This document shows positions 1-64,000 of a DNA stretch of 64,000 nucleotides, piece after piece. The notes under the pieces are model-generated. The model saw nothing but the letters and a program-made list of their open reading frames with translations, made no database searches and was not told the DNA's origin. The stretch is from positions 2,114-66,113 of the forward strand of contig MFZK01000021.1 in assembly GCA_001789395.1 (NCBI GenBank), written 5' to 3'. Each line of letters starts with the position of its first letter. Positions within the stretch are counted from its first letter, which is position 1. Made by a program: the position numbers and the translations under genes. The stretch comes from Candidatus Roizmanbacteria bacterium RIFCSPHIGHO2_02_FULL_37_13b. Its GTDB lineage: Bacteria; Patescibacteriota; Microgenomatia; UBA1406; HO2-37-13b.

Positions 1-1905
1 TCGCTTGTTATCTCGACGATATTATCCATAGATCGTCACACCTCTTTTTTTGGTTATTATGGGAGATTTAATGGAGGCTTACTTTCAACAGTTGCATATT
101 TAGTACTTTATTATGGTTTTGTTTCCAATATTGACCTTGATAGACTAAATCTTCTGACAAATAATTTATTACTTAAAATTTCTTTGATTGCATCTTTAAT
201 CGTGATTTTATGGGGTTTGCCAGGTCATTTTGGCTATGATATGAGTTGTTTCGTATTTACCGGAGAATTAAGTAATAACTGTTGGACAAGCCAATTTCGT
301 CCTCATGAAAGGATGTTCTCGACGCTCGGGCAACCAAATTGGCTCGGTGCATATTTAGCCATTAATTTTTTTATCGGGTTATATTTTTTCATACAAAAAT
401 TTCTTAAAAAACAAAATTGGCTGTGGTTCTATATATATTTATTATTAAATTTCGTGGGCATACTTTTTACTCGATCAAGATCGGCTCTCATGGCTCTAAT
501 TGTTGGAATAGTTTTATGTTTTATGTACTTAAGTTTAAAAAAGCAGGTGAATAAAAAACTAATTCTTACGACTTTGATATTGTTCATTTTACCGATCATA
601 TTATTTAAAACAGGGATATCACAAGTTGATAAATACCTATCACTACCGCGTCAAGTCACAAGTAGCGTTTTAAAATCTACTTCAAGTCAGACTGCGATAC
701 CGAATGATTCTTCAGTGACTGAATCTTTTGATATTAGAAAAATTGTTTGGTATGGAGCAATTCAATTAGGATTCAAGTACCCGCTATTTGGGTCGGGTGT
801 TGAAACTTTTGCCTATGCCTATAATTTTGTCAGACCAGCCGCACATAATTTGACATCTGAATGGGATTTCATCTACAACAAAGCGCATAATGAGTATCTT
901 AATTTTTTGGCAACTACTGGTTTTATCGGATTGATATCTTATTTACTGTTGATAATTGGATATTTATTTTTTGTTTTTAGAGCGATTAAAAAACAACAGA
1001 ATTTACTGATCATTTTTTTAACGATTGGTTGGATAACCATTTTGATCACAAACTTTTTTGGGTTCTCAACCACGACGGTTAATATTTATTTTTACCTTAT
1101 ACCGGCCGTTGCCTTCGTTATTACTTTAGACAGTCAGAAGGAGATAATTTATAAGACATTATCATCGATTCAAAAAACATTCTTGATTGTCCCGGTGATT
1201 ATATTCATTTTAGGCACGACTTATATAGTCAATTATTTCTTAGCAGATATAAGTTATGCGGAGGGAGATAATTATTTCAAAATACAGCAATATTCCGCCG
1301 CGGAATCCAAACTGGATCAAGCACTCTCGATGCGTAGTGAACCGGTTTATATGGATAAATTGTCGTCAACTATCGCCAATAAATCCCTATTCGATCTCTC
1401 CTCTGGTCAAACCAATGATAAAAAAGCATTACAGGGGCAAATAAATAATAATTATAAAAAGGCAGTGATGTTTAGCCAACAAGCAATAAACAGTTCTTCA
1501 AGAAATGTTTACTATTGGCGAACGTTTTCAAAAGTTTTGTTTATTTTTTATCAAATAAGTCCGCAAGTGCAGATATATGATCAAGCAATTAAGACATTGG
1601 ATACGGCAATTAATCTTGCTCCAACTGATGCTAAACTTTTTTATACTAAAGCTCTTTTTTATATGTCAAGCGAGGATTCTGACTTAAATAAAGTTAAAAA
1701 TAGTAACGATAATTATGAGAAGGCTCTCATAAATATTGAAAAAGCAATAGAGTTAAAGAAGGATTATCGGGATGTATATCTTCTTAAAGGCACGACGCTT
1801 AATAGATTAGGTCGGAAATCAGAAGCTAAAGTTGTATTTCAATGGATGTTAGAGCAATTTAACCCAAAAGATGAGGAGGTCTTGCACGAATTACAATCCT
1901 TATAG
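1..1905 (+). CDS. O-antigen ligase/Wzy_C-like polytopic membrane protein with C-terminal TPR repeats (5' partial)
   Basis: Frame 1 has no stop from nt 1, so the Met at 184 is internal and the gene starts outside the window. It has many hydrophobic segments. TRSRSALMAL and KAHNEYLNFLATTGFIGL resemble Wzy_C/O-antigen ligase signatures. The C-terminal ~180 aa is TPR-like. Confidence 0.7.
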   Translation, partial: SLVISTILSIDRHTSFFGYYGRFNGGLLSTVAYLVLYYGFVSNIDLDRLNLLTNNLLLKISLIASLIVILWGLPGHFGYDMSCFVFTGELSNNCWTSQFRPHERMFSTLGQPNWLGAYLAINFFIGLYFFIQKFLKKQNWLWFYIYLLLNFVGILFTRSRSALMALIVGIVLCFMYLSLKKQVNKKLILTTLILFILPIILFKTGISQVDKYLSLPRQVTSSVLKSTSSQTAIPNDSSVTESFDIRKIVWYGAIQLGFKYPLFGSGVETFAYAYNFVRPAAHNLTSEWDFIYNKAHNEYLNFLATTGFIGLISYLLLIIGYLFFVFRAIKKQQNLLIIFLTIGWITILITNFFGFSTTTVNIYFYLIPAVAFVITLDSQKEIIYKTLSSIQKTFLIVPVIIFILGTTYIVNYFLADISYAEGDNYFKIQQYSAAESKLDQALSMRSEPVYMDKLSSTIANKSLFDLSSGQTNDKKALQGQINNNYKKAVMFSQQAINSSSRNVYYWRTFSKVLFIFYQISPQVQIYDQAIKTLDTAINLAPTDAKLFYTKALFYMSSEDSDLNKVKNSNDNYEKALINIEKAIELKKDYRDVYLLKGTTLNRLGRKSEAKVVFQWMLEQFNPKDEEVLHELQSL

Positions 1906-3243
1906 TTCTAACCTGTCATTTGAATCGAATTCGAATTTTATCTTCCCGGCGTTAAAAATAATTGATAGTAAAATCAATTGTGCTAGAAAATAATAATTGT
2001 TCATAAACGAATGGTAAAAAAAGTAATTATATACGATGGTTGTTGCAATAAGATAGTCCATAAATGACAATTTTAACGTCAAGATTATGAGCCAAAAAAA
2101 GACTAATAATATGAGACCGTATTTATTAATTAACTCAACATTCATATTGGGAGCAAGATGCCGCATGGCAGCTGGAACCGATAATGCTTGATAATAAGGA
2201 GGAATGAGTACTTTATCAGTAATGGGTGTTGTATTTTGAGAAGCCAATGTTGCAAACTTTTCCGGCAGATATGGAATCAAGATTCGATTTATGAAAGGGG
2301 GAGTTATATTTTTATACATGGCAGAACTTTGATATAGAAAAATAAACGTAAATATAAAAGGAATAAAAAATAAAAAAATTGCTTTAATAGATTGTCGGCG
2401 GACAATTTTTGAAAGTATATGGGGTAGATATATAAAATAATTATGTTTAAAAGAAAAGAAAAGACCGAGGAAAATAAAAGAAAACTTTAATTTTCTATTT
2501 ATGAAAAAGTATATAAATAACAGTAAAAACATTAATAACATAGGTTCTAAATAAGAAAATTCAAGAATATTAAATGTTTGGGGAAAAAAAAGAAAACAAC
2601 TGATTAATAAATTTGAATAACCGTTTTTCTTAAGCAGTTTATATAAAATAAGCGCACTGATTACATTGGCAAATATCAGACCGAATCTAGGGTCGTTAAA
2701 GATAACGACAAAGGGGAATAAATAAATAAGCGATGAGGGCAAATAACCGAGATCGTTACTTGTATTAGGATAAAGCTGGGTGTAATGAATTGCATAGGGA
2801 TCCTTTCCTTGGAATAATGCCATTGGTGATTCTTTCAGAAGGTAATAGACATCAATTTTGGGATCAGGCGAATTGGTAACGACAAATACTGAAATAAATA
2901 TGTAAACAAGCAGTAAGAAAATAATCGAGGTATTTTTCTTCAAAATAAACTGAGATATAAAAATATATCCGGTTAGTCCTAAAACCAATAGCTTTACCAT
3001 GACTCTTGCGTCGATGTTATGAAATATTCCTTGATAAGAAATTGCAGAAAAAAAAAGAATGCCAATAAAAAAGAAAGGGTGGGTTTGATATATCTCGTTC
3101 TTTGACGATTTTCTGATAAAAATAGCCAGAAAATACAATAAGACAATGGTCACTAATATAAAGCCGTAATACGAAAAATATCCCTGCGTTGGCACAAAAG
3201 CGATAAGTAATAACAATAATGGATAAATAGGATTATTAAACAT
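1900..3243 (-). CDS. polytopic membrane protein, putative GT-C-type glycosyltransferase (function uncertain)
   Basis: 447-aa ORF that is almost entirely hydrophobic helices with short loops. It lies between two other glycosyltransferase-like membrane proteins. I recognise no specific family motif. Confidence 0.5.
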   Translation of the reverse strand: MFNNPIYPLLLLLIAFVPTQGYFSYYGFILVTIVLLYFLAIFIRKSSKNEIYQTHPFFFIGILFFSAISYQGIFHNIDARVMVKLLVLGLTGYIFISQFILKKNTSIIFLLLVYIFISVFVVTNSPDPKIDVYYLLKESPMALFQGKDPYAIHYTQLYPNTSNDLGYLPSSLIYLFPFVVIFNDPRFGLIFANVISALILYKLLKKNGYSNLLISCFLFFPQTFNILEFSYLEPMLLMFLLLFIYFFINRKLKFSFIFLGLFFSFKHNYFIYLPHILSKIVRRQSIKAIFLFFIPFIFTFIFLYQSSAMYKNITPPFINRILIPYLPEKFATLASQNTTPITDKVLIPPYYQALSVPAAMRHLAPNMNVELINKYGLILLVFFWLIILTLKLSFMDYLIATTIVYNYFFYHSFMNNYYFLAQLILLSIIFNAGKIKFEFDSNDRLEL

Positions 3244-3249
3244 TGGTAC

Positions 3250-3335
3250 TTATTCCCGCTACGCGAAAACCGATGGGTTATTAACCCGCTTGATGAAGCT
3301 GTCATCGAGACTTTCGCTCCGCGGGATTTCAGCTA
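3250..3335 (-). repeat. structured intergenic element E1 (member of the CGAAGCGAA-core family)
   Basis: Outer stem TCCCGC(3254-3259)/GCGGGA(3321-3326) and inner stem GCGAAA(3263-3268)/TTTCGC(3312-3317). Two apical hairpins: GGGTT..AACCC and GATGA..TCATC. Same architecture and conserved flanks as 5945-6026. Confidence 0.5.
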
Positions 3336-3350
3336 TAAATCTCAATGAAT

Positions 3351-3371
3351 CCGAGGGCTGTTAGCCCTCGG
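3351..3371 (-). terminator. hairpin just downstream of the 3376 gene stop (possible terminator)
   Basis: CCGAGGGCT-gtt-AGCCCTCGG, a 9-bp GC-rich stem starting 5 nt after the stop codon. The U-tract is weak. Confidence 0.4.
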
Positions 3372-3375
3372 AGCT

Positions 3376-5139
3376 TCAATATAATGGTTTGTTTAGCTGT
3401 TTAAACTTATTCATAAATTCTTCTGCATTTTTGCTGTCTTTATAACAATTGGCATAAAGATCAATATATATTTTATAGACCTCTTTTAAATCAACTCGAT
3501 ATTTTTCCGAGGGGCCTAATATTTCTTTTGCTCTATTGCATTGTTTTACTTTTATGAGGCTTTTGGCAAATGCTAAAATATTTATAGTATTATCCGGCCA
3601 TAAATTAAAAGCCTGTTCATATTCACTACTTGAAAATTCATATTGTTTGTCTTTAAATAGGAGTTCCCCAAAGGTCCAATGGCCCAATGAATAAGTTCTA
3701 AGTACGTCAGATAAAAGCAAACTTCTGAATTTAGCTAAAGATCCGGACATTGGTGAATGATATTTATTCCAAAGAAGAATGTTACTGACGATTAATCCTT
3801 TTGCATCAGGCAAAGATTTTCCTTCTGAATAATATTTCCATAAAATACCCATGGGTAACCAGGAAGAATTTTTTGTGTTCAGGGGTTCATTACTATATAT
3901 AGGAAATCTTTCGCTATTAAAAAGTAAGAAATCATGGACAGTGATATCGTAATTACTATTAATTGCGGGTAGTTTTATATTCGGATAAAGTTTGCTTATT
4001 TTCACCTGATATTTAGCATCATTCAGCCGGAGAAAATTGATAAATTTGACGTCACGACGCTGGTGTTGTACCTCTTTTACAAACAGAGAATTGTAAGAAA
4101 TAGTATCACCTTTCAGATTTACTATTGAGTTTTTCTCTACACTATTTAATACGTCAAACCCAAAATTTTCAGCCGTAAAATCCTGTTTTAGAAGAAGAAT
4201 ACGAGGAGAATTATTGATAAAAAGTATTAGACAATAAATTAACAATGATATCGAAAAGGCGGCAGCTCCAGCGATTTTAAGAGTTTTATTGTGAAGTCTA
4301 TTATTTACCAGTCCATTAATTGTTTTAAATCCTAAAAGCAATGCAACTGTTAAGAAAAAGTAAGGTATTAAAAGGTATTTTTCAAAAGTTCCGATTGTAA
4401 AATTAATTGTTAGCGGAAAGGAGGTATAGAAAAAGAAAACAACAAAAATAATAAACTGAATGATAAAAAATTTCTTCATGGCCTCATCCTTCATTTTTAA
4501 TATCGTCACAAAACCGGCAATTATAAAGAATGTGCCAATTATTTTGAAATCAGTCAAAATAAAATTAAAAAAATTGAGTAATGACGTTGTCGCTGCCGAT
4601 AGTGAAAAAAAAGTTGTGCGTGATAATCGGAATATTCCATAATCACTCCGTGCGATCAATCGAAGTAAATCGACTAAATTGCTTGGAAAAGTTGTCTCAA
4701 GGGGTGTTACCGTACCAGCCCTAAAGAGGTAATAAAAATAAGGTGTTCCACCTAAAAAGAATAAAAGGAAGAGTATCAGTCGGTCATGGATCTTTTTAAA
4801 AAAAATAGTCTTTGTCCTGTATAGATAAAAACAAATGCCGGGTATTACCAAAAGTATCAGATAATTGTGAAAAGTTGCAAGTCCTAAGATAAAAAAGAAA
4901 ATACGCATTTGCAGAGCCGTCTTTATATTAGCTCCAAAAGCTAAGTACATTAGAATAGCTAAATATAATATGACCATTGTAATCACCTCAGGAATCGATG
5001 AAAATAGCCATACCGGGTATAGAAAGGAGAAAATAAATGCACCGCATAGCGCTAAATAATCAGACTTAAGTAATTTCCGTAAGGTTAGAAATAGAAAAAT
5101 TCGTGTAATGGCGATTGCAAAAGAAGACAGTAAAGTCAC
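3376..5139 (-). CDS. DUF2723-like GT-C family membrane protein with C-terminal TPR-like region; true N-terminus probably extends to ~5340-5352
   Basis: 587-aa ORF called from a GTG. The same frame stays open upstream to 5361. That upstream stretch encodes ...ICILSSGFLINVFFQSYSIYGGDGGELVTAAYLSSIPHPPGFPLYLLI, which resembles the conserved DUF2723 N-terminal motif (D.GE...HPPGYPLY). Confidence 0.7.
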   Translation of the reverse strand: MTLLSSFAIAITRIFLFLTLRKLLKSDYLALCGAFIFSFLYPVWLFSSIPEVITMVILYLAILMYLAFGANIKTALQMRIFFFILGLATFHNYLILLVIPGICFYLYRTKTIFFKKIHDRLILFLLFFLGGTPYFYYLFRAGTVTPLETTFPSNLVDLLRLIARSDYGIFRLSRTTFFSLSAATTSLLNFFNFILTDFKIIGTFFIIAGFVTILKMKDEAMKKFFIIQFIIFVVFFFYTSFPLTINFTIGTFEKYLLIPYFFLTVALLLGFKTINGLVNNRLHNKTLKIAGAAAFSISLLIYCLILFINNSPRILLLKQDFTAENFGFDVLNSVEKNSIVNLKGDTISYNSLFVKEVQHQRRDVKFINFLRLNDAKYQVKISKLYPNIKLPAINSNYDITVHDFLLFNSERFPIYSNEPLNTKNSSWLPMGILWKYYSEGKSLPDAKGLIVSNILLWNKYHSPMSGSLAKFRSLLLSDVLRTYSLGHWTFGELLFKDKQYEFSSSEYEQAFNLWPDNTINILAFAKSLIKVKQCNRAKEILGPSEKYRVDLKEVYKIYIDLYANCYKDSKNAEEFMNKFKQLNKPLY

Positions 5140-5361
5140 TCTCCATGCGATGCTAGCAAATGGTATAAATTTAACAAAAAACGATGATATTAAAAGATAA
5201 AGTGGGAATCCTGGTGGGTGTGGAATACTTGAAAGATAGGCGGCAGTGACTAGCTCTCCCCCATCTCCACCATATATGCTGTAGCTTTGAAAAAAAACAT
5301 TGATTAAAAAACCACTACTCAGAATACAAATTGTTACAATTCTTTTTAGCAGATTAGTATC

Positions 5362-5883
5362 TTATTGGACACACCAGTAACAGGTTGTTGATGTTCCGCA
5401 GGCTGCTCCCGGGCAGGTCGCATCATCAACACCGTATACATCATATTTTGTATTTGGATCACATCTGAACGACTTAGACGTTGGCTGAAAGCATACCCTA
5501 ATTGAGTCGCTTGTACCCGTTGCAAATACACGTTGAAGATTATTTCCTGCCAAACTTTGGAAATTACTCTTTAATTCTCCCGTAGTCACAATACTGGATA
5601 CTGCAGTAGACATAACAACCGTTGTGAGTGTATCTCCGGATGGTAATGTATCAGCCGTGCATGCTGCATCATCACAGTAAGGCATAAGACTTTTTAAAGC
5701 ATAATAGCGAATGACTGATCCATGGACTTCAGAAACAAGATTTCTGACACTTGTGTCATTTCCTTTTTTAAGCTGTTCAAAAGGATCAAGCGCAGCCAAC
5801 AGTCCAACTGCTAAAGCACCCAAAAGAGCAATTACTATTAAAAGTTCAATCAATGTAAAACCGTGAAGAAATTTTTTTTTCAT
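5362..5883 (-). CDS. type IV pilin (prepilin N-terminal cleavage/methylation motif), probable major pilin
   Basis: MKKKFLHG|FTLIELLIVIALLG is a class III signal peptide. The C-terminus is Cys-rich, and a promoter-like sequence lies upstream of the gene. GC looks higher than in neighbouring genes. Confidence 0.85.
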   Translation of the reverse strand: MKKKFLHGFTLIELLIVIALLGALAVGLLAALDPFEQLKKGNDTSVRNLVSEVHGSVIRYYALKSLMPYCDDAACTADTLPSGDTLTTVVMSTAVSSIVTTGELKSNFQSLAGNNLQRVFATGTSDSIRVCFQPTSKSFRCDPNTKYDVYGVDDATCPGAACGTSTTCYWCVQ

Positions 5884-5907
5884 AAGATTTTTTTAACTTA
5901 CATTTTA

Positions 5908-5937
5908 ATAATAATAACTTGCAGTTGGGTTTGTCAA
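5908..5937 (-). promoter_or_regulatory. sigma70-like promoter for the major pilin gene
   Basis: On the minus strand, TTGACA (5937-5932), an 18-nt spacer, then TATTAT (5913-5908), ~25 nt upstream of the ATG at 5883. Confidence 0.5.
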
Positions 5938-5944
5938 GGGCAAT

Positions 5945-6026
5945 TTTCAATCCTCCTTCGCGAAAATCTTGATCATCAGATTGCAAGACTTAAAAACCAT
6001 TTTTCGCTTCGGCAGGATTTCGGCTC
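5945..6026 (-). repeat. structured intergenic element E2 (member of the CGAAGCGAA-core family)
   Basis: Outer stem AATCCT(5949-5954)/AGGATT(6014-6019) and inner stem GCGAAAA(5960-5966)/TTTTCGC(6001-6007). Conserved CGCGAAAA, AGACTT, TTCGCT and GGATTTC.GCT blocks are shared with 3250-3335. Confidence 0.5.
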
Positions 6027-6071
6027 TTTTGATAAAAGTAAAATGTGTCCCGGTGTCTATTGGCAGGAGCC

Positions 6072-7271
6072 TCAAAATGCATTAGTTAGGTTGTAGATAG
6101 GCGTTATCACCGAAAAGACAATAAATCCGACACCAATAGCTAATACTACTAATATCACAGGTTCAATCATAGTGGTCAATGCTTTGATCGCCAGTTCTGA
6201 TTCCATTTCAAAAAAAACCGACATTTTAAATAAGACTTCATCCAAATGGCCAGTTTGCTCACCTACCGTGGTCATTTGCACCAATATTGGCGGAAAGAGC
6301 TCCAGTTGCCCCATACTTTTTCCCAAAGAATCCCCTTTTTCGACACGGTTTTTAATCGTGGCAAATGCGTCCTGAAAAACCAGATTGCTGGACGTTTCTA
6401 CAGCGATAGATAACGCCTCAATAATAGATACTCCTGATTTCATCAGTATTGAGAGAGTTCGAGTCGTATCAACCAATGCCGACATTTTTATGATCTTATT
6501 AAAAAGCGGTATTTTTAATATTAATCTATCAAACAATTTCTTACCTCGTTTAGTGTGAAGAATCCTTTTCGTCAAAACTACTGCACCAAATATAATTATT
6601 ATGACAAGCGGCCAAGCACGCTGGAAAAAAGAAGAAATTACAATTAGAATTTTGGTGGTTATCGGTAAATCTATATCAAAATCTTTATACAATTCGAGTA
6701 ATTTTGGGATGACAAAGGTTATCATAACAAATATGACTCCAATCATCCCGATAATAATTATCACCGGATATATTAATGCTCCTTTTATCTTAGCTTTAAA
6801 TGTGCGCTGCTTTTCGAGCTGATCTGCTAGGCGGACAAGTATTTCATCAAGTTTGCCAGATGCCTCACCAGACTTGACCAATGCAATATAGAGGTTGTTA
6901 AAGTGATGCGGATATTGACTCATCGCTAAGGATAAACTGTTTCCTGCTCTAATGCTGTCATCTAAACTATTGATAAGCCTGAGCATTGCCGGATTAGTCG
7001 TCTGCTTTTTTAAAATATCTAAGGCATCGATTATCGTCAATCCGGCATTAAACATAATCGCGAGTTGACGAGTAAAATCGACAATATCTGAATGACCAAC
7101 GCTTGCGAAATATTTATTCTGCATCTCATTGAATAAATTTTTATGCTCAAATATATCAACAATGAGGTAATTTTTTGCTTTGAGATATTCTATCAACTTT
7201 TGTTTGTTATCAGCCTCTATGTTTGCTTTAATCAGGACATTGTTTTTCAGAGCCTTATAGGTGAATTTCAT
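6072..7271 (-). CDS. pilC: type IV pilus platform protein PilC (GspF family)
   Basis: 399 aa with a duplicated GspF-like domain and three TM regions. It sits adjacent to the pilT and pilB ATPases. Confidence 0.85.
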   Translation of the reverse strand: MKFTYKALKNNVLIKANIEADNKQKLIEYLKAKNYLIVDIFEHKNLFNEMQNKYFASVGHSDIVDFTRQLAIMFNAGLTIIDALDILKKQTTNPAMLRLINSLDDSIRAGNSLSLAMSQYPHHFNNLYIALVKSGEASGKLDEILVRLADQLEKQRTFKAKIKGALIYPVIIIIGMIGVIFVMITFVIPKLLELYKDFDIDLPITTKILIVISSFFQRAWPLVIIIIFGAVVLTKRILHTKRGKKLFDRLILKIPLFNKIIKMSALVDTTRTLSILMKSGVSIIEALSIAVETSSNLVFQDAFATIKNRVEKGDSLGKSMGQLELFPPILVQMTTVGEQTGHLDEVLFKMSVFFEMESELAIKALTTMIEPVILVVLAIGVGFIVFSVITPIYNLTNAF

Positions 7272-7292
7272 AAGATTAAACAGAGAAACTTA

Positions 7293-8345
7293 TTAACCAA
7301 CTAGTTTTTTCATCTCTGCTTGTCTGATCGAATACGCAAGCGCGACATCTTTACTGATTTTTCCTTGAGTATAAAGACCATATAAATCCTTCTCAAAATA
7401 AATCATACCCTCGTTGGCTGAAGTTTGAATTACATTGTCGATCAAATGAGTTTTTCCTTCTCTAATTATGGAAGCAACAGCCGATGTATTGAGAAGTATC
7501 TCACATACTGGTAGACGACCATCATTACTTATATTAGGAACTAATCTTTGTGTCACAACAGCTTTTAAGACTGATGATAATTGAATCTTTACTTGACCTT
7601 GCTGATGGGCAGGGAAAACATCGATAATCCGGTCAATGGTTTGTGCTGCCGAATTGGTATGAACCGTAGAAAAAACCAAGTGACCAGTCTCAGCAATAGT
7701 TAAAGCAGCTTGAATTGTCTCATAATCCCGCATTTCTCCAATTAAGACTACATCCGGATCTTCTCGCAGAGCCGATTTTAATGCAATGGTCCAAGTATGA
7801 GTATCTTGTCCAATTTCACGTTGTGAAATTACTGATTTAATCGGTGGATAGATATATTCAATTGGATCCTCAATGGTCAATATGTGTTTTGAATATTTAG
7901 TATTTACTTCATTAATTATCGAAGCAAGAGAAGTTGATTTTCCCTCTCCGGTCGGGCCTGTCACCAAAATAAAACCTTGTTTTAAATCTATAAATTGATG
8001 CAATATTGTTGGTAAACCCAATTCTTCGATGGTCTTAATTTTCTCAGGAATTAGTCGAAATGATGCTGCTACTGCACCTTTGACATAGTACATGTTTATT
8101 CTGAAGCGATGGTTGAGGAAGTTATAGCCAAAATCCAGTTCTCTATCTACGTGAAGCTTTTCTTTATGTTCATCATTCAAAATAGTAAGTAGCATGGCTT
8201 CGCTTGTTTGATTATCAATGATAGAAAGAGTTCGGAGTTGTATTAAATCACCATTGACTCGAATCGTCGGATAATATTGAGGAATTATATGAAGATCAGA
8301 TGCTGCTCTTTCAATCGTTAATTTTAATAGTTGGCTTATGTCCAT
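7293..8345 (-). CDS. pilT: twitching-motility retraction ATPase PilT
   Basis: 350 aa with Walker A GPTGEGKST. It has typical PilT length and lacks the N-terminal T2SSE_N domain. Confidence 0.85.
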   Translation of the reverse strand: MDISQLLKLTIERAASDLHIIPQYYPTIRVNGDLIQLRTLSIIDNQTSEAMLLTILNDEHKEKLHVDRELDFGYNFLNHRFRINMYYVKGAVAASFRLIPEKIKTIEELGLPTILHQFIDLKQGFILVTGPTGEGKSTSLASIINEVNTKYSKHILTIEDPIEYIYPPIKSVISQREIGQDTHTWTIALKSALREDPDVVLIGEMRDYETIQAALTIAETGHLVFSTVHTNSAAQTIDRIIDVFPAHQQGQVKIQLSSVLKAVVTQRLVPNISNDGRLPVCEILLNTSAVASIIREGKTHLIDNVIQTSANEGMIYFEKDLYGLYTQGKISKDVALAYSIRQAEMKKLVG

Positions 8346-8369
8346 ACTTTAATAATAAATAAAAATAAA

Positions 8370-10094
8370 CTATATTTCAGCTACTCGTAAAACTTCTTCA
8401 ATTGTGGTGATTCCCTCAAGAACCTTCAAATAACCATCTTGAATCATCGTGATTAAGCTTTCCTTTTTAGCCTGTTTTTCTATTTCGTCTGCAGATGGAT
8501 GACTAATTATTAATTTAGTTATTTCTGGTGTCACCTTTAAAACTTCAAAAATACCAATTCGGCCTAAATATCCCATATGGTTGCATTCTTCACAACCCAC
8601 TGCTTTAAATATTTTTACTGATTGTGGATTTTCTTGAATTTTTTTAGGAAGAAAATTTTGCAGAACTGTGCTTATATTAGCTAATGCTTCTTGCGAAGGA
8701 CTAAAACTTAATTTGCAATATTGACAAAGCGTACGAGTGATACGTTGACCAATGACGGCGTTTAATACAGAGGCAATTAGAAATGGCTCAGCACCCAAGT
8801 CTACGAGTCGTGGAATAGCAGTTGATGCATCATTAGTATGAAGTGTTGAAAAAACTAGATGGCCTGTCAATGCCGCTTGAATTGCTAATTGAGTTGTCTC
8901 TTTATCGCGAATTTCACCAACCAAGATAATGTTAGGATCTTGTCTTAAAAAAGATCTAAGTCCCGTAGCGAAAGTGAGACCAGATTGCGGATTGATTTGT
9001 ACTTGATTGATTCCTAAAATTTGATATTCAACCGGATCCTCAAGAGTTAATATATTAACGCTTGGCTTATTAAGTTTTGACAGTACGGAATAAAGCGTTG
9101 TTGACTTGCCAGAACCTGTGGGACCAGTGACAAGAATAATACCGTAGGGCTTTTCTATAGCTTCTTCAAGTACTTTCAATTGTGGTCCTCTTAAACCCAA
9201 ATCATAAAGAGAGGGTAACCCACCCGTTTTTTTTAATAATCTCATGACGACTTTTTCGCCATTTATCGTGGGCAACGTCGATACACGCAGATCTACTTCT
9301 TCTGCTCCTATTTTAAAGTTAAATCGACCATCTTGAGGAATTCTTTTTTCATCAATTTTAAGCCCCGACAGTATTTTTATTCGGGAAATCAAGGATTCAT
9401 GGATGAGTTTTGGAAGTGTCAGCTTTTCTTGAAGAATACCATCAATCCGATATCTAATTTTAGTCCGATTTTCCTGTGGTTCAATATGGACGTCAGACGC
9501 TCGTCCTTTTACGGCAAATTCAAGTATCGTAGAAACAATTTTAGCAATGGGCGCTTCTTTAATAAGCTCGCCTAGATTCTCTACTCTTACTGTTTTAATC
9601 GCTGGTTCGACTTCTTTTAACGCCGCAACAATATCAGGTGAAAAAGTTTTTGTATAAAAAATGTCAATAGCACGTGTTATATCATCAGCTAATCCTAAAG
9701 TCGTAATGATTCTTTTACTTGTTTTTTTTTCTAAAAATTCTTTAACTTGAACATCAAAAGGATTCTCCATGACTACTTTGAGCGTGTTTTTATTATCATC
9801 TAGTTCTACTGGGATTAATACATATTTACTAGCTATAGATTCGGGTATTAAATTTAGAGCTTGAGGAGCAATCGGGGAAGTGTTAACATCGATATAGTCA
9901 ACCTTTAAAATTTGTGCTTTAGCTTTTAATATCGACTCCTTTTTAATTTTAGAGATTGTAAGTAAATATTCATCAATGGGTATATTTTTCTGAAGAGATT
10001 CTATTTCATAGTGCTGAGCTTCTTCTTGAGTTATAGCACCATCAATAACTAAGGCATTTAGAAAACTTTTAGCAGGAATGACCATATATTTCAA
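8370..10094 (-). CDS. pilB: type IV pilus assembly ATPase PilB (GspE family)
   Basis: 574 aa with Walker A GPTGSGKST and a tetracysteine motif (CQYC...CEEC). An N-terminal GspE-type domain is present. Confidence 0.9.
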   Translation of the reverse strand: MKYMVIPAKSFLNALVIDGAITQEEAQHYEIESLQKNIPIDEYLLTISKIKKESILKAKAQILKVDYIDVNTSPIAPQALNLIPESIASKYVLIPVELDDNKNTLKVVMENPFDVQVKEFLEKKTSKRIITTLGLADDITRAIDIFYTKTFSPDIVAALKEVEPAIKTVRVENLGELIKEAPIAKIVSTILEFAVKGRASDVHIEPQENRTKIRYRIDGILQEKLTLPKLIHESLISRIKILSGLKIDEKRIPQDGRFNFKIGAEEVDLRVSTLPTINGEKVVMRLLKKTGGLPSLYDLGLRGPQLKVLEEAIEKPYGIILVTGPTGSGKSTTLYSVLSKLNKPSVNILTLEDPVEYQILGINQVQINPQSGLTFATGLRSFLRQDPNIILVGEIRDKETTQLAIQAALTGHLVFSTLHTNDASTAIPRLVDLGAEPFLIASVLNAVIGQRITRTLCQYCKLSFSPSQEALANISTVLQNFLPKKIQENPQSVKIFKAVGCEECNHMGYLGRIGIFEVLKVTPEITKLIISHPSADEIEKQAKKESLITMIQDGYLKVLEGITTIEEVLRVAEI

Positions 10095-10127
10095 TATATA
10101 TGAAACTCGTGTTAAAATGCAACTAGA

Positions 10128-10802
10128 ATGTTGCCTATAATTTTAATTTCACCAAATCGGAAAGAGACAGAAAAATATATTAATTATTTGAAAAAAAAAT
10201 ATTACCCTAAAGCCTTAGTTCATGAGTTTGAAAAAGATCCAAATATTATAACCATTGACCAAATAAGAGAAATAACGTCTCTTTTTAAATTTGCCTCAAA
10301 AATGCAGCGAATAATAGTGGTTCATAATTTCGAAACAGCTAAAGAAGAAACTCAAAATGCTTTTTTAAAAACCCTGGAGGAGTCTTCCGTTAAAGCTCAA
10401 TTTGTTTTAGTGACTACGGACGTAAATGCCATGTTACCAACAATTCATTCTCGTTGTCGTATATTCAGATTGAATAAAAGTGAAGTTGATTCAGTAGATT
10501 TCGACTTCAATTTATCTCTCTTTAATTTGTTGTCTAGCATGACCTTAAAAAAAAGAGATAAGATTGAAGGCATTGCCCAATGTGATAGGTTGATATCATA
10601 TTTTAAAGCACGATTTATAGATCTCTCTAAAAAAAACATTGTAAAACTGAAAATCTATTCTGATATTTTGAAAGAGGTAATCAACGTACGTCGTCTTCTT
10701 GATAAAAACAATTTGAATCCACAGTTGGCCTTGGACCATTTAATTATCTTTATCAAAAAAACAATCTCAAAAGATTCGGATAAAGTACAACTAAAGGGTT
10801 GA
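10128..10802 (+). CDS. holB: DNA polymerase III delta-prime-like clamp-loader subunit (short form)
   Basis: 224 aa. It has the SRC motif (TIHSRCRIFRL) and NAFLKTLEE, both typical of the HolB/RFC family. Confidence 0.65.
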   Translation: MLPIILISPNRKETEKYINYLKKKYYPKALVHEFEKDPNIITIDQIREITSLFKFASKMQRIIVVHNFETAKEETQNAFLKTLEESSVKAQFVLVTTDVNAMLPTIHSRCRIFRLNKSEVDSVDFDFNLSLFNLLSSMTLKKRDKIEGIAQCDRLISYFKARFIDLSKKNIVKLKIYSDILKEVINVRRLLDKNNLNPQLALDHLIIFIKKTISKDSDKVQLKG

Positions 10803-10827
10803 CATGTTTTATAAAAATAACTATTCT
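10799..10827 (+). promoter_or_regulatory. sigma70-like promoter of the prepilin/pilMNO operon, overlapping the holB stop
   Basis: TTGACA (10799-10804), a 17-nt spacer, then TATTCT (10822-10827). The ATG at 10836 lies 8 nt after the -10 box and no SD motif is present. Confidence 0.45.
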
Positions 10828-10835
10828 TTTATATA

Positions 10836-11228
10836 ATGACATCAAAAAGATTTGGGTTTACATTGATAGAAATTCTGATTGCTATGTCAATTCTTGGCAT
10901 AATGGCCGCATTGATAACCGGTAATTATTTGATTACACAAAAACGAGCCCGTGATGCCCGTCGTAAAAGCGACCTCCATAATATTCAAAATGGGCTCGAA
11001 CAATATTATGCTAATTGTAATTTTGCTTATCCAACGCCCTTAGCAAATAATACTTTTTCAAGTCTTACCTGTTTATCTCCAAGTCTGGCGCTAATGCCCA
11101 CTGTACCAGTTGATCCTTTGACCATTTCACCTTATCCTTGTACTTCTTGTTCTGACAGTCAGTATCAATTATGTTCGACTTTGGAAGTTGAAACACCGCA
11201 GACATATTGTCTTACCAATGCTCAATAA
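10836..11228 (+). CDS. prepilin-type protein (PulG/type IV pilin-like)
   Basis: MTSKRFG|FTLIEILIAMSILG leader, followed by ARDARRKSDL, typical of the GspG/pilin N-terminal helix. Confidence 0.8.
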   Translation: MTSKRFGFTLIEILIAMSILGIMAALITGNYLITQKRARDARRKSDLHNIQNGLEQYYANCNFAYPTPLANNTFSSLTCLSPSLALMPTVPVDPLTISPYPCTSCSDSQYQLCSTLEVETPQTYCLTNAQ

Positions 11229-11235
11229 AACAAAT

Positions 11236-11691
11236 ATGCTTTATAAAAAAAAGTCAGGATTTACGTTACTAGAAATGTTGGTTGTAATTACCATTATTTC
11301 TCTTCTGGCATCAATCGGAATCACATCTTATACATCATTCAACAAAAATTCACGTGATGGGCGTCGAAAAGCCGATATTGAACAAATCAGAGCGGCATTA
11401 GAACTATACCGTAGTAATAACGGTTCTTATCCACTGCCAATAGGGACATTCGGGTTATCTTTTGGTTCAGGTGCATTGACCGATGGCAGCAATACTTATC
11501 TATCAAAAATTCCAAATGATCCTAAAAATTCAAAAAGTTATTTTTATACATCTGACGGGAATGATTACACTCTAGGCGGGCTTCTTGAAGGTGTGACAAC
11601 GATTCCTCCCTCATGCTCCACGACTAAATGTGACCCTTCTGATTTAGATGTCACCTGCAATTATTGCCTCGGTCCATATGGTGAAAAATAA
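11236..11691 (+). CDS. prepilin-type protein (PulG/type IV pilin-like)
   Basis: MLYKKKSG|FTLLEMLVVITIISLLA from the ATG at 11236. The ORF-track start at 11188 adds an implausible 16-aa extension. SRDGRRKADI helix motif. Confidence 0.8.
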   Translation: MLYKKKSGFTLLEMLVVITIISLLASIGITSYTSFNKNSRDGRRKADIEQIRAALELYRSNNGSYPLPIGTFGLSFGSGALTDGSNTYLSKIPNDPKNSKSYFYTSDGNDYTLGGLLEGVTTIPPSCSTTKCDPSDLDVTCNYCLGPYGEK

Positions 11692-12175
11692 AAAGGCCGG
11701 TAAGGGTTTTACTCTAATAGAGATATTAGTAGTCGCCTCGGCTATAATACTTTTTTTTGGGATTTCATTACGGTATTTTAATGACTTTAATGAACTTAAG
11801 AAATTGGAAGTAGAGACAGAAAATCTCGCTGAGACCCTTCGACAAGCGAGAAAAAGTGCTGCTTCAGGCGATAAAAGTCAATTTGCTACAGAAACCTGCA
11901 TTTTAACTGGGTATAGCGTCATTTATTCATCTGAAAATAATAAATATTCTCAGCATGCTATATGCAATGGTGATAAATTAATCGGTGAAGCAGCGCTGCC
12001 ATCGGAAATACAGCTTTGTCAATCAGGCACGATTACATTTAAACAATTTGGTTTAGGAGCAATAAGTGGATCGATCAAGCTGCGTAGCGCTCGAATAAAT
12101 AAGTGCCGGGAAATTGTCATTGACAGTTCAGGAGATATCAATATTAGTGAGTTAATTCAAAATTGTAGTTGTTGA
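11678..12175 (+). CDS. minor pseudopilin (GspH/FimT-like)
   Basis: MVKNKKAGKG|FTLIEILVV from the ATG at 11678. LAETLRQARKSAASG resembles the GspH/FimT family. Confidence 0.7.
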   Translation: MVKNKKAGKGFTLIEILVVASAIILFFGISLRYFNDFNELKKLEVETENLAETLRQARKSAASGDKSQFATETCILTGYSVIYSSENNKYSQHAICNGDKLIGEAALPSEIQLCQSGTITFKQFGLGAISGSIKLRSARINKCREIVIDSSGDINISELIQNCSC

Positions 12176-12176
12176 T

Positions 12177-12629
12177 ATGGAAATTAGAAAAGCAGGTTTC
12201 ACGCTGATAGAGGTTGTAATTTTTGTTAGTTTAATATCCGTGATTTTTGTCACTTTTGCAGCTTTGACAACGACAACTATCCGCTGGTCTAAAATAAACG
12301 AACATAAAATATTAGCCTCGCACAACACTGAAGAACTTCGGGAATGGTTAAGAGGTCAAAAAGAAGCTGATTTTGATGGGTTTGTAGCAAAAAATGGCAG
12401 TTGGTGTTTCAATAGTCATGCCTTTCCAGATGATTATTCAAGTTGGATTTCTTCATCTGATCCGAGTTGTGGTTATACGCTTGATAACAATATTTTCAAA
12501 AGAACGGTAACGCTGACGAGTCAGGAAAATGGTAATAAAGTGCTAATCTCTATCCATACTGAATGGTTTGAAGGCTCTCAATTTTATAAGATAGACGAGA
12601 AAGCTTTATTTTCTCTGTATGAGTTATGA
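12177..12629 (+). CDS. minor prepilin-type protein
   Basis: MEIRKAG|FTLIEVVIFVSLISVIF leader motif. Confidence 0.7.
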   Translation: MEIRKAGFTLIEVVIFVSLISVIFVTFAALTTTTIRWSKINEHKILASHNTEELREWLRGQKEADFDGFVAKNGSWCFNSHAFPDDYSSWISSSDPSCGYTLDNNIFKRTVTLTSQENGNKVLISIHTEWFEGSQFYKIDEKALFSLYEL

Positions 12630-13171
12630 AAAAGAAATCAGGATTTACTTTAATTGAGATGATTGTCGTTATAGGTGTTATTTCGATCACGATTCCGACA
12701 ATATTTAGTCTGATGTTTCTCAGTTTTCAGTCGCAAAAACGTGTTAAAGCTCTTGCGAGTGTGAAACAAAGTGGTGATTATACTCTCTCAGTAATGCAAT
12801 CTCTTATTCGTCAATATGCTAACTCAATCTATTCAATTGGTGATATTTCTCCGGTAAATCAGATCTGTTCATCTGCAGGAGATGAAGCGGTGGAACCACT
12901 ATACTTCAAAGATGATACCGATCATTTTTTCAATTTTGCTATTCAAGACGGAAGAATTGCGTCGTATTCAGGAACAATGGTTTATTATCTGACCCCTGAA
13001 GATGTAGTTGCCGATGATACCACGTTTTCGATGAGTTGTACACGACTAACAGATTTTGATCCGCCTCTTGTAACCATTGATTTTACCCTTTCTGTAGGAC
13101 AGGGTAAATTGCGACGCGAAGAAAAAGCCACTCTTCGATATCAAACAAAAGTGAAATTGCGTAATCTTTAA
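12626..13171 (+). CDS. minor prepilin-type protein
   Basis: MKKKSG|FTLIEMIVVIGVISI leader motif. There is a 4-nt overlap with the upstream gene. Confidence 0.7.
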   Translation: MKKKSGFTLIEMIVVIGVISITIPTIFSLMFLSFQSQKRVKALASVKQSGDYTLSVMQSLIRQYANSIYSIGDISPVNQICSSAGDEAVEPLYFKDDTDHFFNFAIQDGRIASYSGTMVYYLTPEDVVADDTTFSMSCTRLTDFDPPLVTIDFTLSVGQGKLRREEKATLRYQTKVKLRNL

Positions 13172-13183
13172 TGCATTCCTCTC

Positions 13184-14266
13184 TTGACAACAATTAATGA
13201 TTTCGCCATACTAAAAAAAGATATGACATCTACATCATTTAGTCTGGATATCGGAGAAAAATATATCAAAATTGGACAAGTAATCAAGAAAGGAAACCTT
13301 ATTGAGACGACTGCATTAGCTTATGAAGAAAGCGGATATAATATTTACTTGACAGAAGCAGATAAACCTCATCAATCAACGCTTCAGGTTATTTCACAAT
13401 TGATGAACGATTCGGGAATTAAAAAAAAATCAATCAATATAATCATACCCGATGGTCGAAGTTACAGCCGCATAATTGAAATGCCACTTTTGACCGATAG
13501 AGAATTATCATCCGCAATTAAATATCAAGCGGACCAATTTATTCCAATTCCCATTGACAAGGTCAATTTGGATGTTGAAGTATTATTGACGGACAAGAAA
13601 AACAAAAAATCTTTGATATTGCTTGTAGCTGCCGCTTCAAGCGTAGTTGACAAAGTGGTCAATATTGCAGAATCAGTTGGTCTTCTTCCTGAGCGGATTG
13701 AAAATGAATCAAGTGGTACATTTAAATTGCTCTCATATTTAAATCCTATATTCAAGTCTAAAACTGCAAAAACAGGAAGTCTTTTTTTAATAATGAATTT
13801 TGGATTTAGTTCGACATCTCTCTATATATATGATGCTACTCGTGATTTGCCATTAGATATTCATAATTTTGCTATTGGCTATGAATTGATGGCAAAGAGC
13901 ATAAAGAATAATTACAACATTAGTGACTCAGAAGTTAAGAATTTAATCGAGACAATCGGTTTAGGATCTCAATCCGGTACTTATGATTTAAGCCAAGTTT
14001 TAGCATCCGCGTATAGTGAATTAGTTTCTGAAATAGAAAAATTCATCGTATCAGCCAAATCTAAATTTGGATTACCTATTAGTGAAATTAATTATTTCGG
14101 TGAAGGTTTTAAACTTAAAGATTTACATCAAAAATTATCTGGATCACTGGGAATTAAAACTGAATTAATTGACATCTATGGAAATCTTTCAAAAAATAAC
14201 GTATCTGACTTTTTTAAAGCAGATCTTCCATTGTTTGTGCCAATTTTAGGTTCAGAAATAATTTAA
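13184..14266 (+). CDS. pilM: type IV pilus assembly protein PilM (actin-like ATPase fold)
   Basis: FSLDIGEKYIKIG phosphate-1-like motif, ~350 aa, and position ahead of pilN/pilO. The start may instead be the ATG at 13223. Confidence 0.7.
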   Translation: MTTINDFAILKKDMTSTSFSLDIGEKYIKIGQVIKKGNLIETTALAYEESGYNIYLTEADKPHQSTLQVISQLMNDSGIKKKSINIIIPDGRSYSRIIEMPLLTDRELSSAIKYQADQFIPIPIDKVNLDVEVLLTDKKNKKSLILLVAAASSVVDKVVNIAESVGLLPERIENESSGTFKLLSYLNPIFKSKTAKTGSLFLIMNFGFSSTSLYIYDATRDLPLDIHNFAIGYELMAKSIKNNYNISDSEVKNLIETIGLGSQSGTYDLSQVLASAYSELVSEIEKFIVSAKSKFGLPISEINYFGEGFKLKDLHQKLSGSLGIKTELIDIYGNLSKNNVSDFFKADLPLFVPILGSEII

Positions 14267-14270
14267 ATTC

Positions 14271-14852
14271 ATGGCAAGGAGAATAAACTTACTATTAAAA
14301 AGAAAGGATTATATTAAGAAAGAGATGATATTTAGTCGTCTCAGAATATTAACATCTTTTATTGGAGTATCTACTCTTTTCTTACTGATGGGATTATATT
14401 TTTTTAATTCCAAGTCTGAAGGTGAATATGAACGATTGCTATTTAGTAAAGAATTTATACTTAAACAGATTATCAATAAACAGCAAGAAGAAAAAAAAAT
14501 GATATCTTTTATGGACAAATCCGATTTCTATAACAAGACCCTGGCAACTGATGTTAATTTTGGCAATTATTATAATAAAATTCAGAGAGCTCTTCTTCCA
14601 GAGATCTCTGATAATTCTTCTCCATCAGCTTTATTAGTAAATCTTAATTTAGATAATAAAAGAGACTTTAAAGTTACGATCAAAGTCTTCAGTGAATCTG
14701 GACTTATGAATTTATTAAAACATATTGAAGATTCGAGTTTAAATGAAACGTTTGGAGCACTTGCACTCGAGTCCTTTACCATCAAATTAAATCCGATTTA
14801 CTATGACGTTAATATATCAGGAAAAGTAAAACCTATTAATAGCAAATTGTAA
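14271..14852 (+). CDS. pilN: PilN-like pilus assembly membrane protein
   Basis: N-terminal RRINLL motif, a single TM helix, ~190 aa, and position immediately after pilM. Confidence 0.6.
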   Translation: MARRINLLLKRKDYIKKEMIFSRLRILTSFIGVSTLFLLMGLYFFNSKSEGEYERLLFSKEFILKQIINKQQEEKKMISFMDKSDFYNKTLATDVNFGNYYNKIQRALLPEISDNSSPSALLVNLNLDNKRDFKVTIKVFSESGLMNLLKHIEDSSLNETFGALALESFTIKLNPIYYDVNISGKVKPINSKL

Positions 14853-14861
14853 TTTGATAAT

Positions 14862-15548
14862 ATGCCAAGAAAAATTGACATATATACAAGACGACTTCTT
14901 AAAGATAATATCATTTATATCATTTTATTACTAATATTTATTATTCTTCTAATAATTATTGTTCCGATGCAAATAAATAGATTGTATATACAGGGAGATA
15001 GAAACAGTAAATTGAACCTTGAATTAAATGAACTAAAGGATAAAAGAAATTTGGTAATCGATCTAAAAGCTAATCAACTTGATCAAGCGATTCAAACGCT
15101 GAATACCTTAATTCCGAGTAGTGAGGATTACTTTTCCATAATCAGAGCAATTGAAACATTATCGTCTCAGACTGGTTTTTCAATAACAAGCTACAGAATA
15201 TCATTATCGGATATAAGCAAACAATTGATTCCGATTCAAATTACAGGGACAGGTAGCACTACTTCAATAGTAAATTTTCTAAATGGATACCATCATAGCG
15301 GAGGAAGATTAATAACCATAAATAGCTTGGAATATAGCCCAAATGCCACAAAAATCGATTTAGCTATAAATTTTTATAATTACAAGTCAATGAAATCAGA
15401 TTCCTCAGTTGGTATCAGGTTCGATGCAAAGCGTATTGATAAATTTGTGGCTATTGGTGAATCATTAACGAAAAGTATCGGTAGTGAAGAGAAAATTAAT
15501 CCTCAAGATTTTAATTATCCCGCTCGAAGTAATCCTTTTGGTCAATAG
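14862..15548 (+). CDS. PilO-like bitopic membrane protein
   Basis: Single N-terminal TM helix followed by a coiled-coil segment. Assigned only by its position after pilM/pilN. Confidence 0.45.
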   Translation: MPRKIDIYTRRLLKDNIIYIILLLIFIILLIIIVPMQINRLYIQGDRNSKLNLELNELKDKRNLVIDLKANQLDQAIQTLNTLIPSSEDYFSIIRAIETLSSQTGFSITSYRISLSDISKQLIPIQITGTGSTTSIVNFLNGYHHSGGRLITINSLEYSPNATKIDLAINFYNYKSMKSDSSVGIRFDAKRIDKFVAIGESLTKSIGSEEKINPQDFNYPARSNPFGQ

Positions 15549-15562
15549 AAATAAATTCGGCT

Positions 15563-15811
15563 TTATGATGCTTCTTCAACCTTCAAAACTATTTTTTTAT
15601 GATCAGAAACATCTTTTTTAAGTGAGTAAACATTAAGTAATGTTCGAATAGCATTAATTGTCTTTCCTGATTTTCCAATTACTTTACCATAGTCGTCTTT
15701 ACTTAAAGTAATATGAAATACTTGAGCATCAACTTCATCGCTTTTGATTATATGAATGCCTGAGACGTCGTCAACAATTTCTTCGATTAAGAATTGTAGA
15801 AATTTATCCAT
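15563..15811 (-). CDS. KH-domain RNA-binding protein (UPF0109/YlqC-like)
   Basis: 82 aa with a GKSGKT GXXG loop. It shows the conserved position next to rpsP. Confidence 0.75.
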   Translation of the reverse strand: MDKFLQFLIEEIVDDVSGIHIIKSDEVDAQVFHITLSKDDYGKVIGKSGKTINAIRTLLNVYSLKKDVSDHKKIVLKVEEAS

Positions 15812-15821
15812 AAGACAAAAC

Positions 15822-16073
15822 TTAAATTTTTAGACTTGATAGTTCCGTTTTGAGTAGTTTTGTAGCACCTTCAGACAGTTTGGCGCCGACCTTTAACCAC
15901 TTAGTTAATTTTTCCTTATCAATGTTGATTATAGGTTTCAGCGGTATGGGATCATAAAAACCAATTTTTTCGATATAGCCCCCGTCGCGTTTTTTACTTT
16001 CTTCAATGGCCACAATACGATATTTCGGTTGATTTCTTTTGCCAATTCTTGTTAGTCTAATTTTGACGGCCAT
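15822..16073 (-). CDS. rpsP: 30S ribosomal protein S16
   Basis: MAVKIRLTRIGKRNQPKYRIVA from the ATG at 16073. The track start at 16082 adds MFF. Confidence 0.9.
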   Translation of the reverse strand: MAVKIRLTRIGKRNQPKYRIVAIEESKKRDGGYIEKIGFYDPIPLKPIINIDKEKLTKWLKVGAKLSEGATKLLKTELSSLKI

Positions 16074-16086
16074 AAAAAACATTATA

Positions 16087-16785
16087 TCATATCTTTAAAG
16101 TCTGTAAAGCTTGAGAAGCAGCATCATCCTGGGCATGCTTTTTTGAATGACCGGTACCTTTAGCAATAAGTTTATTTTCAAAAAAGACTCCTACATTGTA
16201 AATTTTATTGTGTTCCGGACCTTTTTGCTCAATTACTTTATAAGTGGGTAGCTTTTTAAATTTATCTTGCAGATATTCTTGTAATTTATTTTTTGCGGAT
16301 AGATATAAGTTATTTTTTATTATGGCATCCAGCTTATTTGCAAACAAATGTTCGCTTACAAAGCTATAGGCACTGGTAAAATCTTGATCTAAAAAAATGA
16401 CGGCAACCACTGCTTCAAATGTGTCAGCGAGAATTGAGGTATTGCTGGCGCCATTATTATCTTGCTCTCCTTTTGAGAGATATAAATATTTTCCTAAATT
16501 TAATTTTAACGCCGCCTCATAGAGACTCTCCGTTTTAACTATTGACGCTTTTATGTCAGTATAATGACCTTCGGATAACTCCGGATATTTGGTATATAGA
16601 TAGATTGATGTAATTAAAGATAGTACACTGTCGCCCAAAAATTCAAGTTTTTCATTGGAGGGTAATTTAAAACTCTTATTTTCATTTAAGTATGATCGGT
16701 GTACAAAAGCTGTTTGTAGAAGTGATTTGTTCTTGATAGCGATACCAATTTTTTTTTGAATATTATCAATTTGACTGTTATTCAT
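16087..16785 (-). CDS. rnc: ribonuclease III
   Basis: EKLEFLGDSVLSL signature plus a C-terminal dsRBD-like region. Confidence 0.9.
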   Translation of the reverse strand: MNNSQIDNIQKKIGIAIKNKSLLQTAFVHRSYLNENKSFKLPSNEKLEFLGDSVLSLITSIYLYTKYPELSEGHYTDIKASIVKTESLYEAALKLNLGKYLYLSKGEQDNNGASNTSILADTFEAVVAVIFLDQDFTSAYSFVSEHLFANKLDAIIKNNLYLSAKNKLQEYLQDKFKKLPTYKVIEQKGPEHNKIYNVGVFFENKLIAKGTGHSKKHAQDDAASQALQTLKI

Positions 16786-17132
16786 ATTTTAATCTTATTT
16801 TTAATAACGATTTTACCGAGAACGGCATTTACAAATCCGGGTGATTTTTCACTACCTAATTCTTTTGCCAGTTCTATGGCCTCATTGATAATAACTTTAG
16901 TTGGCTGAAGTTTAGAAATAAGCAGTTCAAAGGTGGCTAATCGAAGTATGGAAAGATCAACTTTTGCAATTTTACTTACTTCATATTTTGGAGCAGCACT
17001 TGATATTTCATTATCTAAATGGGGAAATTGATCAACTATTTTTTTTAAAAGAGGTTTTTTTATCTTAGCTTTAAACTCGTACGAAAATAATTCTTGAACA
17101 ATTTTTACTCGATTGCGATGTCGTACATCCAT
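16782..17132 (-). CDS. nusB: NusB-like transcription antitermination factor (short)
   Basis: 116 aa. INEAIELAKELGSEKSPGFVNAVLGKI matches the NusB C-terminal helices. Confidence 0.7.
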   Translation of the reverse strand: MDVRHRNRVKIVQELFSYEFKAKIKKPLLKKIVDQFPHLDNEISSAAPKYEVSKIAKVDLSILRLATFELLISKLQPTKVIINEAIELAKELGSEKSPGFVNAVLGKIVIKNKIKI

Positions 17133-17141
17133 GAACTAGAT

Positions 17142-17291
17142 TTACTTTTTACAACCTTTACACTGGCGGTGAGGAATTTTCAATTTACCACAATTTTTAC
17201 ACTTAACCGATTTTACTAGATTAAAATGCCTAGTTTTTAATCGTAGTCCTTTGCGTCTTGTTGAATGCTTCCGTTTTGGTAGAGGTGCCAT
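17142..17291 (-). CDS. rpmF: 50S ribosomal protein L32
   Basis: Not in the ORF track because it is under 60 aa. My translation: MAPLPKRKHSTRRKGLRLKTRHFNLVKSVKCKNCGKLKIPHRQCKGCKK, with the L32 N-terminal motif and a CxxC...CxxC zinc ribbon. Confidence 0.85.
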   Translation of the reverse strand: MAPLPKRKHSTRRKGLRLKTRHFNLVKSVKCKNCGKLKIPHRQCKGCKK

Positions 17292-17357
17292 ATATTAAAC
17301 AAATTTTACTATTTTGTAATGATTTTATCAATAGCGTGTACTGATATTGTTGTTCTA

Positions 17358-19442
17358 TTAATCCTGAGAGTATAAATCCGTTGAAAGATTATTTAACATT
17401 TTTGTAATTTCGGGTGACTTAATAAGTGATGGACGTGACATTACATAATCGGCTGCTTCTTGGGTCTTTTCTACAAGATCAAAATCAGAAAAATCAGCTA
17501 TTTTGAGATGCGGAATTCCATGTTGTTTGGTGCCAAATATTTCTCCGGCTCCCCTATTCTTCAAATCATATTCTGCCAGTTCAAAACCATTGACGGTTGA
17601 TGTAAATACTTTAAGTCGATTTTGTGTAGTCGGATTTCGGTTTTCACTAAATAGCAAACAATAACTCTGTATACTACCGCGACCGACACGACCACGAAGC
17701 TGATGAAGTTGCGCTAACCCATAACGATCGGAAGACTCAATAATTATTATTGCTGCGTTTGGAATATCAATGCCTACCTCAACGACAGGTGTGGACACTA
17801 ATATATCTATTGTCCCTTGTGTAAATTCCGTCATAACTCTTTTTTTTTCTGCAGATTTCATTTTGCCATGAAGCAGTGATAATCTAAACTTCGGAAACAC
17901 TTGCGTTTTCAAAGTTTCAAACTCACGACTAACCGCTTTTATATCTTTCATCGTTTCAACATCTGATTGGTCGATTAATGGACAGACAATAAAAACTTGA
18001 ATGTGCTCAGTTGTTATTTTTTTTCTAATCCACTCATATGCTTTTTCTCTTTTATCATATGGTACTAAGAAACTTTTAGTCTTTATTCTTTCTTGTGGTA
18101 GTTCTTTTATTCGTGAAACATCAAGTTGTCCATATAGGGTTAAGAGGACGGTTCGAGGTATTGGCGTTGCCGTCATCGTTAATAAATGCGGATGTTGAGC
18201 AATATTTTTTAACTTAGCTCTTTGAACAACTCCAAATTTGTGTTGCTCATCTATAACGATTAGTCCTACATTTGGATATTTCTTTTTGAATATCAAGGCC
18301 GTTGTACCAATAATAATATCTGCATCCTTTATGTCACCACTTTTGGTTTTGTTCGATCCGGTTAAGGTCAATATTTTCAATTTGTTTTTCAGTAATTTAG
18401 TTAAAGTCGTAAAATGCTGTTGACAAAGAATCTCCGTTGGCGCTAATATTAATGTTTTTTTTCCATTCAAATAAGAAAAATAAGCCGCTATAAGCGCAAC
18501 AACTGTTTTACCACTACCGACTTCACCTTGAAGCAAGCGATTCATCGGCTCGTTTTTTTTAAGATCTAAAACTAGTTCTCCTACCGCTATTTTTTGATCG
18601 TGGGTCAGTTTGAATGGTAGCTCTTCTTCAAACTGATTAAGTTTATCGATTATTTCATTAGTTTCCACCATCTGTGTTTTCACTTTTAAACGCTTGCGTT
18701 GTTCTCTTTGAATCTTACTTTTTAGCTGAAGAATAAAGATTTCGTCAAAAGCAAGTCGATGTTTCGCCAATTCAAAATTATGTTCATCGATTGGAGTATG
18801 AATATTCGATATAGCGTGACGTAAGTCTATCAATTGATATTTATTAATAATTTCTTGAGGCAGATAATCATATATTTCATCAATGTATGCCTTTAATAAA
18901 TGATAGATTTTTTCACGAATAAGCCGTGAAGATAATCCGTTTTTTTCCGAATAGACAGGAATAAGTCCACCTGTATGAATACCAACATCAGATAAATTAT
19001 TTAATAATTCATAGCTTTCTACAAGTACGCTTCGTGTGCCTCTTATTTGATCAAGCTTACCCGATATTTGAATGAGACTACCCGGTTTAATTAGAGAAAG
19101 TAGATAATATTGATTAAACCAAATAAGATTCATTTGCCCACTTTCATCTTTTAACGTTGCTTTTTGCACATGGCGTCCATTTTTGGTGCTAACATTAAGT
19201 ATTTTAGTAATTTCTCCTCTTATGGTTATCTGATTACTAAGCTTGAATTCGTTGGTAAACAAATTTTCATTATTGACTTGTACAACGACTTTGGATATTA
19301 ATTGGGGCTTTGGATAGAATTGGATGCGAAATGGGTAATAATTAAGCAGATCCCAATACGTTAGGATTCCTATCTTTTTTAATCGATGAATAGTTTGGGA
19401 AGCAGTTTTCGGTAGAAAATCTATATTTGAAAAAAGAGACAT
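17358..19442 (-). CDS. recG: ATP-dependent DNA helicase RecG
   Basis: 694 aa with an N-terminal OB/wedge region, Walker A GEVGSGKT, and a DEQHKFG box. Confidence 0.9.
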   Translation of the reverse strand: MSLFSNIDFLPKTASQTIHRLKKIGILTYWDLLNYYPFRIQFYPKPQLISKVVVQVNNENLFTNEFKLSNQITIRGEITKILNVSTKNGRHVQKATLKDESGQMNLIWFNQYYLLSLIKPGSLIQISGKLDQIRGTRSVLVESYELLNNLSDVGIHTGGLIPVYSEKNGLSSRLIREKIYHLLKAYIDEIYDYLPQEIINKYQLIDLRHAISNIHTPIDEHNFELAKHRLAFDEIFILQLKSKIQREQRKRLKVKTQMVETNEIIDKLNQFEEELPFKLTHDQKIAVGELVLDLKKNEPMNRLLQGEVGSGKTVVALIAAYFSYLNGKKTLILAPTEILCQQHFTTLTKLLKNKLKILTLTGSNKTKSGDIKDADIIIGTTALIFKKKYPNVGLIVIDEQHKFGVVQRAKLKNIAQHPHLLTMTATPIPRTVLLTLYGQLDVSRIKELPQERIKTKSFLVPYDKREKAYEWIRKKITTEHIQVFIVCPLIDQSDVETMKDIKAVSREFETLKTQVFPKFRLSLLHGKMKSAEKKRVMTEFTQGTIDILVSTPVVEVGIDIPNAAIIIIESSDRYGLAQLHQLRGRVGRGSIQSYCLLFSENRNPTTQNRLKVFTSTVNGFELAEYDLKNRGAGEIFGTKQHGIPHLKIADFSDFDLVEKTQEAADYVMSRPSLIKSPEITKMLNNLSTDLYSQD

Positions 19443-19465
19443 TTCAATTGCTTATAAATAATTCT

Positions 19466-19576
19466 TTAACGTATCAAAAAGACCGGTGCTAGCGATGTAA
19501 AAATCAGAAGGATACCAGAAACAACGACGATTAATTTCCATAGCACTTCTTTATTTTTTAAGATTTTTTTTATCAT
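19466..19576 (-). CDS. possible 36-aa single-TM peptide upstream of recG (speculative)
   Basis: My translation: MIKKILKNKEVLWKLIVVVSGILLIFTSLAPVFLIR. It ends 23 nt before the recG start. There is no homology evidence. Confidence 0.25.
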   Translation of the reverse strand: MIKKILKNKEVLWKLIVVVSGILLIFTSLAPVFLIR

Positions 19577-19632
19577 GGGGTGAATTATAAAGAAAATCTA
19601 TTAACTATTCATTATATATTATAATATCACTT

Positions 19633-22188
19633 ATGAACGTTCCGCGTTTAATAAGATATCGAAGTAGACGTCGACGGCTTATCCGTATCCCTGCGACTAC
19701 AAGTATCGTTCGTTTGTTTTTTTTTACCGTATTAATCGCAACAATTCTGGTTTTTGCTATGTTCTTATGGTATTCAAAAGATTTACCCGAGCCCGGAAAA
19801 GTAAAAAGAAGCAGTGGCTATTCAACGGTAATTTATGATCGCAATGACAAGATCATATTTGAAATGTACAAGGACGAAAATAGAATACCAGTGAAATTAT
19901 CAGAAATTTCAGTCTTTCTGAAAAAAGCAACGGTATCAATTGAAGATAAGGATTTTTATCGACATAGTGGATTTTCATTACGCGGATATTTGCGAGCTTT
20001 TGTGAGTTCATTGATTCATCGTCGAGTTGAAGGTGGATCGACATTAACGCAACAATTAGTAAAAACAGCTCTTCTTTCATCAGAAAGAACATTTACAAGA
20101 AAGATCAAAGAGTTCGTTTTGGCGGCTGAAATAGAAAGACGGTATACTAAGGATGAAATTTTAGAGATGTATCTTAATGAGATACCGTACGGTGGAACAT
20201 ATGTTGGTATAGAATCAGCAGCTAAAGGCTATTTCGGTAAATCTGCTAAGGATTTAACATTAGTCGAATCGTCAATATTAGCAGGATTACCACAACGACC
20301 TTCTTATTATTCCCCATTTATCGGGAAGCCCGGCGCATACATCGAAAGGGCAAAAAATGTTCTAAGAAGAATGAAAGAAGATAATGTGATAACATCTCCG
20401 CAACAATCGAAAGCTTTGAATGAATTAATTAATATTAAGTTCGAAAAAGCATATAGTTCTATAAACGCTCCTCATTTTGTCTTCTATGTTGCCGATCAAG
20501 TAACTCAAATGTTTGGTAAAGATATCATGGATCGTGGAGTAAAAATAAAAACGACAATCGATTTAGATCTTCAAAAAAAAGTAGAGGAAATTGTTAAAAC
20601 AGAAATCGAAAAGATTAAGAAATTTGATGCTACAAATGGTGCTATAGTCGTTCTAGATAATGACACTGGTGAAATATTAGCAATGGTTGGTTCTTATGAT
20701 TATAATGATGAAAAATTTGGGCGTTTCAATACAGCACTTGCGCATCGTCAACCTGGTTCAGCCATTAAACCGATTACTTATGCCGTTGCTTTAGAAAAGG
20801 GTTATACGGCATCGACAGTCTTAATGGATGTAAAAACCATTTTTCCAAATCAAGGGGGTAAAGATTATGAACCTGTGGATTATGATGGTAAATTCCGTGG
20901 ACCTATACAGCTTCGATTTGCATTAGGAAATTCAATCAATATTCCAGCTGTAAAATTATTGGCCATGGGTGGTGTTCGAAATTTCCTGCAGAAAGCTTAT
21001 GATTTTGGTTTGAATAGTTTTGAGCCGACCACTCAAAATTTAAAAAGATTTGGTTTAGCAATTACTCTAGGTGGAGGAGAAACTACACTTCTTGATTTGA
21101 GTTCGGCCTACGCAACAATAGCCAGAGGAGGAATAAGAAAAGATTATTTATCGCTTTTTGAGGTAACAGATTATAAAAATAACAAATTATATCAAGCAAA
21201 AAAAAGTCCGGAAAAAAAAGCTATAAATCAAGATGTAGCTTTCATACTTTCACATATCCTTTCTGATAATAATGCGAGAGCTGATGTATTTGGCCTACGA
21301 AGCTATTTGAATATCCCAGGCAAAACCGTTGCGGTAAAGACAGGTACGACCAATGATTTAAGAGACAACTGGACAGTAGGGTTTACAAAATCGGTAACAG
21401 TCGGTGTTTGGGTGGGAAATAATGACAATTCTCCGATGAATTCAAAAATTGCCTCAGGTGTCACCGGTGCATCCCCCATCTGGAGTCAAGTAATGGCTCT
21501 ACTTTTAAAAGAGAAATCCGATGGAATCATCGATAAACCAGATAATGTTCTTGCTTTAGAAGTTGATGCTATTTTAGGAGGTTTGCCAAGACAAGGATCT
21601 CCTACGCGTTCTGAATACTTTATTGATGGAACCCAACCAAAAGAAATCTCTCCTTTTTATAAACGTCTGAAGATTTCAAAAAGTACCGGTAAATTGGCTA
21701 ATGAAATTGAAATACGACTTGGTGATTTTGATGAAAAAGAATTTATAGTGATTGAAGAAGCTGATCCGATTTCTACAGATGGAATTAATAGGTGGCAACA
21801 AGCAATTGACGCCTGGAGTGCGAGTCAATCAGATGAAAAATATCATGCGCCTAAAGAATCTTCTACTGCCAAAGTTGATGATATCTCAGTTCAAATAAAA
21901 AACCCGGGAGATAAGACGCAAAATAGCAATAATGTTAATTTGAGGGCTCGTATAGCGTCCCTTGATCCTGTGACTAACATTGAGATCTCTGTCAATGGAT
22001 CTATTGTTAAAACTTATCGCGAAGATAAAAAAGAGATAGATGAAAATTTAACTCTCGATGATGGCTATTATATTCTTCGAGTAATGGCCGTAAATTCTAA
22101 AGGAAAAGCTGGTGATAGTGTGGTTAAAATAGGTGTTAATAAAGAATATAAAGATGAAGTTTTTATAACCCCGATAGTCACACCTTAA
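19633..22188 (+). CDS. class A penicillin-binding protein (transglycosylase/transpeptidase) with a C-terminal Ig-like extension
   Basis: Glycosyltransferase motifs EDKDFYRHSGF and GGSTLTQQL. Transpeptidase motifs SAIKP (SxxK), SIN (SxN) and KTGT. Confidence 0.9.
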   Translation: MNVPRLIRYRSRRRRLIRIPATTSIVRLFFFTVLIATILVFAMFLWYSKDLPEPGKVKRSSGYSTVIYDRNDKIIFEMYKDENRIPVKLSEISVFLKKATVSIEDKDFYRHSGFSLRGYLRAFVSSLIHRRVEGGSTLTQQLVKTALLSSERTFTRKIKEFVLAAEIERRYTKDEILEMYLNEIPYGGTYVGIESAAKGYFGKSAKDLTLVESSILAGLPQRPSYYSPFIGKPGAYIERAKNVLRRMKEDNVITSPQQSKALNELINIKFEKAYSSINAPHFVFYVADQVTQMFGKDIMDRGVKIKTTIDLDLQKKVEEIVKTEIEKIKKFDATNGAIVVLDNDTGEILAMVGSYDYNDEKFGRFNTALAHRQPGSAIKPITYAVALEKGYTASTVLMDVKTIFPNQGGKDYEPVDYDGKFRGPIQLRFALGNSINIPAVKLLAMGGVRNFLQKAYDFGLNSFEPTTQNLKRFGLAITLGGGETTLLDLSSAYATIARGGIRKDYLSLFEVTDYKNNKLYQAKKSPEKKAINQDVAFILSHILSDNNARADVFGLRSYLNIPGKTVAVKTGTTNDLRDNWTVGFTKSVTVGVWVGNNDNSPMNSKIASGVTGASPIWSQVMALLLKEKSDGIIDKPDNVLALEVDAILGGLPRQGSPTRSEYFIDGTQPKEISPFYKRLKISKSTGKLANEIEIRLGDFDEKEFIVIEEADPISTDGINRWQQAIDAWSASQSDEKYHAPKESSTAKVDDISVQIKNPGDKTQNSNNVNLRARIASLDPVTNIEISVNGSIVKTYREDKKEIDENLTLDDGYYILRVMAVNSKGKAGDSVVKIGVNKEYKDEVFITPIVTP

Positions 22189-24182
22189 AGTTTAAGCATT
22201 TCCTTTAATCGTAAAAGTTCCCCAATTGCTTCTTTTTCAGTTAAATTTCTGTCGGGTAGGTTAAATTCTAATCTGAGAGTGATCTTATCTTTAAAACTAT
22301 TTATAAAATAAACTTTTTTTAACATTTTACTTTGACTTATCATGGTAGAAGTAATCTTCTCATAAATGTTTTGAGGTGTTGATTGATAGGTCAAATCTTG
22401 AATTATTGTCGCATATTTTGAAGCTTTAACATACTCTGATAAGAGTCTGTAATTTCTAACAAATACATCTAACTCAATTTCGCAAATAAAGATTGATTGA
22501 GAAATGCCCAATTCAAGTTGATACTTAGAATCTAATTTCCCCAATAATCCACACTTATGATTGTCAATCAAGATATTTATCTGCAATCGAGGATCAAGGT
22601 ATTTGTAATTGGTTGAAATCTCGTAATTAATTTTAATATTTAAGAATTTGAATAAATTATCAATCAAACCTTTTATATTATGATAGTCTGTTGTCGTAGC
22701 TATGGTGAACATTTCTTTCTCGTCAGGTAAGCCCTCAAATTTCTTGTGATAAACTTTCGCTATTTCAAACAAAATGAACTTTTCATTATTAATAGCATTT
22801 TCTTTAATATTATTAACGAGCGAAAAGTAAAGATTTGACCGTAAATATTCAATATCTTGAGAGATGCTGTTTACTATTTTTAAATGGTCACTGAGTTTTA
22901 GCCCAAATGACTGCAAATTTTTTTCAGATATCATCGAATAGTTGTAGATTTCATTAACTCCGTTTGATTTTAAAAAGTAGCGAATCTTATTTTTTACTTC
23001 AAATTCCAAATCGGATTTGGTAGGTTGTGGAACAACTTCCGTCTGTTGTATGATGCCCGGGAGCCGATGCAAACCGTATATACGTACTACTTCCTCACTC
23101 AAGTCTTCGATTGAATCTATGTCATTATCACGAAAGAACGGTATTTCAACAATCTTTTTCCCCTGGTGAGTCTTAATATCAAATGATAAATTCTTTAAAA
23201 TTCGATTAACTTCAATTTCTTCAATTTTAACTCCGATCAAATCATTGATTTTTTTGTAATCAAGCTGAACTGTCTTTTTACTTTTTGGATCAGGATATAT
23301 ATCTATAATTTTGGATGAAATTTTGGCGTTGGCGTGTTTGTTTAGTAATTTAACTCCAAAATCAACGACTGGTCCAATAAGCTCACAATCTAAACCTTTC
23401 TCAAAATATGTTGCTGCTTGTGTACGCTGTCCGGTTAACATGGAAGTTCTTCTTATTTTAGTTTTATTGTATGTTTCAAGAAAAAAAAGAATTTTTTTGG
23501 TGTTGTTATCGATCATTGAATCGTATCCACCCATGATCCCAGCTAAATCCATGAGATGTCCACCACCATCTTCGATGACGATATCTCCTCCAGATAATGT
23601 AATCATACGGTCATCCAATGTTTTGATCCGTTCGCCTGCCTTAGATGATCGAACAATAAATTTTGAACCAGCAATTTTATCAAAATCAAATATGTGATTT
23701 GGTTGGCCAAGAGAAAGCATCAAGTAATTAGAAATGTCAACAATGTTATTAATCGATCTAATTCCACACATCTCAAGTCTAGATCTGATATATTTCGGGG
23801 ATTCGGAAACTTCAATGTCGGCTAAAACAACTGCTAAAATTCTCTGAGCTAAATCAGGTTCAATAATGGATACTTCAAAATTATCACTTCCATAAACAGG
23901 GGTAAATCGAGGGATGCTAAATTGTTTTATAGGATTTGAGGTGAACTTAGCATATTTCCCGAATTGCGGTAAAGTTGCAACCATTTCTCTGGCAATGCCA
24001 ATAACAGAGGCACAATCAACACGGTTGGATGTTATCTCAATATCAAATACGAAATCATCTCCAATTTTTTCAATCCGTTCAACCGCTGGACCACAGAGTG
24101 ATAAATACTTCTGGATTTCATAGGGGTCAGCATCAGTCTTAATAAAATCAAGTAACCAATTGTAAGTAATTTTTATATTCAT
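22185..24182 (-). CDS. pheT: phenylalanyl-tRNA synthetase beta subunit (short form)
   Basis: 665 aa, located immediately after pheS. B1, B3/4, B5 and catalytic-like regions are recognisable. The N-terminal OB tRNA-binding insert appears to be absent. Confidence 0.85.
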   Translation of the reverse strand: MNIKITYNWLLDFIKTDADPYEIQKYLSLCGPAVERIEKIGDDFVFDIEITSNRVDCASVIGIAREMVATLPQFGKYAKFTSNPIKQFSIPRFTPVYGSDNFEVSIIEPDLAQRILAVVLADIEVSESPKYIRSRLEMCGIRSINNIVDISNYLMLSLGQPNHIFDFDKIAGSKFIVRSSKAGERIKTLDDRMITLSGGDIVIEDGGGHLMDLAGIMGGYDSMIDNNTKKILFFLETYNKTKIRRTSMLTGQRTQAATYFEKGLDCELIGPVVDFGVKLLNKHANAKISSKIIDIYPDPKSKKTVQLDYKKINDLIGVKIEEIEVNRILKNLSFDIKTHQGKKIVEIPFFRDNDIDSIEDLSEEVVRIYGLHRLPGIIQQTEVVPQPTKSDLEFEVKNKIRYFLKSNGVNEIYNYSMISEKNLQSFGLKLSDHLKIVNSISQDIEYLRSNLYFSLVNNIKENAINNEKFILFEIAKVYHKKFEGLPDEKEMFTIATTTDYHNIKGLIDNLFKFLNIKINYEISTNYKYLDPRLQINILIDNHKCGLLGKLDSKYQLELGISQSIFICEIELDVFVRNYRLLSEYVKASKYATIIQDLTYQSTPQNIYEKITSTMISQSKMLKKVYFINSFKDKITLRLEFNLPDRNLTEKEAIGELLRLKEMLKL

Positions 24183-24185
24183 ATT

Positions 24186-25235
24186 TTAAAACTGTTCCAG
24201 AAATTTTATATCACCACTATAAAGTAGTCTCATGTCATCGAGCTTAATACCTTCTTTCATCATCATGATTCTCTCTAATCCAAAAGCAAATGCCCATCCT
24301 GAAAATATCTTGGAATCAATCTTTCCTTCTTGTAGGACCTTTGGGTGGACCATGCCTGCACCTGCTAGTTCTAACCATCCAGATTTGCAGACGCGACACT
24401 TTTCTGATGTCGATTTAAAACCGGTTCCCGAACAAATATCGCAGGTGATATCGACTTCAAAAGAAGGCTCAGTAAATTGAAAATGATGCGGTCTAAGTCT
24501 GATCTGCCGATTCTTGCCAAAGAAATTTTTAACAAAAAATTCTATTGTGCCTTTCAAATTAGTCATATTAATTCTTTTATCAATACAAAGTGATTCAAAT
24601 TGATGAAACATTGGAGTGTGGGACACGTCCCAATTTGGGCGGTAACATTTTGCAATATTTATCATTTTTATGGGGGGCGGTGTTCGCCACATTTCTCTTA
24701 TTTGACAGGATGATGTATGCGGTGAAAGTATCATTTTACCATATTTTTTATCGGTGTTTCCGTCTAAAAAAAAAGTCTCAAAGTCATCGCGACCAGGATG
24801 ATTTTTCGGCATATTAAGGGAATCAAACGAAAAATACTCATATTCTATTTCTCTGTAAGACATTCTAATAAATCCTAAACTGGCAAAAATTTTACTAATT
24901 TGTTCAATCGCATATGAAACAATATGTAAACTTCCCATTTTCTGACTTATACCGGGGAGTGTTGGATCGATAAATGGACTAGTGTCCGGCGCTTTAATGA
25001 GCTTATTTCTATAATCAACTAGTTTGATTGATATATTTTTTTTTAATTCATTAATTTCATTACCTAACTTTTTTCTATCAACTTGATTCCCAGATAAGTC
25101 CTTTTTTAATAAGAGGTTAATTTTTCCACGGCGTCCCAAATAGACAACCTCCAAACTTTTTAATTCTTGAAGGCTTTTAATTTGCTGAAGTTCGATATTA
25201 AATAAACGTTGAATTTCATCAATATCTTGACTCAT
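24186..25235 (-). CDS. pheS: phenylalanyl-tRNA synthetase alpha subunit
   Basis: Class II motifs FQFTEPSFEVD, GAGMVHPKVL and GWAFAFGLERI. Confidence 0.9.
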   Translation of the reverse strand: MSQDIDEIQRLFNIELQQIKSLQELKSLEVVYLGRRGKINLLLKKDLSGNQVDRKKLGNEINELKKNISIKLVDYRNKLIKAPDTSPFIDPTLPGISQKMGSLHIVSYAIEQISKIFASLGFIRMSYREIEYEYFSFDSLNMPKNHPGRDDFETFFLDGNTDKKYGKMILSPHTSSCQIREMWRTPPPIKMINIAKCYRPNWDVSHTPMFHQFESLCIDKRINMTNLKGTIEFFVKNFFGKNRQIRLRPHHFQFTEPSFEVDITCDICSGTGFKSTSEKCRVCKSGWLELAGAGMVHPKVLQEGKIDSKIFSGWAFAFGLERIMMMKEGIKLDDMRLLYSGDIKFLEQF

Positions 25236-25250
25236 ATATTATAAGTATAT

Positions 25251-25598
25251 TCAGTCGGATACTCTCTTTACAATAGCGGAAAAGATTTTCGGATGTTCAA
25301 GAGCCAGTTTAGCCAATATTTTTCTATCGATAATGATATTTTTTTTGCTTAACATATTGATAAATTTACCATATTTTAGATCGAGGTTCGACAATGCTGC
25401 ATTAATTCTGATAATCCATAGTTTGCGGAATTGTCTTTTCTTTAATTTCCTTCCAAAAAAAGCATATTCTCCGGCATGAAGAACGGCTTCCTTAGCTTTT
25501 TTTATTTGTTTACTCCGACTCATCCAATATCCTTTTGTTTGCTTTAAGATCTTTTTATGTTTAGCCCGCGTTGTCACTCCGCCTTTAACTCTAGCCAT
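25251..25598 (-). CDS. rplT: 50S ribosomal protein L20
   Basis: MARVKGGVTTRAKHKKILKQTKGY. Confidence 0.95.
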   Translation of the reverse strand: MARVKGGVTTRAKHKKILKQTKGYWMSRSKQIKKAKEAVLHAGEYAFFGRKLKKRQFRKLWIIRINAALSNLDLKYGKFINMLSKKNIIIDRKILAKLALEHPKIFSAIVKRVSD

Positions 25599-25600
25599 AT

Positions 25601-25786
25601 TTATTTACCTAACATACTTTTAACCTTTTTTCCTAATTTTCCAGATAAATGTTTCATTGTTTTTAAACTTCGCAATCTCTTTTTAGATTTATTGCTTTTA
25701 AGATGTCTAGAACCATGACCGCGATGCAATAATTTACCATTTTTTGTTAGCTTAAATCTTTTTCTGGCTGCTTTTTTTGTTTTCAT
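25601..25786 (-). CDS. rpmI: 50S ribosomal protein L35
   Basis: MKTKKAARKRFKLTKNGKLLHRGHGSRHL. Confidence 0.9.
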   Translation of the reverse strand: MKTKKAARKRFKLTKNGKLLHRGHGSRHLKSNKSKKRLRSLKTMKHLSGKLGKKVKSMLGK

Positions 25787-25788
25787 AT

Positions 25789-26322
25789 TTATTTTTTTCT
25801 ATTTAAGATTGTTAACATTATCTTACCTTGCATTTTTATTTCCGATCGTTGTGCGACATCATTCAATTCATTTGTAAAACTATTTATTAAATCTTGCGCC
25901 ATAGGTTTTTTGCCTAATTCTCGTCCTCTTAGCGGTAGCGATATTCTTACTTGATGGCCGTCATGTATAAAATCTCTTGTTTTATTTAGCATACGTTGTC
26001 TGTCCATAGGTCCTATGAACAAAGAGAGTTTAATATCTTTTGTTCCTCCTCTTTTTGCCCCTTTTTTTGCATCTTTATTCTTCTTATTTTCCTGATATAA
26101 AAACTTTTTAAAATCGATTAACTTTGCAACTGGTGGTTGACTTAACGGCGAAACTAAGACCAAGTCTTTGCCAAATTCTTTGGCGAGATTCAAGGCCTTA
26201 TCTTTGTCCATGATACCTAGAAATTTACCAGAATCATCAATCAATCTCAATTGAGAAGCAGTAATCTGGTAATTTAGAAGAAAGTGCTTTTTATTCCTTT
26301 CCCGATTAAATTTTTTTATCAA
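25789..26322 (-). CDS. infC: translation initiation factor IF-3
   Basis: ITASQLRLIDDSGKFLG plus the conserved infC-rpmI-rplT order. The called start is TTG and overlaps the thrS 3' end. A non-ATG start is typical of infC. Confidence 0.85.
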   Translation of the reverse strand: MIKKFNRERNKKHFLLNYQITASQLRLIDDSGKFLGIMDKDKALNLAKEFGKDLVLVSPLSQPPVAKLIDFKKFLYQENKKNKDAKKGAKRGGTKDIKLSLFIGPMDRQRMLNKTRDFIHDGHQVRISLPLRGRELGKKPMAQDLINSFTNELNDVAQRSEIKMQGKIMLTILNRKK

Positions 26323-28066
26323 CTTGATCTAATAAAGTCTTTACAAACTCATTAATTGAACTTTGTCCTAAATCTTTTTCTCGGCTACGTATTGATGCTA
26401 TGATGTCGTTATTTTTACTAGCTGCTACTTCCTTTTCACCAATTATACAAAGATATGGTATCTTTTGCAATACTCCCTGACGTATCTTTGCGCCAAGCGG
26501 TTTATTATCTTTATCTATGATTACTCTAATATTTGCTGCAGTTAATAAGTTATATACAGATTGACAATAATCGAGAAACTTATCAGAGACGGGGATTATC
26601 ATAACTTGCACCGGAGAAAGCCAAAGAGGAAATGCTCCAGCATAATGCTCAATCAAAATAGCTAGAGTTCTCTCTAATGATCCCGTTAAACCGCGATGAA
26701 TTATTACGGGATATTGAGGGTTACCTTTTTCGTCGGTATAGATTAGTCCCAACTTTTTCGCCATGAATAAGTCCAGTTGGAGCGTACTCATTTGCCAATC
26801 ACGTCCTAGTGAATCTTGGACAATGAAATCAATCTTAGGACCATAAAATGAAGCTTCGCCTTTGGCTATTTTAAAGTTTAGTTTGTTAACATTGATTATG
26901 TTTTGCAGAATCTGTGATGCATCATCCCAAGTTTTTTTATCTGCGATATATTTAATAGAATCAGAAGGATCTGCCAGAGATAATCGTACATAATACTTGT
27001 GTAAACCAAACGCGGTAAACATTTTTTTTATCAAGTTCAAACATAGTTCAAATTCACTTTCAATCTGATCTTCTCTCATTAAAATATGACTATCATCTAT
27101 AGTCAACGCTCTAACTCGCAATAATCCCGCCACCTCACCGCTTTTTTCATAACGGTAGCAGGTGCCGGGTTCGGTCAATCGAATCGGCAAATCTCTGTAG
27201 CTTCGCGGCTTGCTTTTGTAGATGCTATAGTGATGTGGACAGTTCATCGGTTTCAATACATATTCTTCATTATCGATTCCGAATGGTTGATACATTACTT
27301 CTTTGTAATGTTGAAAGTGACCAGTCTGGCGGTAAATTTCAGTTTTAGCAATGTGAGGGGTCCAAACATGAGAAAATCCCGCTCTAGATTCCAACTCGTA
27401 TTCGAAGTCAAGTATAGATTTTCTGATAATATAACCTTTTGGCGTAAGTAAAGGTAATCCTTTACCGATGTTATCGTCAATAACGAAAAGATCAAGACTC
27501 TTCCCTAATATTCGATGGTCTCGTTTCTTTGCCTCTTCAAGTTGCCAAAGATATTTATCAAGTTCATCCTTTGATGGGAAACATGTTCCGTAAATTCGGG
27601 TGAGCATTTTGTTTTTTTCGTCTCCCCGCCAATAAGCACCGGCGACTGACAGAAGTTTAAAATGTTTTAAGTCATGCGACGGATTATCAACGTGACCCAT
27701 TTTACATAAATCAAGAAAGTCACCTGGATCGTTAGTTTGAAGCTGTTTGCCATCCTTAGCAAATTCTTTTGCCAGTTCAATTTTATATGGGTTATCTTTG
27801 AAAAGCGCCCGTGCTTCATCAAGTGTGACTTCATTAAATATAAATTTTTTCCATTGAGGAAGAATCTGTTTCATTCTCTTTTCAATCTTTGCTAAATCTT
27901 CTTCAGAGATTTTTACTTTACCAAAATCAAAGTCCTGATAAAATCCATTTTCAATAGCTGGACCAATAGCATTGTGTGTCCCTGGCCATAAATCCTTGAC
28001 AGCTTTTGCCAGCAAATGAGCGCATGAGTGACGAAGATTTTGAAGATAGTCGTTTTTATTTTCCAT
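26306..28066 (-). CDS. thrS: threonyl-tRNA synthetase lacking the N-terminal TGS domain
   Basis: 586 aa. The HSCAHLLA editing-domain motif already appears at residue ~14. Class II catalytic and anticodon-binding regions follow. Confidence 0.9.
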   Translation of the reverse strand: MENKNDYLQNLRHSCAHLLAKAVKDLWPGTHNAIGPAIENGFYQDFDFGKVKISEEDLAKIEKRMKQILPQWKKFIFNEVTLDEARALFKDNPYKIELAKEFAKDGKQLQTNDPGDFLDLCKMGHVDNPSHDLKHFKLLSVAGAYWRGDEKNKMLTRIYGTCFPSKDELDKYLWQLEEAKKRDHRILGKSLDLFVIDDNIGKGLPLLTPKGYIIRKSILDFEYELESRAGFSHVWTPHIAKTEIYRQTGHFQHYKEVMYQPFGIDNEEYVLKPMNCPHHYSIYKSKPRSYRDLPIRLTEPGTCYRYEKSGEVAGLLRVRALTIDDSHILMREDQIESEFELCLNLIKKMFTAFGLHKYYVRLSLADPSDSIKYIADKKTWDDASQILQNIINVNKLNFKIAKGEASFYGPKIDFIVQDSLGRDWQMSTLQLDLFMAKKLGLIYTDEKGNPQYPVIIHRGLTGSLERTLAILIEHYAGAFPLWLSPVQVMIIPVSDKFLDYCQSVYNLLTAANIRVIIDKDNKPLGAKIRQGVLQKIPYLCIIGEKEVAASKNNDIIASIRSREKDLGQSSINEFVKTLLDQVDKKI

Positions 28067-28077
28067 TTTATTTGAGT

Positions 28078-28151
28078 GACCGCTAGAGGACTTGAACCTC
28101 TGACCTTCACAATGTCAATGTGACGCTCTAGCCAACTGAGCTAAGCGGTCA
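28078..28151 (-). tRNA. tRNA-Val (anticodon GAC)
   Basis: Hand-folded cloverleaf: acceptor GACCGCT/AGCGGTC, D-arm GCTCAGTTGGCTAGAGC, anticodon loop TTGACAT, T-arm GGTTCAAGTCC. Confidence 0.85.
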
Positions 28152-28153
28152 AG

Positions 28154-29446
28154 TCATTTAATTATTCTACCAAATAACTTGTCTTTTTGATACTTGATAA
28201 CCTCAATTCTTTTGATATCTCCCGGTCTTATCGATGTTTTTTCAACATACACTGGAACTTGATTATCTAAGAGAACCTCTTGTATGCTGTCTGTATTTTT
28301 TAAAAACAATGCGTTACTTTTATAGCCCAAAAGACTTTTCTGAAACGCTTCAAACTTTTCATCTGATAATTCTCGAAGCAATCGAGAACGTTCAATTTTA
28401 GTTTTATTATCAGGTTCTTTCAGTCTTTTTGCTAAATAATAACCGGCAGTCATTTCTCTTTTGGAAAATCTGAATACGTGAAATTTTGAAATTGGCGATT
28501 TATCAAGAAAATTATAAGTATCTTTAAAATCATTATCTGTTTCCTCGAGAAACCCAACAATAATGTCTGTTGATATAAAAATCCTTTTATTTATCGACGC
28601 GAGTCGTTTTACTCGATCTATCATGTCTTCTCTTGTATGACATCGTTTCATTAGGGTGAGTATTTTATTTGAACCGGATTGAAGAGGAATATGAAAAAAA
28701 TTGACTAAGCGATTGTTTATTTGCTCTTGTTGATAAAAATCGATAAATTCGTTTGTTATACTCCAAGGATGAACGGATCCAAAACTTAATCTAGGAACCT
28801 TCGTATTTTTTAACACCGATTTAATAAGTTCTATGAAACCTTCGTTTGAATCTTTGCCAAATGCTTCGGTATTTATAGCAGTTAAAACAACTTCTTTAAT
28901 ATTGTCTGAGGAATGATTTATGGTATTCACTATTTCTTTGATTGGTATAGACTTTGGTAAACCCCGTAAATATGGAACAATGCAGAATGAACAAAATCGA
29001 TGACAGCCATCCTGAATTTTGACCAATAATCTTCCAGATAACAAAAATTTGTCGGATAGTATATCAACCACTTTCGGACGGCCGTCTAAAAGTGGTATAT
29101 TCTTTAACAGTTTATTTTTAATTAATTGGACTAAGTATTCTTTTTGGAGATTATCAGTAATTAAGTCAACGGGTAAATCGGTATATTTGCCAGACTTTAA
29201 CCAATATGTGCTGCAACAGCCGGTGACGACTATCTTGGTCTGAGGTTGTTTTTTTCGAACTTGGTAGATAAGTTGTCTGGCCTCCCTTTCTGCTTTTTGG
29301 GTGACAGAGCAGGTATTAATGATATATATATCAGGCTCTACAGTAGTTTGTTTAAAACCTTTGATAATCATTTGTCGATCAATTTCTTCTTTTTCCGCTA
29401 TATTTACTCGACATCCAAAACTAAAAGAATCAAAGGTGGGTGGCAT
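28154..29446 (-). CDS. radical-SAM methylthiotransferase (MiaB/MtaB-like tRNA-modifying enzyme)
   Basis: N-terminal UPF0004 cysteines (FGCRVN, NTCSVT, GCC), a CxxxCxxC radical-SAM motif (CHRFCSFC), and a C-terminal TRAM-like region. Confidence 0.8.
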   Translation of the reverse strand: MPPTFDSFSFGCRVNIAEKEEIDRQMIIKGFKQTTVEPDIYIINTCSVTQKAEREARQLIYQVRKKQPQTKIVVTGCCSTYWLKSGKYTDLPVDLITDNLQKEYLVQLIKNKLLKNIPLLDGRPKVVDILSDKFLLSGRLLVKIQDGCHRFCSFCIVPYLRGLPKSIPIKEIVNTINHSSDNIKEVVLTAINTEAFGKDSNEGFIELIKSVLKNTKVPRLSFGSVHPWSITNEFIDFYQQEQINNRLVNFFHIPLQSGSNKILTLMKRCHTREDMIDRVKRLASINKRIFISTDIIVGFLEETDNDFKDTYNFLDKSPISKFHVFRFSKREMTAGYYLAKRLKEPDNKTKIERSRLLRELSDEKFEAFQKSLLGYKSNALFLKNTDSIQEVLLDNQVPVYVEKTSIRPGDIKRIEVIKYQKDKLFGRIIK

Positions 29447-29467
29447 AATTAGAATTAAATTTTATCA

Positions 29468-29866
29468 TTACATCGCAGTATCTTCAAAAGGAGGAGGCGC
29501 TGCTCGATTACCGACGAAGAGATGAGATGCTCTACTGACGACGTTTTTAAGCGCGTGGATGATGTTTTTGAAAAAATGTGGTAGATGATGACGGGCAGCT
29601 GGTTGGGCTTGAGTTTGATGGGTATCGACGGGATTAGACATATCAATTATTGGGTGTTCTTCTAACAGTTGAGTATGTAGTGCATCTCGGATTACGCTTT
29701 CAGCACCTACACGTACGGAGTCATCTGCTGTCGGATCAGGATCGGAATCAACCATAGGTCTATCTCCTTCATCCCTAAAAGTAGGTGATGGAATTGCAGG
29801 TTCTCGATTTGGAGTTCCATTAGCTATTACTTCGACTCCTTCTATCTCCGGAGCAGTATCCGCCAT
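29468..29866 (-). CDS. orphan acidic, Pro-rich, probably disordered protein in a GC-rich island
   Basis: Uninterrupted 132-codon ORF. My hand count is 182 G+C in 399 nt (~46%), against ~32% in the first 100 nt of the adjacent gene. TATAAT (29880-29875) lies 8 nt upstream of the ATG. I recognise no family. Confidence 0.55.
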   Translation of the reverse strand: MADTAPEIEGVEVIANGTPNREPAIPSPTFRDEGDRPMVDSDPDPTADDSVRVGAESVIRDALHTQLLEEHPIIDMSNPVDTHQTQAQPAARHHLPHFFKNIIHALKNVVSRASHLFVGNRAAPPPFEDTAM

Positions 29867-29887
29867 ATATAAATATTATAGACTATC

Positions 29888-30412
29888 TTACATTACCGAG
29901 CGAGTATTTTGAAGTTCTTGAGAAAGAGAATATTGAGTGCCTTTCTTTTTTGATAAAACAGCAAATAATGAACCCCGTTTTTTCTTTTTTGTCTGCATTG
30001 CTGACAGCCAGGTTTTTGCTTCAGTTGCTTTTGCACGAAGATCGCGAATTAAGCTGAGTAAAATTTCCAAGAAATGAATGTGGTAGATACCACCTTTTTC
30101 AGATATGGTTTGAAACGCAGCGTTTTCTATTTCTTCAGCTTGTGTTACTAGTTGCTTTTGAGATAATTTCAACGCCTTGATTTCTGCTCTAATCTCATCT
30201 TTTAATGATTCTATTTCTCTTGGGATCAATTCATTTTCTTGGTATTTTTGGTGACTGAATATTGTAAATTCCAGTCGTTGACTAAATCTAGAGACTGGTT
30301 TTTCGTTAGAAATTTGATTGGTTTTTGACTCTGCAGAACTACCTCGCCAACTTGGTAGTTTTTCGATATCATTTTTCTTATTTGGATCTTGCCACTTACC
30401 CATTGTTTTCAT
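29888..30412 (-). CDS. hypothetical coiled-coil protein
   Basis: 174-aa ORF with local AT-rich composition. The central region has heptad-like charge repeats and the C-terminus is basic. I recognise no family. Confidence 0.5.
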   Translation of the reverse strand: MKTMGKWQDPNKKNDIEKLPSWRGSSAESKTNQISNEKPVSRFSQRLEFTIFSHQKYQENELIPREIESLKDEIRAEIKALKLSQKQLVTQAEEIENAAFQTISEKGGIYHIHFLEILLSLIRDLRAKATEAKTWLSAMQTKKKKRGSLFAVLSKKKGTQYSLSQELQNTRSVM

Positions 30413-30435
30413 GGTTAAATTATAATATTATTATA

Positions 30436-31308
30436 CTACAGGCCAAGTAAATAATCAAGTGTTTTCTGGCGACGCACTAATGATGCGTAAAAATAAGAAT
30501 TTTTTTCAGCTTCTTTTCTTTTTTCAGGTTCTTTTATTTGAGAAAATAAACTTTCTAAATCAGCTTTTTCAACGACTATTTTTGCTTCTTCGGCAATTGC
30601 TTCAAGAGCAAATTCTAATTTATAGGTTTCCTCAATTTCCGTCTTATACTTGTTTTTGATTGATTCCATGGTTTCGTTCTTTGATTGTAGATATGCTTCC
30701 ATTTTTAATCCAATTTTACTGACATCATCCACCAATTGAGATAATTTTTTATTCAGTTCTTGTTCAATGATAATGTCAGAAATTTCTATTATGGTTTTTT
30801 TTAGAAGTACTTCAAGAATCTTATTTAATGTCTTTGACTGTTTTTGTTTAATTTGATCTTCAGTTTCTTTTTGTTTGTCTTTACCGGGAACCCATATATC
30901 GTCCTGTTTTAATTCTGCCTTAGCTTTTTTTATTTCATCTTGATAATTATTTAAATTAATGATCGGTTTTTGGGCGACTATAATTCTTAAACTCCAATCT
31001 TCATTTTCCTTTGCCTTTAGAAGTGACACTTGTGGTGGTACTAACGGTTGTAAATTTTCTTGTTTTATCAAATCCGAGTAAAGTTCCGGTATTAATAGTT
31101 CGACCAATTTCTTATAAACAAGATCCTTTTTAATATGTTTTGATAATATATTTTTCGGTGCTTTGCCGCGTCTGAAACCTTCGATTTGAGTCTCTGCTGC
31201 AATCTGATCGAATGCAGCATCGTATTTATCTTGAACTTGTGACCAAGTCACATTAACATCAAATTGAAAAGTGTTTTTACCGAGATCTTTTTTTATTGAA
31301 TTTGTCAT
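30436..31308 (-). CDS. tig: trigger factor, short form without PPIase domain
   Basis: The GFRRGKAP ribosome-binding signature is near residue 45. At 290 aa, the N-domain runs directly into C-domain-like helices. Confidence 0.75.
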   Translation of the reverse strand: MTNSIKKDLGKNTFQFDVNVTWSQVQDKYDAAFDQIAAETQIEGFRRGKAPKNILSKHIKKDLVYKKLVELLIPELYSDLIKQENLQPLVPPQVSLLKAKENEDWSLRIIVAQKPIINLNNYQDEIKKAKAELKQDDIWVPGKDKQKETEDQIKQKQSKTLNKILEVLLKKTIIEISDIIIEQELNKKLSQLVDDVSKIGLKMEAYLQSKNETMESIKNKYKTEIEETYKLEFALEAIAEEAKIVVEKADLESLFSQIKEPEKRKEAEKNSYFYASLVRRQKTLDYLLGL

Positions 31309-31373
31309 AATTATATTTTACCCACTTCCTCCCTGAAATTGTGCCGAGTCAATCTCGGCAACCAAGTATGACT

Positions 31374-31460
31374 TGGTGCCGCGAGGAGGACTTGAACCTC
31401 CATGCCTTTTCAGGCACACGGTCCTAAGCCGTGCCTGTCTACCAATTTCAGCATCGCGGC
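31374..31460 (-). tRNA. tRNA-Leu (anticodon TAG), CCA encoded
   Basis: Acceptor GCCGCGA/TCGCGGC, anticodon loop CTTAGGA, long variable arm, T-arm GGAGGTTCAAGTCCTCC, followed by ACCA. Confidence 0.85.
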
Positions 31461-31515
31461 AAATTCATGCGAATGCTTCCGCGGCCTGTTTCGCCTACCG
31501 CTAATTATAATTGAT

Positions 31516-32055
31516 TTATAGAAGATAAGATAATCGTTTTAACCTATTTTCCTCCTGATAAAATTTAGCAATGAATTTATTGACACGGGCAGCCCATGTA
31601 GGTGAAGCTGCGTATTTCCGTCCGATGTCAGAAATTGTCTCAGCACCGCGGTCATAATATTTAAATCTTAATGATCGGCTGATAGTGAAGATACCATGAG
31701 GCCAGCTTTCGAAAGATAAGTGGCCTCCACCCCATCCGTAGGCATTAAACGTATTTTCTTTCATTCTTTTACCAAAGGACGATTCCAGGCCGGATATGGA
31801 AACCAATAGATATGGGTCGATATTATAGGCATAACTCGCTGTTAAGTAATCATGAGTATATAATTTTAATATCGAATTATTTTTAGCCAAAACGTTTTCC
31901 ATCGCCTTTTTTTGGATATAGTATTCACGAGATTGATTTAATGCCGATTTCAAAGATGCTGAACCGGTGTGAATCATTTCCACTGCACTAATACCAGATG
32001 ATGTGCAATGGAACAGAGCGACTAGAAAAATGATGGAAATTATTTTTTTTGTCAT
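31516..32055 (-). CDS. secreted lysozyme-like peptidoglycan hydrolase (SLT/glucosaminidase superfamily)
   Basis: Signal-like MTKKIISIIFLVALF from the ATG at 32055. ISGLESSFG...NAYGWGG is a catalytic-Glu-type motif. It is a paralog of the next gene. Confidence 0.6.
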   Translation of the reverse strand: MTKKIISIIFLVALFHCTSSGISAVEMIHTGSASLKSALNQSREYYIQKKAMENVLAKNNSILKLYTHDYLTASYAYNIDPYLLVSISGLESSFGKRMKENTFNAYGWGGGHLSFESWPHGIFTISRSLRFKYYDRGAETISDIGRKYAASPTWAARVNKFIAKFYQEENRLKRLSYLL

Positions 32056-32116
32056 ATATAAAAAAGATCCCAAAGCCAATCTAGAGACTTCTAGAAGAAC
32101 CTTAGGATCTGATAAG

Positions 32117-32145
32117 ATTATAACATATTATTATAGGTTTGTCAA
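32117..32145 (-). promoter_or_regulatory. consensus sigma70 promoter
   Basis: On the minus strand, TTGACA (32145-32140), a 17-nt spacer, then TATAAT (32122-32117). Both hexamers are perfect consensus. It lies upstream of the 32055 hydrolase gene. Confidence 0.65.
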
Positions 32146-32189
32146 ATATCATAATGGGTAAAATATCTTTACGATAAATATCAGAATAA

Positions 32190-32780
32190 TTATTCAAGAA
32201 GGCTCATAAAGTGATTAACCGCAAAGGACCAGGTCCCCGGAGAATGCGGCGCGTATTTTGCCATGACCTCAGAGGGCGTGGTTAACCCTTTATCCACATA
32301 TAATCGCTTAATTCCGTCAGATACTACCTTTATACCCTCTTCATAACCACTGAATCTTCGAACGTTGCTACCGGTTATATCCCATCCCCAACAATTATAT
32401 GAGTTTTCAGGAATCTTCTTGCAGAGAGTCGATTCCTGCATAGCAATTGCAGGCAAGATCCGGTAGTCAAGGCCATGTTTATCAGCTTCTTGGACTATTA
32501 AGTCAGCATAGGGAAACAAATCGCTATTATATCGCCTGAAGAAACTCATTAGGTTAAGAGCTCTGCTATCAGCTGTCTTTACTTCAGTCTCAATCGATCC
32601 AAGGACCAAAGGTGCGGCAGAAAAAGCAAATTGATTTGCTTCTAGAGAAGCCTTATCAATCTCGCTAAGAAGCAATGATTGTTTTTGTGATATCGAATTA
32701 GCATAAGTAATCTTAGCGACAAGCATGAAATTCGTAATATAGATGATAATAAATAATACAGCCAGCAGAATTTTATTCAT
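32190..32780 (-). CDS. secreted lysozyme-like peptidoglycan hydrolase (paralog)
   Basis: N-terminal TM/signal segment. AIAMQESTLC...NCWGWD aligns with the motif of the downstream paralog. Confidence 0.6.
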   Translation of the reverse strand: MNKILLAVLFIIIYITNFMLVAKITYANSISQKQSLLLSEIDKASLEANQFAFSAAPLVLGSIETEVKTADSRALNLMSFFRRYNSDLFPYADLIVQEADKHGLDYRILPAIAMQESTLCKKIPENSYNCWGWDITGSNVRRFSGYEEGIKVVSDGIKRLYVDKGLTTPSEVMAKYAPHSPGTWSFAVNHFMSLLE

Positions 32781-32831
32781 TTACTATTTATATAACCAAA
32801 AAACAAAGATTATGTCAAGTTTTAGCCTTGT

Positions 32832-33374
32832 CTACAAACGATAATAGTAAGTATTCGAGTCATTTACAGTAATAACTTTGATGAGCTTATCAGGTGAAAA
32901 AGGAATCGTGAATCGATGCGAGATAATTATTGTGCCATGTTTGCATTCTTTGATGAATTTCGGAGTCAATTTAGCAATTGTTTTAGGTAATAAATATACA
33001 TAAACATAGTCACAAGAAGACAAGTCATACTTAAAAAAATCTTTTATAATATATGAAATATTGTTAAGATGTGAAAATTTTGTAATAATTCTGGAGTAAA
33101 TTATCAAGACTGGATTAATTTCTAGACCAATGCATTTAACTCCGTATCTAAGGTTTGCTAATCTCAATAATCGGCCATCACCTGATCCCATTTCCAGGAA
33201 AATTTTGCCTTTTATTAAATTGGCTTCCTTTAAGATTTTATTACACCAATCCGATGAAGTAGGTACAAAAGGAGATCCTTTGATGAAAGCATAGATACCA
33301 AACCAGTGAAACAAATTAAATATTATTAAAAAAAGAAAGAGAATAAATACGATTATTAAAACAAAAATAGTCAT
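32832..33374 (-). CDS. membrane-anchored class I SAM-dependent methyltransferase
   Basis: N-terminal TM helix and motif I LEMGSGDGRLL. Confidence 0.65.
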   Translation of the reverse strand: MTIFVLIIVFILFLFLIIFNLFHWFGIYAFIKGSPFVPTSSDWCNKILKEANLIKGKIFLEMGSGDGRLLRLANLRYGVKCIGLEINPVLIIYSRIITKFSHLNNISYIIKDFFKYDLSSCDYVYVYLLPKTIAKLTPKFIKECKHGTIIISHRFTIPFSPDKLIKVITVNDSNTYYYRL

Positions 33375-33413
33375 AAAAAAACTGCTTTGGTATAATCATT
33401 ATACATAAATCAT

Positions 33414-33485
33414 GCCTCCGTAGCTCAATGGACAGAGTACGTGGCTTCGGACCATGGGATGGGGGTTCGATTCCCTCCGGAGGCA
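33414..33485 (+). tRNA. tRNA-Arg (anticodon TCG)
   Basis: Acceptor GCCTCCG/CGGAGGC, anticodon loop CTTCGGA, T-arm GGGGGTTCGATTCCCTC. Confidence 0.85.
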
Positions 33486-33699
33486 CTAGAAACTGTTTGC
33501 GACTCAGTCGGAAATACAGTTTCTTGTGTCCTTAAATGAAGCAAAGGGAGTTTAAGGACTAGTTATTGGTGACTGTAGCCCGAAGGTTTATCGCGTTGCG
33601 ATAAACTGAAGGTCCCTTAGAGTGATAACGACAAGGGATCATTGAGAAGATATCATATAAAATTAGGAGGTAAGATATTGAAATATAGTAGAAAAATTT
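33486..33699 (+). other. 214-nt hairpin-rich tRNA spacer containing a duplicate of the tRNA-His 5' end
   Basis: Hairpins: AGAAACTGT..ACAGTTTCT, GTCCTTAAA..TTTAAGGAC, GTTTATCGC-gtt-GCGATAAAC and TCCCTT..AAGGGA. GGTGACTGTAGC at 33568-33579 is identical to the tRNA-His start at 33700-33711. Confidence 0.5.
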
Positions 33700-33773
33700 G
33701 GTGACTGTAGCTCAGTTGGTAGAGCGTCGCCCTGTGGAGGCGAATGTCGCGGGTTCGAATCCCGTCAGTCACC
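33700..33773 (+). tRNA. tRNA-His (anticodon GTG) with encoded G-1
   Basis: G-1 + GTGACTG/CAGTCAC + C73, anticodon loop CTGTGGA, T-arm GCGGGTTCGAATCCCGT. Confidence 0.85.
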
Positions 33774-33774
33774 C

Positions 33775-33932
33775 ATTAGAGCCTCTTGACGAGCTTAAGC
33801 GAGTTATAGAGGCTCTTTGTCCTGAGTCGCCGAATAGTGACGCGACGAAGGGCATTAGAGAATTATAGCGAGTTATAGAGGCTCTTTGTCCTGAGTCGCC
33901 GAATAATGACGCGACGAAGGGCATTAGAGAAT
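33775..33932 (+). repeat. tRNA-trailing element, tandem copies (R-A, R-B and the start of a third)
   Basis: 65-nt units at 33799-33863 and 33868-33932 are identical except one position (33837 g vs 33906 a), with a 69-nt period. The first copy carries the hairpin AGAGCCTCT..AGAGGCTCT followed by TTTG. Confidence 0.8.
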
Positions 33933-35504
33933 ATAATGACATCCAAGACTTTTTTTTCGGGAGATAGCCGATTGAGTAATTAACTTAGCAACTTGCAGCA
34001 TATTCAATGTCTCCATGAAGTATATTAGATCCGATGGTAAAACCTCTTTATCCAATAAATATCCATGTTTTTTCTTCTTAAATAGTGTAATCATTTTGTC
34101 GACCTCATACAGAGTTGTCTTTAATAGGTTTTGATGCCTGATTATGCCAACATTTTGCCACATAATGTCCTGAAGACGACGTCTGATCTTAACAGCCTTT
34201 TGCAGGTCATTTTTTGTAAATATTACTTTTTTTACATTGACCACTTTCAGACGGCCGTCTGAAAGTGGTATGGGTAGAAAATGATCTTTATTAATAGAAT
34301 GCTTAGTTGTAGACATTTTATTTAATATATTTTGAGCTACACGAGTGCCAAACACGACTCCTTCAAGGAGTGAATTCGATGCTAATCGGTTTGCTCCGTG
34401 AACGCCGGTATTGGCAACTTCCCCAACTGCATAGAGATTCTTGACATTTGTTTGACCATTGAGATCGGTATTAACACCTCCGCAAAGATAATGAGCTGCC
34501 GGAACTACAGGAATTAGACTACGGCAAAGATCCAATTCCCTAATTTTAAGTTCACGATAAATATTTGGAAAGCGTTTTTTCAACCTTTCACAGTTGAGAT
34601 GATTAAACAATAAAAATATTTCTTTACCTGTGATTTCCATCTGATAGATCGCCTGAGCTAGTTCATCGCGGGGCGATAATTCCGCCCGACTTAATTTGTT
34701 TATAAAAATTCGTCTTCGGGTTTTATCCACTAAATACCCTCCTTCACCTCGAAGAGATTCTGAAAGAAGAAAAAGAGGTGATATGTCCCCTTTTAGTGCT
34801 GTCGGATGAAATTGTATAAATTCCATATTACTGATCTTTGCTCCTGCAGAATTTGCAAGTACAATACCATCACCCGTAGACACAGATGGATTGGTAGTAT
34901 ATTTATAAAGCTGTCCCAAACCTCCGGTGGCTAAGACTATTGATTTTGAATTTGTAGACTGAATCTCAATTTTCCGGCTTTTATCTTTAAGGTTTATATA
35001 CGTGACACCAAAACAAATTCCGTTCTTCACTAAAAGTTTAGTTACAAAAACTTCGCTGTAAAAATCTATACCAATCTTTTTCGCAGTATTGATTAAAGCT
35101 TTTTCAATATTTTGGCCAGTAAAATCCGATGAATGGACAATTCGTTTAGCTGAATGGGCTGCTTCAAGAGATGTGATAATGTTATTATGAGCATCCTTAT
35201 CGAAAACTACGCCAGAATTTTCCAAAAAGTCAATTGCCTTTTTACTTTCATGAGAAAGAGTGGATACTGCTTTTTTATCATTAATAAATTTACCAGCCGA
35301 TAAAGTATCATCGATATGAGCTTTATAACTGTCAATATTACCAAGGACAGCGACAATGCCTCCTTGTGCGAGTGAAGTCGCGCAATCATCAATTTTAGCT
35401 TTAGTATAAATAGCAACGGATTTACTTTTCTTTTTTAAATTGATTGCCGTCGTTAAACCGGCGATTCCCGATCCTATGATTAATGCATCATAATTGTTTT
35501 CCAT
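33924..35504 (-). CDS. nadB: L-aspartate oxidase
   Basis: FAD-binding DALIIGSGIAGLTTA, 526 aa, adjacent to nadA and nadC. Confidence 0.85.
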   Translation of the reverse strand: MENNYDALIIGSGIAGLTTAINLKKKSKSVAIYTKAKIDDCATSLAQGGIVAVLGNIDSYKAHIDDTLSAGKFINDKKAVSTLSHESKKAIDFLENSGVVFDKDAHNNIITSLEAAHSAKRIVHSSDFTGQNIEKALINTAKKIGIDFYSEVFVTKLLVKNGICFGVTYINLKDKSRKIEIQSTNSKSIVLATGGLGQLYKYTTNPSVSTGDGIVLANSAGAKISNMEFIQFHPTALKGDISPLFLLSESLRGEGGYLVDKTRRRIFINKLSRAELSPRDELAQAIYQMEITGKEIFLLFNHLNCERLKKRFPNIYRELKIRELDLCRSLIPVVPAAHYLCGGVNTDLNGQTNVKNLYAVGEVANTGVHGANRLASNSLLEGVVFGTRVAQNILNKMSTTKHSINKDHFLPIPLSDGRLKVVNVKKVIFTKNDLQKAVKIRRRLQDIMWQNVGIIRHQNLLKTTLYEVDKMITLFKKKKHGYLLDKEVLPSDLIYFMETLNMLQVAKLITQSAISRKKSLGCHYIL

Positions 35505-35539
35505 AGATAAGAACTATATAATAATACAGCCAAAAATAT

Positions 35540-36532
35540 ATGACAAGTCAAACACATGGAATATCTAAAACAAAATATGACAAGGCAAGTCTAATAAGTG
35601 AGATCAAGCGTCTTAAAAGGCAGCATGACGCCTTAATAGTTGCTCACAATTACCAAATTCCTGAAATTCAAGACTTAGCCGATTACGTTGGTGATTCTTT
35701 AGGTTTATCGAGACAATCTGCTTTATCTGACAAAAAAATTATTGTATTTTGTGGAGTTCACTTTATGGCTGAAACAGCTGCAATTTTTTCACCTGAAAAG
35801 ATGATATTGATACCCGATCTACAAGCAGGATGTTCATTGGCAGCATCAATTGATGTAAGTGAGCTTAAAAAATGGAAAAAAAAGTATCCCGATGCGGTTG
35901 TTGTCTCGTATGTTAATACCAGTGTTGAAGTTAAGGCAGAGTCTGATTACTGTTGTACCTCGACTAATGCAGTTGATATCGTTAATGCTATACCAAAAGA
36001 AAAAAGAATTTTATTTATCCCAGACATGTTCTTAGGGCAATATGTAGCGAAAATCACAGGTCGTGATATTATCATTTACCCTGGAGAGTGTCATGTCCAT
36101 GCAAGGGTCAGATTTTCCGATATGCAAAAAAAAATACAACATTATCCAAATAGTGATTTTCTGATCCATCCCGAGTGTGGTTGTGTCACTAACTGCATGC
36201 ATCATTTAGCTTCAGGAGATCTTGATGCAAACTCGACATATATTTTATCAACAGGTGGTATGGTCAAACATGCTAAAAAATCTAATAAAAAGCAATTTGT
36301 CGTCGCTACAGAGGTAGGTATGCTTTATCCTCTTAGAAAAGAAAATCCTGAAAAAGAATTTATACCTCTTCGGAGTGATATGATTTGTGAATATATGAAA
36401 ATGATCAATTTACCAAAATTGCGCGACAGTTTAAAATATCTACAATATCAAGTCAAAGTTGAAAAAAAAGTTGCAACAAAGGCCTATGTTCCAATTAGAA
36501 GAATGTATGAAATTTCGAAAATAAAAAAATGA
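35540..36532 (+). CDS. nadA: quinolinate synthase A
   Basis: VAHNYQ and FCGVHFMAETA motifs, 330 aa. Confidence 0.85.
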   Translation: MTSQTHGISKTKYDKASLISEIKRLKRQHDALIVAHNYQIPEIQDLADYVGDSLGLSRQSALSDKKIIVFCGVHFMAETAAIFSPEKMILIPDLQAGCSLAASIDVSELKKWKKKYPDAVVVSYVNTSVEVKAESDYCCTSTNAVDIVNAIPKEKRILFIPDMFLGQYVAKITGRDIIIYPGECHVHARVRFSDMQKKIQHYPNSDFLIHPECGCVTNCMHHLASGDLDANSTYILSTGGMVKHAKKSNKKQFVVATEVGMLYPLRKENPEKEFIPLRSDMICEYMKMINLPKLRDSLKYLQYQVKVEKKVATKAYVPIRRMYEISKIKK

Positions 36533-37431
36533 GAAATCACATTATTAAATCATATTTTGATAAATCAAGACTGCTCACATTAAAAAATGCCAATTATATT
36601 AAACACTTCACGAAATTATTTGATTCATTAGTGGATTTCGATGATGTCAAAAGCGATATCACGAGTCGCATCCTGTCATTTGGGTTAAAGCGTGGTATAG
36701 CTAAGATTATATTTAACGAGTCTGGACTTTTGGCTGGAATGGAGGAAATTAAATATTATATTGAAAAAAGAACCGAGATTAAATTTATTAATGAATTGCA
36801 AGATGGCAGTAAAATTAATAAAGGTATTTGTATTTGTGAATTGCATGGTTCTTTGCAAGAAATTTTGAAGTATGAGAGATTAATATTAAATGTTTTACAA
36901 CGATTATCAGGAATCGCAACTCAAACAAATAAGTTAGTCACAAAAAGTTTTAGTATGCGTATAGCCGCAACCAGAAAAACACACTGGGGTTGGTTGGATA
37001 AAAAAGCCGTCTCTATCGGTGGCGGTTTAACACATAGGCTTTCATTAGCTGATGGCATATTAGTGAAGGATAATCATATTGACCTATTATCTAAAGAAAG
37101 AAAAAAAGCCATTAAAATGATTTTAGATTCATGTCGGGGGAAATTAATTGAGATTGAAGTGGAATCGAGTGATGAAGCAATCTTTGCTCTTGACGAGTGG
37201 CATTACCTCTATGCTCTTAAACCTATTATTATTATGCTTGATAATTTTTCCATTCAAGATGCAAATAAAACTATAATGAAAATAAAATCTAATAATATTG
37301 TGATTGAATTATCCGGTGGTATCAATAAGCAAAATATAGCTAAATATAAGCAAACTGAGGCAGACGTTATTTCAATTGGAGCACTTACACATTCTGCAAC
37401 TGCTCTTGATATGTCGCTCCAATTTGCATAA
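36529..37431 (+). CDS. nadC: quinolinate phosphoribosyltransferase (nicotinate-nucleotide pyrophosphorylase)
   Basis: RKTHWG...GGG..HR..L.D..LVKDNHI pattern, 300 aa, 4-nt overlap with nadA. Confidence 0.8.
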   Translation: MRNHIIKSYFDKSRLLTLKNANYIKHFTKLFDSLVDFDDVKSDITSRILSFGLKRGIAKIIFNESGLLAGMEEIKYYIEKRTEIKFINELQDGSKINKGICICELHGSLQEILKYERLILNVLQRLSGIATQTNKLVTKSFSMRIAATRKTHWGWLDKKAVSIGGGLTHRLSLADGILVKDNHIDLLSKERKKAIKMILDSCRGKLIEIEVESSDEAIFALDEWHYLYALKPIIIMLDNFSIQDANKTIMKIKSNNIVIELSGGINKQNIAKYKQTEADVISIGALTHSATALDMSLQFA

Positions 37432-37444
37432 AATATTTGAGATC

Positions 37445-37517
37445 GGGTCCATAGCTCAACTGGCAGAGCAACTCCCTCTTAAGGAGTCGGTTGGAGGTTC
37501 GAGTCCTCCTGGACTCA
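37445..37517 (+). tRNA. tRNA-Lys (anticodon CTT)
   Basis: Acceptor GGGTCCA/TGGACTC (one G-T pair), anticodon loop CTCTTAA, T-arm GGAGGTTCGAGTCCTCC. Confidence 0.85.
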
Positions 37518-37518
37518 C

Positions 37519-37623
37519 ATTAGAGCTTCTTGACGAGCGTAAGCGAGTCCTAGAAGATTTTTGTCCTGAGCGAAGCGAAGGGCATGGGTTAAGTTGCATG
37601 CAAAAGAGAACTTCGTTTTTTTT
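37519..37623 (+). repeat. tRNA-trailing element R-C ending in a hairpin plus T8 (possible terminator)
   Basis: ATTAGAGCTTCTTGACGAGCGTAAGCGAGTCCTAGAAG...GTCCTGAGCGAAGCGAAGGGC aligns with the element after tRNA-His. CGAAG(37576-37580)/CTTCG(37611-37615) pairs and is followed by T8 at 37616-37623. Confidence 0.6.
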
Positions 37624-37629
37624 CATTAC

Positions 37630-38514
37630 ATGAAAAGTGTAACCTTAATTGGTCATATAAGTGATGATCTTCTCCCCTCTTCCCATTTGGGAGGTTCTGT
37701 AACCTATGCAGGCATAGTTTTCCAAAAATTCGGATTCGATACGACAATTATAACTAAAGCTCCTCCAAATCATCCATATCTTCAAAAACTATCCAAACTG
37801 AATATTAAAGTTATCAATTTAGAAAGAGATAAAAATTCTGAAATTACATCATTTAACAATTCATTCAATGATCAAGGATTGAGAACACAAATGGTGGATA
37901 AAATAGCCAAATCTATTAAATTATCAGATTTAAAACAATATAAAAAACTAATAATCAGCCGACCGGTAGTTTTAGCGCCGATTTTGAATGAAATCGATGT
38001 GAATATTATTTCTCATTTTTATAATCAATGTGATTTATACTTGATTGCTCAAGGTCTATTTAGGAAGACTATTGATCAGAATTTGGTTACGTTTACTGAT
38101 ATGAATGATAGATCGATATTTTCAAAAGTAAAAGTGACCATATTAAGTTATGAAGACTTAATGATTAAAGCGAAGGTTCAAGAAAAAGAGTTAAATAGCT
38201 TAATTAGAGATACCAAGCTTCTTATTATCACAAACGCTGATAAGAAAACTGACACTTATACCAATGGTAAATATTTTGGTGGTGTCGATACGTATGATAT
38301 AGGAAACAAATTAAGTGATCCAATTGGTGCCGGCGATGTGTTTGCAGCAGCTTTTATAATCAGTTTTCTTGAGACAAGAAATATATTGGATTCTGTTAAA
38401 TTTGGTAATTTATATGCTGCATGTAAAATCAGTCGAACATTAATAAAGACCGGTATAGATAATCTTCCGACACCTGAAGAAGTTGAAAGATTTAAAGAAT
38501 CTCTTCTTTTCTAG
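37630..38514 (+). CDS. PfkB-family carbohydrate/nucleoside kinase
   Basis: DPIGAGDVFAAAFI (PfkB motif 2) and an N-terminal GG dipeptide region. The start is taken at the ATG at 37630, because the track start at 37594 runs into the T8 terminator-like tract. Confidence 0.7.
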   Translation: MKSVTLIGHISDDLLPSSHLGGSVTYAGIVFQKFGFDTTIITKAPPNHPYLQKLSKLNIKVINLERDKNSEITSFNNSFNDQGLRTQMVDKIAKSIKLSDLKQYKKLIISRPVVLAPILNEIDVNIISHFYNQCDLYLIAQGLFRKTIDQNLVTFTDMNDRSIFSKVKVTILSYEDLMIKAKVQEKELNSLIRDTKLLIITNADKKTDTYTNGKYFGGVDTYDIGNKLSDPIGAGDVFAAAFIISFLETRNILDSVKFGNLYAACKISRTLIKTGIDNLPTPEEVERFKESLLF

Positions 38515-40123
38515 CTCTTACAAAGTTTATCCACTCTTCGACAATTTCAGAAATAAGTTTAAATGGCGCCTCAATAAAAAAATCAAATATTAAAATAAAA
38601 ACGTTAAGTTTAGCGATTTCACTGCTTAAAAATTTACCGAGGAAAAGAATTGGTACGAAGAAAAAATCAACAATTGGTGATAATACACCTGGTTTATCTG
38701 CAAGTGTATATTCCTTAGTTGTTTGACGTATTCGATAACCGAAAAATGCTACCAAACTAACAAAAAAAATAAACACAATCATCCCTATAGGGTTAAAACC
38801 AAGTTGAGCTAACATCATATATATAGTCATAAATGTGGCACCAAAAGTGAATAGATAAAAAGTGGTAAAACCCAATAGTAAAAATGGTCTACGTTGTTTT
38901 GCTTTTTTTGCAATAAAATTCTTTGATGTCTCATATCCAGGATCTTTGTTTAAAATATTAACTACTCTCTCATTTATTTTTTTGGTATTTTTTGATCCGG
39001 GAATTCTGACAAAAGATACTATAAGGCCCATCAAGAGAACTGGAAATATGGAATTTATCGCAAGTGGATACCAATGTATTGCGCCATATAGCCATTTTGA
39101 TAGAGGGTATTCTAGTAAAAGTGCAAATACAGCTTTGGTTAAAAATATATATATAATACTTCTTATCGCTGCATTCCTCAATTTAAGACTAGTTTCCTGA
39201 TATTTACTGCGACAAATTTCATCAACTTTATTCCACAATTCAGTTTTGTTTGTAAGAATCTGTCTAATATTTTTTGGATATCTATCGATAATTGAAAATA
39301 AAATTAAAAAAGGTGGGACTTGTCTTTTTGTAAATCGGTTCAGTCGATCGTGAAATGGATTGTTTATGATTTTATCGATATGGGTGACGATATTTTCGAA
39401 ATTATGAACAAGTAGTTCATATTGTTTACGACTCAATTCATTTATACGATCAAATTGTAATTGCATTAAATGATAGCGGGTATAGGCAATATCATTTTTA
39501 GCAAAGGCAGCCTCACAAGATACATAAAAATAGGAATTTAACTCTTCGTCCGTTATCCCATCAATAGCAATTTTTTTATTCAAAACCTGATAAAAATAAT
39601 GTAAAAAAGCTGCTTTTTTTTGAGTTTTGTCAGTATTCAATTCTTCCTCAAGTTCACAAGTTAAAAAGTCATTAATATATTGAGCTAATCTTTGCTTAAA
39701 ACCTAAACTTCGACCAGATAGGACTTGGTGTTTTAAATCCAGATATCGGTCTATTATCGATTGATAATCATCTATTTCATTTATGGTGATTGAATCCGGA
39801 GGAATATATCGAGCCCACATTAATTCTCTAATCAAATTTTCGGCCTCATTTTGACCACTCGGATTTAAGGCTAAACGTCGACTTAAAATTCTTTCAATTG
39901 CCGCACGTCTAATCAGGTGTTCTTCTCTAAATTCAACTGCATTCCTAATTTTTTCGTACAAAATCGCAAAGAACGAAACAGTTTGTGAAACAGATAGAGT
40001 TTGAGCGTCTGGATCGATATTCCTCTGCTTTATTTCCGATAATGACTTTAAAAAATAGTCGGAATATTCTGATAGTTCAATACGGATTCCGTCTGGATTA
40101 TCTTGTCTACTTTCCCTTTTCAT
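38492..40123 (-). CDS. hypothetical protein: ~330-aa helical soluble N-terminal region plus a C-terminal multi-TM region
   Basis: 543-aa ORF with at least five hydrophobic segments in the C-terminal 220 aa. I cannot verify any family. Its 3' end overlaps the convergent pfkB gene by 23 nt. Confidence 0.5.
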   Translation of the reverse strand: MKRESRQDNPDGIRIELSEYSDYFLKSLSEIKQRNIDPDAQTLSVSQTVSFFAILYEKIRNAVEFREEHLIRRAAIERILSRRLALNPSGQNEAENLIRELMWARYIPPDSITINEIDDYQSIIDRYLDLKHQVLSGRSLGFKQRLAQYINDFLTCELEEELNTDKTQKKAAFLHYFYQVLNKKIAIDGITDEELNSYFYVSCEAAFAKNDIAYTRYHLMQLQFDRINELSRKQYELLVHNFENIVTHIDKIINNPFHDRLNRFTKRQVPPFLILFSIIDRYPKNIRQILTNKTELWNKVDEICRSKYQETSLKLRNAAIRSIIYIFLTKAVFALLLEYPLSKWLYGAIHWYPLAINSIFPVLLMGLIVSFVRIPGSKNTKKINERVVNILNKDPGYETSKNFIAKKAKQRRPFLLLGFTTFYLFTFGATFMTIYMMLAQLGFNPIGMIVFIFFVSLVAFFGYRIRQTTKEYTLADKPGVLSPIVDFFFVPILFLGKFLSSEIAKLNVFILIFDFFIEAPFKLISEIVEEWINFVRARKEEIL

Positions 40124-40173
40124 AACCCTTAATTATACTTCAAAGATGTCCTTAATGTGATATACTGGACTTT

Positions 40174-40647
40174 GTGGTGATTCTCAGCATGGATTCGGGT
40201 TTAGAAAGAACCGGATACGCAATAATAAGTAAGAATGGGGAATTAATCACTATTGATGATTTTGGATTGATCAAAACAGAAAAAAATATTTCAATTGAGA
40301 AAAGATTACTTAATATATCTACATCGCTTGAAAAGTTATTACTCAAATTCAAACCTGAAATTGCTATTCTTGAACAAATTTTTTTTAATATCAACAAGAA
40401 AACTATTATTTCGGTTGCACAGGCTCAAGGAGCATGTTTATCTGTCCTCGCAAAGGCGAAAGTGAAGGTTGAATATCTGACGCCGCTACAGATTAAACAG
40501 ATATTGACGGGTTATGGTCGGGCTGATAAAAAACAGATTGAAAAGATGCTTAAAATAATATTAAATATTGATAATTTACCGGAATCGGATGATGTCCGTG
40601 ATGCCATAGCATGTGGATTGGCGTATTGCTATTTAAAAAAATTTTGA
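40174..40647 (+). CDS. ruvC: Holliday junction resolvase RuvC
   Basis: ILSMDSGLERTGYAII (catalytic Asp motif), a C-terminal DAIACGLAY motif, and the order ruvC-ruvA-ruvB. GTG start. Confidence 0.85.
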   Translation: MVILSMDSGLERTGYAIISKNGELITIDDFGLIKTEKNISIEKRLLNISTSLEKLLLKFKPEIAILEQIFFNINKKTIISVAQAQGACLSVLAKAKVKVEYLTPLQIKQILTGYGRADKKQIEKMLKIILNIDNLPESDDVRDAIACGLAYCYLKKF

Positions 40648-40668
40648 TCTCACTTTGTTAAGCACAAT

Positions 40669-41244
40669 ATGATCGGTAAAATCAAAGGAACTTTAATCGA
40701 AATTAGTGGTAATGAAAGTTTGATAGAAACATCAAGTGGTGTCTCATATCAAGTATTTCTTCCCCCATCGGTAATTTTAAATAGTAAATTAGGAGAAAAA
40801 ATCGATATTTATACTTATCTTCAAGTAAAAGAAGATGCGCATACTCTTTTTGGATTTTCCAATAAATCTGACTATAACATTTTTAAACTATTGTTATCAG
40901 TTGATGGTGTTGGTCCGAAACTTGCATTCACGATCATATCCTTCACAAATTCGCATGACATCGAGACTGCCATAAGGACATCTGATGTAACGTATTTTAA
41001 CGCAATCCCCGGGATTGGCAAAAAGACTGCACAAAAAATTTTATTAGAATTGTCGGGTAAATTTGATAGCGAATTTAATATAAATAAAATGACTCTCTCC
41101 GAGAATGACAATTTGGTAATACAAGCGTTGCTTTCACTTGGTTTTGATAGGCGCAGTGCTCATCGAGCTTTAAGCCAGCTTGAACCAACGTTCTCCGTAG
41201 AGGATAAAATTAAACACGCTATAAAAAAAATGACTAACAAATAA
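40669..41244 (+). CDS. ruvA: Holliday junction DNA helicase RuvA
   Basis: MIGKIKGTL start and HhH motifs (VDGVGPKLA, IPGIGKKTAQKI). Confidence 0.9.
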   Translation: MIGKIKGTLIEISGNESLIETSSGVSYQVFLPPSVILNSKLGEKIDIYTYLQVKEDAHTLFGFSNKSDYNIFKLLLSVDGVGPKLAFTIISFTNSHDIETAIRTSDVTYFNAIPGIGKKTAQKILLELSGKFDSEFNINKMTLSENDNLVIQALLSLGFDRRSAHRALSQLEPTFSVEDKIKHAIKKMTNK

Positions 41245-41246
41245 AT

Positions 41247-42269
41247 ATGAAAATTGTTGTCAACGGAAAAAAAGCATCTGAAATAAATACTATCACCGAA
41301 CTTAGACCGCAGCAATTTATTGATTATATAGGTCAACAAAAAGTGGTTAGGGCAATCAGACTTTTCGTACAGGCCGTTTTAGATAGAGGTACAGTAGCTG
41401 AACATATTTTATTATATGGACCACCAGGAATTGGTAAAACAACTTTAGCTAATATTATTGCAAAGGAGCTTAAAGGTGATTTGAAAATAACCTCAGGACC
41501 GGCATTGACGAAAACTGGTGATTTGGCTGCGATATTAACAAATTTGAAAGATAATGACGTCCTATTTATTGATGAAATTCACAGGCTTCCTAAACCAGTT
41601 GAAGAAGCTCTCTATCCTGTTATGGAAGATTTTTTTTTGGATATTATTATTGGAAAAGGACCATCTGCTAGAACGGTTAGATTACCAATTCCTCATATAA
41701 CCATAGTCGGCGCTACGACAAGGGTCGCGCTTCTATCTGCACCTCTCCGTGATCGATTTGGTATGGTACTTAGACTTGATTATTATAGTAGCAGTGAAAT
41801 GATTGAGATTATCCTGCGATCTGCCAAGATTTTAAAAATACCTATCAATCGAGAAATGGCGAGTATGATTGCGCAAAGATCAAGACGGACCCCACGGGTG
41901 GCAAATAGAATTGTCAAGAGAGTGAAAGATTTTTATGAAGTCAAGAAACTAAATAAACTAGATGCTAAATCACTTGAAGAATTATTCTCTATTATTCAAA
42001 TAGATGAAATGGGTCTAAATGAAGTAGATAATGAGTATATACATGTTCTAATTAATAAATTTAGTGGTGGACCTGTCGGAGTTTCAACCTTAGCAACTGC
42101 CATGTCGGACGATATTCAAACATTGGAAGAATATATTGAACCATATTTAATTAGAACGGGATTTATTAAAAAAACCTCTCGTGGTCGTGTCGCAACAAAT
42201 AAAGCATATGAACATCTTCATCTTACCATACCCACTGCCTTAGTCGATCCACAACAAGCACTGGTTTGA
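41247..42269 (+). CDS. ruvB: Holliday junction DNA helicase RuvB
   Basis: LRPQQFIDYIGQ, Walker A GPPGIGKTT, Walker B FIDEIHR. Confidence 0.95.
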   Translation: MKIVVNGKKASEINTITELRPQQFIDYIGQQKVVRAIRLFVQAVLDRGTVAEHILLYGPPGIGKTTLANIIAKELKGDLKITSGPALTKTGDLAAILTNLKDNDVLFIDEIHRLPKPVEEALYPVMEDFFLDIIIGKGPSARTVRLPIPHITIVGATTRVALLSAPLRDRFGMVLRLDYYSSSEMIEIILRSAKILKIPINREMASMIAQRSRRTPRVANRIVKRVKDFYEVKKLNKLDAKSLEELFSIIQIDEMGLNEVDNEYIHVLINKFSGGPVGVSTLATAMSDDIQTLEEYIEPYLIRTGFIKKTSRGRVATNKAYEHLHLTIPTALVDPQQALV

Positions 42270-42289
42270 TATAATCTAATTAAGATACC

Positions 42290-42373
42290 GCCGCGGTGGT
42301 GGAATGGTAGACACGCAGGACTTAAAATCCTGTAACTGCATAAGTTGTGAGAGTTCGACTCTCTCCCGCGGCA
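42290..42373 (+). tRNA. tRNA-Leu (anticodon TAA)
   Basis: Acceptor GCCGCGG/CCGCGGC, anticodon loop CTTAAAA, long variable arm, T-arm GAGAGTTCGACTCTCTC. Confidence 0.85.
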
Positions 42374-42412
42374 CTCTCTTGAAACGAAAGTAACTAGTTG
42401 GGATAAGGCACA

Positions 42413-42460
42413 GCCGACTTAGCTCAGTGGTAGATCCACCTGCTTTCATGCAGGAGGATC
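42413..42460 (+). other. tRNA-like 5' fragment fused to an 11-bp hairpin (probable tRNA remnant)
   Basis: GCCGACTTAGCTCAGTGGTAGA looks like a tRNA acceptor 5' strand plus D-arm. It continues into GATCCACCTGC-tttcat-GCAGGAGGATC (one mismatch, 6-nt loop). No T-arm or 3' acceptor strand follows. Confidence 0.35.
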
Positions 42461-42482
42461 CGCTTTGTATAGGAAATTGTAA

Positions 42483-42557
42483 GCCGTCCTAGCTCAATGG
42501 CAGAGCAAACGCTTTGTAAGCGTTAGGTTATCGGTTCAAGTCCGATGGACGGCTCCA
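42483..42557 (+). tRNA. tRNA-Thr (anticodon TGT), CCA encoded
   Basis: Acceptor GCCGTCC/GGACGGC, anticodon loop TTTGTAA, T-arm TCGGTTCAAGTCCGA, 3' TCCA. Confidence 0.85.
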
Positions 42558-42558
42558 T

Positions 42559-42631
42559 GTCCTCGTAGCTCAACGGATAGAGCAACTCCCTTCTAAGGAG
42601 TAGGTTGCGTGTTCGATTCACGCCGAGGACG
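42559..42631 (+). tRNA. tRNA-Arg (anticodon TCT)
   Basis: Acceptor GTCCTCG/CGAGGAC, anticodon loop CTTCTAA, T-arm GCGTGTTCGATTCACGC. Confidence 0.85.
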
Positions 42632-43108
42632 CTTATTAAGATCAATATTACTGCCAATTTCAAGTTTAGATCTCGCTACTTCACCGGCATTTAATTCAAT
42701 TACTTTATCAGCTGATTTATCAGACGTGAATACTTTAGGAAAAGTATTGGGTGTAATGTTTACTAAAGTATCAACTATTTGGTTGTTATTTAAATAAATA
42801 AAATCAAGAGAATAATTCATATCCTTCATCCAAAATCCGAATTTACCAGCCGTTGGAAAAATAAATAGCATTCCTTCATCACTATTTAGTTTTTTGCTAT
42901 ATGATAATCCTTTTGTTCGTTTAGAATCATCGTCCGCCACATATAAGTGATATCTATTAGAGCCGATTTGCACATGTTCAATTTGATAATCTTTAAATTC
43001 AGGATTAACCGAATAAAAAAAACTGGAAATTATGTTATTGAGAGATTGGTGATATAAAAAAAAAGCCAGACCTAAGAATATTATAATAGCTATAGAATTT
43101 TTTTTCAC
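42593..43108 (-). CDS. DUF192-family secreted protein
   Basis: GTG start at 43108 gives VKKNSIAIIIFLGLAFF (signal/TM). GMLFIFP...FWMKDMNYSLDFIYL matches the DUF192 core. The track's longer N-terminus reads through two tRNA genes. Confidence 0.7.
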   Translation of the reverse strand: MKKNSIAIIIFLGLAFFLYHQSLNNIISSFFYSVNPEFKDYQIEHVQIGSNRYHLYVADDDSKRTKGLSYSKKLNSDEGMLFIFPTAGKFGFWMKDMNYSLDFIYLNNNQIVDTLVNITPNTFPKVFTSDKSADKVIELNAGEVARSKLEIGSNIDLNKRPRRESNTQPTP

Positions 43109-43115
43109 AAATGGG

Positions 43116-43188
43116 TGGTCGCTGAGGGATTTGAACCCCCGACACCTGCGATGTAAACGCAGTGCTCTAACCGCTGAGCTAAGCGACC
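43116..43188 (-). tRNA. tRNA-Val (anticodon TAC)
   Basis: Acceptor GGTCGCT/AGCGACC, anticodon loop TTTACAT, T-arm GGGGGTTCAAATCCCTC. Confidence 0.85.
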
Positions 43189-43196
43189 TTATATTG

Positions 43197-43280
43197 TGCC
43201 CAGGAGAGGACTTGAACCTCCACGCCGTTGCCGGCACAGCCTCCTCAAGACTGCGCGTATACCAATTCCGCCACCTGGGC
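43197..43280 (-). tRNA. tRNA-Leu (anticodon GAG)
   Basis: Acceptor GCCCAGG/CCTGGGC, anticodon loop TTGAGGA, long variable arm, T-arm GGAGGTTCAAGTCCTCT. Confidence 0.85.
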
Positions 43281-43308
43281 ATGAGATTGATAGTTTCATT
43301 ATATTATA

Positions 43309-44667
43309 CTATTTTCGACTGACGGTATAGCTATAAGGGTAATATAAGAAAATGGCTGGTACCTCATCAGCGATCACTTTTTGAAGATCGACATAAATTT
43401 GTTTTCTTTGTTCAATATTCGTCACCTTTCGACCATCCTCAAGAAGTTTATCGATTTTAACATTTTTTAAATTGGTGATATTCTGATTAGTTTGAGTCGA
43501 GTGCCAAAAATAATATTGATCGGGATCGATTGGTGGATTCCAGAGAGTTAGCAACATATCAAATTCAGGAGGTATGTACGATAAAATATGTAAATTTATC
43601 TTAAAACCAATGTCCTCCAATTCCGATTTCAATCTTTCAGCAATATTTATATAGTCAAAAAAAGTATAAAAATTAAGTTCTGCGGATTCAGTTGCACTAA
43701 TTTCATCGCTAACCATTTTCTTGGCTTTTTCTTTATCTCGAGTATATGCTTTTAACTTGTCATCATAAGCCCAAGATAATGGGGAGATCGGTCCAACAGA
43801 TCGGACTCCTACGTCGCTAAAATTCGGAATTGCATAGGTCAATGCTTTTCTAAGATCCTTTGAATTAAGTTTATTTGATTGAGTATTAATAAACAGAGTC
43901 ATTATTTGTGAAAAATCCGTTCGATTTTGATAGTTTATATTTTTCCAATTTCTGAATTTATCAGCTAAATTTTTTTTGTATGTCTGAAACTCAGTAATTT
44001 CTCCCTTTTTAAATGCAATAATAAGATCATTTTCATTATCATAGAATTTAAAAGTTTTATAAGGTAGATCCTTCTTGTTTGGGTATAGATTAATTTCAGT
44101 CACATAGTATTTGGATTTTAAATTATAACTTTGCGCTTGATATAGACCACCTATTCCCAAAAGAGGGTATTTTATTACCGGTTTAGATAAATATGCGGGA
44201 AAGATTGATAACGGCTGATTTAGATAAAAATCAATTGTATTATCGTCAATGACTTTCGTCTCAATGCCCTCAAAGTTAAAGTTTAGATCTTTTGTTGTAA
44301 ATTTCTTACCGTTATCCCAATAAAGATTTGTTTTCAAGTGAAAACGGTATGTTTTATTATCGTTATATAACTCCCATTGATTTGCCAATACTGGTGTTAA
44401 ATCACCTTTTTCACTCGCGGCAACCAGTGGACTAGATACAAGCGTGGTAATTTCTAAAGGCAAGTATTGGAGGGAATATTTTCCTAAGATTCCTACAGTT
44501 ACTTTCTTTTTCAAAAAAAGCGAATTTATAACAGGATAGCTATTTATGAAAAATGAAATAAAAAAAAAGGATAAAACAGCACTTACGATAAGATAAACCC
44601 ACTTTTTACTTATAAAGGACGCTACCAGCCAATAATAATAACGTGCCTTTTTGTGAATTAAATTCAT
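43309..44667 (-). CDS. ABC-transporter substrate-binding protein, family 5 (peptide/nickel type), membrane-anchored
   Basis: LANQWELYNDNKTYRFHLKTNLYWDNGKKFTTKDLNFNF resembles the SBP_bac_5 N-lobe. An N-terminal TM anchor is present. Confidence 0.65.
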   Translation of the reverse strand: MNLIHKKARYYYWLVASFISKKWVYLIVSAVLSFFFISFFINSYPVINSLFLKKKVTVGILGKYSLQYLPLEITTLVSSPLVAASEKGDLTPVLANQWELYNDNKTYRFHLKTNLYWDNGKKFTTKDLNFNFEGIETKVIDDNTIDFYLNQPLSIFPAYLSKPVIKYPLLGIGGLYQAQSYNLKSKYYVTEINLYPNKKDLPYKTFKFYDNENDLIIAFKKGEITEFQTYKKNLADKFRNWKNINYQNRTDFSQIMTLFINTQSNKLNSKDLRKALTYAIPNFSDVGVRSVGPISPLSWAYDDKLKAYTRDKEKAKKMVSDEISATESAELNFYTFFDYINIAERLKSELEDIGFKINLHILSYIPPEFDMLLTLWNPPIDPDQYYFWHSTQTNQNITNLKNVKIDKLLEDGRKVTNIEQRKQIYVDLQKVIADEVPAIFLYYPYSYTVSRK

Positions 44668-44879
44668 GTCAGCAAGTTAGCTACTGAGATGACAAAAAAA
44701 GCGATAATAAGAGCGGCGGTTAGTCTAAGTGTCCACTTTTCAATGCCTCTACGCGTTTGGAATGTTTCGCCACCCCCACCCCACGCGCTTCCAAGCCCGG
44801 CTCCACCACCCTGCGTTAAAATCAAAACGACAATAATAAGTCCAATTATGATATTTAGTATTAAAAGTATGTTTTCCAT
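44664..44879 (-). CDS. secG: preprotein translocase subunit SecG
   Basis: 71 aa with two TM helices flanking the Gly-rich loop QGGGAGLGSAWGGGG. Confidence 0.8.
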   Translation of the reverse strand: MENILLILNIIIGLIIVVLILTQGGGAGLGSAWGGGGETFQTRRGIEKWTLRLTAALIIAFFVISVANLLT

Positions 44880-44893
44880 ACAAGATACTCATA

Positions 44894-46183
44894 TTATATC
44901 AAGATTTTTTTTCTACGTAGAAGTAGATGGTATTTTTTTGCAAAACGATGTGATTCATCTCTTATATGTTGAATTAGTCGGTAAAAAAGATCATTTGATG
45001 AAAAAGGTATTTGTGTAAAGTTCTCTGATGAAATGATTCTATCGGGATTTTTAACAATACCTATTAACGGTATGTTAATATTCAAATGATTAAGATATTT
45101 TTTTATCGGCGCTAATTGCTGTTTACCTCCGTCAACAATAAGGAGATCGGGAAGATTTTTTTCTTTCGAGAATCGTCTTTTAATAACTGATAGAAGCCGC
45201 TGACTGTCTGATGGAAAATTATCTATCTTATATCGGCGATATTCTTTTTTATCACTCTCTTCATTTATAAATACCACTCGTGAAGCTACGACATCTCTAT
45301 CAAATAGATTGCTAATATCATAACATTCGATCCGGAAGTGTTTCTTATCCCCATTAAAGCGGAAATAATTATTTAAAAATTCACCAATAAGTTGTTGATA
45401 ATTAATTGAACGAGTGGCGTTATAGCCGTCAATTTCGGAAAATGATCTCGAAGCAAGGCTTTTTAAAATGTATAGCGAATTACGACAATCTATGGCTTTT
45501 TCATAATTCTGATTATCAATACACTCGCTCAACTCATTCTCCATCTTTTTGATTGCTAAATCGGATTTACATTCCAGAATTCGAATAATCATATTTATAT
45601 TAGCTCGATATTTATTCGTTAAAATTAAGGCCTCATGTGTTTTGCCTGATTTCTTTAATTTAGTAATGTAATTTGGACACGGATTGCACAGATTGATCTG
45701 GGAATAAAAACACGCGCGTTTGCTAATTTTCGACGCTTGGCAAAAAGGAATGCTTTGTCTTAATAAATTCAAAATTTTACGACCTATTTTTGTGGATTGA
45801 AATGGACCGAAATATCTACTATTTGAATCATTTTCGTGCCTGACAAGGTATATCTTAGGATATTTTTCTTTAATTGATATTTTTATATACAAAAAACTTT
45901 TATCATCCTTCCATACGACGTTATATTTTGGTTTATACTTTTGTATTAATTTAGCCTCCAATAGAAGTGCGTCAAACTCTGAAATGGTTGTAAAATAACT
46001 TATATCGGTGGTTTCAGACATCAATGATCTTTCCTTATTGTCTTGTAATTGATTTTGCAAATGAGATCGTAATCGGACCTTGATATTAACTGCCTTACCG
46101 ATATATATAATGCTTTGTTTATTTGCTAATATATAAACGCCGGTAGTAGATGGCATCGTCGAAATTTGTTTAACCGACATCAT
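44894..46183 (-). CDS. uvrC: excinuclease ABC subunit C, short form lacking the C-terminal (HhH)2 domain
   Basis: GIY-YIG (GVYILANKQSIIYIGKA), a UVR-like helix, and an endonuclease domain ending at IRDESHRFAKKYH. 429 aa. Confidence 0.8.
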   Translation of the reverse strand: MMSVKQISTMPSTTGVYILANKQSIIYIGKAVNIKVRLRSHLQNQLQDNKERSLMSETTDISYFTTISEFDALLLEAKLIQKYKPKYNVVWKDDKSFLYIKISIKEKYPKIYLVRHENDSNSRYFGPFQSTKIGRKILNLLRQSIPFCQASKISKRACFYSQINLCNPCPNYITKLKKSGKTHEALILTNKYRANINMIIRILECKSDLAIKKMENELSECIDNQNYEKAIDCRNSLYILKSLASRSFSEIDGYNATRSINYQQLIGEFLNNYFRFNGDKKHFRIECYDISNLFDRDVVASRVVFINEESDKKEYRRYKIDNFPSDSQRLLSVIKRRFSKEKNLPDLLIVDGGKQQLAPIKKYLNHLNINIPLIGIVKNPDRIISSENFTQIPFSSNDLFYRLIQHIRDESHRFAKKYHLLLRRKKILI

Positions 46184-47991
46184 AAATATTTTGCTTTGTT
46201 AAATACAAGCGCTACCACAATGAATACTATTATAGGTCCAGCGATCAGAAGAACCGTCGACATCAACGTCGTTTGTTTAATATTGATCTCTTTACTTTGC
46301 ATTAATTGGCCATCAAAAAAAATTTTAAGATTATCTGCGGAATCAAACGAAGGATTGCCTTGATAATTAATTATATATTTTTTATTCTCAAAAGGGACTA
46401 AATAGTCTATGACAATTTCTGCAGGGTGTAATTTTATATGTTGAGCGGTCAAGTTTATTTTATTTCCTTTTAAAATGACATTGCTTTGATTCTTAAGTTG
46501 TAATTCTAAGCTATAGTTCTTTTGTGAAAGAATATTTTGACGTAAATTATGATTAATTTCAATAGTTTTTGATTGTTGCGGTATTTCTTTAACTGCAGTT
46601 ACAATTAGATCTTTGGATCTTTCTGTTTTATATGTTCCAGCTGCCTTAGGAAATGTGGAATTTTGTCCATGGATAACTAAAGCTATATGGTTTAGATCAA
46701 ATGATGAAAAGTAATCTAGTCCAGAAGTCCGTTGCCAAGTAGGATCGATAGCTTGCCAATTATTTTCTTGTTCACTATAATATTCTGGCCAAGAGTGCAA
46801 AACATCTGAAGTTAATGTCAACGGTCTTAATTTAGCGTCGAAGCTATATCCAAATCCCTGAATTTCACGAGCATAGAAACCTGATTTTCGTGAAACAGCA
46901 ATAAATGTGTCGGTAAATTCGGTGCATAAAGAACTCAATGGATTTATTAAGGCTTTTTGTGCACCCAGCCTGATAACAGGATTCTTAGTACGTTCAAAAT
47001 CATAGTCAAAATTATCAATAATAAACTGATATATAGTTTGAGGATTCGTTCTATTTATTTTATTATACATGTTATTGTCACTGTCTAGATGCCAATAATC
47101 TTCGGTTTTTAAAAGGTATAATTTTTGTTTGGAAAAATGATTCTTCATATAATTTTGATATTCGTTTGAAGATGAAGTAGTTAAAATAGCATAACCCTCG
47201 TAATTAATAGTCAATTTTGAATTTGGTTTGACTGTATATTTTGCCAAAAAATTGCCATCGATATCACTAAAAGTTTTAATTGGCAACGGGTTAATACTTG
47301 TTAAAAGGACATTTTGGTGTTGGGTGTCAGGTGGTAAAGCAATTGTCTGCTCGACAGGTGTCAGTGAGGTGTTTATTAAATTATAGACAGTAGAAATTTT
47401 ATAGTATTGTTGATTGCCAAAAATAGCATAAATAAATTGTTGTTTAACATCAGTCCATTTAATTTCGCCATCCTTATATGAAGATGGTGGAGGTTTGGAA
47501 ATTGATAAAGGTGACAATTGATCTAGTTTGTTAACTATTACAGTGTTTGTTCTCTGGTGACTATCATTTATTAATGGTATAAACATCTCGGATACTCTAC
47601 CGACTTTTTTGATAATTTTTGATTGGTCAAAAAATATGGTAAAGTGAGTATCCTTATTATTTTCAAAATTGGATTGCGAAAAAGCAATTGTTATTTGGTA
47701 TTGACCATTCTCATCACGCTTTGTTTCTAGTATTTTATATAAATCTGATTTTGATCTAACGTTTTTAACTTCAATTTCGTCAGGAAAAAAAAGAGTAAAT
47801 TCTTTTATATAAGTTGCTTTTTTTTGATTGTTAAGAATGACTGATAATTGAACAGATGCGTCGCCATTTTCATTGAGAGTATAAATAGTCTCATAATTCG
47901 TAGTATATTCTTCAGCATGAATATCTGGACAGTGAAATAGTAGCATGAAAAACGATCCAGCAAAAGCTAATATCTTAAGATTTTTTTTCAT
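46180..47991 (-). CDS. exported transglutaminase-like cysteine protease-fold protein with a C-terminal TM anchor
   Basis: Signal peptide MKKNLKILAFAGSFFMLLF. Cys-His-Asp core candidates are CTEFTDTFIAVSRKSGFYAREIQGFGY, HSWPEYY and AIDPTW. A hydrophobic C-terminal helix is present. Confidence 0.7.
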   Translation of the reverse strand: MKKNLKILAFAGSFFMLLFHCPDIHAEEYTTNYETIYTLNENGDASVQLSVILNNQKKATYIKEFTLFFPDEIEVKNVRSKSDLYKILETKRDENGQYQITIAFSQSNFENNKDTHFTIFFDQSKIIKKVGRVSEMFIPLINDSHQRTNTVIVNKLDQLSPLSISKPPPSSYKDGEIKWTDVKQQFIYAIFGNQQYYKISTVYNLINTSLTPVEQTIALPPDTQHQNVLLTSINPLPIKTFSDIDGNFLAKYTVKPNSKLTINYEGYAILTTSSSNEYQNYMKNHFSKQKLYLLKTEDYWHLDSDNNMYNKINRTNPQTIYQFIIDNFDYDFERTKNPVIRLGAQKALINPLSSLCTEFTDTFIAVSRKSGFYAREIQGFGYSFDAKLRPLTLTSDVLHSWPEYYSEQENNWQAIDPTWQRTSGLDYFSSFDLNHIALVIHGQNSTFPKAAGTYKTERSKDLIVTAVKEIPQQSKTIEINHNLRQNILSQKNYSLELQLKNQSNVILKGNKINLTAQHIKLHPAEIVIDYLVPFENKKYIINYQGNPSFDSADNLKIFFDGQLMQSKEINIKQTTLMSTVLLIAGPIIVFIVVALVFNKAKYL

Positions 47992-50866
47992 ACTTTTTAA
48001 GATATTGTCCTGTCAAAGATTTATTATTTTCAATAATATTTATTAATTTACCTTGATAGAGCAGATGTCCGCCTTTATTACCTCCTCCTGGACCCAAATC
48101 AATGATGTAGTCACACTGGGCAATTACATCTAAATTGTGTTCAATAATTATCACAGTGTTCCCTTTATTAACCAATGCTTTTAACGCGACGATAAGCTTT
48201 TCAGTATCGTAAAGATGTAAACCGGTCGTTGGTTCATCTAATATATAAAGCGTTCTTCCCGTCTCCTTCTTTGCTAATTCATGAGATAGTTTTATTCTCT
48301 GTGCTTCTCCCCCGGATAATGTCGTTGCTGGTTGGCCTAATTGGAGATAGTCTAAACCGATATCAGCCATAACTCGTAATTTCGTATAAATTTGAGGATG
48401 GTTTTTAAAAAAATCCAAGGCTTCTAATACAGTTAAATTCAAAATATCATAAATATTTTTCTCTTTATATTTAACTTCTAGAGTCTGTGAGTTGTAACGT
48501 TTGCTTTCACATATATCACAGTTGACATATACGTCGGGAAGAAACTGCATCTCAATTTTTAAAGTGCCGGCTCCACCACATTTTTCACATCGACCGCCCT
48601 TAACATTGAATGAAAAACGGCCTTTTTTGTACCCACGAATTTTAGCATCGGAAGTTTGTGCAAAGATATCACGAACAAAATCAAAAATACCGACATAAGT
48701 TGCCGGATTAGATCTTGGGGTGCGGCCTATGGCCGATTGATCTACCAAATAGATTCTATCGATATAGCCGGACCCGTTGATTGAATCATGTTTACCCTCA
48801 ACTCCGGATATCTTACCGCCGAGTTGTTGATATATAGCTTTATACAATGTATCGACGACTAGAGTTGATTTCCCCGATCCCGAGACACCCGTGACGCAAC
48901 TTAAACGGTTTAGTGGGATTTTAACATCTATATTTTTTAAATTATATTGACAACAACGATTAATTTCGATGAAAGAATCGCCGATATTTGAATTATTGTT
49001 TAGTCGGGATTTAGTCTTATAATTGAATAAATATTTTGCTGTTAAAGATTTTTGATCATATTTGAGATTTTTTATATCTCCTGAATAAATTATATTACCT
49101 CCTTTTTTACCAGCATAAAGCCCGAAATCAACTATGTAATCAGCTGCCATAATCGTTTCCGGATCATGTTCAACGACTATTAAAGTATTGCCGATGTCTC
49201 GAAGATGTTTTAACGAATTAATTAATGAACCGACATCTTTCGGATGAAGTCCGATAGACGGTTCATCTAAAACATAAAGAATACCTGTTAGACCACTGCC
49301 AATTTGTGATGCTAATCTAATACGTTGTGATTCACCATTTGAAAGAGTTCTTGCTGAACGATTCAAAGTCAGATAATCCAAGCCAACATCAATTAAGAAA
49401 TTCAACCGTTTTATAATTTCCTTCATTACTTCACCAGATATTTTTTTTTGATACTCGGATAAAAGCTCCATCGTTTCAAGTAAGAAAGCAACAGACTCGT
49501 CAATTGAAAGATTACCAACCTCAAATACATTTTTTGAATTGATTCTGACTCCTAACACTTCGGGTTTTAAGCGTTGCCCATGACATTTGTCACATATCGA
49601 CTCATGCATATACTGTTCAATTTCTTGCCTGACATACTCTGAATCTGTCTCGAAGTAACGACGTTGAAGTTCACCAATAATTCCCATGAATTTTTCCTGA
49701 ATTTTCGTATCATGTCCAAATCGATTTTTACCTTCGACCTGATATACTCTATCATTACCAAAAAAAAGCAAACGTATTTTATCAGCGTTTAACAATCCAA
49801 GCGCAAGTTTTGAATCTATATTGTTCTCATTAATAAATGTATAAAATAATCTTGAATACCAGGTTGTTTGTAAAAAAATTTTACTCAAGGGTAATATGCC
49901 GCCCTCATTAATCGATAATTTTTTATTCATCACTAAATCTGGATCAATTTTCAAGACGTATCCCAAACCTTTACATTGAATGCAAGCTCCGGTTGGAGAA
50001 TTAAACGAAAAGAGTCTAGGTTCAATTGCCGGTAAGGATAATCCACAATTAGGGCAAGATAATTGCTCTGAGAATAAAATACGTTGGTTTGAATTTTGAT
50101 CAAATAATATTGATAAACCACTAGCTAAAGTTAGAGATTGTTCAACAGAATTAAAAATTCGCAATTTTAAATTTTCAACATATACTTTATTTTTGAAATC
50201 CCTGTAAGAAACAGAAATTTTATCAATAACCACATCTATATTATGACGATTGGTTTTGATAAGGCCGAGGTCAGTCTCTAAATCGATCAGATTCCCGTCA
50301 ATAAAAGCATGATGAAATCCCTTGCCTAATAAATTCTTTAAAAGATCACTAAACTCACCCTTTCTATCCCTCACAACAGGAGAAAGAAGAAAAAAAATAA
50401 GTGGCTTAATTTTTTCTAGTGTAAGTTGCCGATTAATGTAAGTGATAATTTTATCAACTATTTCATCAATTGACATTTTAGAAATCAAAATATTACATGT
50501 TGGACAATATGGTTGACCTATTCGTGCAAACAGCAATCTTAAGTAGTCAGAAACTTCTGTAATCGTGCCCACGGTAGATCTTGGATTATGAGAAACGGAT
50601 TTTTGATCGATTGAAATTGCCGGAGATAATCCTTCAATTGAATCCATATCGGGTTTACGCAACATCCCTAAGAATTGACGAGCATAAGTAGAAAGTGATT
50701 CGACATAACGCCTTTGTCCTTCGGCAAATATAGTATCAAATGCCATGGAAGATTTACCCGAACCAGAAATACCCGTAAACACTATCATTTTATTCTTAGG
50801 AATCTTAAGAGAAACATTTTTTAAATTATGCTCACGGGCCCCTTTGATAATTAAATAGTCATTCAT
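47975..50866 (-). CDS. uvrA: excinuclease ABC subunit A
   Basis: 963 aa with two ABC ATPase modules (GISGSGKSS, GVSGSGKST) and zinc-finger CxxC pairs. Confidence 0.95.
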   Translation of the reverse strand: MNDYLIIKGAREHNLKNVSLKIPKNKMIVFTGISGSGKSSMAFDTIFAEGQRRYVESLSTYARQFLGMLRKPDMDSIEGLSPAISIDQKSVSHNPRSTVGTITEVSDYLRLLFARIGQPYCPTCNILISKMSIDEIVDKIITYINRQLTLEKIKPLIFFLLSPVVRDRKGEFSDLLKNLLGKGFHHAFIDGNLIDLETDLGLIKTNRHNIDVVIDKISVSYRDFKNKVYVENLKLRIFNSVEQSLTLASGLSILFDQNSNQRILFSEQLSCPNCGLSLPAIEPRLFSFNSPTGACIQCKGLGYVLKIDPDLVMNKKLSINEGGILPLSKIFLQTTWYSRLFYTFINENNIDSKLALGLLNADKIRLLFFGNDRVYQVEGKNRFGHDTKIQEKFMGIIGELQRRYFETDSEYVRQEIEQYMHESICDKCHGQRLKPEVLGVRINSKNVFEVGNLSIDESVAFLLETMELLSEYQKKISGEVMKEIIKRLNFLIDVGLDYLTLNRSARTLSNGESQRIRLASQIGSGLTGILYVLDEPSIGLHPKDVGSLINSLKHLRDIGNTLIVVEHDPETIMAADYIVDFGLYAGKKGGNIIYSGDIKNLKYDQKSLTAKYLFNYKTKSRLNNNSNIGDSFIEINRCCQYNLKNIDVKIPLNRLSCVTGVSGSGKSTLVVDTLYKAIYQQLGGKISGVEGKHDSINGSGYIDRIYLVDQSAIGRTPRSNPATYVGIFDFVRDIFAQTSDAKIRGYKKGRFSFNVKGGRCEKCGGAGTLKIEMQFLPDVYVNCDICESKRYNSQTLEVKYKEKNIYDILNLTVLEALDFFKNHPQIYTKLRVMADIGLDYLQLGQPATTLSGGEAQRIKLSHELAKKETGRTLYILDEPTTGLHLYDTEKLIVALKALVNKGNTVIIIEHNLDVIAQCDYIIDLGPGGGNKGGHLLYQGKLINIIENNKSLTGQYLKKYEKKS

Positions 50867-52880
50867 AGTGATTTAATTCTTCTATTTTGTCACGAATTGC
50901 AATTGCCATTTCGAAATGTAAATCTTTTGCTTGTTTTTTCATCTCTCGTGTAAGTTGATGGCGTATTTTTTTTATATCATGTGGGGTCATAGAATCAATT
51001 TTAATCTTATCTAAATCGCTTATGAATTGTGGGATAATGAATAGTCCTTCTTGCGTTTGTGGGTAATTTTCAACAATATCATCCTTGATTAACTTAGATA
51101 TTGAAACAGGAGTGATATTATGGCGTTTATTATATTCAATCTGATATTTCCTTCGTCGATTGATTTCATCTATCGCTTGATTAATTGATTTTGTCATCGT
51201 GTCCGCGTAGATTATCACTCTTCCATTGATATTTCGAGAAGCCCTACCCATGGTTTGAATAAGCGCAGTTTTACTTCTTAAAAAACCTTCATTTTCAGCG
51301 TCAAGAATAGCTACCAATCCTATTTCAGGTAGATCCAATCCTTCTCGAAGAAGGTTTATACCAACAAGTACATCAAACTCACCGCGTCTAAGACTTATAA
51401 GTATTTTTGTGCGTTCTAATGTTTTGATATCAGAATGCAAATATTTTGTCTTTATATTCTTTTCACTTAAATACTTTGTCAAATCTTCAGCAATGCGTTT
51501 TGTCAAAGCCGATACTAGGACTTTAAAGGATTGGGTAATAGTTTTTTCGATTTCTTCAATTAAATCCATAATTTCGTTTTTTGAAGGTTTTATTATTACT
51601 TCAGGATCTATAATACCTGTCGGTCTCGTCAGAAGTTCAAATACATGTTTTTTTGATTTATTAAGTTCCCATTCATCAGGAGTTGCCGATGCATAAATAA
51701 ATTTTGGTACTTTTACGTAAAATTCATCAAATTTAAATGGTCGATTATCAAGAGCTGCTTGCATTCGGAATCCATAATCGATTAAAGTCTTTTTTCTCGA
51801 ATTATCACCGTGATACATTCCTCTAATCTGAGGTATGGTCATATGTGATTCATCAATTATTGCTAACCATTTATCTTTATAGCGGTGTGAAAAGTAATCT
51901 ATAAGTGTAAACGGTGGATCACCAATTGCTCTACCATCAAAGTACCTTGAATAATTTTCAATACCATTTACATATCCCACCTCCTTAATCATCTCAAGAT
52001 CATAGTTGACTTTTCTTAACAATCTTTGCGCTTCTATCAATTTACCGGAATGAAGTAATTGATCACACTCAAGTTTTAAGTCATGTCGAATTTTTGATTC
52101 AACGTTTAGATATTCGGTTTGATCTGCTAAATAATGTTTAGCGGGATATATTACAAGCGGATCATTGAAACTAATTGCCGCAATCTTTTCCCCAGAAATA
52201 GGATTAATAAAATATCCATTCCTTAGTTTATCACCGAGAATCTCAAGATGAATAGCCGTATCTTCATAAGCAGGATAAATATCAATATTATTGCCTCTAA
52301 TTCTAAATGTACCTCTAGAGAAGTCAAATTCGCTACGTTCATATTGTAATTCAATGAGTCTCTTGGCTAAATTCTTGTTCGATAGCGGTTGAAACTTATC
52401 GATAGTCAATACGTTTTGTCCATATTCACGAGGTGAACCAATATTGTAAATGCATGAGACGGATGCCACGACAACGACATCGTCTCTAGTCATGATGTTG
52501 CTTGTCGCTTTTAATCGCATTTTGTCGATTAAATCATTAATCATTGCCTCCTTCTGAATGTAAATATCTGTCGCGGGTAAATAGGCTTCAGGTTGATAAA
52601 AATCATAATAAGAGACAAAATAGGATATACTATTTTTTGGAAAAAAATCTCTCATTTCCTGGAAAAGTTGACCGGCAAGCGTCTTATTATGAGAGATAAT
52701 CAAAGTCGGTAAATTGCTCTGTTTTATAATATTGGCCATGGTAAATGTCTTTCCGGAACCTGTAACGCCCAAAAGCACCTGATTTTTTATGTTCGATTTA
52801 ATTCCGTCAACAAGCTTGGCTATTGCTTGTGTTTGATCGTCGGTTGCGGAAAAATTGGATTCGAGATTAAATATATTCAT
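50859..52880 (-). CDS. uvrB: excinuclease ABC subunit B
   Basis: GVTGSGKTF Walker A, DESH box, and a C-terminal UVR domain (FEMAIAIRDKI). Confidence 0.95.
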   Translation of the reverse strand: MNIFNLESNFSATDDQTQAIAKLVDGIKSNIKNQVLLGVTGSGKTFTMANIIKQSNLPTLIISHNKTLAGQLFQEMRDFFPKNSISYFVSYYDFYQPEAYLPATDIYIQKEAMINDLIDKMRLKATSNIMTRDDVVVVASVSCIYNIGSPREYGQNVLTIDKFQPLSNKNLAKRLIELQYERSEFDFSRGTFRIRGNNIDIYPAYEDTAIHLEILGDKLRNGYFINPISGEKIAAISFNDPLVIYPAKHYLADQTEYLNVESKIRHDLKLECDQLLHSGKLIEAQRLLRKVNYDLEMIKEVGYVNGIENYSRYFDGRAIGDPPFTLIDYFSHRYKDKWLAIIDESHMTIPQIRGMYHGDNSRKKTLIDYGFRMQAALDNRPFKFDEFYVKVPKFIYASATPDEWELNKSKKHVFELLTRPTGIIDPEVIIKPSKNEIMDLIEEIEKTITQSFKVLVSALTKRIAEDLTKYLSEKNIKTKYLHSDIKTLERTKILISLRRGEFDVLVGINLLREGLDLPEIGLVAILDAENEGFLRSKTALIQTMGRASRNINGRVIIYADTMTKSINQAIDEINRRRKYQIEYNKRHNITPVSISKLIKDDIVENYPQTQEGLFIIPQFISDLDKIKIDSMTPHDIKKIRHQLTREMKKQAKDLHFEMAIAIRDKIEELNHYE

Positions 52881-52924
52881 TGGAAACTTTTTATTGTACT
52901 AATTTTTCGATATAATGTATAGTC

Positions 52925-53560
52925 ATGAATCTGGAAACGATATTACCGACAATAGGTTATGTCGGTATTTTTGCGATTGTTTTTGCCGAATCCGGACTTT
53001 TAATTGGTTTTTTTCTGCCTGGAGACAGTCTTTTATTTACTGCTGGTTTTTTAGCATCTCAAGACAACTTTCATATTGGATATTTATCGATAGGTTGTTT
53101 CATCGCAGCGATATTGGGTGATAGTGTTGGTTATGCCTTTGGTCATAAAGTAGGTAGACGCCTTTTTCACAAAACAGATTCTGTGTTTTTTCACAAAGAC
53201 CACCTTCTTAAGGCAGAACGATTCTACGAACAGCATGGTAAAAAAACAATTGTACTAGCTCGTTTTATGCCAATTGTTCGAACGTTTGCACCGATAGTTG
53301 CTGGTATCGGGAAAATGGAATATAGAACGTTCATAGTTTACAACATCATCGGCGGCTTTCTATGGGCTATTGGTTTAACTGGAGGGGGTTATATATTAGG
53401 TAATTCAATACCTAATGTGGATAAGTATTTATTACCGATAGTTGCTACAATTATTGTTCTCTCAATACTTCCACAGACAGTACACATACTTAAAAATCCA
53501 AATAATCGAAGAGTAATAACTAAATTTATAAAAAGTAAAATACCAAAAATCTATTCTTAA
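52925..53560 (+). CDS. DedA-family membrane protein
   Basis: The pattern E.G......PG...L...G and FFGR-like RFMPIVRTF resemble the DedA/SNARE-associated family. Confidence 0.75.
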   Translation: MNLETILPTIGYVGIFAIVFAESGLLIGFFLPGDSLLFTAGFLASQDNFHIGYLSIGCFIAAILGDSVGYAFGHKVGRRLFHKTDSVFFHKDHLLKAERFYEQHGKKTIVLARFMPIVRTFAPIVAGIGKMEYRTFIVYNIIGGFLWAIGLTGGGYILGNSIPNVDKYLLPIVATIIVLSILPQTVHILKNPNNRRVITKFIKSKIPKIYS

Positions 53561-54252
53561 TGTTATATATAGTAGCTACACCGATTGGCAATATTGAAGA
53601 TACGTCCCTTCGAGCTGTCAAAACATTAATTCAAAGTGATGTTCTCCTAGTTGAAGATACCGCTACTTTTGATAGCTACTATAAAAGAATTCAGAGTATT
53701 TTTTGTATTACAGCAAAAGAAAATCAAAAAATCATTCATTTCCATAAAGAAAATGAATTTTTAAAAATTCCTGAGTGTATTTCACTATTAAAAGAGGACA
53801 AACTGATTAGTCTTGTTTCTGAATCCGGTTTACCGACAATTTCGGATCCAGGATATATTCTCATTGATCGATTAATAAAAATGAATATAAAATATTCTGT
53901 TATTCCTGGTCCAACAGCATTTACCACAGCTGCCGTTATGTCGGGATTTCCACTAAATCATATCATATATCTAGGTTTTTTACCTAAAAAAGAACAACAA
54001 ATAATACATTTGATAAACAATTTATCACACTCGCAGTTAATAAATATCAAACCAACCATTGTATTCTATGAATCACCACACAGGATAAAAAAAACTCTAG
54101 AGATAATTTATCAAATATTGCCCGATTGTAGTATTGCTGTTTGTCGTGAGATGACTAAGAAATTCGAAGAAATAATCAGAGGAGATATCAAAAACTTAAA
54201 AAAAGAAGATTATAAGGGTGAATTAACAGTGGTGATTCAAATTAAATCATAA
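53560..54252 (+). CDS. rsmI: 16S rRNA (cytidine1402-2'-O)-methyltransferase
   Basis: MLYIVATPIGNIEDTSLRAVKTL start and tetrapyrrole-methylase fold length (~230 aa). Confidence 0.8.
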   Translation: MLYIVATPIGNIEDTSLRAVKTLIQSDVLLVEDTATFDSYYKRIQSIFCITAKENQKIIHFHKENEFLKIPECISLLKEDKLISLVSESGLPTISDPGYILIDRLIKMNIKYSVIPGPTAFTTAAVMSGFPLNHIIYLGFLPKKEQQIIHLINNLSHSQLINIKPTIVFYESPHRIKKTLEIIYQILPDCSIAVCREMTKKFEEIIRGDIKNLKKEDYKGELTVVIQIKS

Positions 54253-54267
54253 TTCCTTTTGATAAAT

Positions 54268-55992
54268 CTAATACTCTTCAAGAGTTGAGGTATCCCCTAT
54301 TGGAAGACCTAATTCTTTTGCTTTCAATATTCTTCTCATTATTTTTCCAGATCGAGTTTTAGGTAGATGGTCTACAAATTCAATTTCTCTTGGGTAAGCA
54401 TGACCCGCAAGATTCTTTTTAACAAACATTGATAATTCTTCTTTAAGCTTATCTGATTGTTTAAAGGTGGGTTTAAGGACGACAAAGGCTTTTATTATTT
54501 CGCCACGCATTGGGTCTGGTTTACCTATCACGCCGGCTTCAACGACTGCCTCGTGAGCGACTAGAGCGGATTCAACTTCAAATGGTCCAACTCGTTCTCC
54601 CGCAGTCTTTATAACATCATCTGCTCGACCGACAAACCAATAATATCCGTCCCTATCCTTATATGCTAAATCTCCCGTAATATACAGCTTCTTTTTGAGG
54701 TCTTTGGAATATAAAAAGTATGACTGATATTTTTTTGGTCGTCGCCAGACTTTTTTCATCAATGATGGCCAATTTGGCTCAAGTGTGAGATTGCCAACCT
54801 TATTAACGCCAACTTCGTCACCGCTCTCTGCGATAATGTGTGGTTTTATACCCGGAAAAGGTTTGCCCATACTACCAGGTTTAATCGGTAATGCTGCATA
54901 ATTAGCAATGACAATGCCACCCGTTTCAGTTTGCCAATAATTATCATGGAAGGGTAAGTTAAATGCTTTTAAACCCCATCTTATAGGCTCAGGATTAAGG
55001 GGTTCACCAACAGATGCAAGAAATCGAAGACTGCTTAAGTCATATTTTTTTACTTTGGTTAGTCCTTGGGAAGCCAGCATGCGAATAGCTGTAGGAGCTG
55101 TATACCACACGGTGACTTTAAGTTTTTCAATGATTCTATACCAACCGTCAGCACTAAATCGACCCGGAAAAACGACCGTTGACGATCCACAAGCCCATGA
55201 TCCTAATATTTCATAGGCAATTCCCGTGACCCAACCCGGATCTGCCGTACACCAGTAAATATCGCTATCTTTAATATCTAAAACCCATTTCGCGGTTAAA
55301 TACTCATGAATAATTGCCTTATGTTGATGTACAATCCCTTTTGGTTTACCTGTGGTTCCTGAAGTATAGAGCATAAAAGCATCATCTGTCATGTCTGTTT
55401 CAGTGGTATTTAGAACGTCTGAATATTTATCTATCTCTGTCATTAAACCCTTGTCAATTAAAAGAATTCTTTTTAGATTTGGTAATTTATTTCGAATCGA
55501 TTTAAGACGTGTTGCCATTTCAGAGTTAGTTATTAGAAATTTGGCTTCAGATTGGCTGAGTCTGTCAAATATTGCTTGAGGACCGAAAGCTGAAAACATT
55601 GTTCCAGCAATGGCTCCTATTTTTAGAATTCCAATAAAAGATATATACAATTCAGGTACTCTTGGTAAAAAAATAAATACTCTATCACCCCTATTGCAAC
55701 CTATTGCTTTCAAGAAATTTCCCAGTTTATTAGAAGATAGCTCAAGGTCTAAGAAAGTGTATTTATTTACCGATTCATTTTCATCAACATAATAAAGTGC
55801 GACTTTATTTTTTCTATCAGAGAGAGCGTTTTTTGTGATAGCATTATATGCAGCGTTGATATGACGGGGGGAAAACCAAACTAGTTCACTAATATGTTTA
55901 TCATAATGAAAACCTTCGACTGCTTTTGAGTAATCAGGTAAATTAGGCGGCGATTTTAGATATTTATCTTTATGAATTGTGTCCACTATCAA
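54268..55992 (-). CDS. acs: AMP-forming acetyl/acyl-CoA synthetase
   Basis: AMP-binding signature YTSGTTGKPKG and a C-terminal PKTRSGKIMRR motif. Confidence 0.8.
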   Translation of the reverse strand: MIVDTIHKDKYLKSPPNLPDYSKAVEGFHYDKHISELVWFSPRHINAAYNAITKNALSDRKNKVALYYVDENESVNKYTFLDLELSSNKLGNFLKAIGCNRGDRVFIFLPRVPELYISFIGILKIGAIAGTMFSAFGPQAIFDRLSQSEAKFLITNSEMATRLKSIRNKLPNLKRILLIDKGLMTEIDKYSDVLNTTETDMTDDAFMLYTSGTTGKPKGIVHQHKAIIHEYLTAKWVLDIKDSDIYWCTADPGWVTGIAYEILGSWACGSSTVVFPGRFSADGWYRIIEKLKVTVWYTAPTAIRMLASQGLTKVKKYDLSSLRFLASVGEPLNPEPIRWGLKAFNLPFHDNYWQTETGGIVIANYAALPIKPGSMGKPFPGIKPHIIAESGDEVGVNKVGNLTLEPNWPSLMKKVWRRPKKYQSYFLYSKDLKKKLYITGDLAYKDRDGYYWFVGRADDVIKTAGERVGPFEVESALVAHEAVVEAGVIGKPDPMRGEIIKAFVVLKPTFKQSDKLKEELSMFVKKNLAGHAYPREIEFVDHLPKTRSGKIMRRILKAKELGLPIGDTSTLEEY

Positions 55993-56057
55993 ATGCTAAC
56001 TAGTTTTCATTTTATTGTCAACAAATAAATAAAGTTGCGACAATTCCCATATTTTGT

Positions 56058-56063
56058 TAATGT
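56058..56063 (+). promoter_or_regulatory. -10 box of a promoter placed 7 nt before the start codon (paired -35 TTGCGA at 56035-56040)
   Basis: TTGCGA, a 17-nt spacer, TAATGT, 7 nt, then the ATG at 56071. No SD motif is present. Confidence 0.4.
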
Positions 56064-56070
56064 AATTATT

Positions 56071-56973
56071 ATGTATGATCTATTGACAATAGGAGATATA
56101 ACATTGGACCTGTTTTTTAAAGGCGAAAGTTTAACTGAAGATAAAGATCGTTTTGCCCTTGCAATTGGAGGTAAATATCGTGTTGAAGATTTTTATTTTT
56201 CGTTAGGTGGTTGTGGAGCCAATGTCGCAGTTGGCACTGCTAACATTGGTTTAAGTACGGGCATTGTTAGCGTTATAGGCGATAATCCATTTAAAGGAAT
56301 TATTTTACAAAAAATAATTTCCAGCCAGGTATCAATTAGGGAGCTAATCTATGTTAGAGATTTTATTAATATTTCTACAGTTTTAATTGCAAAAAATGGC
56401 GATAGAAGTATTATTCATTACGTACAAGATAATTTAGATGCTATCCCAACAACAAGTTTTATTTCTTCCATCAACAAAACTAAATTCTTATACCTGGGTA
56501 ATTTACCCCATCTTAAAGCTAAAATAAAAGAGACGATTTTACTTCAAGCCAAGCGCTCTAAAATCACATCTTTTTTAACAGTGGGTAGTAATGATTGTCG
56601 GAATTTCAGGCAGGATGTACTTTCTTTGGTTGAACTAGCCGATTTTTTTGCATTAAATACACATGAGTTTGCTGAGCTTGTACAAAAAAAATATAGTGAT
56701 ATTGATTTTAAGCAGGGATTTAAAATGTTGAACACAAATAGATGTAGGATAATAGTAACTGATGGCAATAGAGGAAGCTATTTATACTACAAAGGCAAAT
56801 CGTATTTTCATCCGCCAGCAGCAATTCAAAAAATTATCGATACGACCGGAGCAGGTGATGCATATTTAAGTGGTTTTATATATGGATATTTTAAAACAGG
56901 GAATATTGAGATTTCTATGTCACAGGCAACGGATTATGCGGGGCGAGTAATTTCAAAAATAGGCGCTCAATAG
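56071..56973 (+). CDS. PfkB-family sugar kinase (ribokinase-like)
   Basis: MYDLLTIGDITLDLFF start, GGCGANVA, and DTTGAGDAYLSGFIYG motif 2. Confidence 0.75.
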   Translation: MYDLLTIGDITLDLFFKGESLTEDKDRFALAIGGKYRVEDFYFSLGGCGANVAVGTANIGLSTGIVSVIGDNPFKGIILQKIISSQVSIRELIYVRDFINISTVLIAKNGDRSIIHYVQDNLDAIPTTSFISSINKTKFLYLGNLPHLKAKIKETILLQAKRSKITSFLTVGSNDCRNFRQDVLSLVELADFFALNTHEFAELVQKKYSDIDFKQGFKMLNTNRCRIIVTDGNRGSYLYYKGKSYFHPPAAIQKIIDTTGAGDAYLSGFIYGYFKTGNIEISMSQATDYAGRVISKIGAQ

Positions 56974-58604
56974 GCATGAATATCTTCTAATAAATTTCTT
57001 CCTGTCATATCCGATGGAATAGGAATATGGAGCAATGATAATATTGTTGGAGCAATGTCAGCTAAAATACCGGATTGTAATACTGAGTTTGTGCCTTTCA
57101 GCCGACTGTTTATGACATAAAACGGCACTGGATTGCCACTATGCTCTGTAGATGCTAAGCCGGTTTTTGGATCAATCATTTCTTCAATATTTCCGTGATC
57201 GGCAGTTATAAATAGAGTATAGCTGGTATTAAGGACGCAATCGATTAATGATTTTAAACAAGTGTCTATCGATTTAATTGCAGAAATTGCCGCTTTAAGA
57301 TTGCCGGTATGAGCCACCATGTCAGGATTTGCGAAGTTAACCAAAATAAAGCGATATTTATCCTCGTATATTTTTTTAATTAATATCTCAGTCAGCTCCG
57401 TCGCCGACATTTCTGGTTTTAAATCGTATGTGGCCACCTTCGGAGAAGGTATAATGATTCTATCTTCATAGGGAAAACTTATCTCTCGCAGTCCATTAAA
57501 ATAAAATGTGACAAAGCGTTCTTTTTCACTTTCAGCCATTCTAAGTTGAGGCATTTGCCTTTGAGACAATACTCTTCCCAAAGGCATATGAATGATATGA
57601 GGTGGAAAAGCAACAATGGTCGGTAAATTTCTCTCATACTCTGTCATCGTTACGAAATATAAGTTGTCAATTTTTTTACCTCGAGTAAATGGTTGTTCAA
57701 ATACTGCTTTTTGCACAATATGAGAACCTTCATATTTTGTGGCATATGGGTCATAAGAAACTTGATTTGCATCTGTTTCAAATGATGGTAGAACAAATGC
57801 CTTTGTCAATTCTCTTGGACGATCTATCCTATAATTAAAAAAAATAATAGCATCACCTGGTTTAATTAAATCCAGTGGTGTTCCTGACTCATTGACAATA
57901 TTTGTTGGTTCCACAAATTCATCAGTCTTACCTTCAGAATATGAGATGTCTATAGCTTCGCGCCATGACATTGCTTTTTTACCGATACCTTCGGTCAAAC
58001 AGCGATAGGCTTTTTCAATTCTAGGCCATCTCTTATCACGATCCATAGCATAATAACGCCCCATGATTGAAATTATTTTACCGATACCCATTTCCTTAAT
58101 TTTCATCTCTAAATTTTCTAAATAATTTTTTGCTGATCTCGGCGAAGAATCCCTACCATCAGTAATGATGTTCATATTAATACGATCAAATTTATTCTCT
58201 TTAAAGAAGTACATCAAAGCATATAAATGATCAATGCTTGCGTGAACTGTACCTGAACCTACAAGTCCGATTAAATGAATATTTCCGCCGGTTTTAGACA
58301 CATGAGCAAGCGTACCTAAAAAGGCTTCATTTCGATAAAAAGAACCATCGGCTATAGCTAAATTGATACGCGGTAAACTTTGATAGACAATACGACCAGC
58401 ACCAATGTTCAAGTGTCCAACTTCAGTACTGCCAACTTCATTTTTTGGTAATCCAACCGATTCTCCTGAGGCTACCAGTTGTGTATTTGGATATAAATGT
58501 ATGAGACTATTAATTGTAGGAGGAACAGCCTGACTGATGGCGTTTCCCGATCCGACGGGTCCGATTCCAAATCCGTCTAAAATAACCAAAATTGCCGAAT
58601 TCAT
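56967..58604 (-). CDS. gpmI: 2,3-bisphosphoglycerate-independent phosphoglycerate mutase
   Basis: VILDGFG start region, 545 aa, and metal-binding ADHGN near the C-terminus. Confidence 0.9.
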   Translation of the reverse strand: MNSAILVILDGFGIGPVGSGNAISQAVPPTINSLIHLYPNTQLVASGESVGLPKNEVGSTEVGHLNIGAGRIVYQSLPRINLAIADGSFYRNEAFLGTLAHVSKTGGNIHLIGLVGSGTVHASIDHLYALMYFFKENKFDRINMNIITDGRDSSPRSAKNYLENLEMKIKEMGIGKIISIMGRYYAMDRDKRWPRIEKAYRCLTEGIGKKAMSWREAIDISYSEGKTDEFVEPTNIVNESGTPLDLIKPGDAIIFFNYRIDRPRELTKAFVLPSFETDANQVSYDPYATKYEGSHIVQKAVFEQPFTRGKKIDNLYFVTMTEYERNLPTIVAFPPHIIHMPLGRVLSQRQMPQLRMAESEKERFVTFYFNGLREISFPYEDRIIIPSPKVATYDLKPEMSATELTEILIKKIYEDKYRFILVNFANPDMVAHTGNLKAAISAIKSIDTCLKSLIDCVLNTSYTLFITADHGNIEEMIDPKTGLASTEHSGNPVPFYVINSRLKGTNSVLQSGILADIAPTILSLLHIPIPSDMTGRNLLEDIHAY

Positions 58605-59872
58605 ACTTTTGTAATTTGCGAATCTATTTGAAGTAAACGATTATATTTCGCAATTCGTTCTCCTCTGACAGGTGCACCAAATTTAACAAAATCGGCTTGT
58701 ATGCCAACGGAAAAATCAGCCAAGATGCTATCGTTACTTTCTCCCAAACGATGTGAGATTATTACCTTAAGATTGTTTTGTTTAGAAAGCGCAACTAGTT
58801 CCAATATTTGACTCATTGTTGCACATTGATTAAATTTTATAACTACTGCAGAACAACATTTATTCTTAACAGCACGCTCTAATCTATCCTTTCTTCCAGC
58901 GATAAAATCGTCACCTGCTAAATATATATTATTACTAACTTTTTCATTTAGAATGGTCCAATTATTGAAGTCTTGTTGTTCAATCGGGTCTTCCAGTATT
59001 AACAAATCATAGTCTTTACTAATTTGTACAAGAAAATCTATATATTCTTCAACTCGTAAACTTTGGGACTTGTCTTTTATTGAATAGCGACCATTAATAA
59101 AGTATTGTGATGCTGCTAAGTCGAGACCTAAATGAACATCTACTCCGAGTTTAACTTTACGTTGAATGAGTGATTCCTTGATAACTTCCAAGGCGTCCAT
59201 ATTTGTTAGAAGACTTGGAGCAAATCCACCCTCTTCGGAAACAGCTATTCCAGCATTACGATAATCTAAAACCTGCTTAAGATTATGATACGATTCAACT
59301 GCAAATTGTAATGATTGTTTATAACTCATTGATGTCGCCGGGATAATTTGAAATTCCTGCATTTCTAAATTTCTAGTACCATGTTTACCACCATTAATTA
59401 ATGTCACGATAAGATTTGGTATCTTTTCGATTACAGTGGTTTTTCCATAAAACTGATTAAATATTTTGTTGATATAAACAAAAAGCGGAATCCCTGATGC
59501 CTGGGCTCCTGCTTTTAGTATAATCTGCGATACTGAAGATATGGTATTTACACCAATTTTTTCCTGATTTGGTGTGCCATCTGCTTCTATTAACCAACGA
59601 TCAATGTCAAATTGTCGAAGTGGATCTATACCAATTAATTTTGGAGCGATTAATTCATTGATATAAGAAATAGCTTTATTGACCCCTAAGCCAAAGTATC
59701 TAGTCGGGTCTTGATCACGCAGCTCAACTCCTTCATATTTCCCGAGAGACTCTCCTGAACTAGCATATGAGCGTATTAACATATCATTATCTAATTCAAG
59801 AAGACATTCTATAGTAGGATAACCTCGACTATCTAAAACTTCTGTTGCGACTATTTTTTTAATTTTGGCCAT
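58601..59872 (-). CDS. eno: enolase
   Basis: IVATEVLDSRGYPTIE N-terminus and SHRLGES near the C-terminus. Confidence 0.9.
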   Translation of the reverse strand: MAKIKKIVATEVLDSRGYPTIECLLELDNDMLIRSYASSGESLGKYEGVELRDQDPTRYFGLGVNKAISYINELIAPKLIGIDPLRQFDIDRWLIEADGTPNQEKIGVNTISSVSQIILKAGAQASGIPLFVYINKIFNQFYGKTTVIEKIPNLIVTLINGGKHGTRNLEMQEFQIIPATSMSYKQSLQFAVESYHNLKQVLDYRNAGIAVSEEGGFAPSLLTNMDALEVIKESLIQRKVKLGVDVHLGLDLAASQYFINGRYSIKDKSQSLRVEEYIDFLVQISKDYDLLILEDPIEQQDFNNWTILNEKVSNNIYLAGDDFIAGRKDRLERAVKNKCCSAVVIKFNQCATMSQILELVALSKQNNLKVIISHRLGESNDSILADFSVGIQADFVKFGAPVRGERIAKYNRLLQIDSQITKV

Positions 59873-62187
59873 AATCTCTTTTCAATATCATGAACTAATT
59901 GTCGTGTACTATCTATAACGTCCGGTGTAACCGATAGACTTGTTATTCCCCATGCGACTAATTGCTCTGCTAAATCCGGATGATCAGAAGGTCCTTGACC
60001 ACAAACTGACACGGTAATATTTGATTTCTTACAAGCATCAATTACACGTTTCAAAGCCCATAAAACCGCGGGGTTTCGTTCGTCATAAAGATGAGCTATT
60101 TCCTGATTGTCTCTATCGACTCCTAGTATCAACATAGTCAAATCATTAGTTCCAATTGATACTCCATCTACACCTACTTTGATAAATTCATCAATTATTA
60201 TTGCTGATGATGGCACCTCAACCATAATCCAAAGTTTAAATGAAGGTTTGTTAAGTAAATCGTGCTGATCTAATATATCGCGAATTTGTTTAAGTTCATA
60301 AGGCGTTCTGATAAAAGGAATCATTAAATGTAGATTTTTATATCCCTTCGCGCGAATTTTCTTAATAGCTTGAAGTTCCATCGCAAAAACATCAGATGAA
60401 GCTATATATCGACTTGCTCCTCGAAAACCTATCATGGGATTTTCCTCATGTGGTTCATACAATTCCCCTCCCTTTAGGTGACGATACTCATTTGTTCTGA
60501 AATCTGTTGCTCTGTATACTATCGGTCGAGGAGAAAATGGTTTAACAAACATCAGCAATTTATCTACCAACTTATCAATAAAATCATTTTGTTTGTGTTG
60601 TTTAATAACCAATTTTGGATGAACTCCGATGTCTGCCATTATAAATTCAGCTCTAAGTAAACCTATGCCGTCGACATTGAATTTTGATATCCGTTGCGCT
60701 GCTTCAGGCTGAGCCAAATTTACATAAACTTTCGTCAATGTTTTAAGATGATGATTTGACGGCGTAATCTTCTTCATAAATTGAGACGCAGTTTTATACA
60801 CATTTCCACGATATACCAAACCTGTTGAACCATTTACGGTCACAATAGATTCGTGTTTTAATAGTGCTGTTGCTTTAAGAGCACCAACAACTGCGGGAAT
60901 TCCCAATTCTCGAGAAACAATTGCTGCATGTGATGTACGACCTCCCATCTCAGTGATAATGGCAGAAGCTCGTTTCATAGCAGGGACATAATCCGGGCTG
61001 GTATATCGAGCAACCAATATATCTCCCTTTTTAATTAAATCGTTTTCTGCAGGTGAGGATAATATTACCGGACGACCATAGCCGACACCCGGTGAAGCTG
61101 GGTCAGCTTTTATCAGATGATATTTATCCAGACTTATATCGGTCTCAGCTTTGAACATAGCTTTACCTGTTGTAGTAATCGGTCTTGACTGGACAATGTA
61201 GACATGTTTATTTTCTATCGCCCATTCAATATCTTGAGGAAAAAAGTAATGCTTTTCAATATTTTTGACCAATTTCGCAATTTGAATGACTTCAGCATCG
61301 GATATTTTCACACTATTTCCAGCTTTTTTTGAGATCCGAATCTCTATGTTTTGGTTACCCTTCTTTACCAGAGCTACGTCTTGGTGTCGGATTTGAACTT
61401 TTTTTATAGCTAAGTTTTTCTTGTCTACCTCAAAGTGATCAGGTGTAATTTTACCTTGTACTATATATTCACCAAGTCCTAAAATAGCTTCAATAGTAAT
61501 TAATGATTTGTCATTTGTGACAGGGTCTATGCTAAAGGCTATCCCTGATTTTTCTGATTGAACCATCAACTGTACTACTGCTGCAAGCCCTACTTTAAGA
61601 TCGTTAAATTTTTGATTGTGGCGATAATATATCGCCCTCTCAGTAAAAAGAGATGCCCAACACTCTCGAATTTTATTTATCAAATGGTTCTCACCTTGGA
61701 CATTTAAATACGATTCTTGCTGACCGGCGAATGATGCCGTTGGAAGATCTTCGGCCGTGGCTGATGACCGTACAGCTACAAGGGGTGAGTGTATTAACGA
61801 CTTAAAGCCTAGGGTCGTATGATCAACTATTGATAATTTCTTATAAATTTCCTCTTGTCTAGTTCTCAGTATTTCGTAATGATCGGCAATTCCATTAAGT
61901 AAATCGTTCGGTATTTTGCCCTCATTAAAGGCCGATCTTAGAGTTTTAGAAGCATAGGATAATTCTCCAGCATTTTCATGATCCAGATTTTTTAGAGTTT
62001 CTTGGATCTTGGTTTGTAACTTGTTGCTTTCGACAAAATAGAAATATGCAGCCGACGTTACGATAAAACCATATGGTACAGGAAATCCAGCTTGAAGCAT
62101 TTCCCCCAAATTTGCCCCTTTGCCACCAACAATTGAAACATCAGATTTGCCAACTTCTTCAAACCATTTAATATATTTAGTTCTCAT
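59851..62187 (-). CDS. ppsA: phosphoenolpyruvate synthase (pyruvate, water dikinase)
   Basis: GGKGANLGEM, the phosphohistidine motif GGRTSHAAIVSRELGIPAV, and a C-terminal PEP-utilising TIM barrel. Confidence 0.9.
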   Translation of the reverse strand: MRTKYIKWFEEVGKSDVSIVGGKGANLGEMLQAGFPVPYGFIVTSAAYFYFVESNKLQTKIQETLKNLDHENAGELSYASKTLRSAFNEGKIPNDLLNGIADHYEILRTRQEEIYKKLSIVDHTTLGFKSLIHSPLVAVRSSATAEDLPTASFAGQQESYLNVQGENHLINKIRECWASLFTERAIYYRHNQKFNDLKVGLAAVVQLMVQSEKSGIAFSIDPVTNDKSLITIEAILGLGEYIVQGKITPDHFEVDKKNLAIKKVQIRHQDVALVKKGNQNIEIRISKKAGNSVKISDAEVIQIAKLVKNIEKHYFFPQDIEWAIENKHVYIVQSRPITTTGKAMFKAETDISLDKYHLIKADPASPGVGYGRPVILSSPAENDLIKKGDILVARYTSPDYVPAMKRASAIITEMGGRTSHAAIVSRELGIPAVVGALKATALLKHESIVTVNGSTGLVYRGNVYKTASQFMKKITPSNHHLKTLTKVYVNLAQPEAAQRISKFNVDGIGLLRAEFIMADIGVHPKLVIKQHKQNDFIDKLVDKLLMFVKPFSPRPIVYRATDFRTNEYRHLKGGELYEPHEENPMIGFRGASRYIASSDVFAMELQAIKKIRAKGYKNLHLMIPFIRTPYELKQIRDILDQHDLLNKPSFKLWIMVEVPSSAIIIDEFIKVGVDGVSIGTNDLTMLILGVDRDNQEIAHLYDERNPAVLWALKRVIDACKKSNITVSVCGQGPSDHPDLAEQLVAWGITSLSVTPDVIDSTRQLVHDIEKRLWPKLKK

Positions 62188-62225
62188 TTTTTATTACAAA
62201 CTATTAAGAAATCAGTATAACCTAT

Positions 62226-63242
62226 TTAGTGTGATGATTGTAATTCTTTTTTGAAAAAATCTACCCACGGTATAGCAACTGGATCAACTTTGTAATGCTG
62301 ACTTAAATAATAAGAAATAAATGAATTTAATTGCAAAAGATATAAAAATTGACCTATATTATCTAATTGACTCGGCATATTTATTGATATCAAAGGAAAT
62401 TTCTGTCTCTCTAAAAGTGTTTTTGTTATCAAGATTCGTCGTTTATTTTGATTAAAATATAGATTTGATTCATAAATTACAAAAATAATTCTTTTATCTT
62501 CCGGATATTTTAATCCCTCTATCAAATGATGATTTAATTCAGGAATCAGATGATATTCCGCATAACATTTAGCTGTTTCATTTAATTGATTTCTAAAAAC
62601 ATGTACATTTCCCGATAAATGATCTGAAGCTACTAGGATAATTATATTGTTTTTAAGTTTCTCTATTGTCTTTTTGGCTTCTGCTTCGATATCCTGTTTG
62701 TTATCTGAAAGATACCTAATATTTGTTGCGAAGCTATTGACATTGATATTAAGTAGTGAAAGTCGCAATAATATTGCTATTGGGGAAAATATCATATAGC
62801 CTAATCCTAATCGCGGTTGGCCTGAAGGATTATAAATTGATGAAAATTGATAGTTGCAAAGATTGTTATCCTTCGATATTTGACCTAAAGCACCGCCTGA
62901 TGATATGGTTATAATTTTAGCACGTCGTCTTATAGCCTCCTGCGTAGTCTGAACAACTTCTTCTGTATTTCCTGAATAAGATGAACCGATAAAAAGTGTA
63001 TTTTCATTAATAAACGACGGAATTTCGTAATTGTTTACTTTATAAATTGGGATTTTAAGATTTTGTTTAAAAAGTGATTTTAAAACATAGTAATTGTAAA
63101 TTGACCCACCCATTCCTGATATGACGATATTTGTGACTTTTATGTAATTAATTGGAATATTTATTTTTTCAACGTCTGCTAGAACCTGGTTAATTTGATC
63201 CGGAAGATGGACTATAGATTTATAAACAGAATCGGCCAACAT
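62226..63242 (-). CDS. bifunctional phosphoglucose/phosphomannose isomerase (SIS-domain PGI/PMI type)
   Basis: SGMGGS and SYSGNTEE SIS motifs, ~338 aa, in a glycolytic gene context. Confidence 0.6.
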   Translation of the reverse strand: MLADSVYKSIVHLPDQINQVLADVEKINIPINYIKVTNIVISGMGGSIYNYYVLKSLFKQNLKIPIYKVNNYEIPSFINENTLFIGSSYSGNTEEVVQTTQEAIRRRAKIITISSGGALGQISKDNNLCNYQFSSIYNPSGQPRLGLGYMIFSPIAILLRLSLLNINVNSFATNIRYLSDNKQDIEAEAKKTIEKLKNNIIILVASDHLSGNVHVFRNQLNETAKCYAEYHLIPELNHHLIEGLKYPEDKRIIFVIYESNLYFNQNKRRILITKTLLERQKFPLISINMPSQLDNIGQFLYLLQLNSFISYYLSQHYKVDPVAIPWVDFFKKELQSSH

Positions 63243-63243
63243 A

Positions 63244-64000
63244 TTATTTTAAGATTCCACCTTGTTGAACAATCAAACTTGTAATCATCAATTTTATGCT
63301 CGATAACATTTGCTTGGTCGAAGCTTCAATATTAAGCCTGACAAGCGGTTCAGTTTTAGAGATTCTGACGTTAAACCAATAATCTTTATGAATAAATGTC
63401 AATCCATCCAGATGATCGATTTTACAATCGGATCCAAATTTTTCTTCCAACGTCCTTAGAATACCCGTCATATCAGTTACTTTAAAGTTAAGTTCTCCAC
63501 TTTGAAAATATTTTTCGTATTTTTTTTTCAACTGAGAAAGAGGTAGCTTGCTCTGAGATAATAACTCTAACATTTTTAATCCTCCAAGTAGCGATGATTC
63601 AGCACCAAAGTTATCAGAAAAATACAAATGACCAGAATGTTCGCCTCCAAATTCCGCTTTGGTTTCTTTCATTTTTTCTTTAAAAAAAGAATGTCCGACA
63701 GGCATTCTAATTGGTATGCCGCCATTCGCCTGAATAGTTTCAGGCACGATATTACCGCAAATTAAACCATACAATATCGGTCCTGCTTTTTTCTTTAAGA
63801 ATAGATCTGCAAGTAATGCTGTTGTAATTGTCCCTGATAACTTTTCACCTTTATCATCTATAAAGAAAATTCTATCAGCATCACCATCTAACGCAATACC
63901 TAAATCTGCTTCTTTTTCTACGACCATTTTTTTTAACTCAAGGACATTTTCGTCTTTTAGCGGATCGGCTAAATGGTGTGGAAAATTACCATCAGGATCT
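63244..64000 (-). CDS. phosphoglucomutase/phosphomannomutase (3' part; 5' end lies beyond the window)
   Basis: GIALDGDADR metal-binding loop. The frame stays open upstream of the track Met (...DPDGNFPHHLADPLKDENVLELKK) to nt 64000. Confidence 0.85.
   Translation of the reverse strand, partial: DPDGNFPHHLADPLKDENVLELKKMVVEKEADLGIALDGDADRIFFIDDKGEKLSGTITTALLADLFLKKKAGPILYGLICGNIVPETIQANGGIPIRMPVGHSFFKEKMKETKAEFGGEHSGHLYFSDNFGAESSLLGGLKMLELLSQSKLPLSQLKKKYEKYFQSGELNFKVTDMTGILRTLEEKFGSDCKIDHLDGLTFIHKDYWFNVRISKTEPLVRLNIEASTKQMLSSIKLMITSLIVQQGGILK

Follow-up and report, generated by a model that had tools for sequence, protein, structure and literature searches.

Two short intergenic segments of a Candidatus Roizmanbacteria contig, E1 and E2, share a conserved fold, and the question they raise is whether this fold regulates the genes beside it or belongs to a repeat that has come to lie there. 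Both are found in the 64,000-nt stretch analysed here (the window), in spacers of a minus-strand gene string that runs through pilB (8370-10094), pilT (7293-8345), pilC (6072-7271), a type IV pilin gene (5362-5883), a gene for a TMEM260-like membrane protein (3376-5139), and a gene for a 447-aa membrane protein without Pfam match (1900-3243). Genomes of Patescibacteria (CPR) are very small and gene-dense, and have few recognised mobile elements or regulatory RNAs. As judged from their sequences, E1 and E2 are diverged copies of a protein-less, dispersed intergenic element of roughly 100-170 nt, present in Patescibacteria and in some Elusimicrobia. Its copies are scattered between genes in many CPR and typically start at a stop codon, which argues for a dispersed repeat of the REP kind and against a switch of a membrane-protein gene.

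The first-pass annotation had described E1 and E2 as elements of about 75 nt, read on the plus strand, with common sequence blocks and a common fold. The plus-strand blocks (CGCGAAAA, AGACTT, TTCGCT, and GGATTTCNGCT) are indeed found in both at the positions reported, and the pairing motif GCGAAA-N(20-50)-TTTCGC has only two sites in the 64 kb (0.19 expected), which are E1 and E2. AGACTT, common to these two, is no feature of the family. ViennaRNA returns the fold that had been described for both copies: inside the outer stem lies a symmetric 3x3 internal loop, followed by the inner stem GCGAAA(G)/UUUUCGC and, at the apex, by a variable part. The fold z-score is -3.6 for E1 and only -1.25 for E2. 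The proposed compensatory change, C3257:G3323 in E1 for T5954:A6014 in E2, is also confirmed; it concerns pair 4 of the outer stem in both copies, and the same column is the most variable one in the family (see following). Size and strand have to be revised: the covariance model R1 places the elements at about 130 nt (Table 1), and their functional orientation is most likely that of the minus strand. Each of them starts at the TGA stop codon of its upstream gene. On sequence homology, the GC hairpin near the 5′ end of E1 is to be taken as the first hairpin of the family, and thus as a part of E1 and not as a separate terminator. An exhaustive search with the R1 model, without speed filters, found no third copy in the window. 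With an identity of only 59% to each other, and both being outliers in the family, E1 and E2 are probably old copies.

Table 1. Window positions of E1, of E2, of their parts, and of the neighbouring pilin promoter.
Feature	Position	Strand	Basis
E1, full-length copy, 131 nt	3249..3379	-	Covariance model R1, model positions 1-136 (68.8 bits, E = 8e-14); family alignment A2
E1 head UUGA; UGA 3378-3376 is the stop codon of the upstream TMEM260-like gene	3376..3379	-	ORF end coordinate; upstream distance d = -4
E1 first hairpin (H1) UCCGAGGGC-UAACA-GCCCUCGGA	3350..3372	-	Sequence; homologous H1 in subfamily members L014, L016, L017, L030, L044
E1 junction GAAA (3330-3327) and outer-stem 5′ strand UCCCGC (3326-3321)	3321..3330	-	Fold and family alignment
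E1 internal-loop strand GGA (3320-3318) and inner-stem 5′ strand GCGAAAG (3317-3311)	3311..3320	-	Fold
E1 second hairpin (H2) GGGUU-AAU-AACCC, then U-rich strand; flagged as terminator-like	3275..3287	-	Fold and terminator scan
E1 inner-stem 3′ strand UUUUCGC (3269-3263) and internal-loop strand GUA (3262-3260)	3260..3269	-	Fold
E1 outer-stem 3′ strand GCGGGA, purine-rich, Shine-Dalgarno-like; then tail AUAAG	3254..3259	-	Sequence and fold
E2, full-length copy, 130 nt, first hairpin degenerate	5946..6075	-	Covariance model R1 (80.8 bits, E = 1.5e-16)
E2 head UUGA; UGA 6074-6072 is the pilC stop codon	6072..6075	-	ORF end and sequence
E2 5′ domain closed by stem GGCUC (6071-6067)/GAGCC (6026-6022)	6022..6071	-	Sequence; homologous family stem with GC/AU/UA covariation
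E2 outer-stem 5′ strand AAUCCU(G)CC, loop GAA, inner-stem 5′ strand GCGAAAA	6001..6019	-	Fold
E2 inner-stem 3′ strand UUUUCGC, loop GAA, outer-stem 3′ strand GGAGGAUU (perfect Shine-Dalgarno-like)	5949..5966	-	Fold
Pilin promoter TTGACA-18-TATTAT, outside the element; puts E2 upstream of the pilin transcription start	5908..5937	-	11/12 matches; conserved in L007

The search for further copies, with two pattern scans and the covariance model in genomes and in groundwater and sediment metagenomes, brings the family to about 110 copies, where the first-pass annotation had two. The genome scan used a pattern derived from the blocks that E1 and E2 have in common, AAATCC-N3-5-GNAGCGAAA-N25-55-TTTCGCGNAG, on one genome per GTDB species, and gave 46 exact matches for about 1-2 expected from the information content of the pattern; about 38 of these are true and about 8 are chance matches within coding sequence. 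The metagenome scan, with the pattern TGAAGCTCC-N35-65-GGAGCGAAATCC that constrains the 5′ domain alone, gave at least 120 matches. At E ≤ 0.01, the model finds 44 copies in the genome-set loci and the window. The 80 metagenome loci listed contain 77 copies by the model, and six of these loci are chance coding matches; the loci without model match are either such chance matches or divergent elements. Several genomes have two to five genome-scan matches each, and the same pattern has no match in viral contigs. Aligned together with their flanks, the elements are about 100-170 nt long and have sharp ends, (A/T/G)TGAAGCTCC ... GGAT(A/T)AA.

Most hosts are Patescibacteria, including Roizman-, Woese-, Gottesman-, Levy-, and Uhrbacteria, Saccharibacteria, and Microgenomates. 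Two independent Elusimicrobia MAGs and one MAG labelled Planctomycetia also carry the element, as do several MAGs labelled Gammaproteobacteria, Pseudomonadales, or Bathyarchaeia, labels that we regard as doubtful. At gathering thresholds, Rfam 15 finds only tRNAs in the window and in 16 loci with typical copies, and a permissive search with E1, E2, and a typical copy gives only chance-level matches (E ≥ 0.15). A limited search of the literature on CPR repeats, structured RNAs, and RAYTs (the Y1 transposases associated with REPs) gave no description of the element either; because that search was limited, an earlier description elsewhere is possible. Judged by Rfam 15 and this limited literature, the family of structured repeats of about 130 nt is previously uncatalogued. 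Its ATG, TTG, or GTG head and its TAA tail suggested a small ORF, a reading that was rejected by frame analysis: most copies have stops within them and the same conserved block occurs in all three frames, hence the element is non-coding.

Read on the minus strand of the window, the element consists of a head, (A/U/G)UGAAGCUCC, a 5′ domain, a junction GAAAU, and a 3′ domain. The 5′ domain is a GCUCC/GGAGC stem around a GC-rich hairpin and a pyrimidine tract. The outer stem of the 3′ domain pairs an anti-Shine-Dalgarno-like UCCNNCC with a Shine-Dalgarno-like GGNGGA; inward of it lie a G-N-A/G-N-A internal loop, the inner stem, and, in some copies, a second GC-rich hairpin with U's after it. The element ends in an A-rich tail. 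The first and second hairpins of a given copy are alike, and they vary together between subfamilies. Minimal copies (L063, L111, L104) lack the second hairpin or nearly the whole 3′ domain.

These helices show compensatory changes. In the metagenome set, where the 3′ domain is unconstrained by the search pattern, 92.5% of the cells that should pair do so, compared with 79.3% in shuffled alignments and 39-55% with a slid register; compensatory changes are seen at 16 of the 20 pairs, and none of 500 shuffles matches the observed values, all of this in an alignment fitted to the model. Pair 4 of the outer stem varies more than any other in the family, and occurs as UG, GC, UA, GU, AU, and CG. The stem of the 5′ domain covaries at one pair (GC 22 times, AU six times, UA twice) and is weak in the E1 subfamily. 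The inner stem exists as GCGAAA/UUUCGC, GCAGAAA/UUUCUGC, GCGGAAA/UUUCCGC, ACAGAAG/CUUCUGU, and GAAGACC/GGUCUUC. Two copies found by the model only, and thus independent of the patterns, retain all helices with a different sequence; in one of them (L034:4790-4927) the 5′ stem is GCACUC/GAGUGC and the outer stem is CCCCGCACC/GGUGC(U)GGGG. The first-pass annotation had argued for selection on the structure from two copies, where the covariation is thin. With about 110 copies it is strong, and supports the view that pairing in this fold is under selection.

The strand on which the fold acts is a separate matter. Counts of G-U against A-C pairs do not settle it. By a simple criterion, and with U tracts that are short or interrupted, a terminator-like GC-rich hairpin followed by a U-rich tract is found on the sense strand of 42 out of 104 copies, on the antisense strand of five, and in 4.6 copies after shuffling. 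This asymmetry is cruder than the G-U count but clearer, and it points to the sense strand.

Several other readings of the fold were set aside. By eye, a hammerhead was dropped because the CUGAUGA of E2 is not conserved, and a K-turn because the GAA/GAA loop does not fit the strand asymmetry of that motif; a twister was weighed in the same way and dropped. Two further pairings, one between the head and an internal GCUUUCAU or GCUUCG and one between the pyrimidine tract and the 3′ tail, have support in some subfamilies only and were not adopted.

The element could also be a new kind of self-cleaving ribozyme, or the RNA of a (retro)element that spreads through an RNA intermediate. Such an RNA would account for the sharp 5′ and 3′ boundaries, for the conserved junction nucleotides (GAAAUCC and the G-N-A/G-N-A loop) beside covarying helices, for multiple copies in more than one phylum, and for the small deletions at insertion sites (see following), which some reverse-transcription-based insertions also produce. 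We consider it very unlikely: there is no Rfam ribozyme match even at E ≤ 10 and no reverse transcriptase nearby, and the 3′ domain can shrink to one short hairpin or nearly vanish (L063, L104), so that few nucleotides are universally conserved.

The position of the element relative to genes follows a recurrent pattern. An upstream gene can be called for 101 copies, and it is on the same strand as the element in 63 and on the opposite strand in 38. Metagenome copies favour the same strand, 43:18 (binomial p = 0.002), and copies from the genome set are evenly divided, 20:20. Among the 63 same-strand cases, 28 (44%), E1 and E2 included, have an upstream ORF that stops on the TGA of the element itself, and the proteins ending in this way are full-length wherever this can be judged. 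At the other end, co-directional downstream genes often begin 1-16 nt past the purine-rich tail. Random orientation, as of a decaying mobile element, and a lack of supported covariation had been named beforehand as what would speak against a conserved regulatory structure; the former is found in part, the latter is not, covariation being strong.

The neighbouring genes themselves have little in common. From their C-terminal sequences, and by eye, the upstream genes look like unrelated housekeeping genes (L21, NusB, ClpP, UppS, PilB), and an all-against-all comparison of neighbouring ORFs reveals no recurrent protein family, be it transposase, reverse transcriptase, or integrase. Hence, the element is not tied to any gene family. 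Most copies are solitary and lie between housekeeping genes. Some loci have a particular content: in L071 a Gp49/HigB-like toxin and an HI1420-type antidote are bracketed by inverted copies, and in L080 a DUF6036 nucleotidyltransferase cassette lies between the direct repeats of a copy pair. The CAP-domain proteins near the copies of L015 and L026 belong to a common CPR family and are uninformative. An association with tRNAs was also considered and discarded: of about 40 copies, four have a tRNA within 50 nt, which is estimated to equal random placement in scarce intergenic DNA.

These data bear on the possibility, raised in the first-pass annotation, that E1 is a 5′-UTR regulator of the 1900-3243 gene, and on the wider reading of the fold as a gene-specific, riboswitch-like cis-regulator of the membrane-protein and pilin genes. 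The fold is conserved, and E1 ends 5 nt before the AUG of the 447-aa protein, so that its 3′ strand could mask the ribosome-binding site. However, the pilin gene has its own promoter between E2 and the pilin ATG, the best promoter-like site of the region, which is kept in the nearest relative (L007) and leaves E2 upstream of the start of transcription. In L007 and L008 the orthologous genes lack the element, elsewhere in the family the neighbours are unrelated housekeeping or accessory genes, and a large minority run antisense to the genes beside them. A gene-specific 5′-UTR function is thus largely refuted already by gene context, and we regard it as the least probable of the explanations considered, with hardly any likelihood left. 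The other option given there, a REP-like element, is the one that the data favour. The family is multi-copy, tied to no gene family, and polymorphic for presence and absence.

This polymorphism is apparent from close relatives. L007, the nearest relative available (PilC is 86% identical), has the same genes and neither element. Its spacer between pilC and the pilin gene has 79 nt, compared with 188 nt in the window, and a MAFFT alignment shows a block of about 114 nt directly after the pilC stop codon of the window that is absent from L007. Likewise, the gap between the TMEM260-like gene and the next gene is 3 nt in L007 and 132 nt in the window. L008 (68% identical) also lacks the element, and the covariance model finds no copy in L007-L011. 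A cleaner pair of filled and empty sites is provided by a Torokbacteria-like lineage (L067 compared with L180, L181, and L178), where ClpP is 95% identical. From clpP to the next gene, L067 reads ...AAA AAA TGA AGCTCC...GAAGGCGGATAAAAAT ATG and the empty contigs read ...AAA AAA TAA TAGAACCAAAAAAACAAT ATG. The stop codon is TAA at the empty site and TGA at the filled one, so the TGA comes in with the element. The ClpP sequence is unchanged up to the stop codon, there is no duplication, and the tail of the element provides the sole Shine-Dalgarno-like sequence of the downstream gene. In both pairs (L067, and E2 with L007) about 12 nt of the old spacer are missing.

Copies are also more alike within a genome than between genomes (mean identity 0.82 compared with 0.65), and some genomes hold two subfamilies, each nearest to copies of other genomes. 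The flanks of 36 copies show no target duplication, no terminal inverted repeats, and no signal in composition. No transposase or reverse transcriptase is found inside or next to any copy, no Y1_Tnp (RAYT) gene lies within 2.5 kb of 38 copies, and the matches listed from the two collection scans include no autonomous version in which an ORF separates the 5′ domain from the 3′ domain; the two domains are adjacent in every true match. A Y1_Tnp gene (30.7 bits) flanked by REP-like hairpins does occur in a related CPR genome (L182), at the junction downstream of clpP. The hairpins at this locus are unrelated to the element, and the model finds no copy there.

Insertion of this type recalls the PATEs (palindrome-associated transposable elements) derived from IS200/IS605, which are protein-less, are mobilised in trans, and may carry structured RNA (PMC10055086). 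The element would then derive from a single-strand-DNA transposon, either as such a PATE or as a REP that a Y1 (HUH) transposase moves in trans, and its two similar hairpins would serve as the left and right ends, both recognised on a single DNA strand. Consistent with this, the hairpins are subterminal, alike, and on the same strand, they change together between subfamilies, even sharing a long extension, and the element encodes no protein and has neither inverted repeats nor target duplication. The Y1_Tnp gene of L182 even occupies the clpP-downstream junction that the element uses in L067. Yet none of more than 110 copies has a transposase or TnpB gene between its ends, autonomous TnpA/TnpB relatives with these ends are absent from the listed matches of both collection scans, and the hairpins around the Y1 gene are unrelated ones, in a locus that holds no model copy. 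PATEs insert 3′ of a pre-existing 4-5-nt motif with precise junctions, whereas the putative adjacent motif here, TGA, is brought by the element (the empty site being TAA) and about 12 nt of spacer are lost. End recognition, moreover, explains neither why the outer and inner stems covary so strongly nor why the U tracts are specific to the sense strand. We therefore hold a transposon-end origin to be improbable.

Other families of repeats offer partial parallels. The REP/BIME sequences of Enterobacteria and Pseudomonas, which RAYT Y1 transposases mobilise, are similarly short, protein-less, multi-copy, structured, and intergenic, often lie just downstream of stop codons, and have similar copies within a genome. 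REPs are often co-transcribed with the upstream gene and affect mRNA stability, termination, and the translation of neighbouring genes. However, a REP is an imperfect palindrome of about 35 nt (20-40) with a 5′ GTAG and a species-specific sequence, whereas the element has 100-170 nt, two domains with several helices, no conserved GTAG/CTAC, a UGA head of its own, and a Shine-Dalgarno-like tail; blocks of its primary sequence are kept across CPR classes and into Elusimicrobia, and it has no RAYT linkage in the loci examined. MITE-like repeats (Correia/NEMIS, RUP, BOX, ERIC, and bcr1 of Bacillus cereus) share with it a length of 100-160 nt, dispersed intergenic positions, stable predicted RNA folds, and insertion polymorphism between strains, and they affect the expression of neighbouring genes. 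They differ by their terminal inverted repeats and/or target duplications (TA for Correia) and by their restriction to a genus or species, whereas the head (A/T)TGAAGCTCC and the tail GGAT(A/T)AA of the element are not inverted repeats and the family spans phylum-level lineages. The attC sites of integrons also conserve structure above sequence, with two stems, an unpaired central spacer, and a variable terminal part, and they lie right after or overlap the stop of the preceding ORF; copies of the element occasionally flank small cassettes (toxin-antitoxin, nucleotidyltransferase), as attC sites do. But the element lacks the R″/R′ cores (RYYYAAC/GTTRRRY) and the AAC/GTT at its termini, and there are neither same-orientation cassette arrays nor an integrase near its copies. 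As the element lacks at least one defining feature of each of the closest kinds, it is classed here as a dispersed structured intergenic repeat. What is unusual in it is the combination of a stop-codon head, a paired Shine-Dalgarno-like tail, a two-domain covarying fold, and a spread from CPR to Elusimicrobia.

In conclusion, the family is multi-copy and strongly covarying, is gained and lost between close relatives, and lies directly after genes, to which it often donates the UGA stop. The explanation that we prefer, and to which we give somewhat better than even chances, is that of a selfish, insertion-type, REP-like repeat whose ends mimic gene punctuation and that behaves like REP/BIME in the upstream transcript. 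It would spread as a selfish insertion, with a 5′ end imitating a stop codon and a 3′ end imitating a ribosome-binding tract, and insertion between genes would be tolerated because of this mimicry. Once transcribed with the upstream mRNA, its hairpin-plus-U modules may give 3′-end protection or partial termination to the upstream gene, and it may mask the ribosome-binding tract of the downstream one. In the window, the pilB-pilT-pilC message would have its 3′ end marked by E2, before a pilin gene that has a separate promoter, and E1 would lie between the TMEM260-like gene and the gene of the 447-aa membrane protein. Some observations fit this poorly. The lack of target duplications, terminal inverted repeats, transposase, and reverse transcriptase leaves no visible mechanism of mobility, and the loss of about 12 nt of spacer in both filled/empty pairs is not explained by simple cut-and-paste or copy-in. 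Orientation is unbiased in the genomes (20:20) yet biased in the metagenomes (43:18), and the many copies right before a co-directional gene are hard to square with efficient termination.

The same punctuation could instead be useful to the host, as an intercistronic relay for translation coupling in which the downstream gene is translated only if the upstream gene is. A ribosome stopping at the head UGA would melt GCUCC:GGAGC, the freed GG(N)GGA would pair with the 5′ strand of the outer stem, and the resulting hairpin (such as GGCGGA-GCGAAA-UCCGCC) would release the Shine-Dalgarno-like 3′ strand. The head lies exactly at the stop codon in 44% of the co-directional cases. In several copies the alternative hairpin lengthens together with the outer stem, up to 8 bp in L074 (GUGCGGGA/UCCCGCAC); in the common GGCGGA/UCCGCC type it has 6 bp, and the outer stem has a G-A mismatch but a perfect GGAGGA. 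Forcing nucleotides 1-15 to be single-stranded raises the predicted accessibility of the Shine-Dalgarno-like strand from a median of 0.03 to one of 0.12 (p about 1e-4); a control mask leaves it unchanged. This predicted effect is small, however, as the strand remains about 85% paired, and the alternative hairpin has just 3 bp in many subfamilies, including that of E1. The upstream gene runs antisense to about 38 of the 101 copies, many copies have no downstream start close by, and the pilin gene is separated from E2 by its own promoter. Nor would an essential device for coupling be expected to be present in one close relative and absent from another. A relay of this kind therefore seems unlikely. 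We give similarly low odds to a bolder version that joins both ideas, namely a protein-less mobile cassette of gene punctuation that would bring its own stop and ribosome-binding tract, spread without a transposase, and couple or gate the downstream gene by a two-state fold responsive to the ribosome.

For the window, the consequence is that riboswitch control of the pilin gene or of glycosyltransferase-like genes is removed as an idea. For CPR genomes at large, the element is a new RNA/DNA family to annotate, as its copies can otherwise be miscalled as small ORFs, can mislead terminator prediction, and may add contig breaks; in uncultured lineages it also serves as a natural marker of recent change in the genome. 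It offers a test case for the tolerance of selfish repeats inside operons and for their co-option in 3′-end formation or translational coupling. Should its mode of spread turn out to be new, intragenomic mobility would gain a further mechanism, and if the bolder version given above were true, the element would be a selfish one doubling as a portable intercistronic regulator.

The window holds a complete type IV pilus cluster, consisting of pilB, pilT, pilC, the major pilin, a DNA polymerase III delta′-like gene, and at least three minor pilin genes, and large GT-C/O-antigen-ligase-like membrane proteins flank it. A 15-kb region carries ten tRNA genes (Val, Leu ×3, Arg ×2, His, Lys, Thr, and Val), none of which adjoins either E1 or E2, the two copies of the element in the window. 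A C-terminal extension of ~55 residues distinguishes the TMEM260-like protein of the window from its orthologue in L007, the nearest relative, which lacks both copies, and because of this extension the filled/empty comparison is less clean for E1 than for E2.

Coordinates of the features discussed
Feature	Locus	Position	Strand
Type IV pilus cluster	window	5300-12200	
Major pilin promoter, near-consensus	window	5937-5908	-
Minor pilin genes	window	10836-12175	+
Flanking membrane proteins	window	184-5139	
TMEM260-like protein	window	3376-5139	
TMEM260-like orthologue	L007	2717-4420	
Ten tRNA genes	window	28076-43280	
Insert in pilC-pilin spacer	L010	6060-6170	
Copy with nested modules	L027	4379-4549	
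DUF6036 cassette	L080	13146-14712	
Toxin and antidote	L071	2959-3884	
Y1_Tnp gene	L182	3080-3790	

The pilC-pilin spacer of another relative (L010, PilC 62% identical; also L011) contains a different GC-rich structured insert of ~110 nt, which the covariance model built from element copies does not call. The hairpin GUCCCGCUUAGCGGGAC lies within this insert and is also the apical hairpin of the minimal element copies L068, L098, and L122. In some copies of the element, small GC-rich hairpin modules, such as CCTGCCTGCGCAGGCAGG, GCCTGCCCGCCGGCAAGGCAGG, and GGUUCGAC...GUCGAAGGAC, sit within the loops (L041, L061, L069, L076, L092, L097, L062, L027, L039, and L053), and the L027 copy has the same extension in each of its hairpins.

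Copies also bracket accessory cassettes. The 1.1-kb cassette that follows gyrB in L080 encodes a DUF6036 nucleotidyltransferase and has a direct repeat on either side, each repeat being a pair of elements. In L071 two inverted copies enclose a Gp49/HigB-like toxin and an HI1420-type antidote, an arrangement found again in L087.

Copies of the CPR type occur in MAGs labelled Bathyarchaeia, Gammaproteobacteria, or Pseudomonadales (L014, L016, L030, and L044, all of MAG SMAG_U14175; L017, L032, L034, L037, L040, L041, L048, L049, and L057, the last with a GC content of 40%). The copies most closely related to these come from Roizman-, Woese-, or Gottesmanbacteria, and three of the four copies in the "Bathyarchaeia" MAG lie at most ~230 nt from a contig end. 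The taxonomic labels or the binning of these MAGs are probably unreliable.

The junction downstream of clpP is occupied by the studied element in L067 and by a Y1_Tnp gene (IS200-like/RAYT-type, 188 aa, 30.7 bits) in L182, and likewise in L183. The gene follows clpP closely, and on both sides of it lie inverted GC-rich hairpins that contain GTAG/CTAC motifs; together, gene and hairpins resemble a REP/RAYT-type system, the host genome being one of the CPR.

What the first reader, a model, noticed from the sequence alone, without database searches (positions are those of the whole stretch)
5140..5364. Conserved N-terminus of the GT gene has no canonical start codon and is in frame with the pilin stop codon
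Translating the minus strand upstream of the called GTG (5139) gives an open frame back to 5361. It encodes ...KRIVTICILSSGFLINVFFQSYSIYGGDGGELVTAAYLSSIPHPPGFPLYLLI. This is a TM helix plus what looks like the hallmark DUF2723 motif, so it is almost certainly coding. Between that motif and the next upstream stop there is no in-frame ATG, GTG or TTG; only CTG (5352-5350) and ATT (5340-5338, 5331-5329) occur. The upstream stop is the pilin TAA (5364-5362), in the same frame. An out-of-frame ATG (5300-5298) is followed by a T8 run (A8 on the plus strand, 5290-5297). One extra T would put that ATG in frame (MFFFQSYSIYGGDGG...). The options are a non-canonical start, a homopolymer length error or slippage switch, or low-level readthrough producing a pilin-GT fusion.
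Basis: seen in the sequence. Interest (0 to 1): 0.55.

Follow-up and report, generated by a model that had tools for sequence, protein, structure and literature searches.

The report
Pilin-linked glycosyltransferase gene lacking normal start codon
A membrane glycosyltransferase gene just after a pilin gene in an uncultured groundwater bacterium has lost its normal start codon but is still clearly protein-coding, so it most likely starts at a rare CTG codon nine bases after the pilin stop; public annotation cuts off its essential front end.

Summary
On the minus strand the pilin gene ends at TAA 5364-5362. The same frame stays open to 3376 and has no ATG, GTG or TTG before GTG 5139. Those 71-74 codons encode the first transmembrane helix and the sugar-recognition motif of a TMEM260-like (DUF2723) GT-C glycosyltransferase. 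They include Asp30 and His45, which align with the essential D52 and H67 of human TMEM260.

The region shows coding-type divergence from the only close relative (L001, 59% identical). L001 has the same layout: TAA, 9 nt, CTG CTA AAR.

Fifty-one other pilin-transferase junctions all have an ordinary start, usually ATG, at or next to the position of CTG/CTA. Four further assemblies, at least partly independent, give identical sequence including the T8 run, so a homopolymer error is not supported. The ATG+T8 is absent from L001 and its product would lack helix 1. The pilin stop falls in all three frames across relatives (18/12/16), and a fusion would invert the enzyme's topology, so readthrough is unlikely.

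Best explanation: near-cognate initiation at CTG 5352-5350 (alternative ATT 5340-5338) on the pilin-transferase mRNA, probably by ribosomes that have just terminated on pilin. This is a modestly interesting example of a known phenomenon and an annotation fix.

The parts
5908..5937 (-). Promoter-like site TTGACA-18-TATTAT upstream of the pilin gene; likely start of the pilin-transferase transcript
   Evidence: 11 of 12 consensus matches, the best in 3200-6200. No comparable promoter and no terminator-like site between pilin and transferase. Consensus match only.
5362..5883 (-). Type IV prepilin gene (173 aa) with stop TAA at 5364-5362
   Evidence: Pfam N_methyl motif. 88-89% identical to the L001 pilin. 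The C-terminal CYWCVQ-stop recurs in many relatives.
5353..5361 (-). 9-nt linker GATACTAAT between the pilin stop and the CTG; most likely untranslated
   Evidence: All three codons differ from L001 (DTN vs TIK) while the length is kept.
5350..5352 (-). CTG, the most likely initiation codon of the transferase
   Evidence: Conserved with the next codon (CTG CTA AA) in L001 at the same 9-nt distance from TAA. It lies one codon upstream of where the nearest relatives have ATG AAA AGA. It leaves 27 residues before GGD, as in orthologs.
5338..5340 (-). ATT, the alternative near-cognate initiation codon (residue 5)
   Evidence: Also conserved in L001. It would still leave a helix of about 16 residues. 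It is 21 nt from the pilin stop.
5293..5349 (-). Transmembrane helix 1 (residues 2-20 counted from CTG)
   Evidence: AlphaFold2 helix 2-20, pLDDT 80-90. It aligns to TMH1 of human TMEM260. All orthologs have a hydrophobic segment here.
5167..5292 (-). Sugar-recognition motif region (residues 21-62), with Asp30 (5265-5263) and His45 (5220-5218)
   Evidence: Both residues are invariant in alignments A2 and A3. They align to D52 and H67 of human TMEM260, which are essential in mutagenesis (preprint 10.64898/2026.03.17.711096).
5290..5300 (-). Out-of-frame ATG (5300-5298) plus T8 run (5297-5290); judged incidental
   Evidence: Identical in four further assemblies. Absent from L001.
5137..5139 (-). 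GTG, the first canonical in-frame start (residue 72, inside TMH2); not the real start
   Evidence: The AlphaFold2 helix 68-95 spans it.
4948..4950 (-). ATG used by the GenBank annotation (524-aa product, residue 135); a truncated call
   Evidence: P0001 begins MYLAFGANIK. Gene call in L002.
3376..5352 (-). Full TMEM260-like GT-C glycosyltransferase ORF (658 aa from CTG): GT-C membrane core, Rossmann-like domain, C-terminal TPR
   Evidence: Family profile vs human TMEM260 (9RQL) E=5e-74. AlphaFold2 mean pLDDT 90.1, pTM 0.89. Foldseek top hits are GT-C enzymes. Orthologs are 649-680 aa.

Best explanation
The gene at 5352-3376 (minus strand) is an intact, functional TMEM260-like GT-C glycosyltransferase. 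In the common ancestor of this organism and one known relative, the ancestral ATG start was lost. Translation now most likely begins at the near-cognate codon CTG 5352-5350, giving fMet-Leu-Lys-Arg-Ile-Val followed by transmembrane helix 1. It is read from the same mRNA as the upstream pilin gene. The CTG lies only 9 nt after the pilin TAA, the genome hardly uses Shine-Dalgarno sites, and no promoter or terminator-like site separates the two genes. So initiation is probably carried out mainly by ribosomes that have just terminated on the heavily translated pilin ORF (termination-reinitiation coupling). That would yield a small amount of enzyme per pilin made. Shown: the coding status of the startless stretch, the lack of a canonical start, conservation of the layout in a diverged relative, and ordinary starts in all other relatives. 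Inferred: which near-cognate codon is used, and that reinitiation is the route.
For: 1. The startless stretch is coding and indispensable.
- Pfam PF11028 matches from profile position 1.
- The family profile matches human TMEM260 at E=5e-74, with window D30, H45, R235, Y238 and D416 aligned to human D52, H67, R264, Y267 and D441.
- Alanine substitution of D52, R264, Y267 or D441, and mutation of H67, abolish activity in the human enzyme.
- The AlphaFold2 model is confident (pLDDT 90.1) with helix 2-20 as TMH1, while GTG 5139 falls inside TMH2.

2. There is purifying selection against L001.
- Differences by codon position over codons 1-71 are 18/14/38 (Fisher p=1e-5).
- Over codons 28-71 they are 9/4/27.
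- pN is 0.23 and pS 0.65 for the N-terminal 71 codons; for the whole gene pN is 0.26 and pS 0.80.

3. L001 (59% identity) shares the layout: TAA, 9 nt, CTG CTA AAR ARA ATT, with no canonical start.

4. All 44 other distinct pilin-transferase junctions in the first set have a canonical start 20-44 codons upstream of GGD (38 ATG, 3 GTG, 3 TTG by a heuristic choice). So do 7 more of the nearest relatives.

5. The nearest relatives read ...GCAG ATG AAA AGA GTT (L167), ATG AAT AAA AGA GTC (L166) and AATCTGC ATG ATC AAA AAG (L121), against AATCTG CTA AAA AGA ATT in the window. This places the lost ATG at or next to CTA, one codon after the CTG.

6. Coupling is plausible.
- 16 of 44 relatives have stop-to-start spacing of 12 nt or less, including TAATG overlaps.
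- Only 6 of 48 genes in the window have even a 4-mer Shine-Dalgarno-like match.
- No promoter or terminator-like site lies between pilin and transferase.
- The literature reports that reinitiation needs very short distances, with about 20 nt almost abolishing coupling (PMC10666635).
- CUG and AUU initiate at about 1-2% of AUG in E. coli (10.1101/063800).

7. The sequence is identical in four further assemblies.
Against: - No direct evidence of the N-terminus exists (no proteomics or ribosome profiling).
- CTG and ATT are both conserved in the only two members of the clade, which share one ancestral event, so the comparison cannot choose between them.
- Codons 1-27 show no third-position bias (9/10/11 differences). 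Conservation therefore does not prove that codons 1-4 are translated.
- Near-cognate initiation efficiencies and the distance dependence of reinitiation were measured in E. coli and Haloferax, not in Patescibacteria.
- Reinitiation at non-canonical codons has not been demonstrated for this organism group.
- The L001 copy has lost about 55 C-terminal residues of its TPR domain, which hints at some relaxation of constraint in that lineage.
Confidence: 0.6

Rival explanations
1. Initiation is at ATT 5340-5338 (residue 5), as in E. coli infC and pcnB, giving Met-Val-Thr-Ile-Cys... with an uncharged N-terminus. The conserved CTGCTAAARARA just upstream would then be untranslated leader.
For: ATT is conserved in L001. 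AUU is a confirmed natural start in E. coli. Several orthologs have equally short, uncharged N-termini 22-24 residues before GGD, for example L080, L103 and L124. In the outgroups this position is GTT or GTC, so the change to ATT could be a compensatory gain.
Against: ATT lies 21 nt from the pilin stop, a distance at which reinitiation was nearly abolished in tested systems. No Shine-Dalgarno-like element is present. The Lys-Arg/Lys-Lys codons upstream are kept through one synonymous and one conservative change (AAA/AAG, AGA/AAA), and they match the MKK/MKR N-termini of the nearest orthologs. That fits these codons being translated.
Confidence: 0.2
2. Low-level readthrough of the pilin TAA yields a pilin-transferase fusion protein, which supplies the enzyme.
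For: The pilin stop and the transferase are in the same frame in both startless genomes.
Against: Among 46 related junctions the frame is 0/+1/+2 in 18/12/16 cases, so being in frame is what chance gives. TAA is this genome's commonest stop codon (25 of 49) and no suppressor tRNA is seen in the window. The linker codons are not conserved. There is no significant RNA structure (z = -0.22 and +0.65). Topology (inference from pilin biology and the TMEM260 structure): the pilin globular domain is outside the membrane, so helix 1 of a fusion would cross from outside to inside and put the sugar-recognition loop in the cytoplasm, inverting the whole GT-C core.
Confidence: 0.04
3. The T8 run is a sequencing error or a slippage switch: T9, or a -1 ribosomal slip on T TTT TTC, brings ATG 5300-5298 into frame (MFFFQSYSIYGGD...).
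For: The ATG and the slippery run exist. U UUU UUC is formally a -1 slippery heptamer (established knowledge).
Against: Four further assemblies from different pipelines and samples all give T8. L001 has neither the ATG nor the T run yet is equally startless. The product would lack transmembrane helix 1, which every ortholog and human TMEM260 possess.
Confidence: 0.03
4. The gene is no longer properly expressed. It is a start-codon-loss pseudogene, or only an N-terminally truncated product is made from GTG 5139 or ATG 4950, as annotated.
For: This is what ORF finders and GenBank imply. L001 has also lost the end of its TPR domain.
Against: A 658-codon frame has stayed open in a 33% GC genome in two lineages whose synonymous sites are saturated (pS 0.80) while pN is 0.26. 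The startless part itself shows coding-type divergence and keeps every catalytic residue. A product from 5139 or 4950 would lack D30 and H45, whose human equivalents are essential.
Confidence: 0.05

Closest known systems
Genes with near-cognate start codons in bacteria (E. coli infC and pcnB with AUU; rare annotated CUG starts)
   Same: There is no AUG/GUG/UUG. A near-cognate codon (CUG or AUU) sits where the start must be. Weak initiation is expected, which suits a protein needed in small amounts.
   Different: Here the start is inferred, not demonstrated. It arose by loss of an ancestral ATG, in an organism that largely lacks Shine-Dalgarno sites. No autoregulatory logic like that of infC is evident.
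Translational coupling by termination-reinitiation of closely spaced co-directional genes (Huber et al. 2019 and 2023; review PMC12548453)
   Same: Co-directional pair, 9 nt between stop and presumed start, no separate ribosome-binding signal. Many relatives of this same gene pair have overlaps or spacings of 12 nt or less.
   Different: Classic cases use -4 or -1 overlaps and AUG or GUG. Reinitiation on CUG, and in Patescibacteria, is untested. The partners are enzyme and presumed substrate rather than subunits of a complex.
Human TMEM260 protein O-mannosyltransferase (PDB 9RQL; Pfam PF11028, formerly DUF2723)
   Same: Same architecture: GT-C membrane core, Rossmann-like domain and TPR. The aligned residues D52, H67, R264, Y267 and D441 are conserved. 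Profile E-value is 5e-74.
   Different: This is a bacterial protein of unknown donor and acceptor. The donor would be a bacterial polyprenyl-phosphate sugar rather than dolichyl-phosphate-mannose. The human acceptor sequon was not looked for in the pilin.
Pilin-adjacent pilin glycosyltransferases of Pseudomonas aeruginosa (TfpO/PilO of the Wzy_C type; TfpW of the GT-C type) (from my own knowledge)
   Same: A membrane glycosyltransferase gene lies immediately downstream of the major pilin gene, suggesting that the pilin is the substrate.
   Different: It is a different enzyme family (TMEM260-like). No evidence was obtained here that the pilin is glycosylated.

Membership tests
TMEM260-like / DUF2723 GT-C glycosyltransferases (PF11028) | Significant match to the family profile that includes its N-terminal end | tested here: met
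   PF11028 at 67.3 bits (cut-off 24.2), profile positions 1-174 on residues 33-184 of the extended ORF. Family profile vs 9RQL E=5e-74.
TMEM260-like / DUF2723 GT-C glycosyltransferases (PF11028) | Sugar-recognition motif between TMH1 and TMH2 with the essential Asp and His (human D52, H67) | tested here: met
   GGD30xGE ... H45PPGFP. Both residues are invariant in 26 sequences and align to D52 and H67.
TMEM260-like / DUF2723 GT-C glycosyltransferases (PF11028) | Donor-loading-loop Arg and Tyr, and the catalytic-base Asp in the Rossmann-like domain (human R264, Y267, D441) | tested here: met
   R235 and Y238 are nearly invariant and D416 is invariant. They align to R264, Y267 and D441 in the HMM alignment.
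TMEM260-like / DUF2723 GT-C glycosyltransferases (PF11028) | GT-C multi-pass fold plus a C-terminal TPR domain | tested here: met
   AlphaFold2 pLDDT 90.1. Foldseek top hits are PglB, STT3, DPY19, ArnT, ALG9/12 and AftA. TPR structures match profile positions 555-650.
TMEM260-like / DUF2723 GT-C glycosyltransferases (PF11028) | Transfer of a sugar from a polyprenyl-phosphate donor to a protein Ser/Thr | not testable with these tools
   Needs biochemistry or glycoproteomics.
Genes initiated at a near-cognate (non-AUG/GUG/UUG) codon | No canonical start upstream of residues that must be translated | tested here: met
   No ATG, GTG or TTG in 5361-5140. Essential D30 and H45 and TMH1 lie in that stretch.
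Genes initiated at a near-cognate (non-AUG/GUG/UUG) codon | Near-cognate codon at the expected start position, conserved in relatives that share the state | tested here: met
   CTG and ATT are both conserved in L001 at identical positions. There are only two lineages and one ancestral event.
Genes initiated at a near-cognate (non-AUG/GUG/UUG) codon | Experimentally mapped N-terminus or initiation site | not testable with these tools
   No proteomic or ribosome-profiling data are available.
Termination-reinitiation coupled gene pairs | Co-directional genes with overlap or a very short stop-to-start distance (below about 20 nt) | tested here: met
   9 nt from TAA to CTG; 21 nt if ATT is used. 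Distance criterion from PMC10666635.
Termination-reinitiation coupled gene pairs | Same transcript, with no independent promoter or ribosome-binding site for the downstream gene | tested here: inconclusive
   No promoter-like, terminator-like or Shine-Dalgarno-like site was found at the junction. These are consensus scans only, and the genome is largely Shine-Dalgarno-less anyway.
Termination-reinitiation coupled gene pairs | Downstream translation depends on upstream translation | not testable with these tools
   Needs reporter experiments.
Programmed stop-codon readthrough fusion | In-frame arrangement conserved across relatives | tested here: not met
   Frames 0/+1/+2 occur in 18/12/16 of 46 junctions.
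Programmed stop-codon readthrough fusion | Leaky stop context or a stimulatory RNA structure; linker under coding constraint | tested here: not met
   The stop is TAA, the commonest in this genome. Fold z-scores are -0.22 and +0.65. All three linker codons differ.
Programmed frameshift or slippage at a homopolymer | Slippery run and upstream start conserved in relatives; product carries all required domains | tested here: not met
   The ATG+T8 is absent from L001. The product would lack TMH1. T8 is invariant in four further assemblies.

The most novel reading that the evidence does not exclude
A gene that lost its start codon has stayed functional through long divergence, with synonymous sites saturated. 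It would be expressed entirely by ribosomes that finish the pilin ORF and restart on a near-cognate CUG 9 nt downstream, without any Shine-Dalgarno signal. This would fix a low enzyme-to-pilin ratio in a Patescibacteria (CPR) bacterium. The same data show a TMEM260-like transferase gene immediately downstream of the major pilin gene in more than 50 distinct junctions, mostly from Microgenomates-type Patescibacteria. This would point to pilin O-glycosylation by bacterial relatives of a human O-mannosyltransferase.
Probability: 0.35. Interest if true: 0.55.

Novelty: new member of a known kind. Interest (0 to 1): 0.4.

Why it matters
- **Annotation.** The public annotation of this gene (524 aa) and of its closest relative (569 aa) removes the first transmembrane helix and residues shown to be essential in the human homolog. 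Function prediction from those records would be wrong. Gene callers limited to ATG/GTG/TTG will repeat the error.
- **Translation biology.** This is a clean natural case of start-codon loss that evolution has tolerated. It occurs in a lineage with almost no Shine-Dalgarno usage and unusual ribosomes. A reporter assay or a single N-terminal peptide would show how such organisms pick start sites and whether reinitiation can use CUG.
- **Pilus biology.** The conserved pilin-transferase pairing gives a concrete candidate enzyme for pilin glycosylation in CPR bacteria, which the Saccharibacteria pilus preprint read here calls unexplored.

Tried and rejected
- **Homopolymer or assembly error.** Aligned 5100-5420 with four further assemblies (NCBI, Logan, two ENA). 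All 321 columns are identical. Rejected.
- **ATG+T8 slippage.** Not conserved in L001, and the product lacks TMH1. Rejected.
- **Conserved in-frame readthrough.** Frame counts of 18/12/16 over 46 junctions. Rejected as a family trait.
- **RNA element at the junction.** Folds are not better than shuffles, and Rfam finds only tRNAs in the window.
- **Genome-wide non-canonical starts or stop-codon reassignment.** The only other long ORF with a startless leader above 22 codons looks like a shadow ORF. All three stops are used and TAA is commonest. None of the 10 tRNAs in the window is a suppressor or unusual.
- **Shine-Dalgarno site in front of CTG or ATT.** None found, but the genome barely uses them (6 of 48 genes), so this does not discriminate.
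- **More members of the startless clade.** A protein search with the transferase and with the pilin found only L001. The next pilins are 68% identical or less, and the four junctions read from that group have ATG. The metagenome and genome scans added none.
- **Structure prediction.** The first attempt failed because the alignment contained L001. It was repeated without it.
- **Foldseek against PDB.** It did not return TMEM260 itself, which is apparently not in that structural library. The sequence-profile search did.

Full report
**What is there**

The window comes from Candidatus Roizmanbacteria bacterium RIFCSPHIGHO2_02_FULL_37 (Patescibacteria/CPR); the annotated protein P0001 is 100% identical.

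On the minus strand lies a type IV pilus cluster: PilB-like ATPase 10094-8370, PilT-like ATPase 8345-7293, PilC-like platform protein 7271-6072, and prepilin 5883-5362. The pilin ends CYWCVQ-TAA (5364-5362).

The same reading frame then runs GAT ACT AAT CTG CTA AAA AGA ATT GTA ... and stays open to TGA 3378-3376. The first in-frame ATG/GTG/TTG is GTG 5139, 74 codons after the stop.

**The startless stretch is coding and indispensable**

- **Family match.** Pfam PF11028 (TMEM260-like, formerly DUF2723) matches from its first profile position at residue 33 of the extended ORF.
- **Match to the human enzyme.** A profile of 26 family members matches human TMEM260 (PDB 9RQL) at E=5e-74. In that alignment the window's Asp30 (5265-5263), His45 (5220-5218), Arg235, Tyr238 and Asp416 fall on human D52, H67, R264, Y267 and D441.
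- **Those residues matter.** The cryo-EM and mutagenesis preprint (10.64898/2026.03.17.711096) reports that D52A, R264A, Y267A, D441A and mutation of H67 abolish activity. D52 and H67 lie in the sugar-recognition motif between transmembrane helices 1 and 2.
- **Structure.** An AlphaFold2 model of the 658-aa protein counted from CTG is confident (mean pLDDT 90.1, pTM 0.89). Helix 2-20 is TMH1, and helix 68-95 contains the residue encoded by GTG 5139. Foldseek's best PDB hits are GT-C enzymes: PglB, STT3, DPY19, ArnT, ALG9/12 and AftA.
- **Consequence.** A protein starting at GTG 5139, or at the annotated ATG 4950 (P0001, 524 aa), would lack TMH1 and the essential Asp and His.

**Comparative evidence**

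Full-length homologs of 649-680 aa begin MKK/MNKR/MKR, then a hydrophobic helix, then YFQSxSIYGGDxGELVTA.

I collected 165 related loci from metagenomes and GTDB genomes. In each I located the GGDxGE...HxPG motif and the upstream pilin stop. The results:

- Forty-six distinct junctions have a pilin gene directly upstream.
- Forty-four of them have a canonical start 20-44 codons before GGD (38 ATG, 3 GTG, 3 TTG by a heuristic choice).
- Sixteen of those have a stop-to-start spacing of 12 nt or less, including TAATG overlaps.
- Only the window lineage and one other contig (L001, ENA ANAN16-1 scaffold_82684) have no canonical start.

L001's transferase is 59% identical and its pilin 88-89% identical. 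It has the same layout: CAA TAA ACT ATT AAA CTG CTA AAG AAA ATT.

Seven more of the nearest relatives, found through the transferase or the pilin, all have ATG. Their sequences place the lost ATG:

- L167 reads AATAAGATATACTTGCAG ATG AAA AGA GTT.
- L166 reads AAATCTGCTATAATCTTTCA ATG AAT AAA AGA GTC.
- L121 reads CATAATCTGC ATG ATC AAA AAG.
- The window reads AATAAGATACTAATCTG CTA AAA AGA ATT.

The ancestral ATG therefore sat at or next to today's CTA (5349-5347). The CTG (5352-5350) derives from sequence just upstream of it.

**Selection**

Between the window and L001, differences by codon position show a coding signature:

| Region | Differences at codon positions 1/2/3 | Note |
|---|---|---|
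| Codons 1-71 | 18/14/38 | Fisher p=1e-5 for a third-position excess |
| Codons 28-71 | 9/4/27 | clear third-position excess |
| Codons 1-27 (TMH1) | 9/10/11 | no bias; keeps length, frame and hydrophobicity |

By the Nei-Gojobori method, pN is 0.23 and pS 0.65 for the N-terminal 71 codons. For the whole gene pN is 0.26 and pS 0.80.

A 658-codon frame kept open in a 33% GC genome over that divergence rules out a dead gene. One caveat: L001's copy has lost about 55 C-terminal residues of the TPR domain, and the next gene follows directly.

- **Homopolymer error or slippage.** Four further assemblies (GenBank MGAV01000024, a Logan assembly of SRR2090153, and two ENA assemblies) are identical over 5100-5420, T8 included. 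L001 has no ATG or T run at that place. The product would lack TMH1. Rejected.
- **Readthrough fusion.** The frame of the pilin stop relative to the transferase is 0/+1/+2 in 18/12/16 junctions. TAA is the commonest stop codon here (25 of 49), and the ten tRNAs in the window include no suppressor. The three linker codons all differ from L001, and the junction RNA folds no better than shuffles. By inference from pilin topology and the TMEM260 structure, a fusion would send helix 1 through the membrane from outside to inside and put the catalytic loop in the cytoplasm. Unlikely.
- **Non-canonical start.** This is the option left. To keep TMH1, initiation must occur at or before residue 5. The only near-cognate codons there are CTG (residue 1) and ATT (residue 5), and both are conserved in L001.

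**Mechanism proposed**

The points below bear on how initiation could work:

- The genome scarcely uses Shine-Dalgarno sites: 6 of 48 genes have even a 4-mer match.
- A strong promoter-like site (TTGACA-18-TATTAT, 5937-5908) precedes the pilin gene. Nothing promoter-like or terminator-like lies between pilin and transferase.
- The CTG is 9 nt past the pilin stop. I infer that it lies within the footprint of a terminating ribosome.
- Published work shows that reinitiation after termination needs overlaps or very short spacers and is almost lost by about 20 nt (PMC10666635; review PMC12548453).
- CUG and AUU initiate at about 1-2% of AUG in E. coli (10.1101/063800).

I therefore propose that ribosomes finishing the pilin ORF restart at CTG. 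Major pilins were highly expressed in Saccharibacteria; that this pilin is too is an assumption. The product would be fMet-Leu-Lys-Arg-Ile-Val..., close to the ancestral Met-Lys-Arg-Val, in small amounts suited to a catalytic partner.

ATT, 21 nt from the stop, is the main alternative. The choice of codon and the reinitiation route are inferences. Nothing here measures translation.

**Comparison with known things, and novelty**

The enzyme meets every sequence and fold criterion tested for the TMEM260-like GT-C family. Its donor and acceptor are unknown.

Near-cognate starts and translational coupling are both known phenomena. This is a new, evolutionarily retained instance in a CPR bacterium, created by loss of an ATG. 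It also shows that the public gene models (P0001 at 524 aa, P0002 at 569 aa) are truncated.

The more general by-product is the pilin-transferase pairing: a TMEM260-like transferase immediately downstream of the major pilin in more than 50 distinct junctions. The Saccharibacteria pilus preprint I read does not mention this pairing (no occurrence of TMEM260, DUF2723 or GT-C), and I did not read the other search hits. The pairing suggests pilin glycosylation.

**Verdict**

- Observation: confirmed.
- Interpretation: partly supported. The non-canonical start stands; slippage and fusion do not.
- Interest: moderate, 0.4.

Noticed in passing
window 3376-5883 (-); loci L006-L172: A TMEM260-like (DUF2723) GT-C transferase gene lies immediately downstream of the major type IV pilin gene in more than 50 distinct junctions (46 in the first set plus 7 more), mostly from Microgenomates-type Patescibacteria. 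Where longer contigs were read (window, L166, L169) the order is PilB-PilT-PilC-pilin-transferase. This suggests the pilin is the enzyme's substrate. The one CPR pilus paper read does not mention the pairing.
   Followed up: partly
window 1900-3243 (-) and 184-1905 (+): Directly downstream of the transferase is a 447-aa multi-pass membrane protein with no Pfam match, syntenic in L001. It is followed on the other strand by a Wzy_C (O-antigen-ligase-like) plus TPR protein. That is the family of the PilO/PglL pilin O-oligosaccharyltransferases (my own knowledge), so the locus may carry a second glycosylation activity.
   Followed up: no
window, e.g. upstream of ATGs at 19633 (+), 25235 (-), 30412 (-), 35504 (-), 35540 (+), 40123 (-), 52925 (+); L166 3985-4003; L169 3080-3094: Many genes have a TATAAT-like box ending only 5-12 nt before the ATG, and hardly any have a Shine-Dalgarno site (6 of 48). 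This suggests leaderless or near-leaderless mRNAs are common. In relatives L166 and L169 the transferase itself has an extended -10 (TGCTATAAT / TGTATAAT) 6-7 nt before its ATG.
   Followed up: partly
L001 3780-4566: The closest relative's transferase ends about 55 residues early, losing the last TPR helices and two otherwise invariant cysteines. The next gene overlaps its stop by 4 nt. This is either real C-terminal erosion or a deletion in that lineage.
   Followed up: partly
L002 2090-2500 (GenBank MGAV01000024.1) and L001 2039-2149: Public gene calls leave 411 nt (GenBank, this organism) and 111 nt (ENA, relative) of 'intergenic' space that is in fact the 5' coding region of the transferase. 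P0001 carries no Pfam domain for that reason.
   Followed up: yes
window 5346-5531 (-): A 61-codon GTG ORF in another frame overlaps the 3' end of the pilin gene. Its TAA (5348-5346) sits inside the CTG CTA AAA junction. It is probably a chance ORF.
   Followed up: no
window 42290-43280: A cluster of tRNA genes lies on both strands: Leu-TAA, Thr-TGT and Arg-TCT on the plus strand, Val-TAC and Leu-GAG on the minus strand. The minus-strand pair (43114-43280) falls inside the stop-to-stop ORF 43303-42593 (236 codons), so that ORF is probably spurious.
   Followed up: no

Follow-up and report, generated by a model that had tools for sequence, protein, structure and literature searches.

A GC-rich orphan gene shared by two sister Candidatus Roizmanbacteria species and spelled in native codons within a conserved housekeeping operon

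What does a sharp GC-rich island within a housekeeping operon of an AT-rich genome encode, and how did it come to be there? The locus discussed here belongs to an uncultured Candidatus Roizmanbacteria whose habitat is the Rifle aquifer (groundwater). The window, i.e., the whole stretch of 64,000 nucleotides that was analysed, has an overall GC content of 34.1%. Within it, an initial annotation singled out an ORF of 132 codons plus a TAA stop (29468..29866, minus strand; hereafter the orphan), counted 182 G+C in its 399 nt, set this against about 32% in the adjacent gene and described a compositional island. The count is correct (182/399 = 45.6%), the adjacent mtaB-like gene has a GC content of 32.8%, and the orphan tops the 55 non-overlapping ORFs of at least 90 aa in the window (z = +3.6), while it also falls within the top 0.44% of all 399-nt windows by GC. 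Its other neighbours, the DUF5660 gene and trigger factor, are at 34.9% and 30.8%, respectively. Re-translation of the ORF gives a protein identical to the one quoted by that annotation. As the best overall explanation, with a probability of roughly 0.6, we suggest a real gene of two species, GC-rich yet written in native codons, which was inserted on the stem of their clade, inherited its promoter, evolves fast and may encode a disordered adaptor.

Whether the ORF is a gene at all can be judged from its reading frame. Among 5000 shuffles of the 399-nt sequence, 22 keep any frame fully open. The same slot is occupied in a sister species (L038) by a syntenic 136-aa orthologue, which is 36% identical to the orphan (E = 7e-9 in a pairwise protein alignment). 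The orphan frame is the only one open in both species; it contains no stops in either, while the other five frames contain 3 to 14 stops each. Both species keep the frame, the length, the start (M-x-D), the skewed composition, two helices and the C-terminal peptide with its end (ED..M-stop). These features persist at great divergence, as pS is 0.67 to 0.83 across all genes compared between the window and the sister species and hence saturated. For the orphan, pN is 0.43 versus a pS of 0.67, dN is 0.65, and dN/dS is at most 0.4 with dS underestimated through saturation; these conservation statistics are drawn from two orthologues with saturated dS. A frame, start and stop conserved at saturated synonymous divergence together with pN below pS are the marks of a functional protein-coding gene. 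At the level of sequence comparison, the orphan is shown to be genuine, constrained and fast-evolving in two sister Candidatus Roizmanbacteria species.

The rate of change is evident from a comparison with the flanking proteins, which are 54 to 83% identical between the two species (81% for the DUF5660 protein) versus 36% for the orphan, and its non-synonymous rate exceeds that of the neighbours by a factor of 1.6 to 5. Residues 1-54 are the least conserved part of the protein (pN = 0.49). Variation within each species adds little. Window-species contigs from five samples are 99.99 to 100% identical to the window and are uninformative, and the sister-species contigs show only three differences inside the ORF. 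All three are non-synonymous, lie in the final 30 nt of one contig (L043) and are probably contig-end errors. The exact orphan protein has been assembled on 21 contigs from several samples, which documents its presence only, and an identical protein is listed in GenBank as a hypothetical protein of Candidatus Roizmanbacteria (OGK20041.1 / OGK53129.1, A3C23_03600).

The GC-richness of the orphan stems from its amino-acid make-up, spelled in the genome's own AT-biased synonymous codons. By codon position, GC1 is 66%, GC2 44% and GC3 27.1%, and the corresponding values in the sister orthologue are 68/42/28%. The GC3 value is at the gene mean (26.9 ± 3.6%, z = 0.04), and the codon-usage score of 0.106 is within 1 SD of that of native genes (0.138 ± 0.039). 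The product is rich in Ala, Pro, Asp, Glu, His and Val and poor in Lys, Asn and Tyr; from its amino acids and native codon usage a GC content of 45.8% is predicted, and 46.0% is observed. The excess is thus confined to codon positions 1 and 2 and fully predicted by the amino acids, such that nothing in the composition points to recent horizontal transfer. Moreover, the order GC1 > GC2 > GC3 is retained in both species despite saturated synonymous sites, which argues that it has not been left to neutral drift, since drift would erase the pattern. A sharp GC island in an AT-rich genome need not represent foreign DNA or an RNA gene, and here the GC3 check settles the matter.

How widely is the gene distributed? 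A phmmer search with the orphan against 1.84 billion protein representatives returned only the orphan itself, and a word-indexed search of 5.8 billion clusters gave nothing beyond the sister orthologue. A profile of the two sequences recovered only these two from the 5.8 billion clusters, and a six-frame hmmsearch of 45 related loci detected no further homologue or remnant. Viral contigs and phage records contained no homologue, and Pfam-A, NCBIfam, PHROGs and PADLOC assigned no family to either orthologue, even at lenient thresholds (E <= 1-10). The best match in a sequence-profile search of the PDB had E = 0.29 or worse, and Foldseek, queried with a low-confidence AlphaFold2 model, found no match in the PDB. 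A metagenome scan with a concatenated DUF5660 and orphan query yielded one DUF5660 relative (L032), without the orphan. In these searches and in the related loci, the L038 species is the only other carrier. The suggestion of a fast-evolving lineage-specific gene in the initial annotation is borne out by the single 36%-identical syntenic orthologue, by the higher identity of the flanking proteins and by the empty slot in the next relatives. The orphan is an ordinary taxonomically restricted gene, already annotated in GenBank as a hypothetical protein. It resembles taxonomically restricted genes for disordered proteins in having no homologues beyond the sister species, in being short and fast-evolving and in its insertion into a conserved gene order.

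The gene order around the orphan is conserved as tig – DUF5660 – mtaB – tRNA-Val – thrS – infC – rpmI – rplT – pheST. The upstream neighbour (29888..30412, minus strand), 21 nt away and in the same reading frame, encodes a coiled-coil protein that had been regarded as another orphan; it is a clear member of Pfam DUF5660 (PF18904; E = 5e-26) with more than 200 relatives. The family is widespread in Microgenomates (more than 200 matches at E <= 1e-30), and a literature search on DUF5660 / PF18904 found no papers. Downstream, starting 21 nt past the orphan stop, is a gene for a radical-SAM methylthiotransferase of the MiaB/RimO family (28154..29446, minus strand). This enzyme scores 303 bits with TIGR00089 (cut-off 251) and is closest to MtaB, with 305 bits for the MtaB model, which is below the cut-off of 357. 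A small ORF directly upstream of a radical-SAM enzyme gene is reminiscent of a RiPP precursor, but 132 aa is long for a precursor and there is no Cys-rich core. We rejected this candidate, as the neighbouring enzyme is a housekeeping MiaB/RimO-family member (TIGR00089) that occupies the same position in relatives without the ORF.

In four closer outgroup lineages (L001, L044, L046 and L048/L049) mtaB follows directly after DUF5660 with a gap of 21 to 76 nt, and the orphan, carried by the window and L038 species, is absent from the equivalent slot in L001, L044, L046, L047 and L048. This patchy presence among close relatives is as expected for a transferred island, and the event is older than a deep species split. 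In a neighbour-joining tree of trigger factor and DUF5660, which carries no support values, the orphan-free lineages are paraphyletic around the clade formed by the window and L038 species. We infer from synteny and this tree that the orphan was gained by one insertion on the stem of the two-species clade. Since such a gain predates the split of species with saturated synonymous sites, the insertion would be old, not recent. According to this model, approximately 420 nt were inserted into the conserved string, in the gap of a few bases that separates a conserved TATAAT −10 element from the start codon of mtaB. The locus would then offer an example of a clean, datable gene gain in a streamlined CPR genome, within a housekeeping operon that is tightly packed. 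Other features of the locus were considered and discarded. The repeat ATGTAA(T)GATA that flanks the insertion on either side, a candidate target-site duplication, is too short to be told apart from chance and corresponds to a Met codon plus a stop. Loss of an N-terminal FDQFFG-like motif in DUF5660 cannot be tied to the gain, as about half of 120 family members, scored with one pattern, have either a degenerate motif or none. In distant relatives, the plus strand downstream of DUF5660 also has conserved ORFs, but these lie antisense to a convergent gene that is itself conserved.

The same distribution would arise if the orphan were an older gene of the wider clade's ancestor that was lost repeatedly in L001, L044 and L046/L047. 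Small genomes of the Candidate Phyla Radiation (CPR), which includes Roizmanbacteria, readily lose genes, and given a tree lacking support values, grouping the outgroups as one clade would allow a single loss to explain the distribution equally well. Repeated loss would, however, demand at least three independent clean deletions, each restoring the TATAAT-N6-ATG junction, and none of the outgroups retains a remnant of the orphan. We consider this history unlikely. To a similar degree we doubt that the orphan was born de novo from an expanded DUF5660-mtaB spacer as a young proto-gene with little or no function. The junction spacer does expand among relatives (21, 27, 57, 76 and 213 nt), no homologue exists beyond the two species, and the disordered product undergoes rapid non-synonymous change (dN 0.65). 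Many orphans match local non-coding DNA; this one instead, in a genome that is AT-rich, has a GC bias at codon positions 1 and 2 in both species, and its ORF resembles no outgroup spacer. For non-coding DNA of 27 to 34% GC one would expect the reverse of both the GC1 of 66% and the Ala/Pro/Asp/His-rich product, and an amino-acid composition so far from the yield of the genome's AT-rich DNA is hard to derive locally. Moreover, three motifs as well as frame, length and composition have survived saturated synonymous divergence, which argues for selection rather than drift.

Returning to a single insertion, the junction also provides a clue to how the orphan might be expressed. A TATAAT hexamer (29875..29880, minus strand), followed by the 8 nt ATTTATAT and then the orphan ATG, is present as described in the initial annotation. 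No acceptable −35 element is found near this hexamer, the promoter scan did not call the site, and no Shine-Dalgarno motif is present ahead of the orphan. The promoter-like assignment is nevertheless firmer than a lone hexamer would make it, since TATAAT is kept at the junction in four relatives and a gap of about 8 nt is the commonest spacing in the window. In these relatives (L001, L044, L046 and L048) TATAAT-N6-ATG precedes mtaB, while the sister-species orphan is preceded by TTGACT-17-TATACT-N9-ATG. Across the window, a −10-like hexamer ends 6 to 9 nt before the start in 13 of 55 ORFs, and a Shine-Dalgarno-like motif occurs in one of 55. The orphan thus shows a leaderless geometry, with a −10 hexamer approximately 6 to 9 nt upstream of the start and no Shine-Dalgarno motif; our literature search on leaderless mRNAs in Roizmanbacteria found nothing. 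Judged from sequence and synteny, this TATAAT probably served mtaB as its promoter element in the ancestor, with leaderless-type spacing, and now drives the orphan, such that the new ORF would have inherited a promoter. The site of insertion can be located to within a few bases of a promoter whose spacing is of the leaderless type.

In this model mtaB is now preceded by a TGnTAAAAT-type element beside the stop codon of the new gene. A promoter-like site, TTGAAG-17-TAAAAT with an upstream TG (29459..29487, minus strand), lies 12 nt before the mtaB ATG; its TGATAAAAT starts straight after the orphan stop codon, and TGATAAAATT at this site is common to the window and the sister species. Alternatively, the orphan may simply be co-transcribed from a promoter-like site ahead of the DUF5660 gene (TTGATT-17-TATAAT; 30430..30458, minus strand), which has identical hexamers and spacing in the sister species, in which case the TATAAT next to the orphan would have no separate role. 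The orphan is only 21 nt from each neighbour, as expected for co-transcription, and it probably shares one transcript with DUF5660, to which it has no sequence relationship.

What would the product do? The 14.4 kDa protein (pI 4.9) was initially described as acidic and probably disordered, with one amphipathic helix near the C-terminus. Structure and disorder prediction agree with an acidic and mostly disordered chain, and predict two helices. Residues 1-54 (29705..29866, minus strand) are acidic (net charge −9) and proline-rich, fall on the disordered side by charge-hydropathy and have no secondary structure in the AlphaFold2 model (pLDDT about 46-52). Residues 55-70 (29657..29704, minus strand) form the predicted amphipathic helix 1, AESVIRDALHTQLLEE, a second conserved helix overlooked in the initial annotation. 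A helix is predicted here in both orthologues, the counterpart in the sister species being AQDIIAEALRTRLAAQ; A55, I59, A62, L63, T65, L67 and H71 in and around it are invariant. A Pro/Gln/His-rich linker predicted to be disordered (residues 71-94; 29585..29656, minus strand) connects to helix 2, LPHFFKNIIHALKNVVSRASHLFVG (residues 95-119; 29510..29584, minus strand). This conserved, His-rich and strongly amphipathic helix is the one noted earlier; its hydrophobic moment is 0.61 for residues 95-112, the AlphaFold2 helix spans 95-119, its hydrophobic residues have heptad-like spacing, the motif ASHLF is invariant and the pLDDT of about 75 is the highest in the protein. The C-terminal tail (residues 120-132; 29471..29509, minus strand) ends in the conserved acidic-aromatic sequence PPxP[FY]ED..M-COOH with R121, P124, P126, E128, D129 and M132 invariant. 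Independent AlphaFold2 runs on both orthologues place the two helices at homologous positions and give a pLDDT mostly below 55 elsewhere; the models are of low confidence (mean pLDDT 55, pTM 0.2).

These features, together with gene adjacency, lead us to tentatively propose that the orphan acts as a cytoplasmic, largely disordered fold-on-binding adaptor, a role that we regard as possible. The product would stay in the cytoplasm, and its short fold-on-binding modules, i.e., helix 1, His-rich helix 2 and the PPxP[FY]ED..M tail, would do the work by docking onto a partner protein. The obvious candidate is the adjacent DUF5660 coiled-coil protein, a proposal based on architecture and adjacency; alternatively, the modules might dock onto the membrane on its cytoplasmic side. 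In this scheme, the acidic N-terminal half would be an arm with a flexible, solubilising or autoinhibitory role. FlgM, the anti-sigma-28 factor, is a disordered regulator that folds on binding. The orphan resembles it in size (about 100-130 aa), in being largely disordered, in C-terminal helices whose formation would require a partner and in having no enzymatic domain, but differs from it in showing no Pfam match even at E up to 10 and in its gene context, which includes no flagellar or sigma-factor gene. If the orphan does bind DUF5660, it would provide a way into studying this widespread Microgenomates protein; in other respects, it is one of very many uncharacterised lineage-specific CPR genes.

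The charge distribution raises the possibility of a membrane-active or host-directed effector, in which a cationic, His-rich amphipathic helix targets the cell's own or a host membrane and is masked by an anionic pro-region at the N-terminus. CPR bacteria are often episymbionts. Residues 93-121 carry a charge of +4 with five His and no acidic residue, eight His lie in the C-terminal 77 residues, and both the charge split between the acidic N-terminal half and the cationic helix region and the His enrichment (6.1% and 6.6%) are common to the two orthologues. The helix presumably resembles His-rich amphipathic peptides. Moreover, MinD and FtsA have amphipathic membrane-targeting helices near the C-terminus, and the orphan likewise has a strongly amphipathic helix of about 20-25 residues (moment 0.61) in this region. 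In contrast to MinD and FtsA, the orphan helix is not terminal, being followed by an acidic Pro-rich tail, and is carried on a disordered acidic chain rather than on an ATPase; its heptad-like pattern suits helix-helix packing as well as membrane binding. The conserved acidic tail after the helix and the location in a housekeeping operon also speak against an effector, as does the lack of a signal peptide, a transmembrane segment, a processing site and any transporter or secretion gene nearby. On inspection of hydropathy, the acidic N-terminus MADTAPEIEGVEV has no signal-like hydrophobic core, and the maximum mean over 19-residue Kyte-Doolittle windows is 0.62 (1.1 in the orthologue), below the typical transmembrane range. 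The product thus lacks the hallmarks of a Sec/Tat-secreted or membrane protein, and the secreted or host-interaction effector of the initial annotation finds no positive evidence; we regard an effector role as quite unlikely. Very unlikely, in our view, is an elaboration in which a cassette of unrecognisable source inserted exactly between the leaderless-type promoter and its housekeeping gene in a reduced CPR genome and took over this promoter, and in which the anionic half restrains a cationic, pH-sensitive His-rich helix until membrane contact, making the product a lineage-specific host-interaction factor of an episymbiont. As a weaker variant of this cassette reading, the orphan product could serve the neighbouring MiaB/RimO-family methylthiotransferase as a new substrate or as a regulator.

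Recent horizontal acquisition from a higher-GC donor, which had also been put forward, can be viewed in the same sceptical light. The arguments for it are a GC content of 45.6% versus 34%, the highest of 55 ORFs, a slot that is empty in the nearest outgroups, and variability between lineages downstream of DUF5660. The compositional argument fails, as GC3 is at the genome mean, the synonymous codon usage is native and the amino-acid sequence fully predicts the GC excess; the insertion, moreover, is old. The sister species has the same pattern at saturated synonymous divergence, and hence any transfer predates the split. No donor homologue is present in the 5.8 billion protein clusters or in the viral collections. 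The flanks are conserved housekeeping genes, no mobility genes or significant repeats were found in or around the ORF, and the ATGTAA-type repeat at the two junctions is weak. With neither deviant GC3 or synonymous codon usage nor mobility genes, long direct repeats or insertion at a tRNA gene, the locus does not have the appearance of a recent transfer island; the tRNA-Val gene is 1.3 kb from the orphan and kept in the sister species.

Finally, it is highly implausible that the island is no gene but a GC-rich structured RNA or repeat element with a chance open frame, as Rfam gives nothing at gathering score and only noise in a permissive scan (E >= 0.56), the folding energy is no better than that of shuffles (z = +1.76 sense, +0.45 antisense) and thus reveals no unusual stability, repeat finding and blastn-short detect no internal or dispersed repeats, and codon-position periodicity is strong in a frame conserved in two species, even though tRNA genes lie in three of the four other strongest GC peaks of the window. 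The fourth of these stretches (peaks of at least 0.45) is inside a protein-coding gene (32190-32780), and a weaker GC peak at 54499 is also inside a protein-coding gene (54268-55992).

The orphan ORF lies at 29468-29866 on the reverse strand and consists of 132 codons plus TAA; its position, its translation and its G+C content (182 of 399 nt, 45.6%) agree with the initial annotation. For comparison, GC is 34.1% in the whole window, 32.8% in the downstream mtaB-like gene and 34.9% in the upstream DUF5660 gene. The unusual composition that had been claimed is borne out. The orphan has the highest GC of the 55 non-overlapping window ORFs of at least 90 aa (z = +3.6), and 0.44% of all 399-nt windows attain its value. 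Among the four other GC peaks of at least 0.45, three hold tRNA genes and the fourth falls within the protein-coding gene at 32190-32780; a weaker peak (0.441) lies inside the gene at 54268-55992.

Broken down by codon position, orphan GC is 66%, 44% and 27%. The third-position value cannot be told apart from the mean of window genes (26.9 ± 3.6%; z = 0.04, rank 26 of 55), while GC1 is 4.3 SD over the mean. Re-encoding the protein with the window's synonymous codon frequencies gives an expected GC of 45.8%, and 46.0% is observed. The synonymous-usage score of the gene (0.106) differs by less than 1 SD from that for native genes (0.138 ± 0.039). Ala, Pro, Asp, Val, Glu and His abound in the protein, which lacks the Lys/Asn/Tyr bias imposed by AT-rich genomes. 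The GC "island" is thus a property of the protein and not of foreign DNA, amino-acid composition alone explains it, and the earlier argument from composition for recent horizontal transfer therefore fails. On composition, the 196-aa gene at 32190-32780 (reverse strand; no Pfam match) is more transfer-like than the orphan, with the highest GC3 of the window (38.6% vs a mean of 26.9%). This gene is nevertheless conserved: its sister-species counterpart shows 83% identity, and in distant Roizmanbacteria it occurs as a convergent neighbor of DUF5660.

The exact orphan protein is present in GenBank as OGK20041.1 and OGK53129.1 ("hypothetical protein A3C23_03600", Candidatus Roizmanbacteria) and occurs on 21 contigs assembled from several samples, of which those retrieved match the window at 99.99-100% identity. 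When 1.84 billion cluster representatives were scanned in full with HMMER, and 5.8 billion clusters by a word-indexed search, the protein itself was returned and nothing else. With the conserved upstream DUF5660 protein as search handle, a locus of a sister species (L038-L043) was reached, in which DUF5660 is 81% identical to that of the window and a 136-codon ORF occupies the identical slot. The two products are related (E = 7e-9), with an identity of 36% both over 85 residues and across the full 124 aligned columns. A profile made from the pair matched those two proteins alone in 5.8 billion clusters, none of the 45 fetched loci yielded a further copy in a six-frame hmmsearch, and protein databases containing this genome's proteome hold no paralogue. 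No family, defense-system, phage or PDB match was obtained, and the orphan falls in no known protein family. Within the window species, E69G was the only variant seen (P0001). In the sister orthologue, contig L043 (1419-1446, equal to L038:4205-4229) differs by D113Y, H117P and I121F, all within 30 nt of the contig end; these three non-synonymous differences are probably assembly-end errors rather than polymorphism.

Several features make us highly confident that the orphan is a real gene. The annotated frame is free of stop codons in both species and each of the other five frames has 3-14, and any frame stayed open across 399 nt in 22 of 5000 shuffles. Synonymous sites are saturated between the two species in every gene of the neighborhood (pS 0.67-0.83). 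Nevertheless, ORF length, the M-x-D start and the ED..M-stop end are kept, as is the codon-position GC pattern (66-68/42-44/27-28%); neutral drift would have pulled GC1 and GC2 down towards the 27% of position 3. Orphan pN (0.43) is below pS (0.67), giving a dN/dS of at most 0.4, and the true value is lower because dS is underestimated. At the same time, dN is 0.65 vs 0.12-0.41 in nine neighbors, and protein identity is 36% vs 54-83%. The gene is hence constrained and lineage-restricted, and of the origins first proposed for it, a fast-evolving lineage-specific gene is the one supported. A structured RNA was also considered and rejected, since Rfam gave no match, folding did not surpass that of shuffled sequences (z = +1.76 and +0.45) and there are no repeats.

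How did the gene arrive in its slot? In relatives with DUF5660 57-66% identical, mtaB follows DUF5660 across a short spacer of 21 nt (L001), 27 nt (L046), 57 nt (L044) or 76 nt (L048/L049), and of 213 nt with unrelated sequence in L032. The latter spacer (L032:1022-1234) holds GC-rich inverted-repeat units, CATTCTGGCAAGCGAGGAACGAGCGCGTCCAGAATC and GATTCTGGAGTCGCTCC...CCCCAGAATG, which look like small palindromic repeat elements and are unrelated to the orphan. In four orphan-less Roizmanbacteria species, exactly 6 nt separate TATAAT from the mtaB ATG (L001:6397-6420, L044:5547-5606, L046:1588-1617 and L048:864-942). Their spacers are otherwise unalignable, and the arrangement looks like a conserved leaderless mtaB promoter. 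In the window, a matching TATAAT(AT) comes after the DUF5660 stop with the orphan ATG 8 nt on, and TGATAAAAT starts right after the orphan stop, 12 nt ahead of the mtaB ATG. Its counterpart in the sister species is 9 nt ahead of that ATG, and TGATAAAATT is common to both orphan-mtaB junctions. These junctions indicate that the insertion fell between the −10 element and its start codon and that the new ORF took over the element. The insertion point between a leaderless-type promoter and mtaB is mappable almost to the base. None of the outgroup spacers resembles the ~420 nt inserted.

A neighbor-joining tree of trigger factor and DUF5660 has the topology (L044,(L001,((window,L038),(L046,L047)))). 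On this topology, one gain on the stem of the window and L038 accounts for the distribution, while ancestral presence needs at least three clean losses. A single gain is favored but not proven, since the tree carries no support values. The two ends of the inserted segment (29867-29890 and 29459-29473) resemble each other in a short sequence, with ATGTAAGATA following DUF5660 and ATGTAATGATA following the orphan; GATGTAAT and GATGTGAT are the sister-species counterparts. These may be left over from a target duplication or may be due to chance, as they consist of a Met codon plus a stop.

With respect to expression, the TATAAT noted initially is at 29875-29880, 8 nt from the orphan ATG. A Shine-Dalgarno-like tetramer (GGAG, GAGG or AGGA at −20 to −4 of the start) precedes one of the 55 window ORFs of at least 90 aa. 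Hexamers resembling a −10 element end 6-9 nt ahead of the start codon in 13 of the 55, with 8 nt being commonest. Taken together, these two observations suggest that this organism commonly has leaderless or near-leaderless mRNAs, and its translation may for the most part start in a leaderless or Shine-Dalgarno-independent way. One study (PMC9297842) reports loss of the anti-Shine-Dalgarno, and does so only for a subgroup of Parcubacteria. The orphan fits the spacing, with TATAAT-N8-ATG in the window and TTGACT-17-TATACT-N9-ATG in the sister species (10 of 12 consensus positions). Promoter-like matches in the AT-rich window are no commoner than in shuffled sequence (19 vs 15.4 ± 3.9), and the weight rests on conservation across species, not on the hexamer itself. 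Upstream of the DUF5660 gene, TTGATT-17-TATAAT is kept in both species. It is equally plausible that DUF5660, the orphan and mtaB are co-transcribed, because the gaps are 21 nt and contain no terminators. Elsewhere, TTGACA-17-TATAAT, which agrees with the sigma-70 consensus at 12 of 12 positions and has a TG upstream (32117-32145, reverse strand), precedes a gene for a 187-aa lytic-transglycosylase-like protein (31516-32079).

The product (14.4 kDa, pI 4.9) is acidic, Pro-rich and probably mostly disordered, as had been proposed. Residues 1-54 have a net charge of −9 and 8 Pro, and the charge-hydropathy boundary places them on the disordered side. One AlphaFold2 run per orthologue gave two helices at homologous positions (residues 55-70 in either protein, then 95-119 in the window and 99-123 in the sister species), the remainder being coil with pLDDT mostly <55 (mean pLDDT 55, pTM 0.2). 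Helix 2 (LPHFFKNIIHALKNVVSRASHLFVG) is the amphipathic C-terminal helix expected from the sequence. Its hydrophobic moment is 0.61, hydrophobic pairs recur every 3-4 residues and it holds an invariant ASHLF motif. The area around it is basic and rich in His, and each orthologue has 8 His in its C-terminal part. The protein thus combines a disordered acidic half and two conserved amphipathic helices with a conserved terminal peptide, PPxP[FY]ED..M.

This architecture is reminiscent of fold-on-binding regulators such as FlgM and of amphipathic membrane-targeting helices. The product might act as a cytoplasmic fold-on-binding adaptor, the likeliest reading, to which we give a probability of roughly 25-30%. 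Its helices and terminal peptide would dock on a partner, with the co-encoded DUF5660 coiled-coil protein as first candidate and a membrane surface as the alternative, and the acidic arm would supply solubility or autoinhibition. A membrane-active, effector-like peptide precursor, akin to the effector proposed at the outset, is less likely; neither a signal peptide nor a transmembrane span is evident and nothing speaks positively for it. A nearly functionless proto-gene is also less likely, and nothing speaks positively for that either. As a phenomenon, the orphan belongs with the taxonomically restricted, fast-evolving genes that encode intrinsically disordered proteins, a familiar kind that is common in CPR genomes. 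What is worth keeping is the origin of its GC island in amino-acid composition and the near-base-level map of the promoter/mtaB insertion.

The surrounding genes are on one strand in the order tig – DUF5660 – [orphan] – mtaB-like – tRNA-Val – thrS – infC – rpmI – rplT – pheS – pheT. The upstream "coiled-coil orphan" of the initial annotation (29888-30412) is not an orphan; it matches Pfam DUF5660 (PF18904, E = 5e-26) and has hundreds of Microgenomates relatives. In both orphan-bearing species, DUF5660 (29888-30412, reverse strand; L038:3281-3811) is without the N-terminal (I/F)FDQ(F/L)(F/L)G-like motif of many relatives. Whether this is tied to the orphan's gain is doubtful, because about half of 120 DUF5660 members also fail the pattern used. 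Gene turnover appears to recur in the slot 3′ of DUF5660; in L047 (4568-6199), mtaB is absent there and its place is taken by two ORFs, one of 61 aa and one of 175 aa, the latter with a faint RHS-repeat match. Threonyl-tRNA synthetase (26306-28066, reverse strand, vs L038:5703-7460) is just 54% identical between the sister species, with much closer values for the flanking genes mtaB (69%), IF3 (80%) and DUF5660 (81%); accelerated evolution or replacement in one lineage is possible. Finally, the trigger factor (30436-31308, reverse strand) is 290 aa long and has Trigger_N and Trigger_C domains with no PPIase (FKBP) domain between them, and its length is 287-295 aa across all related loci.
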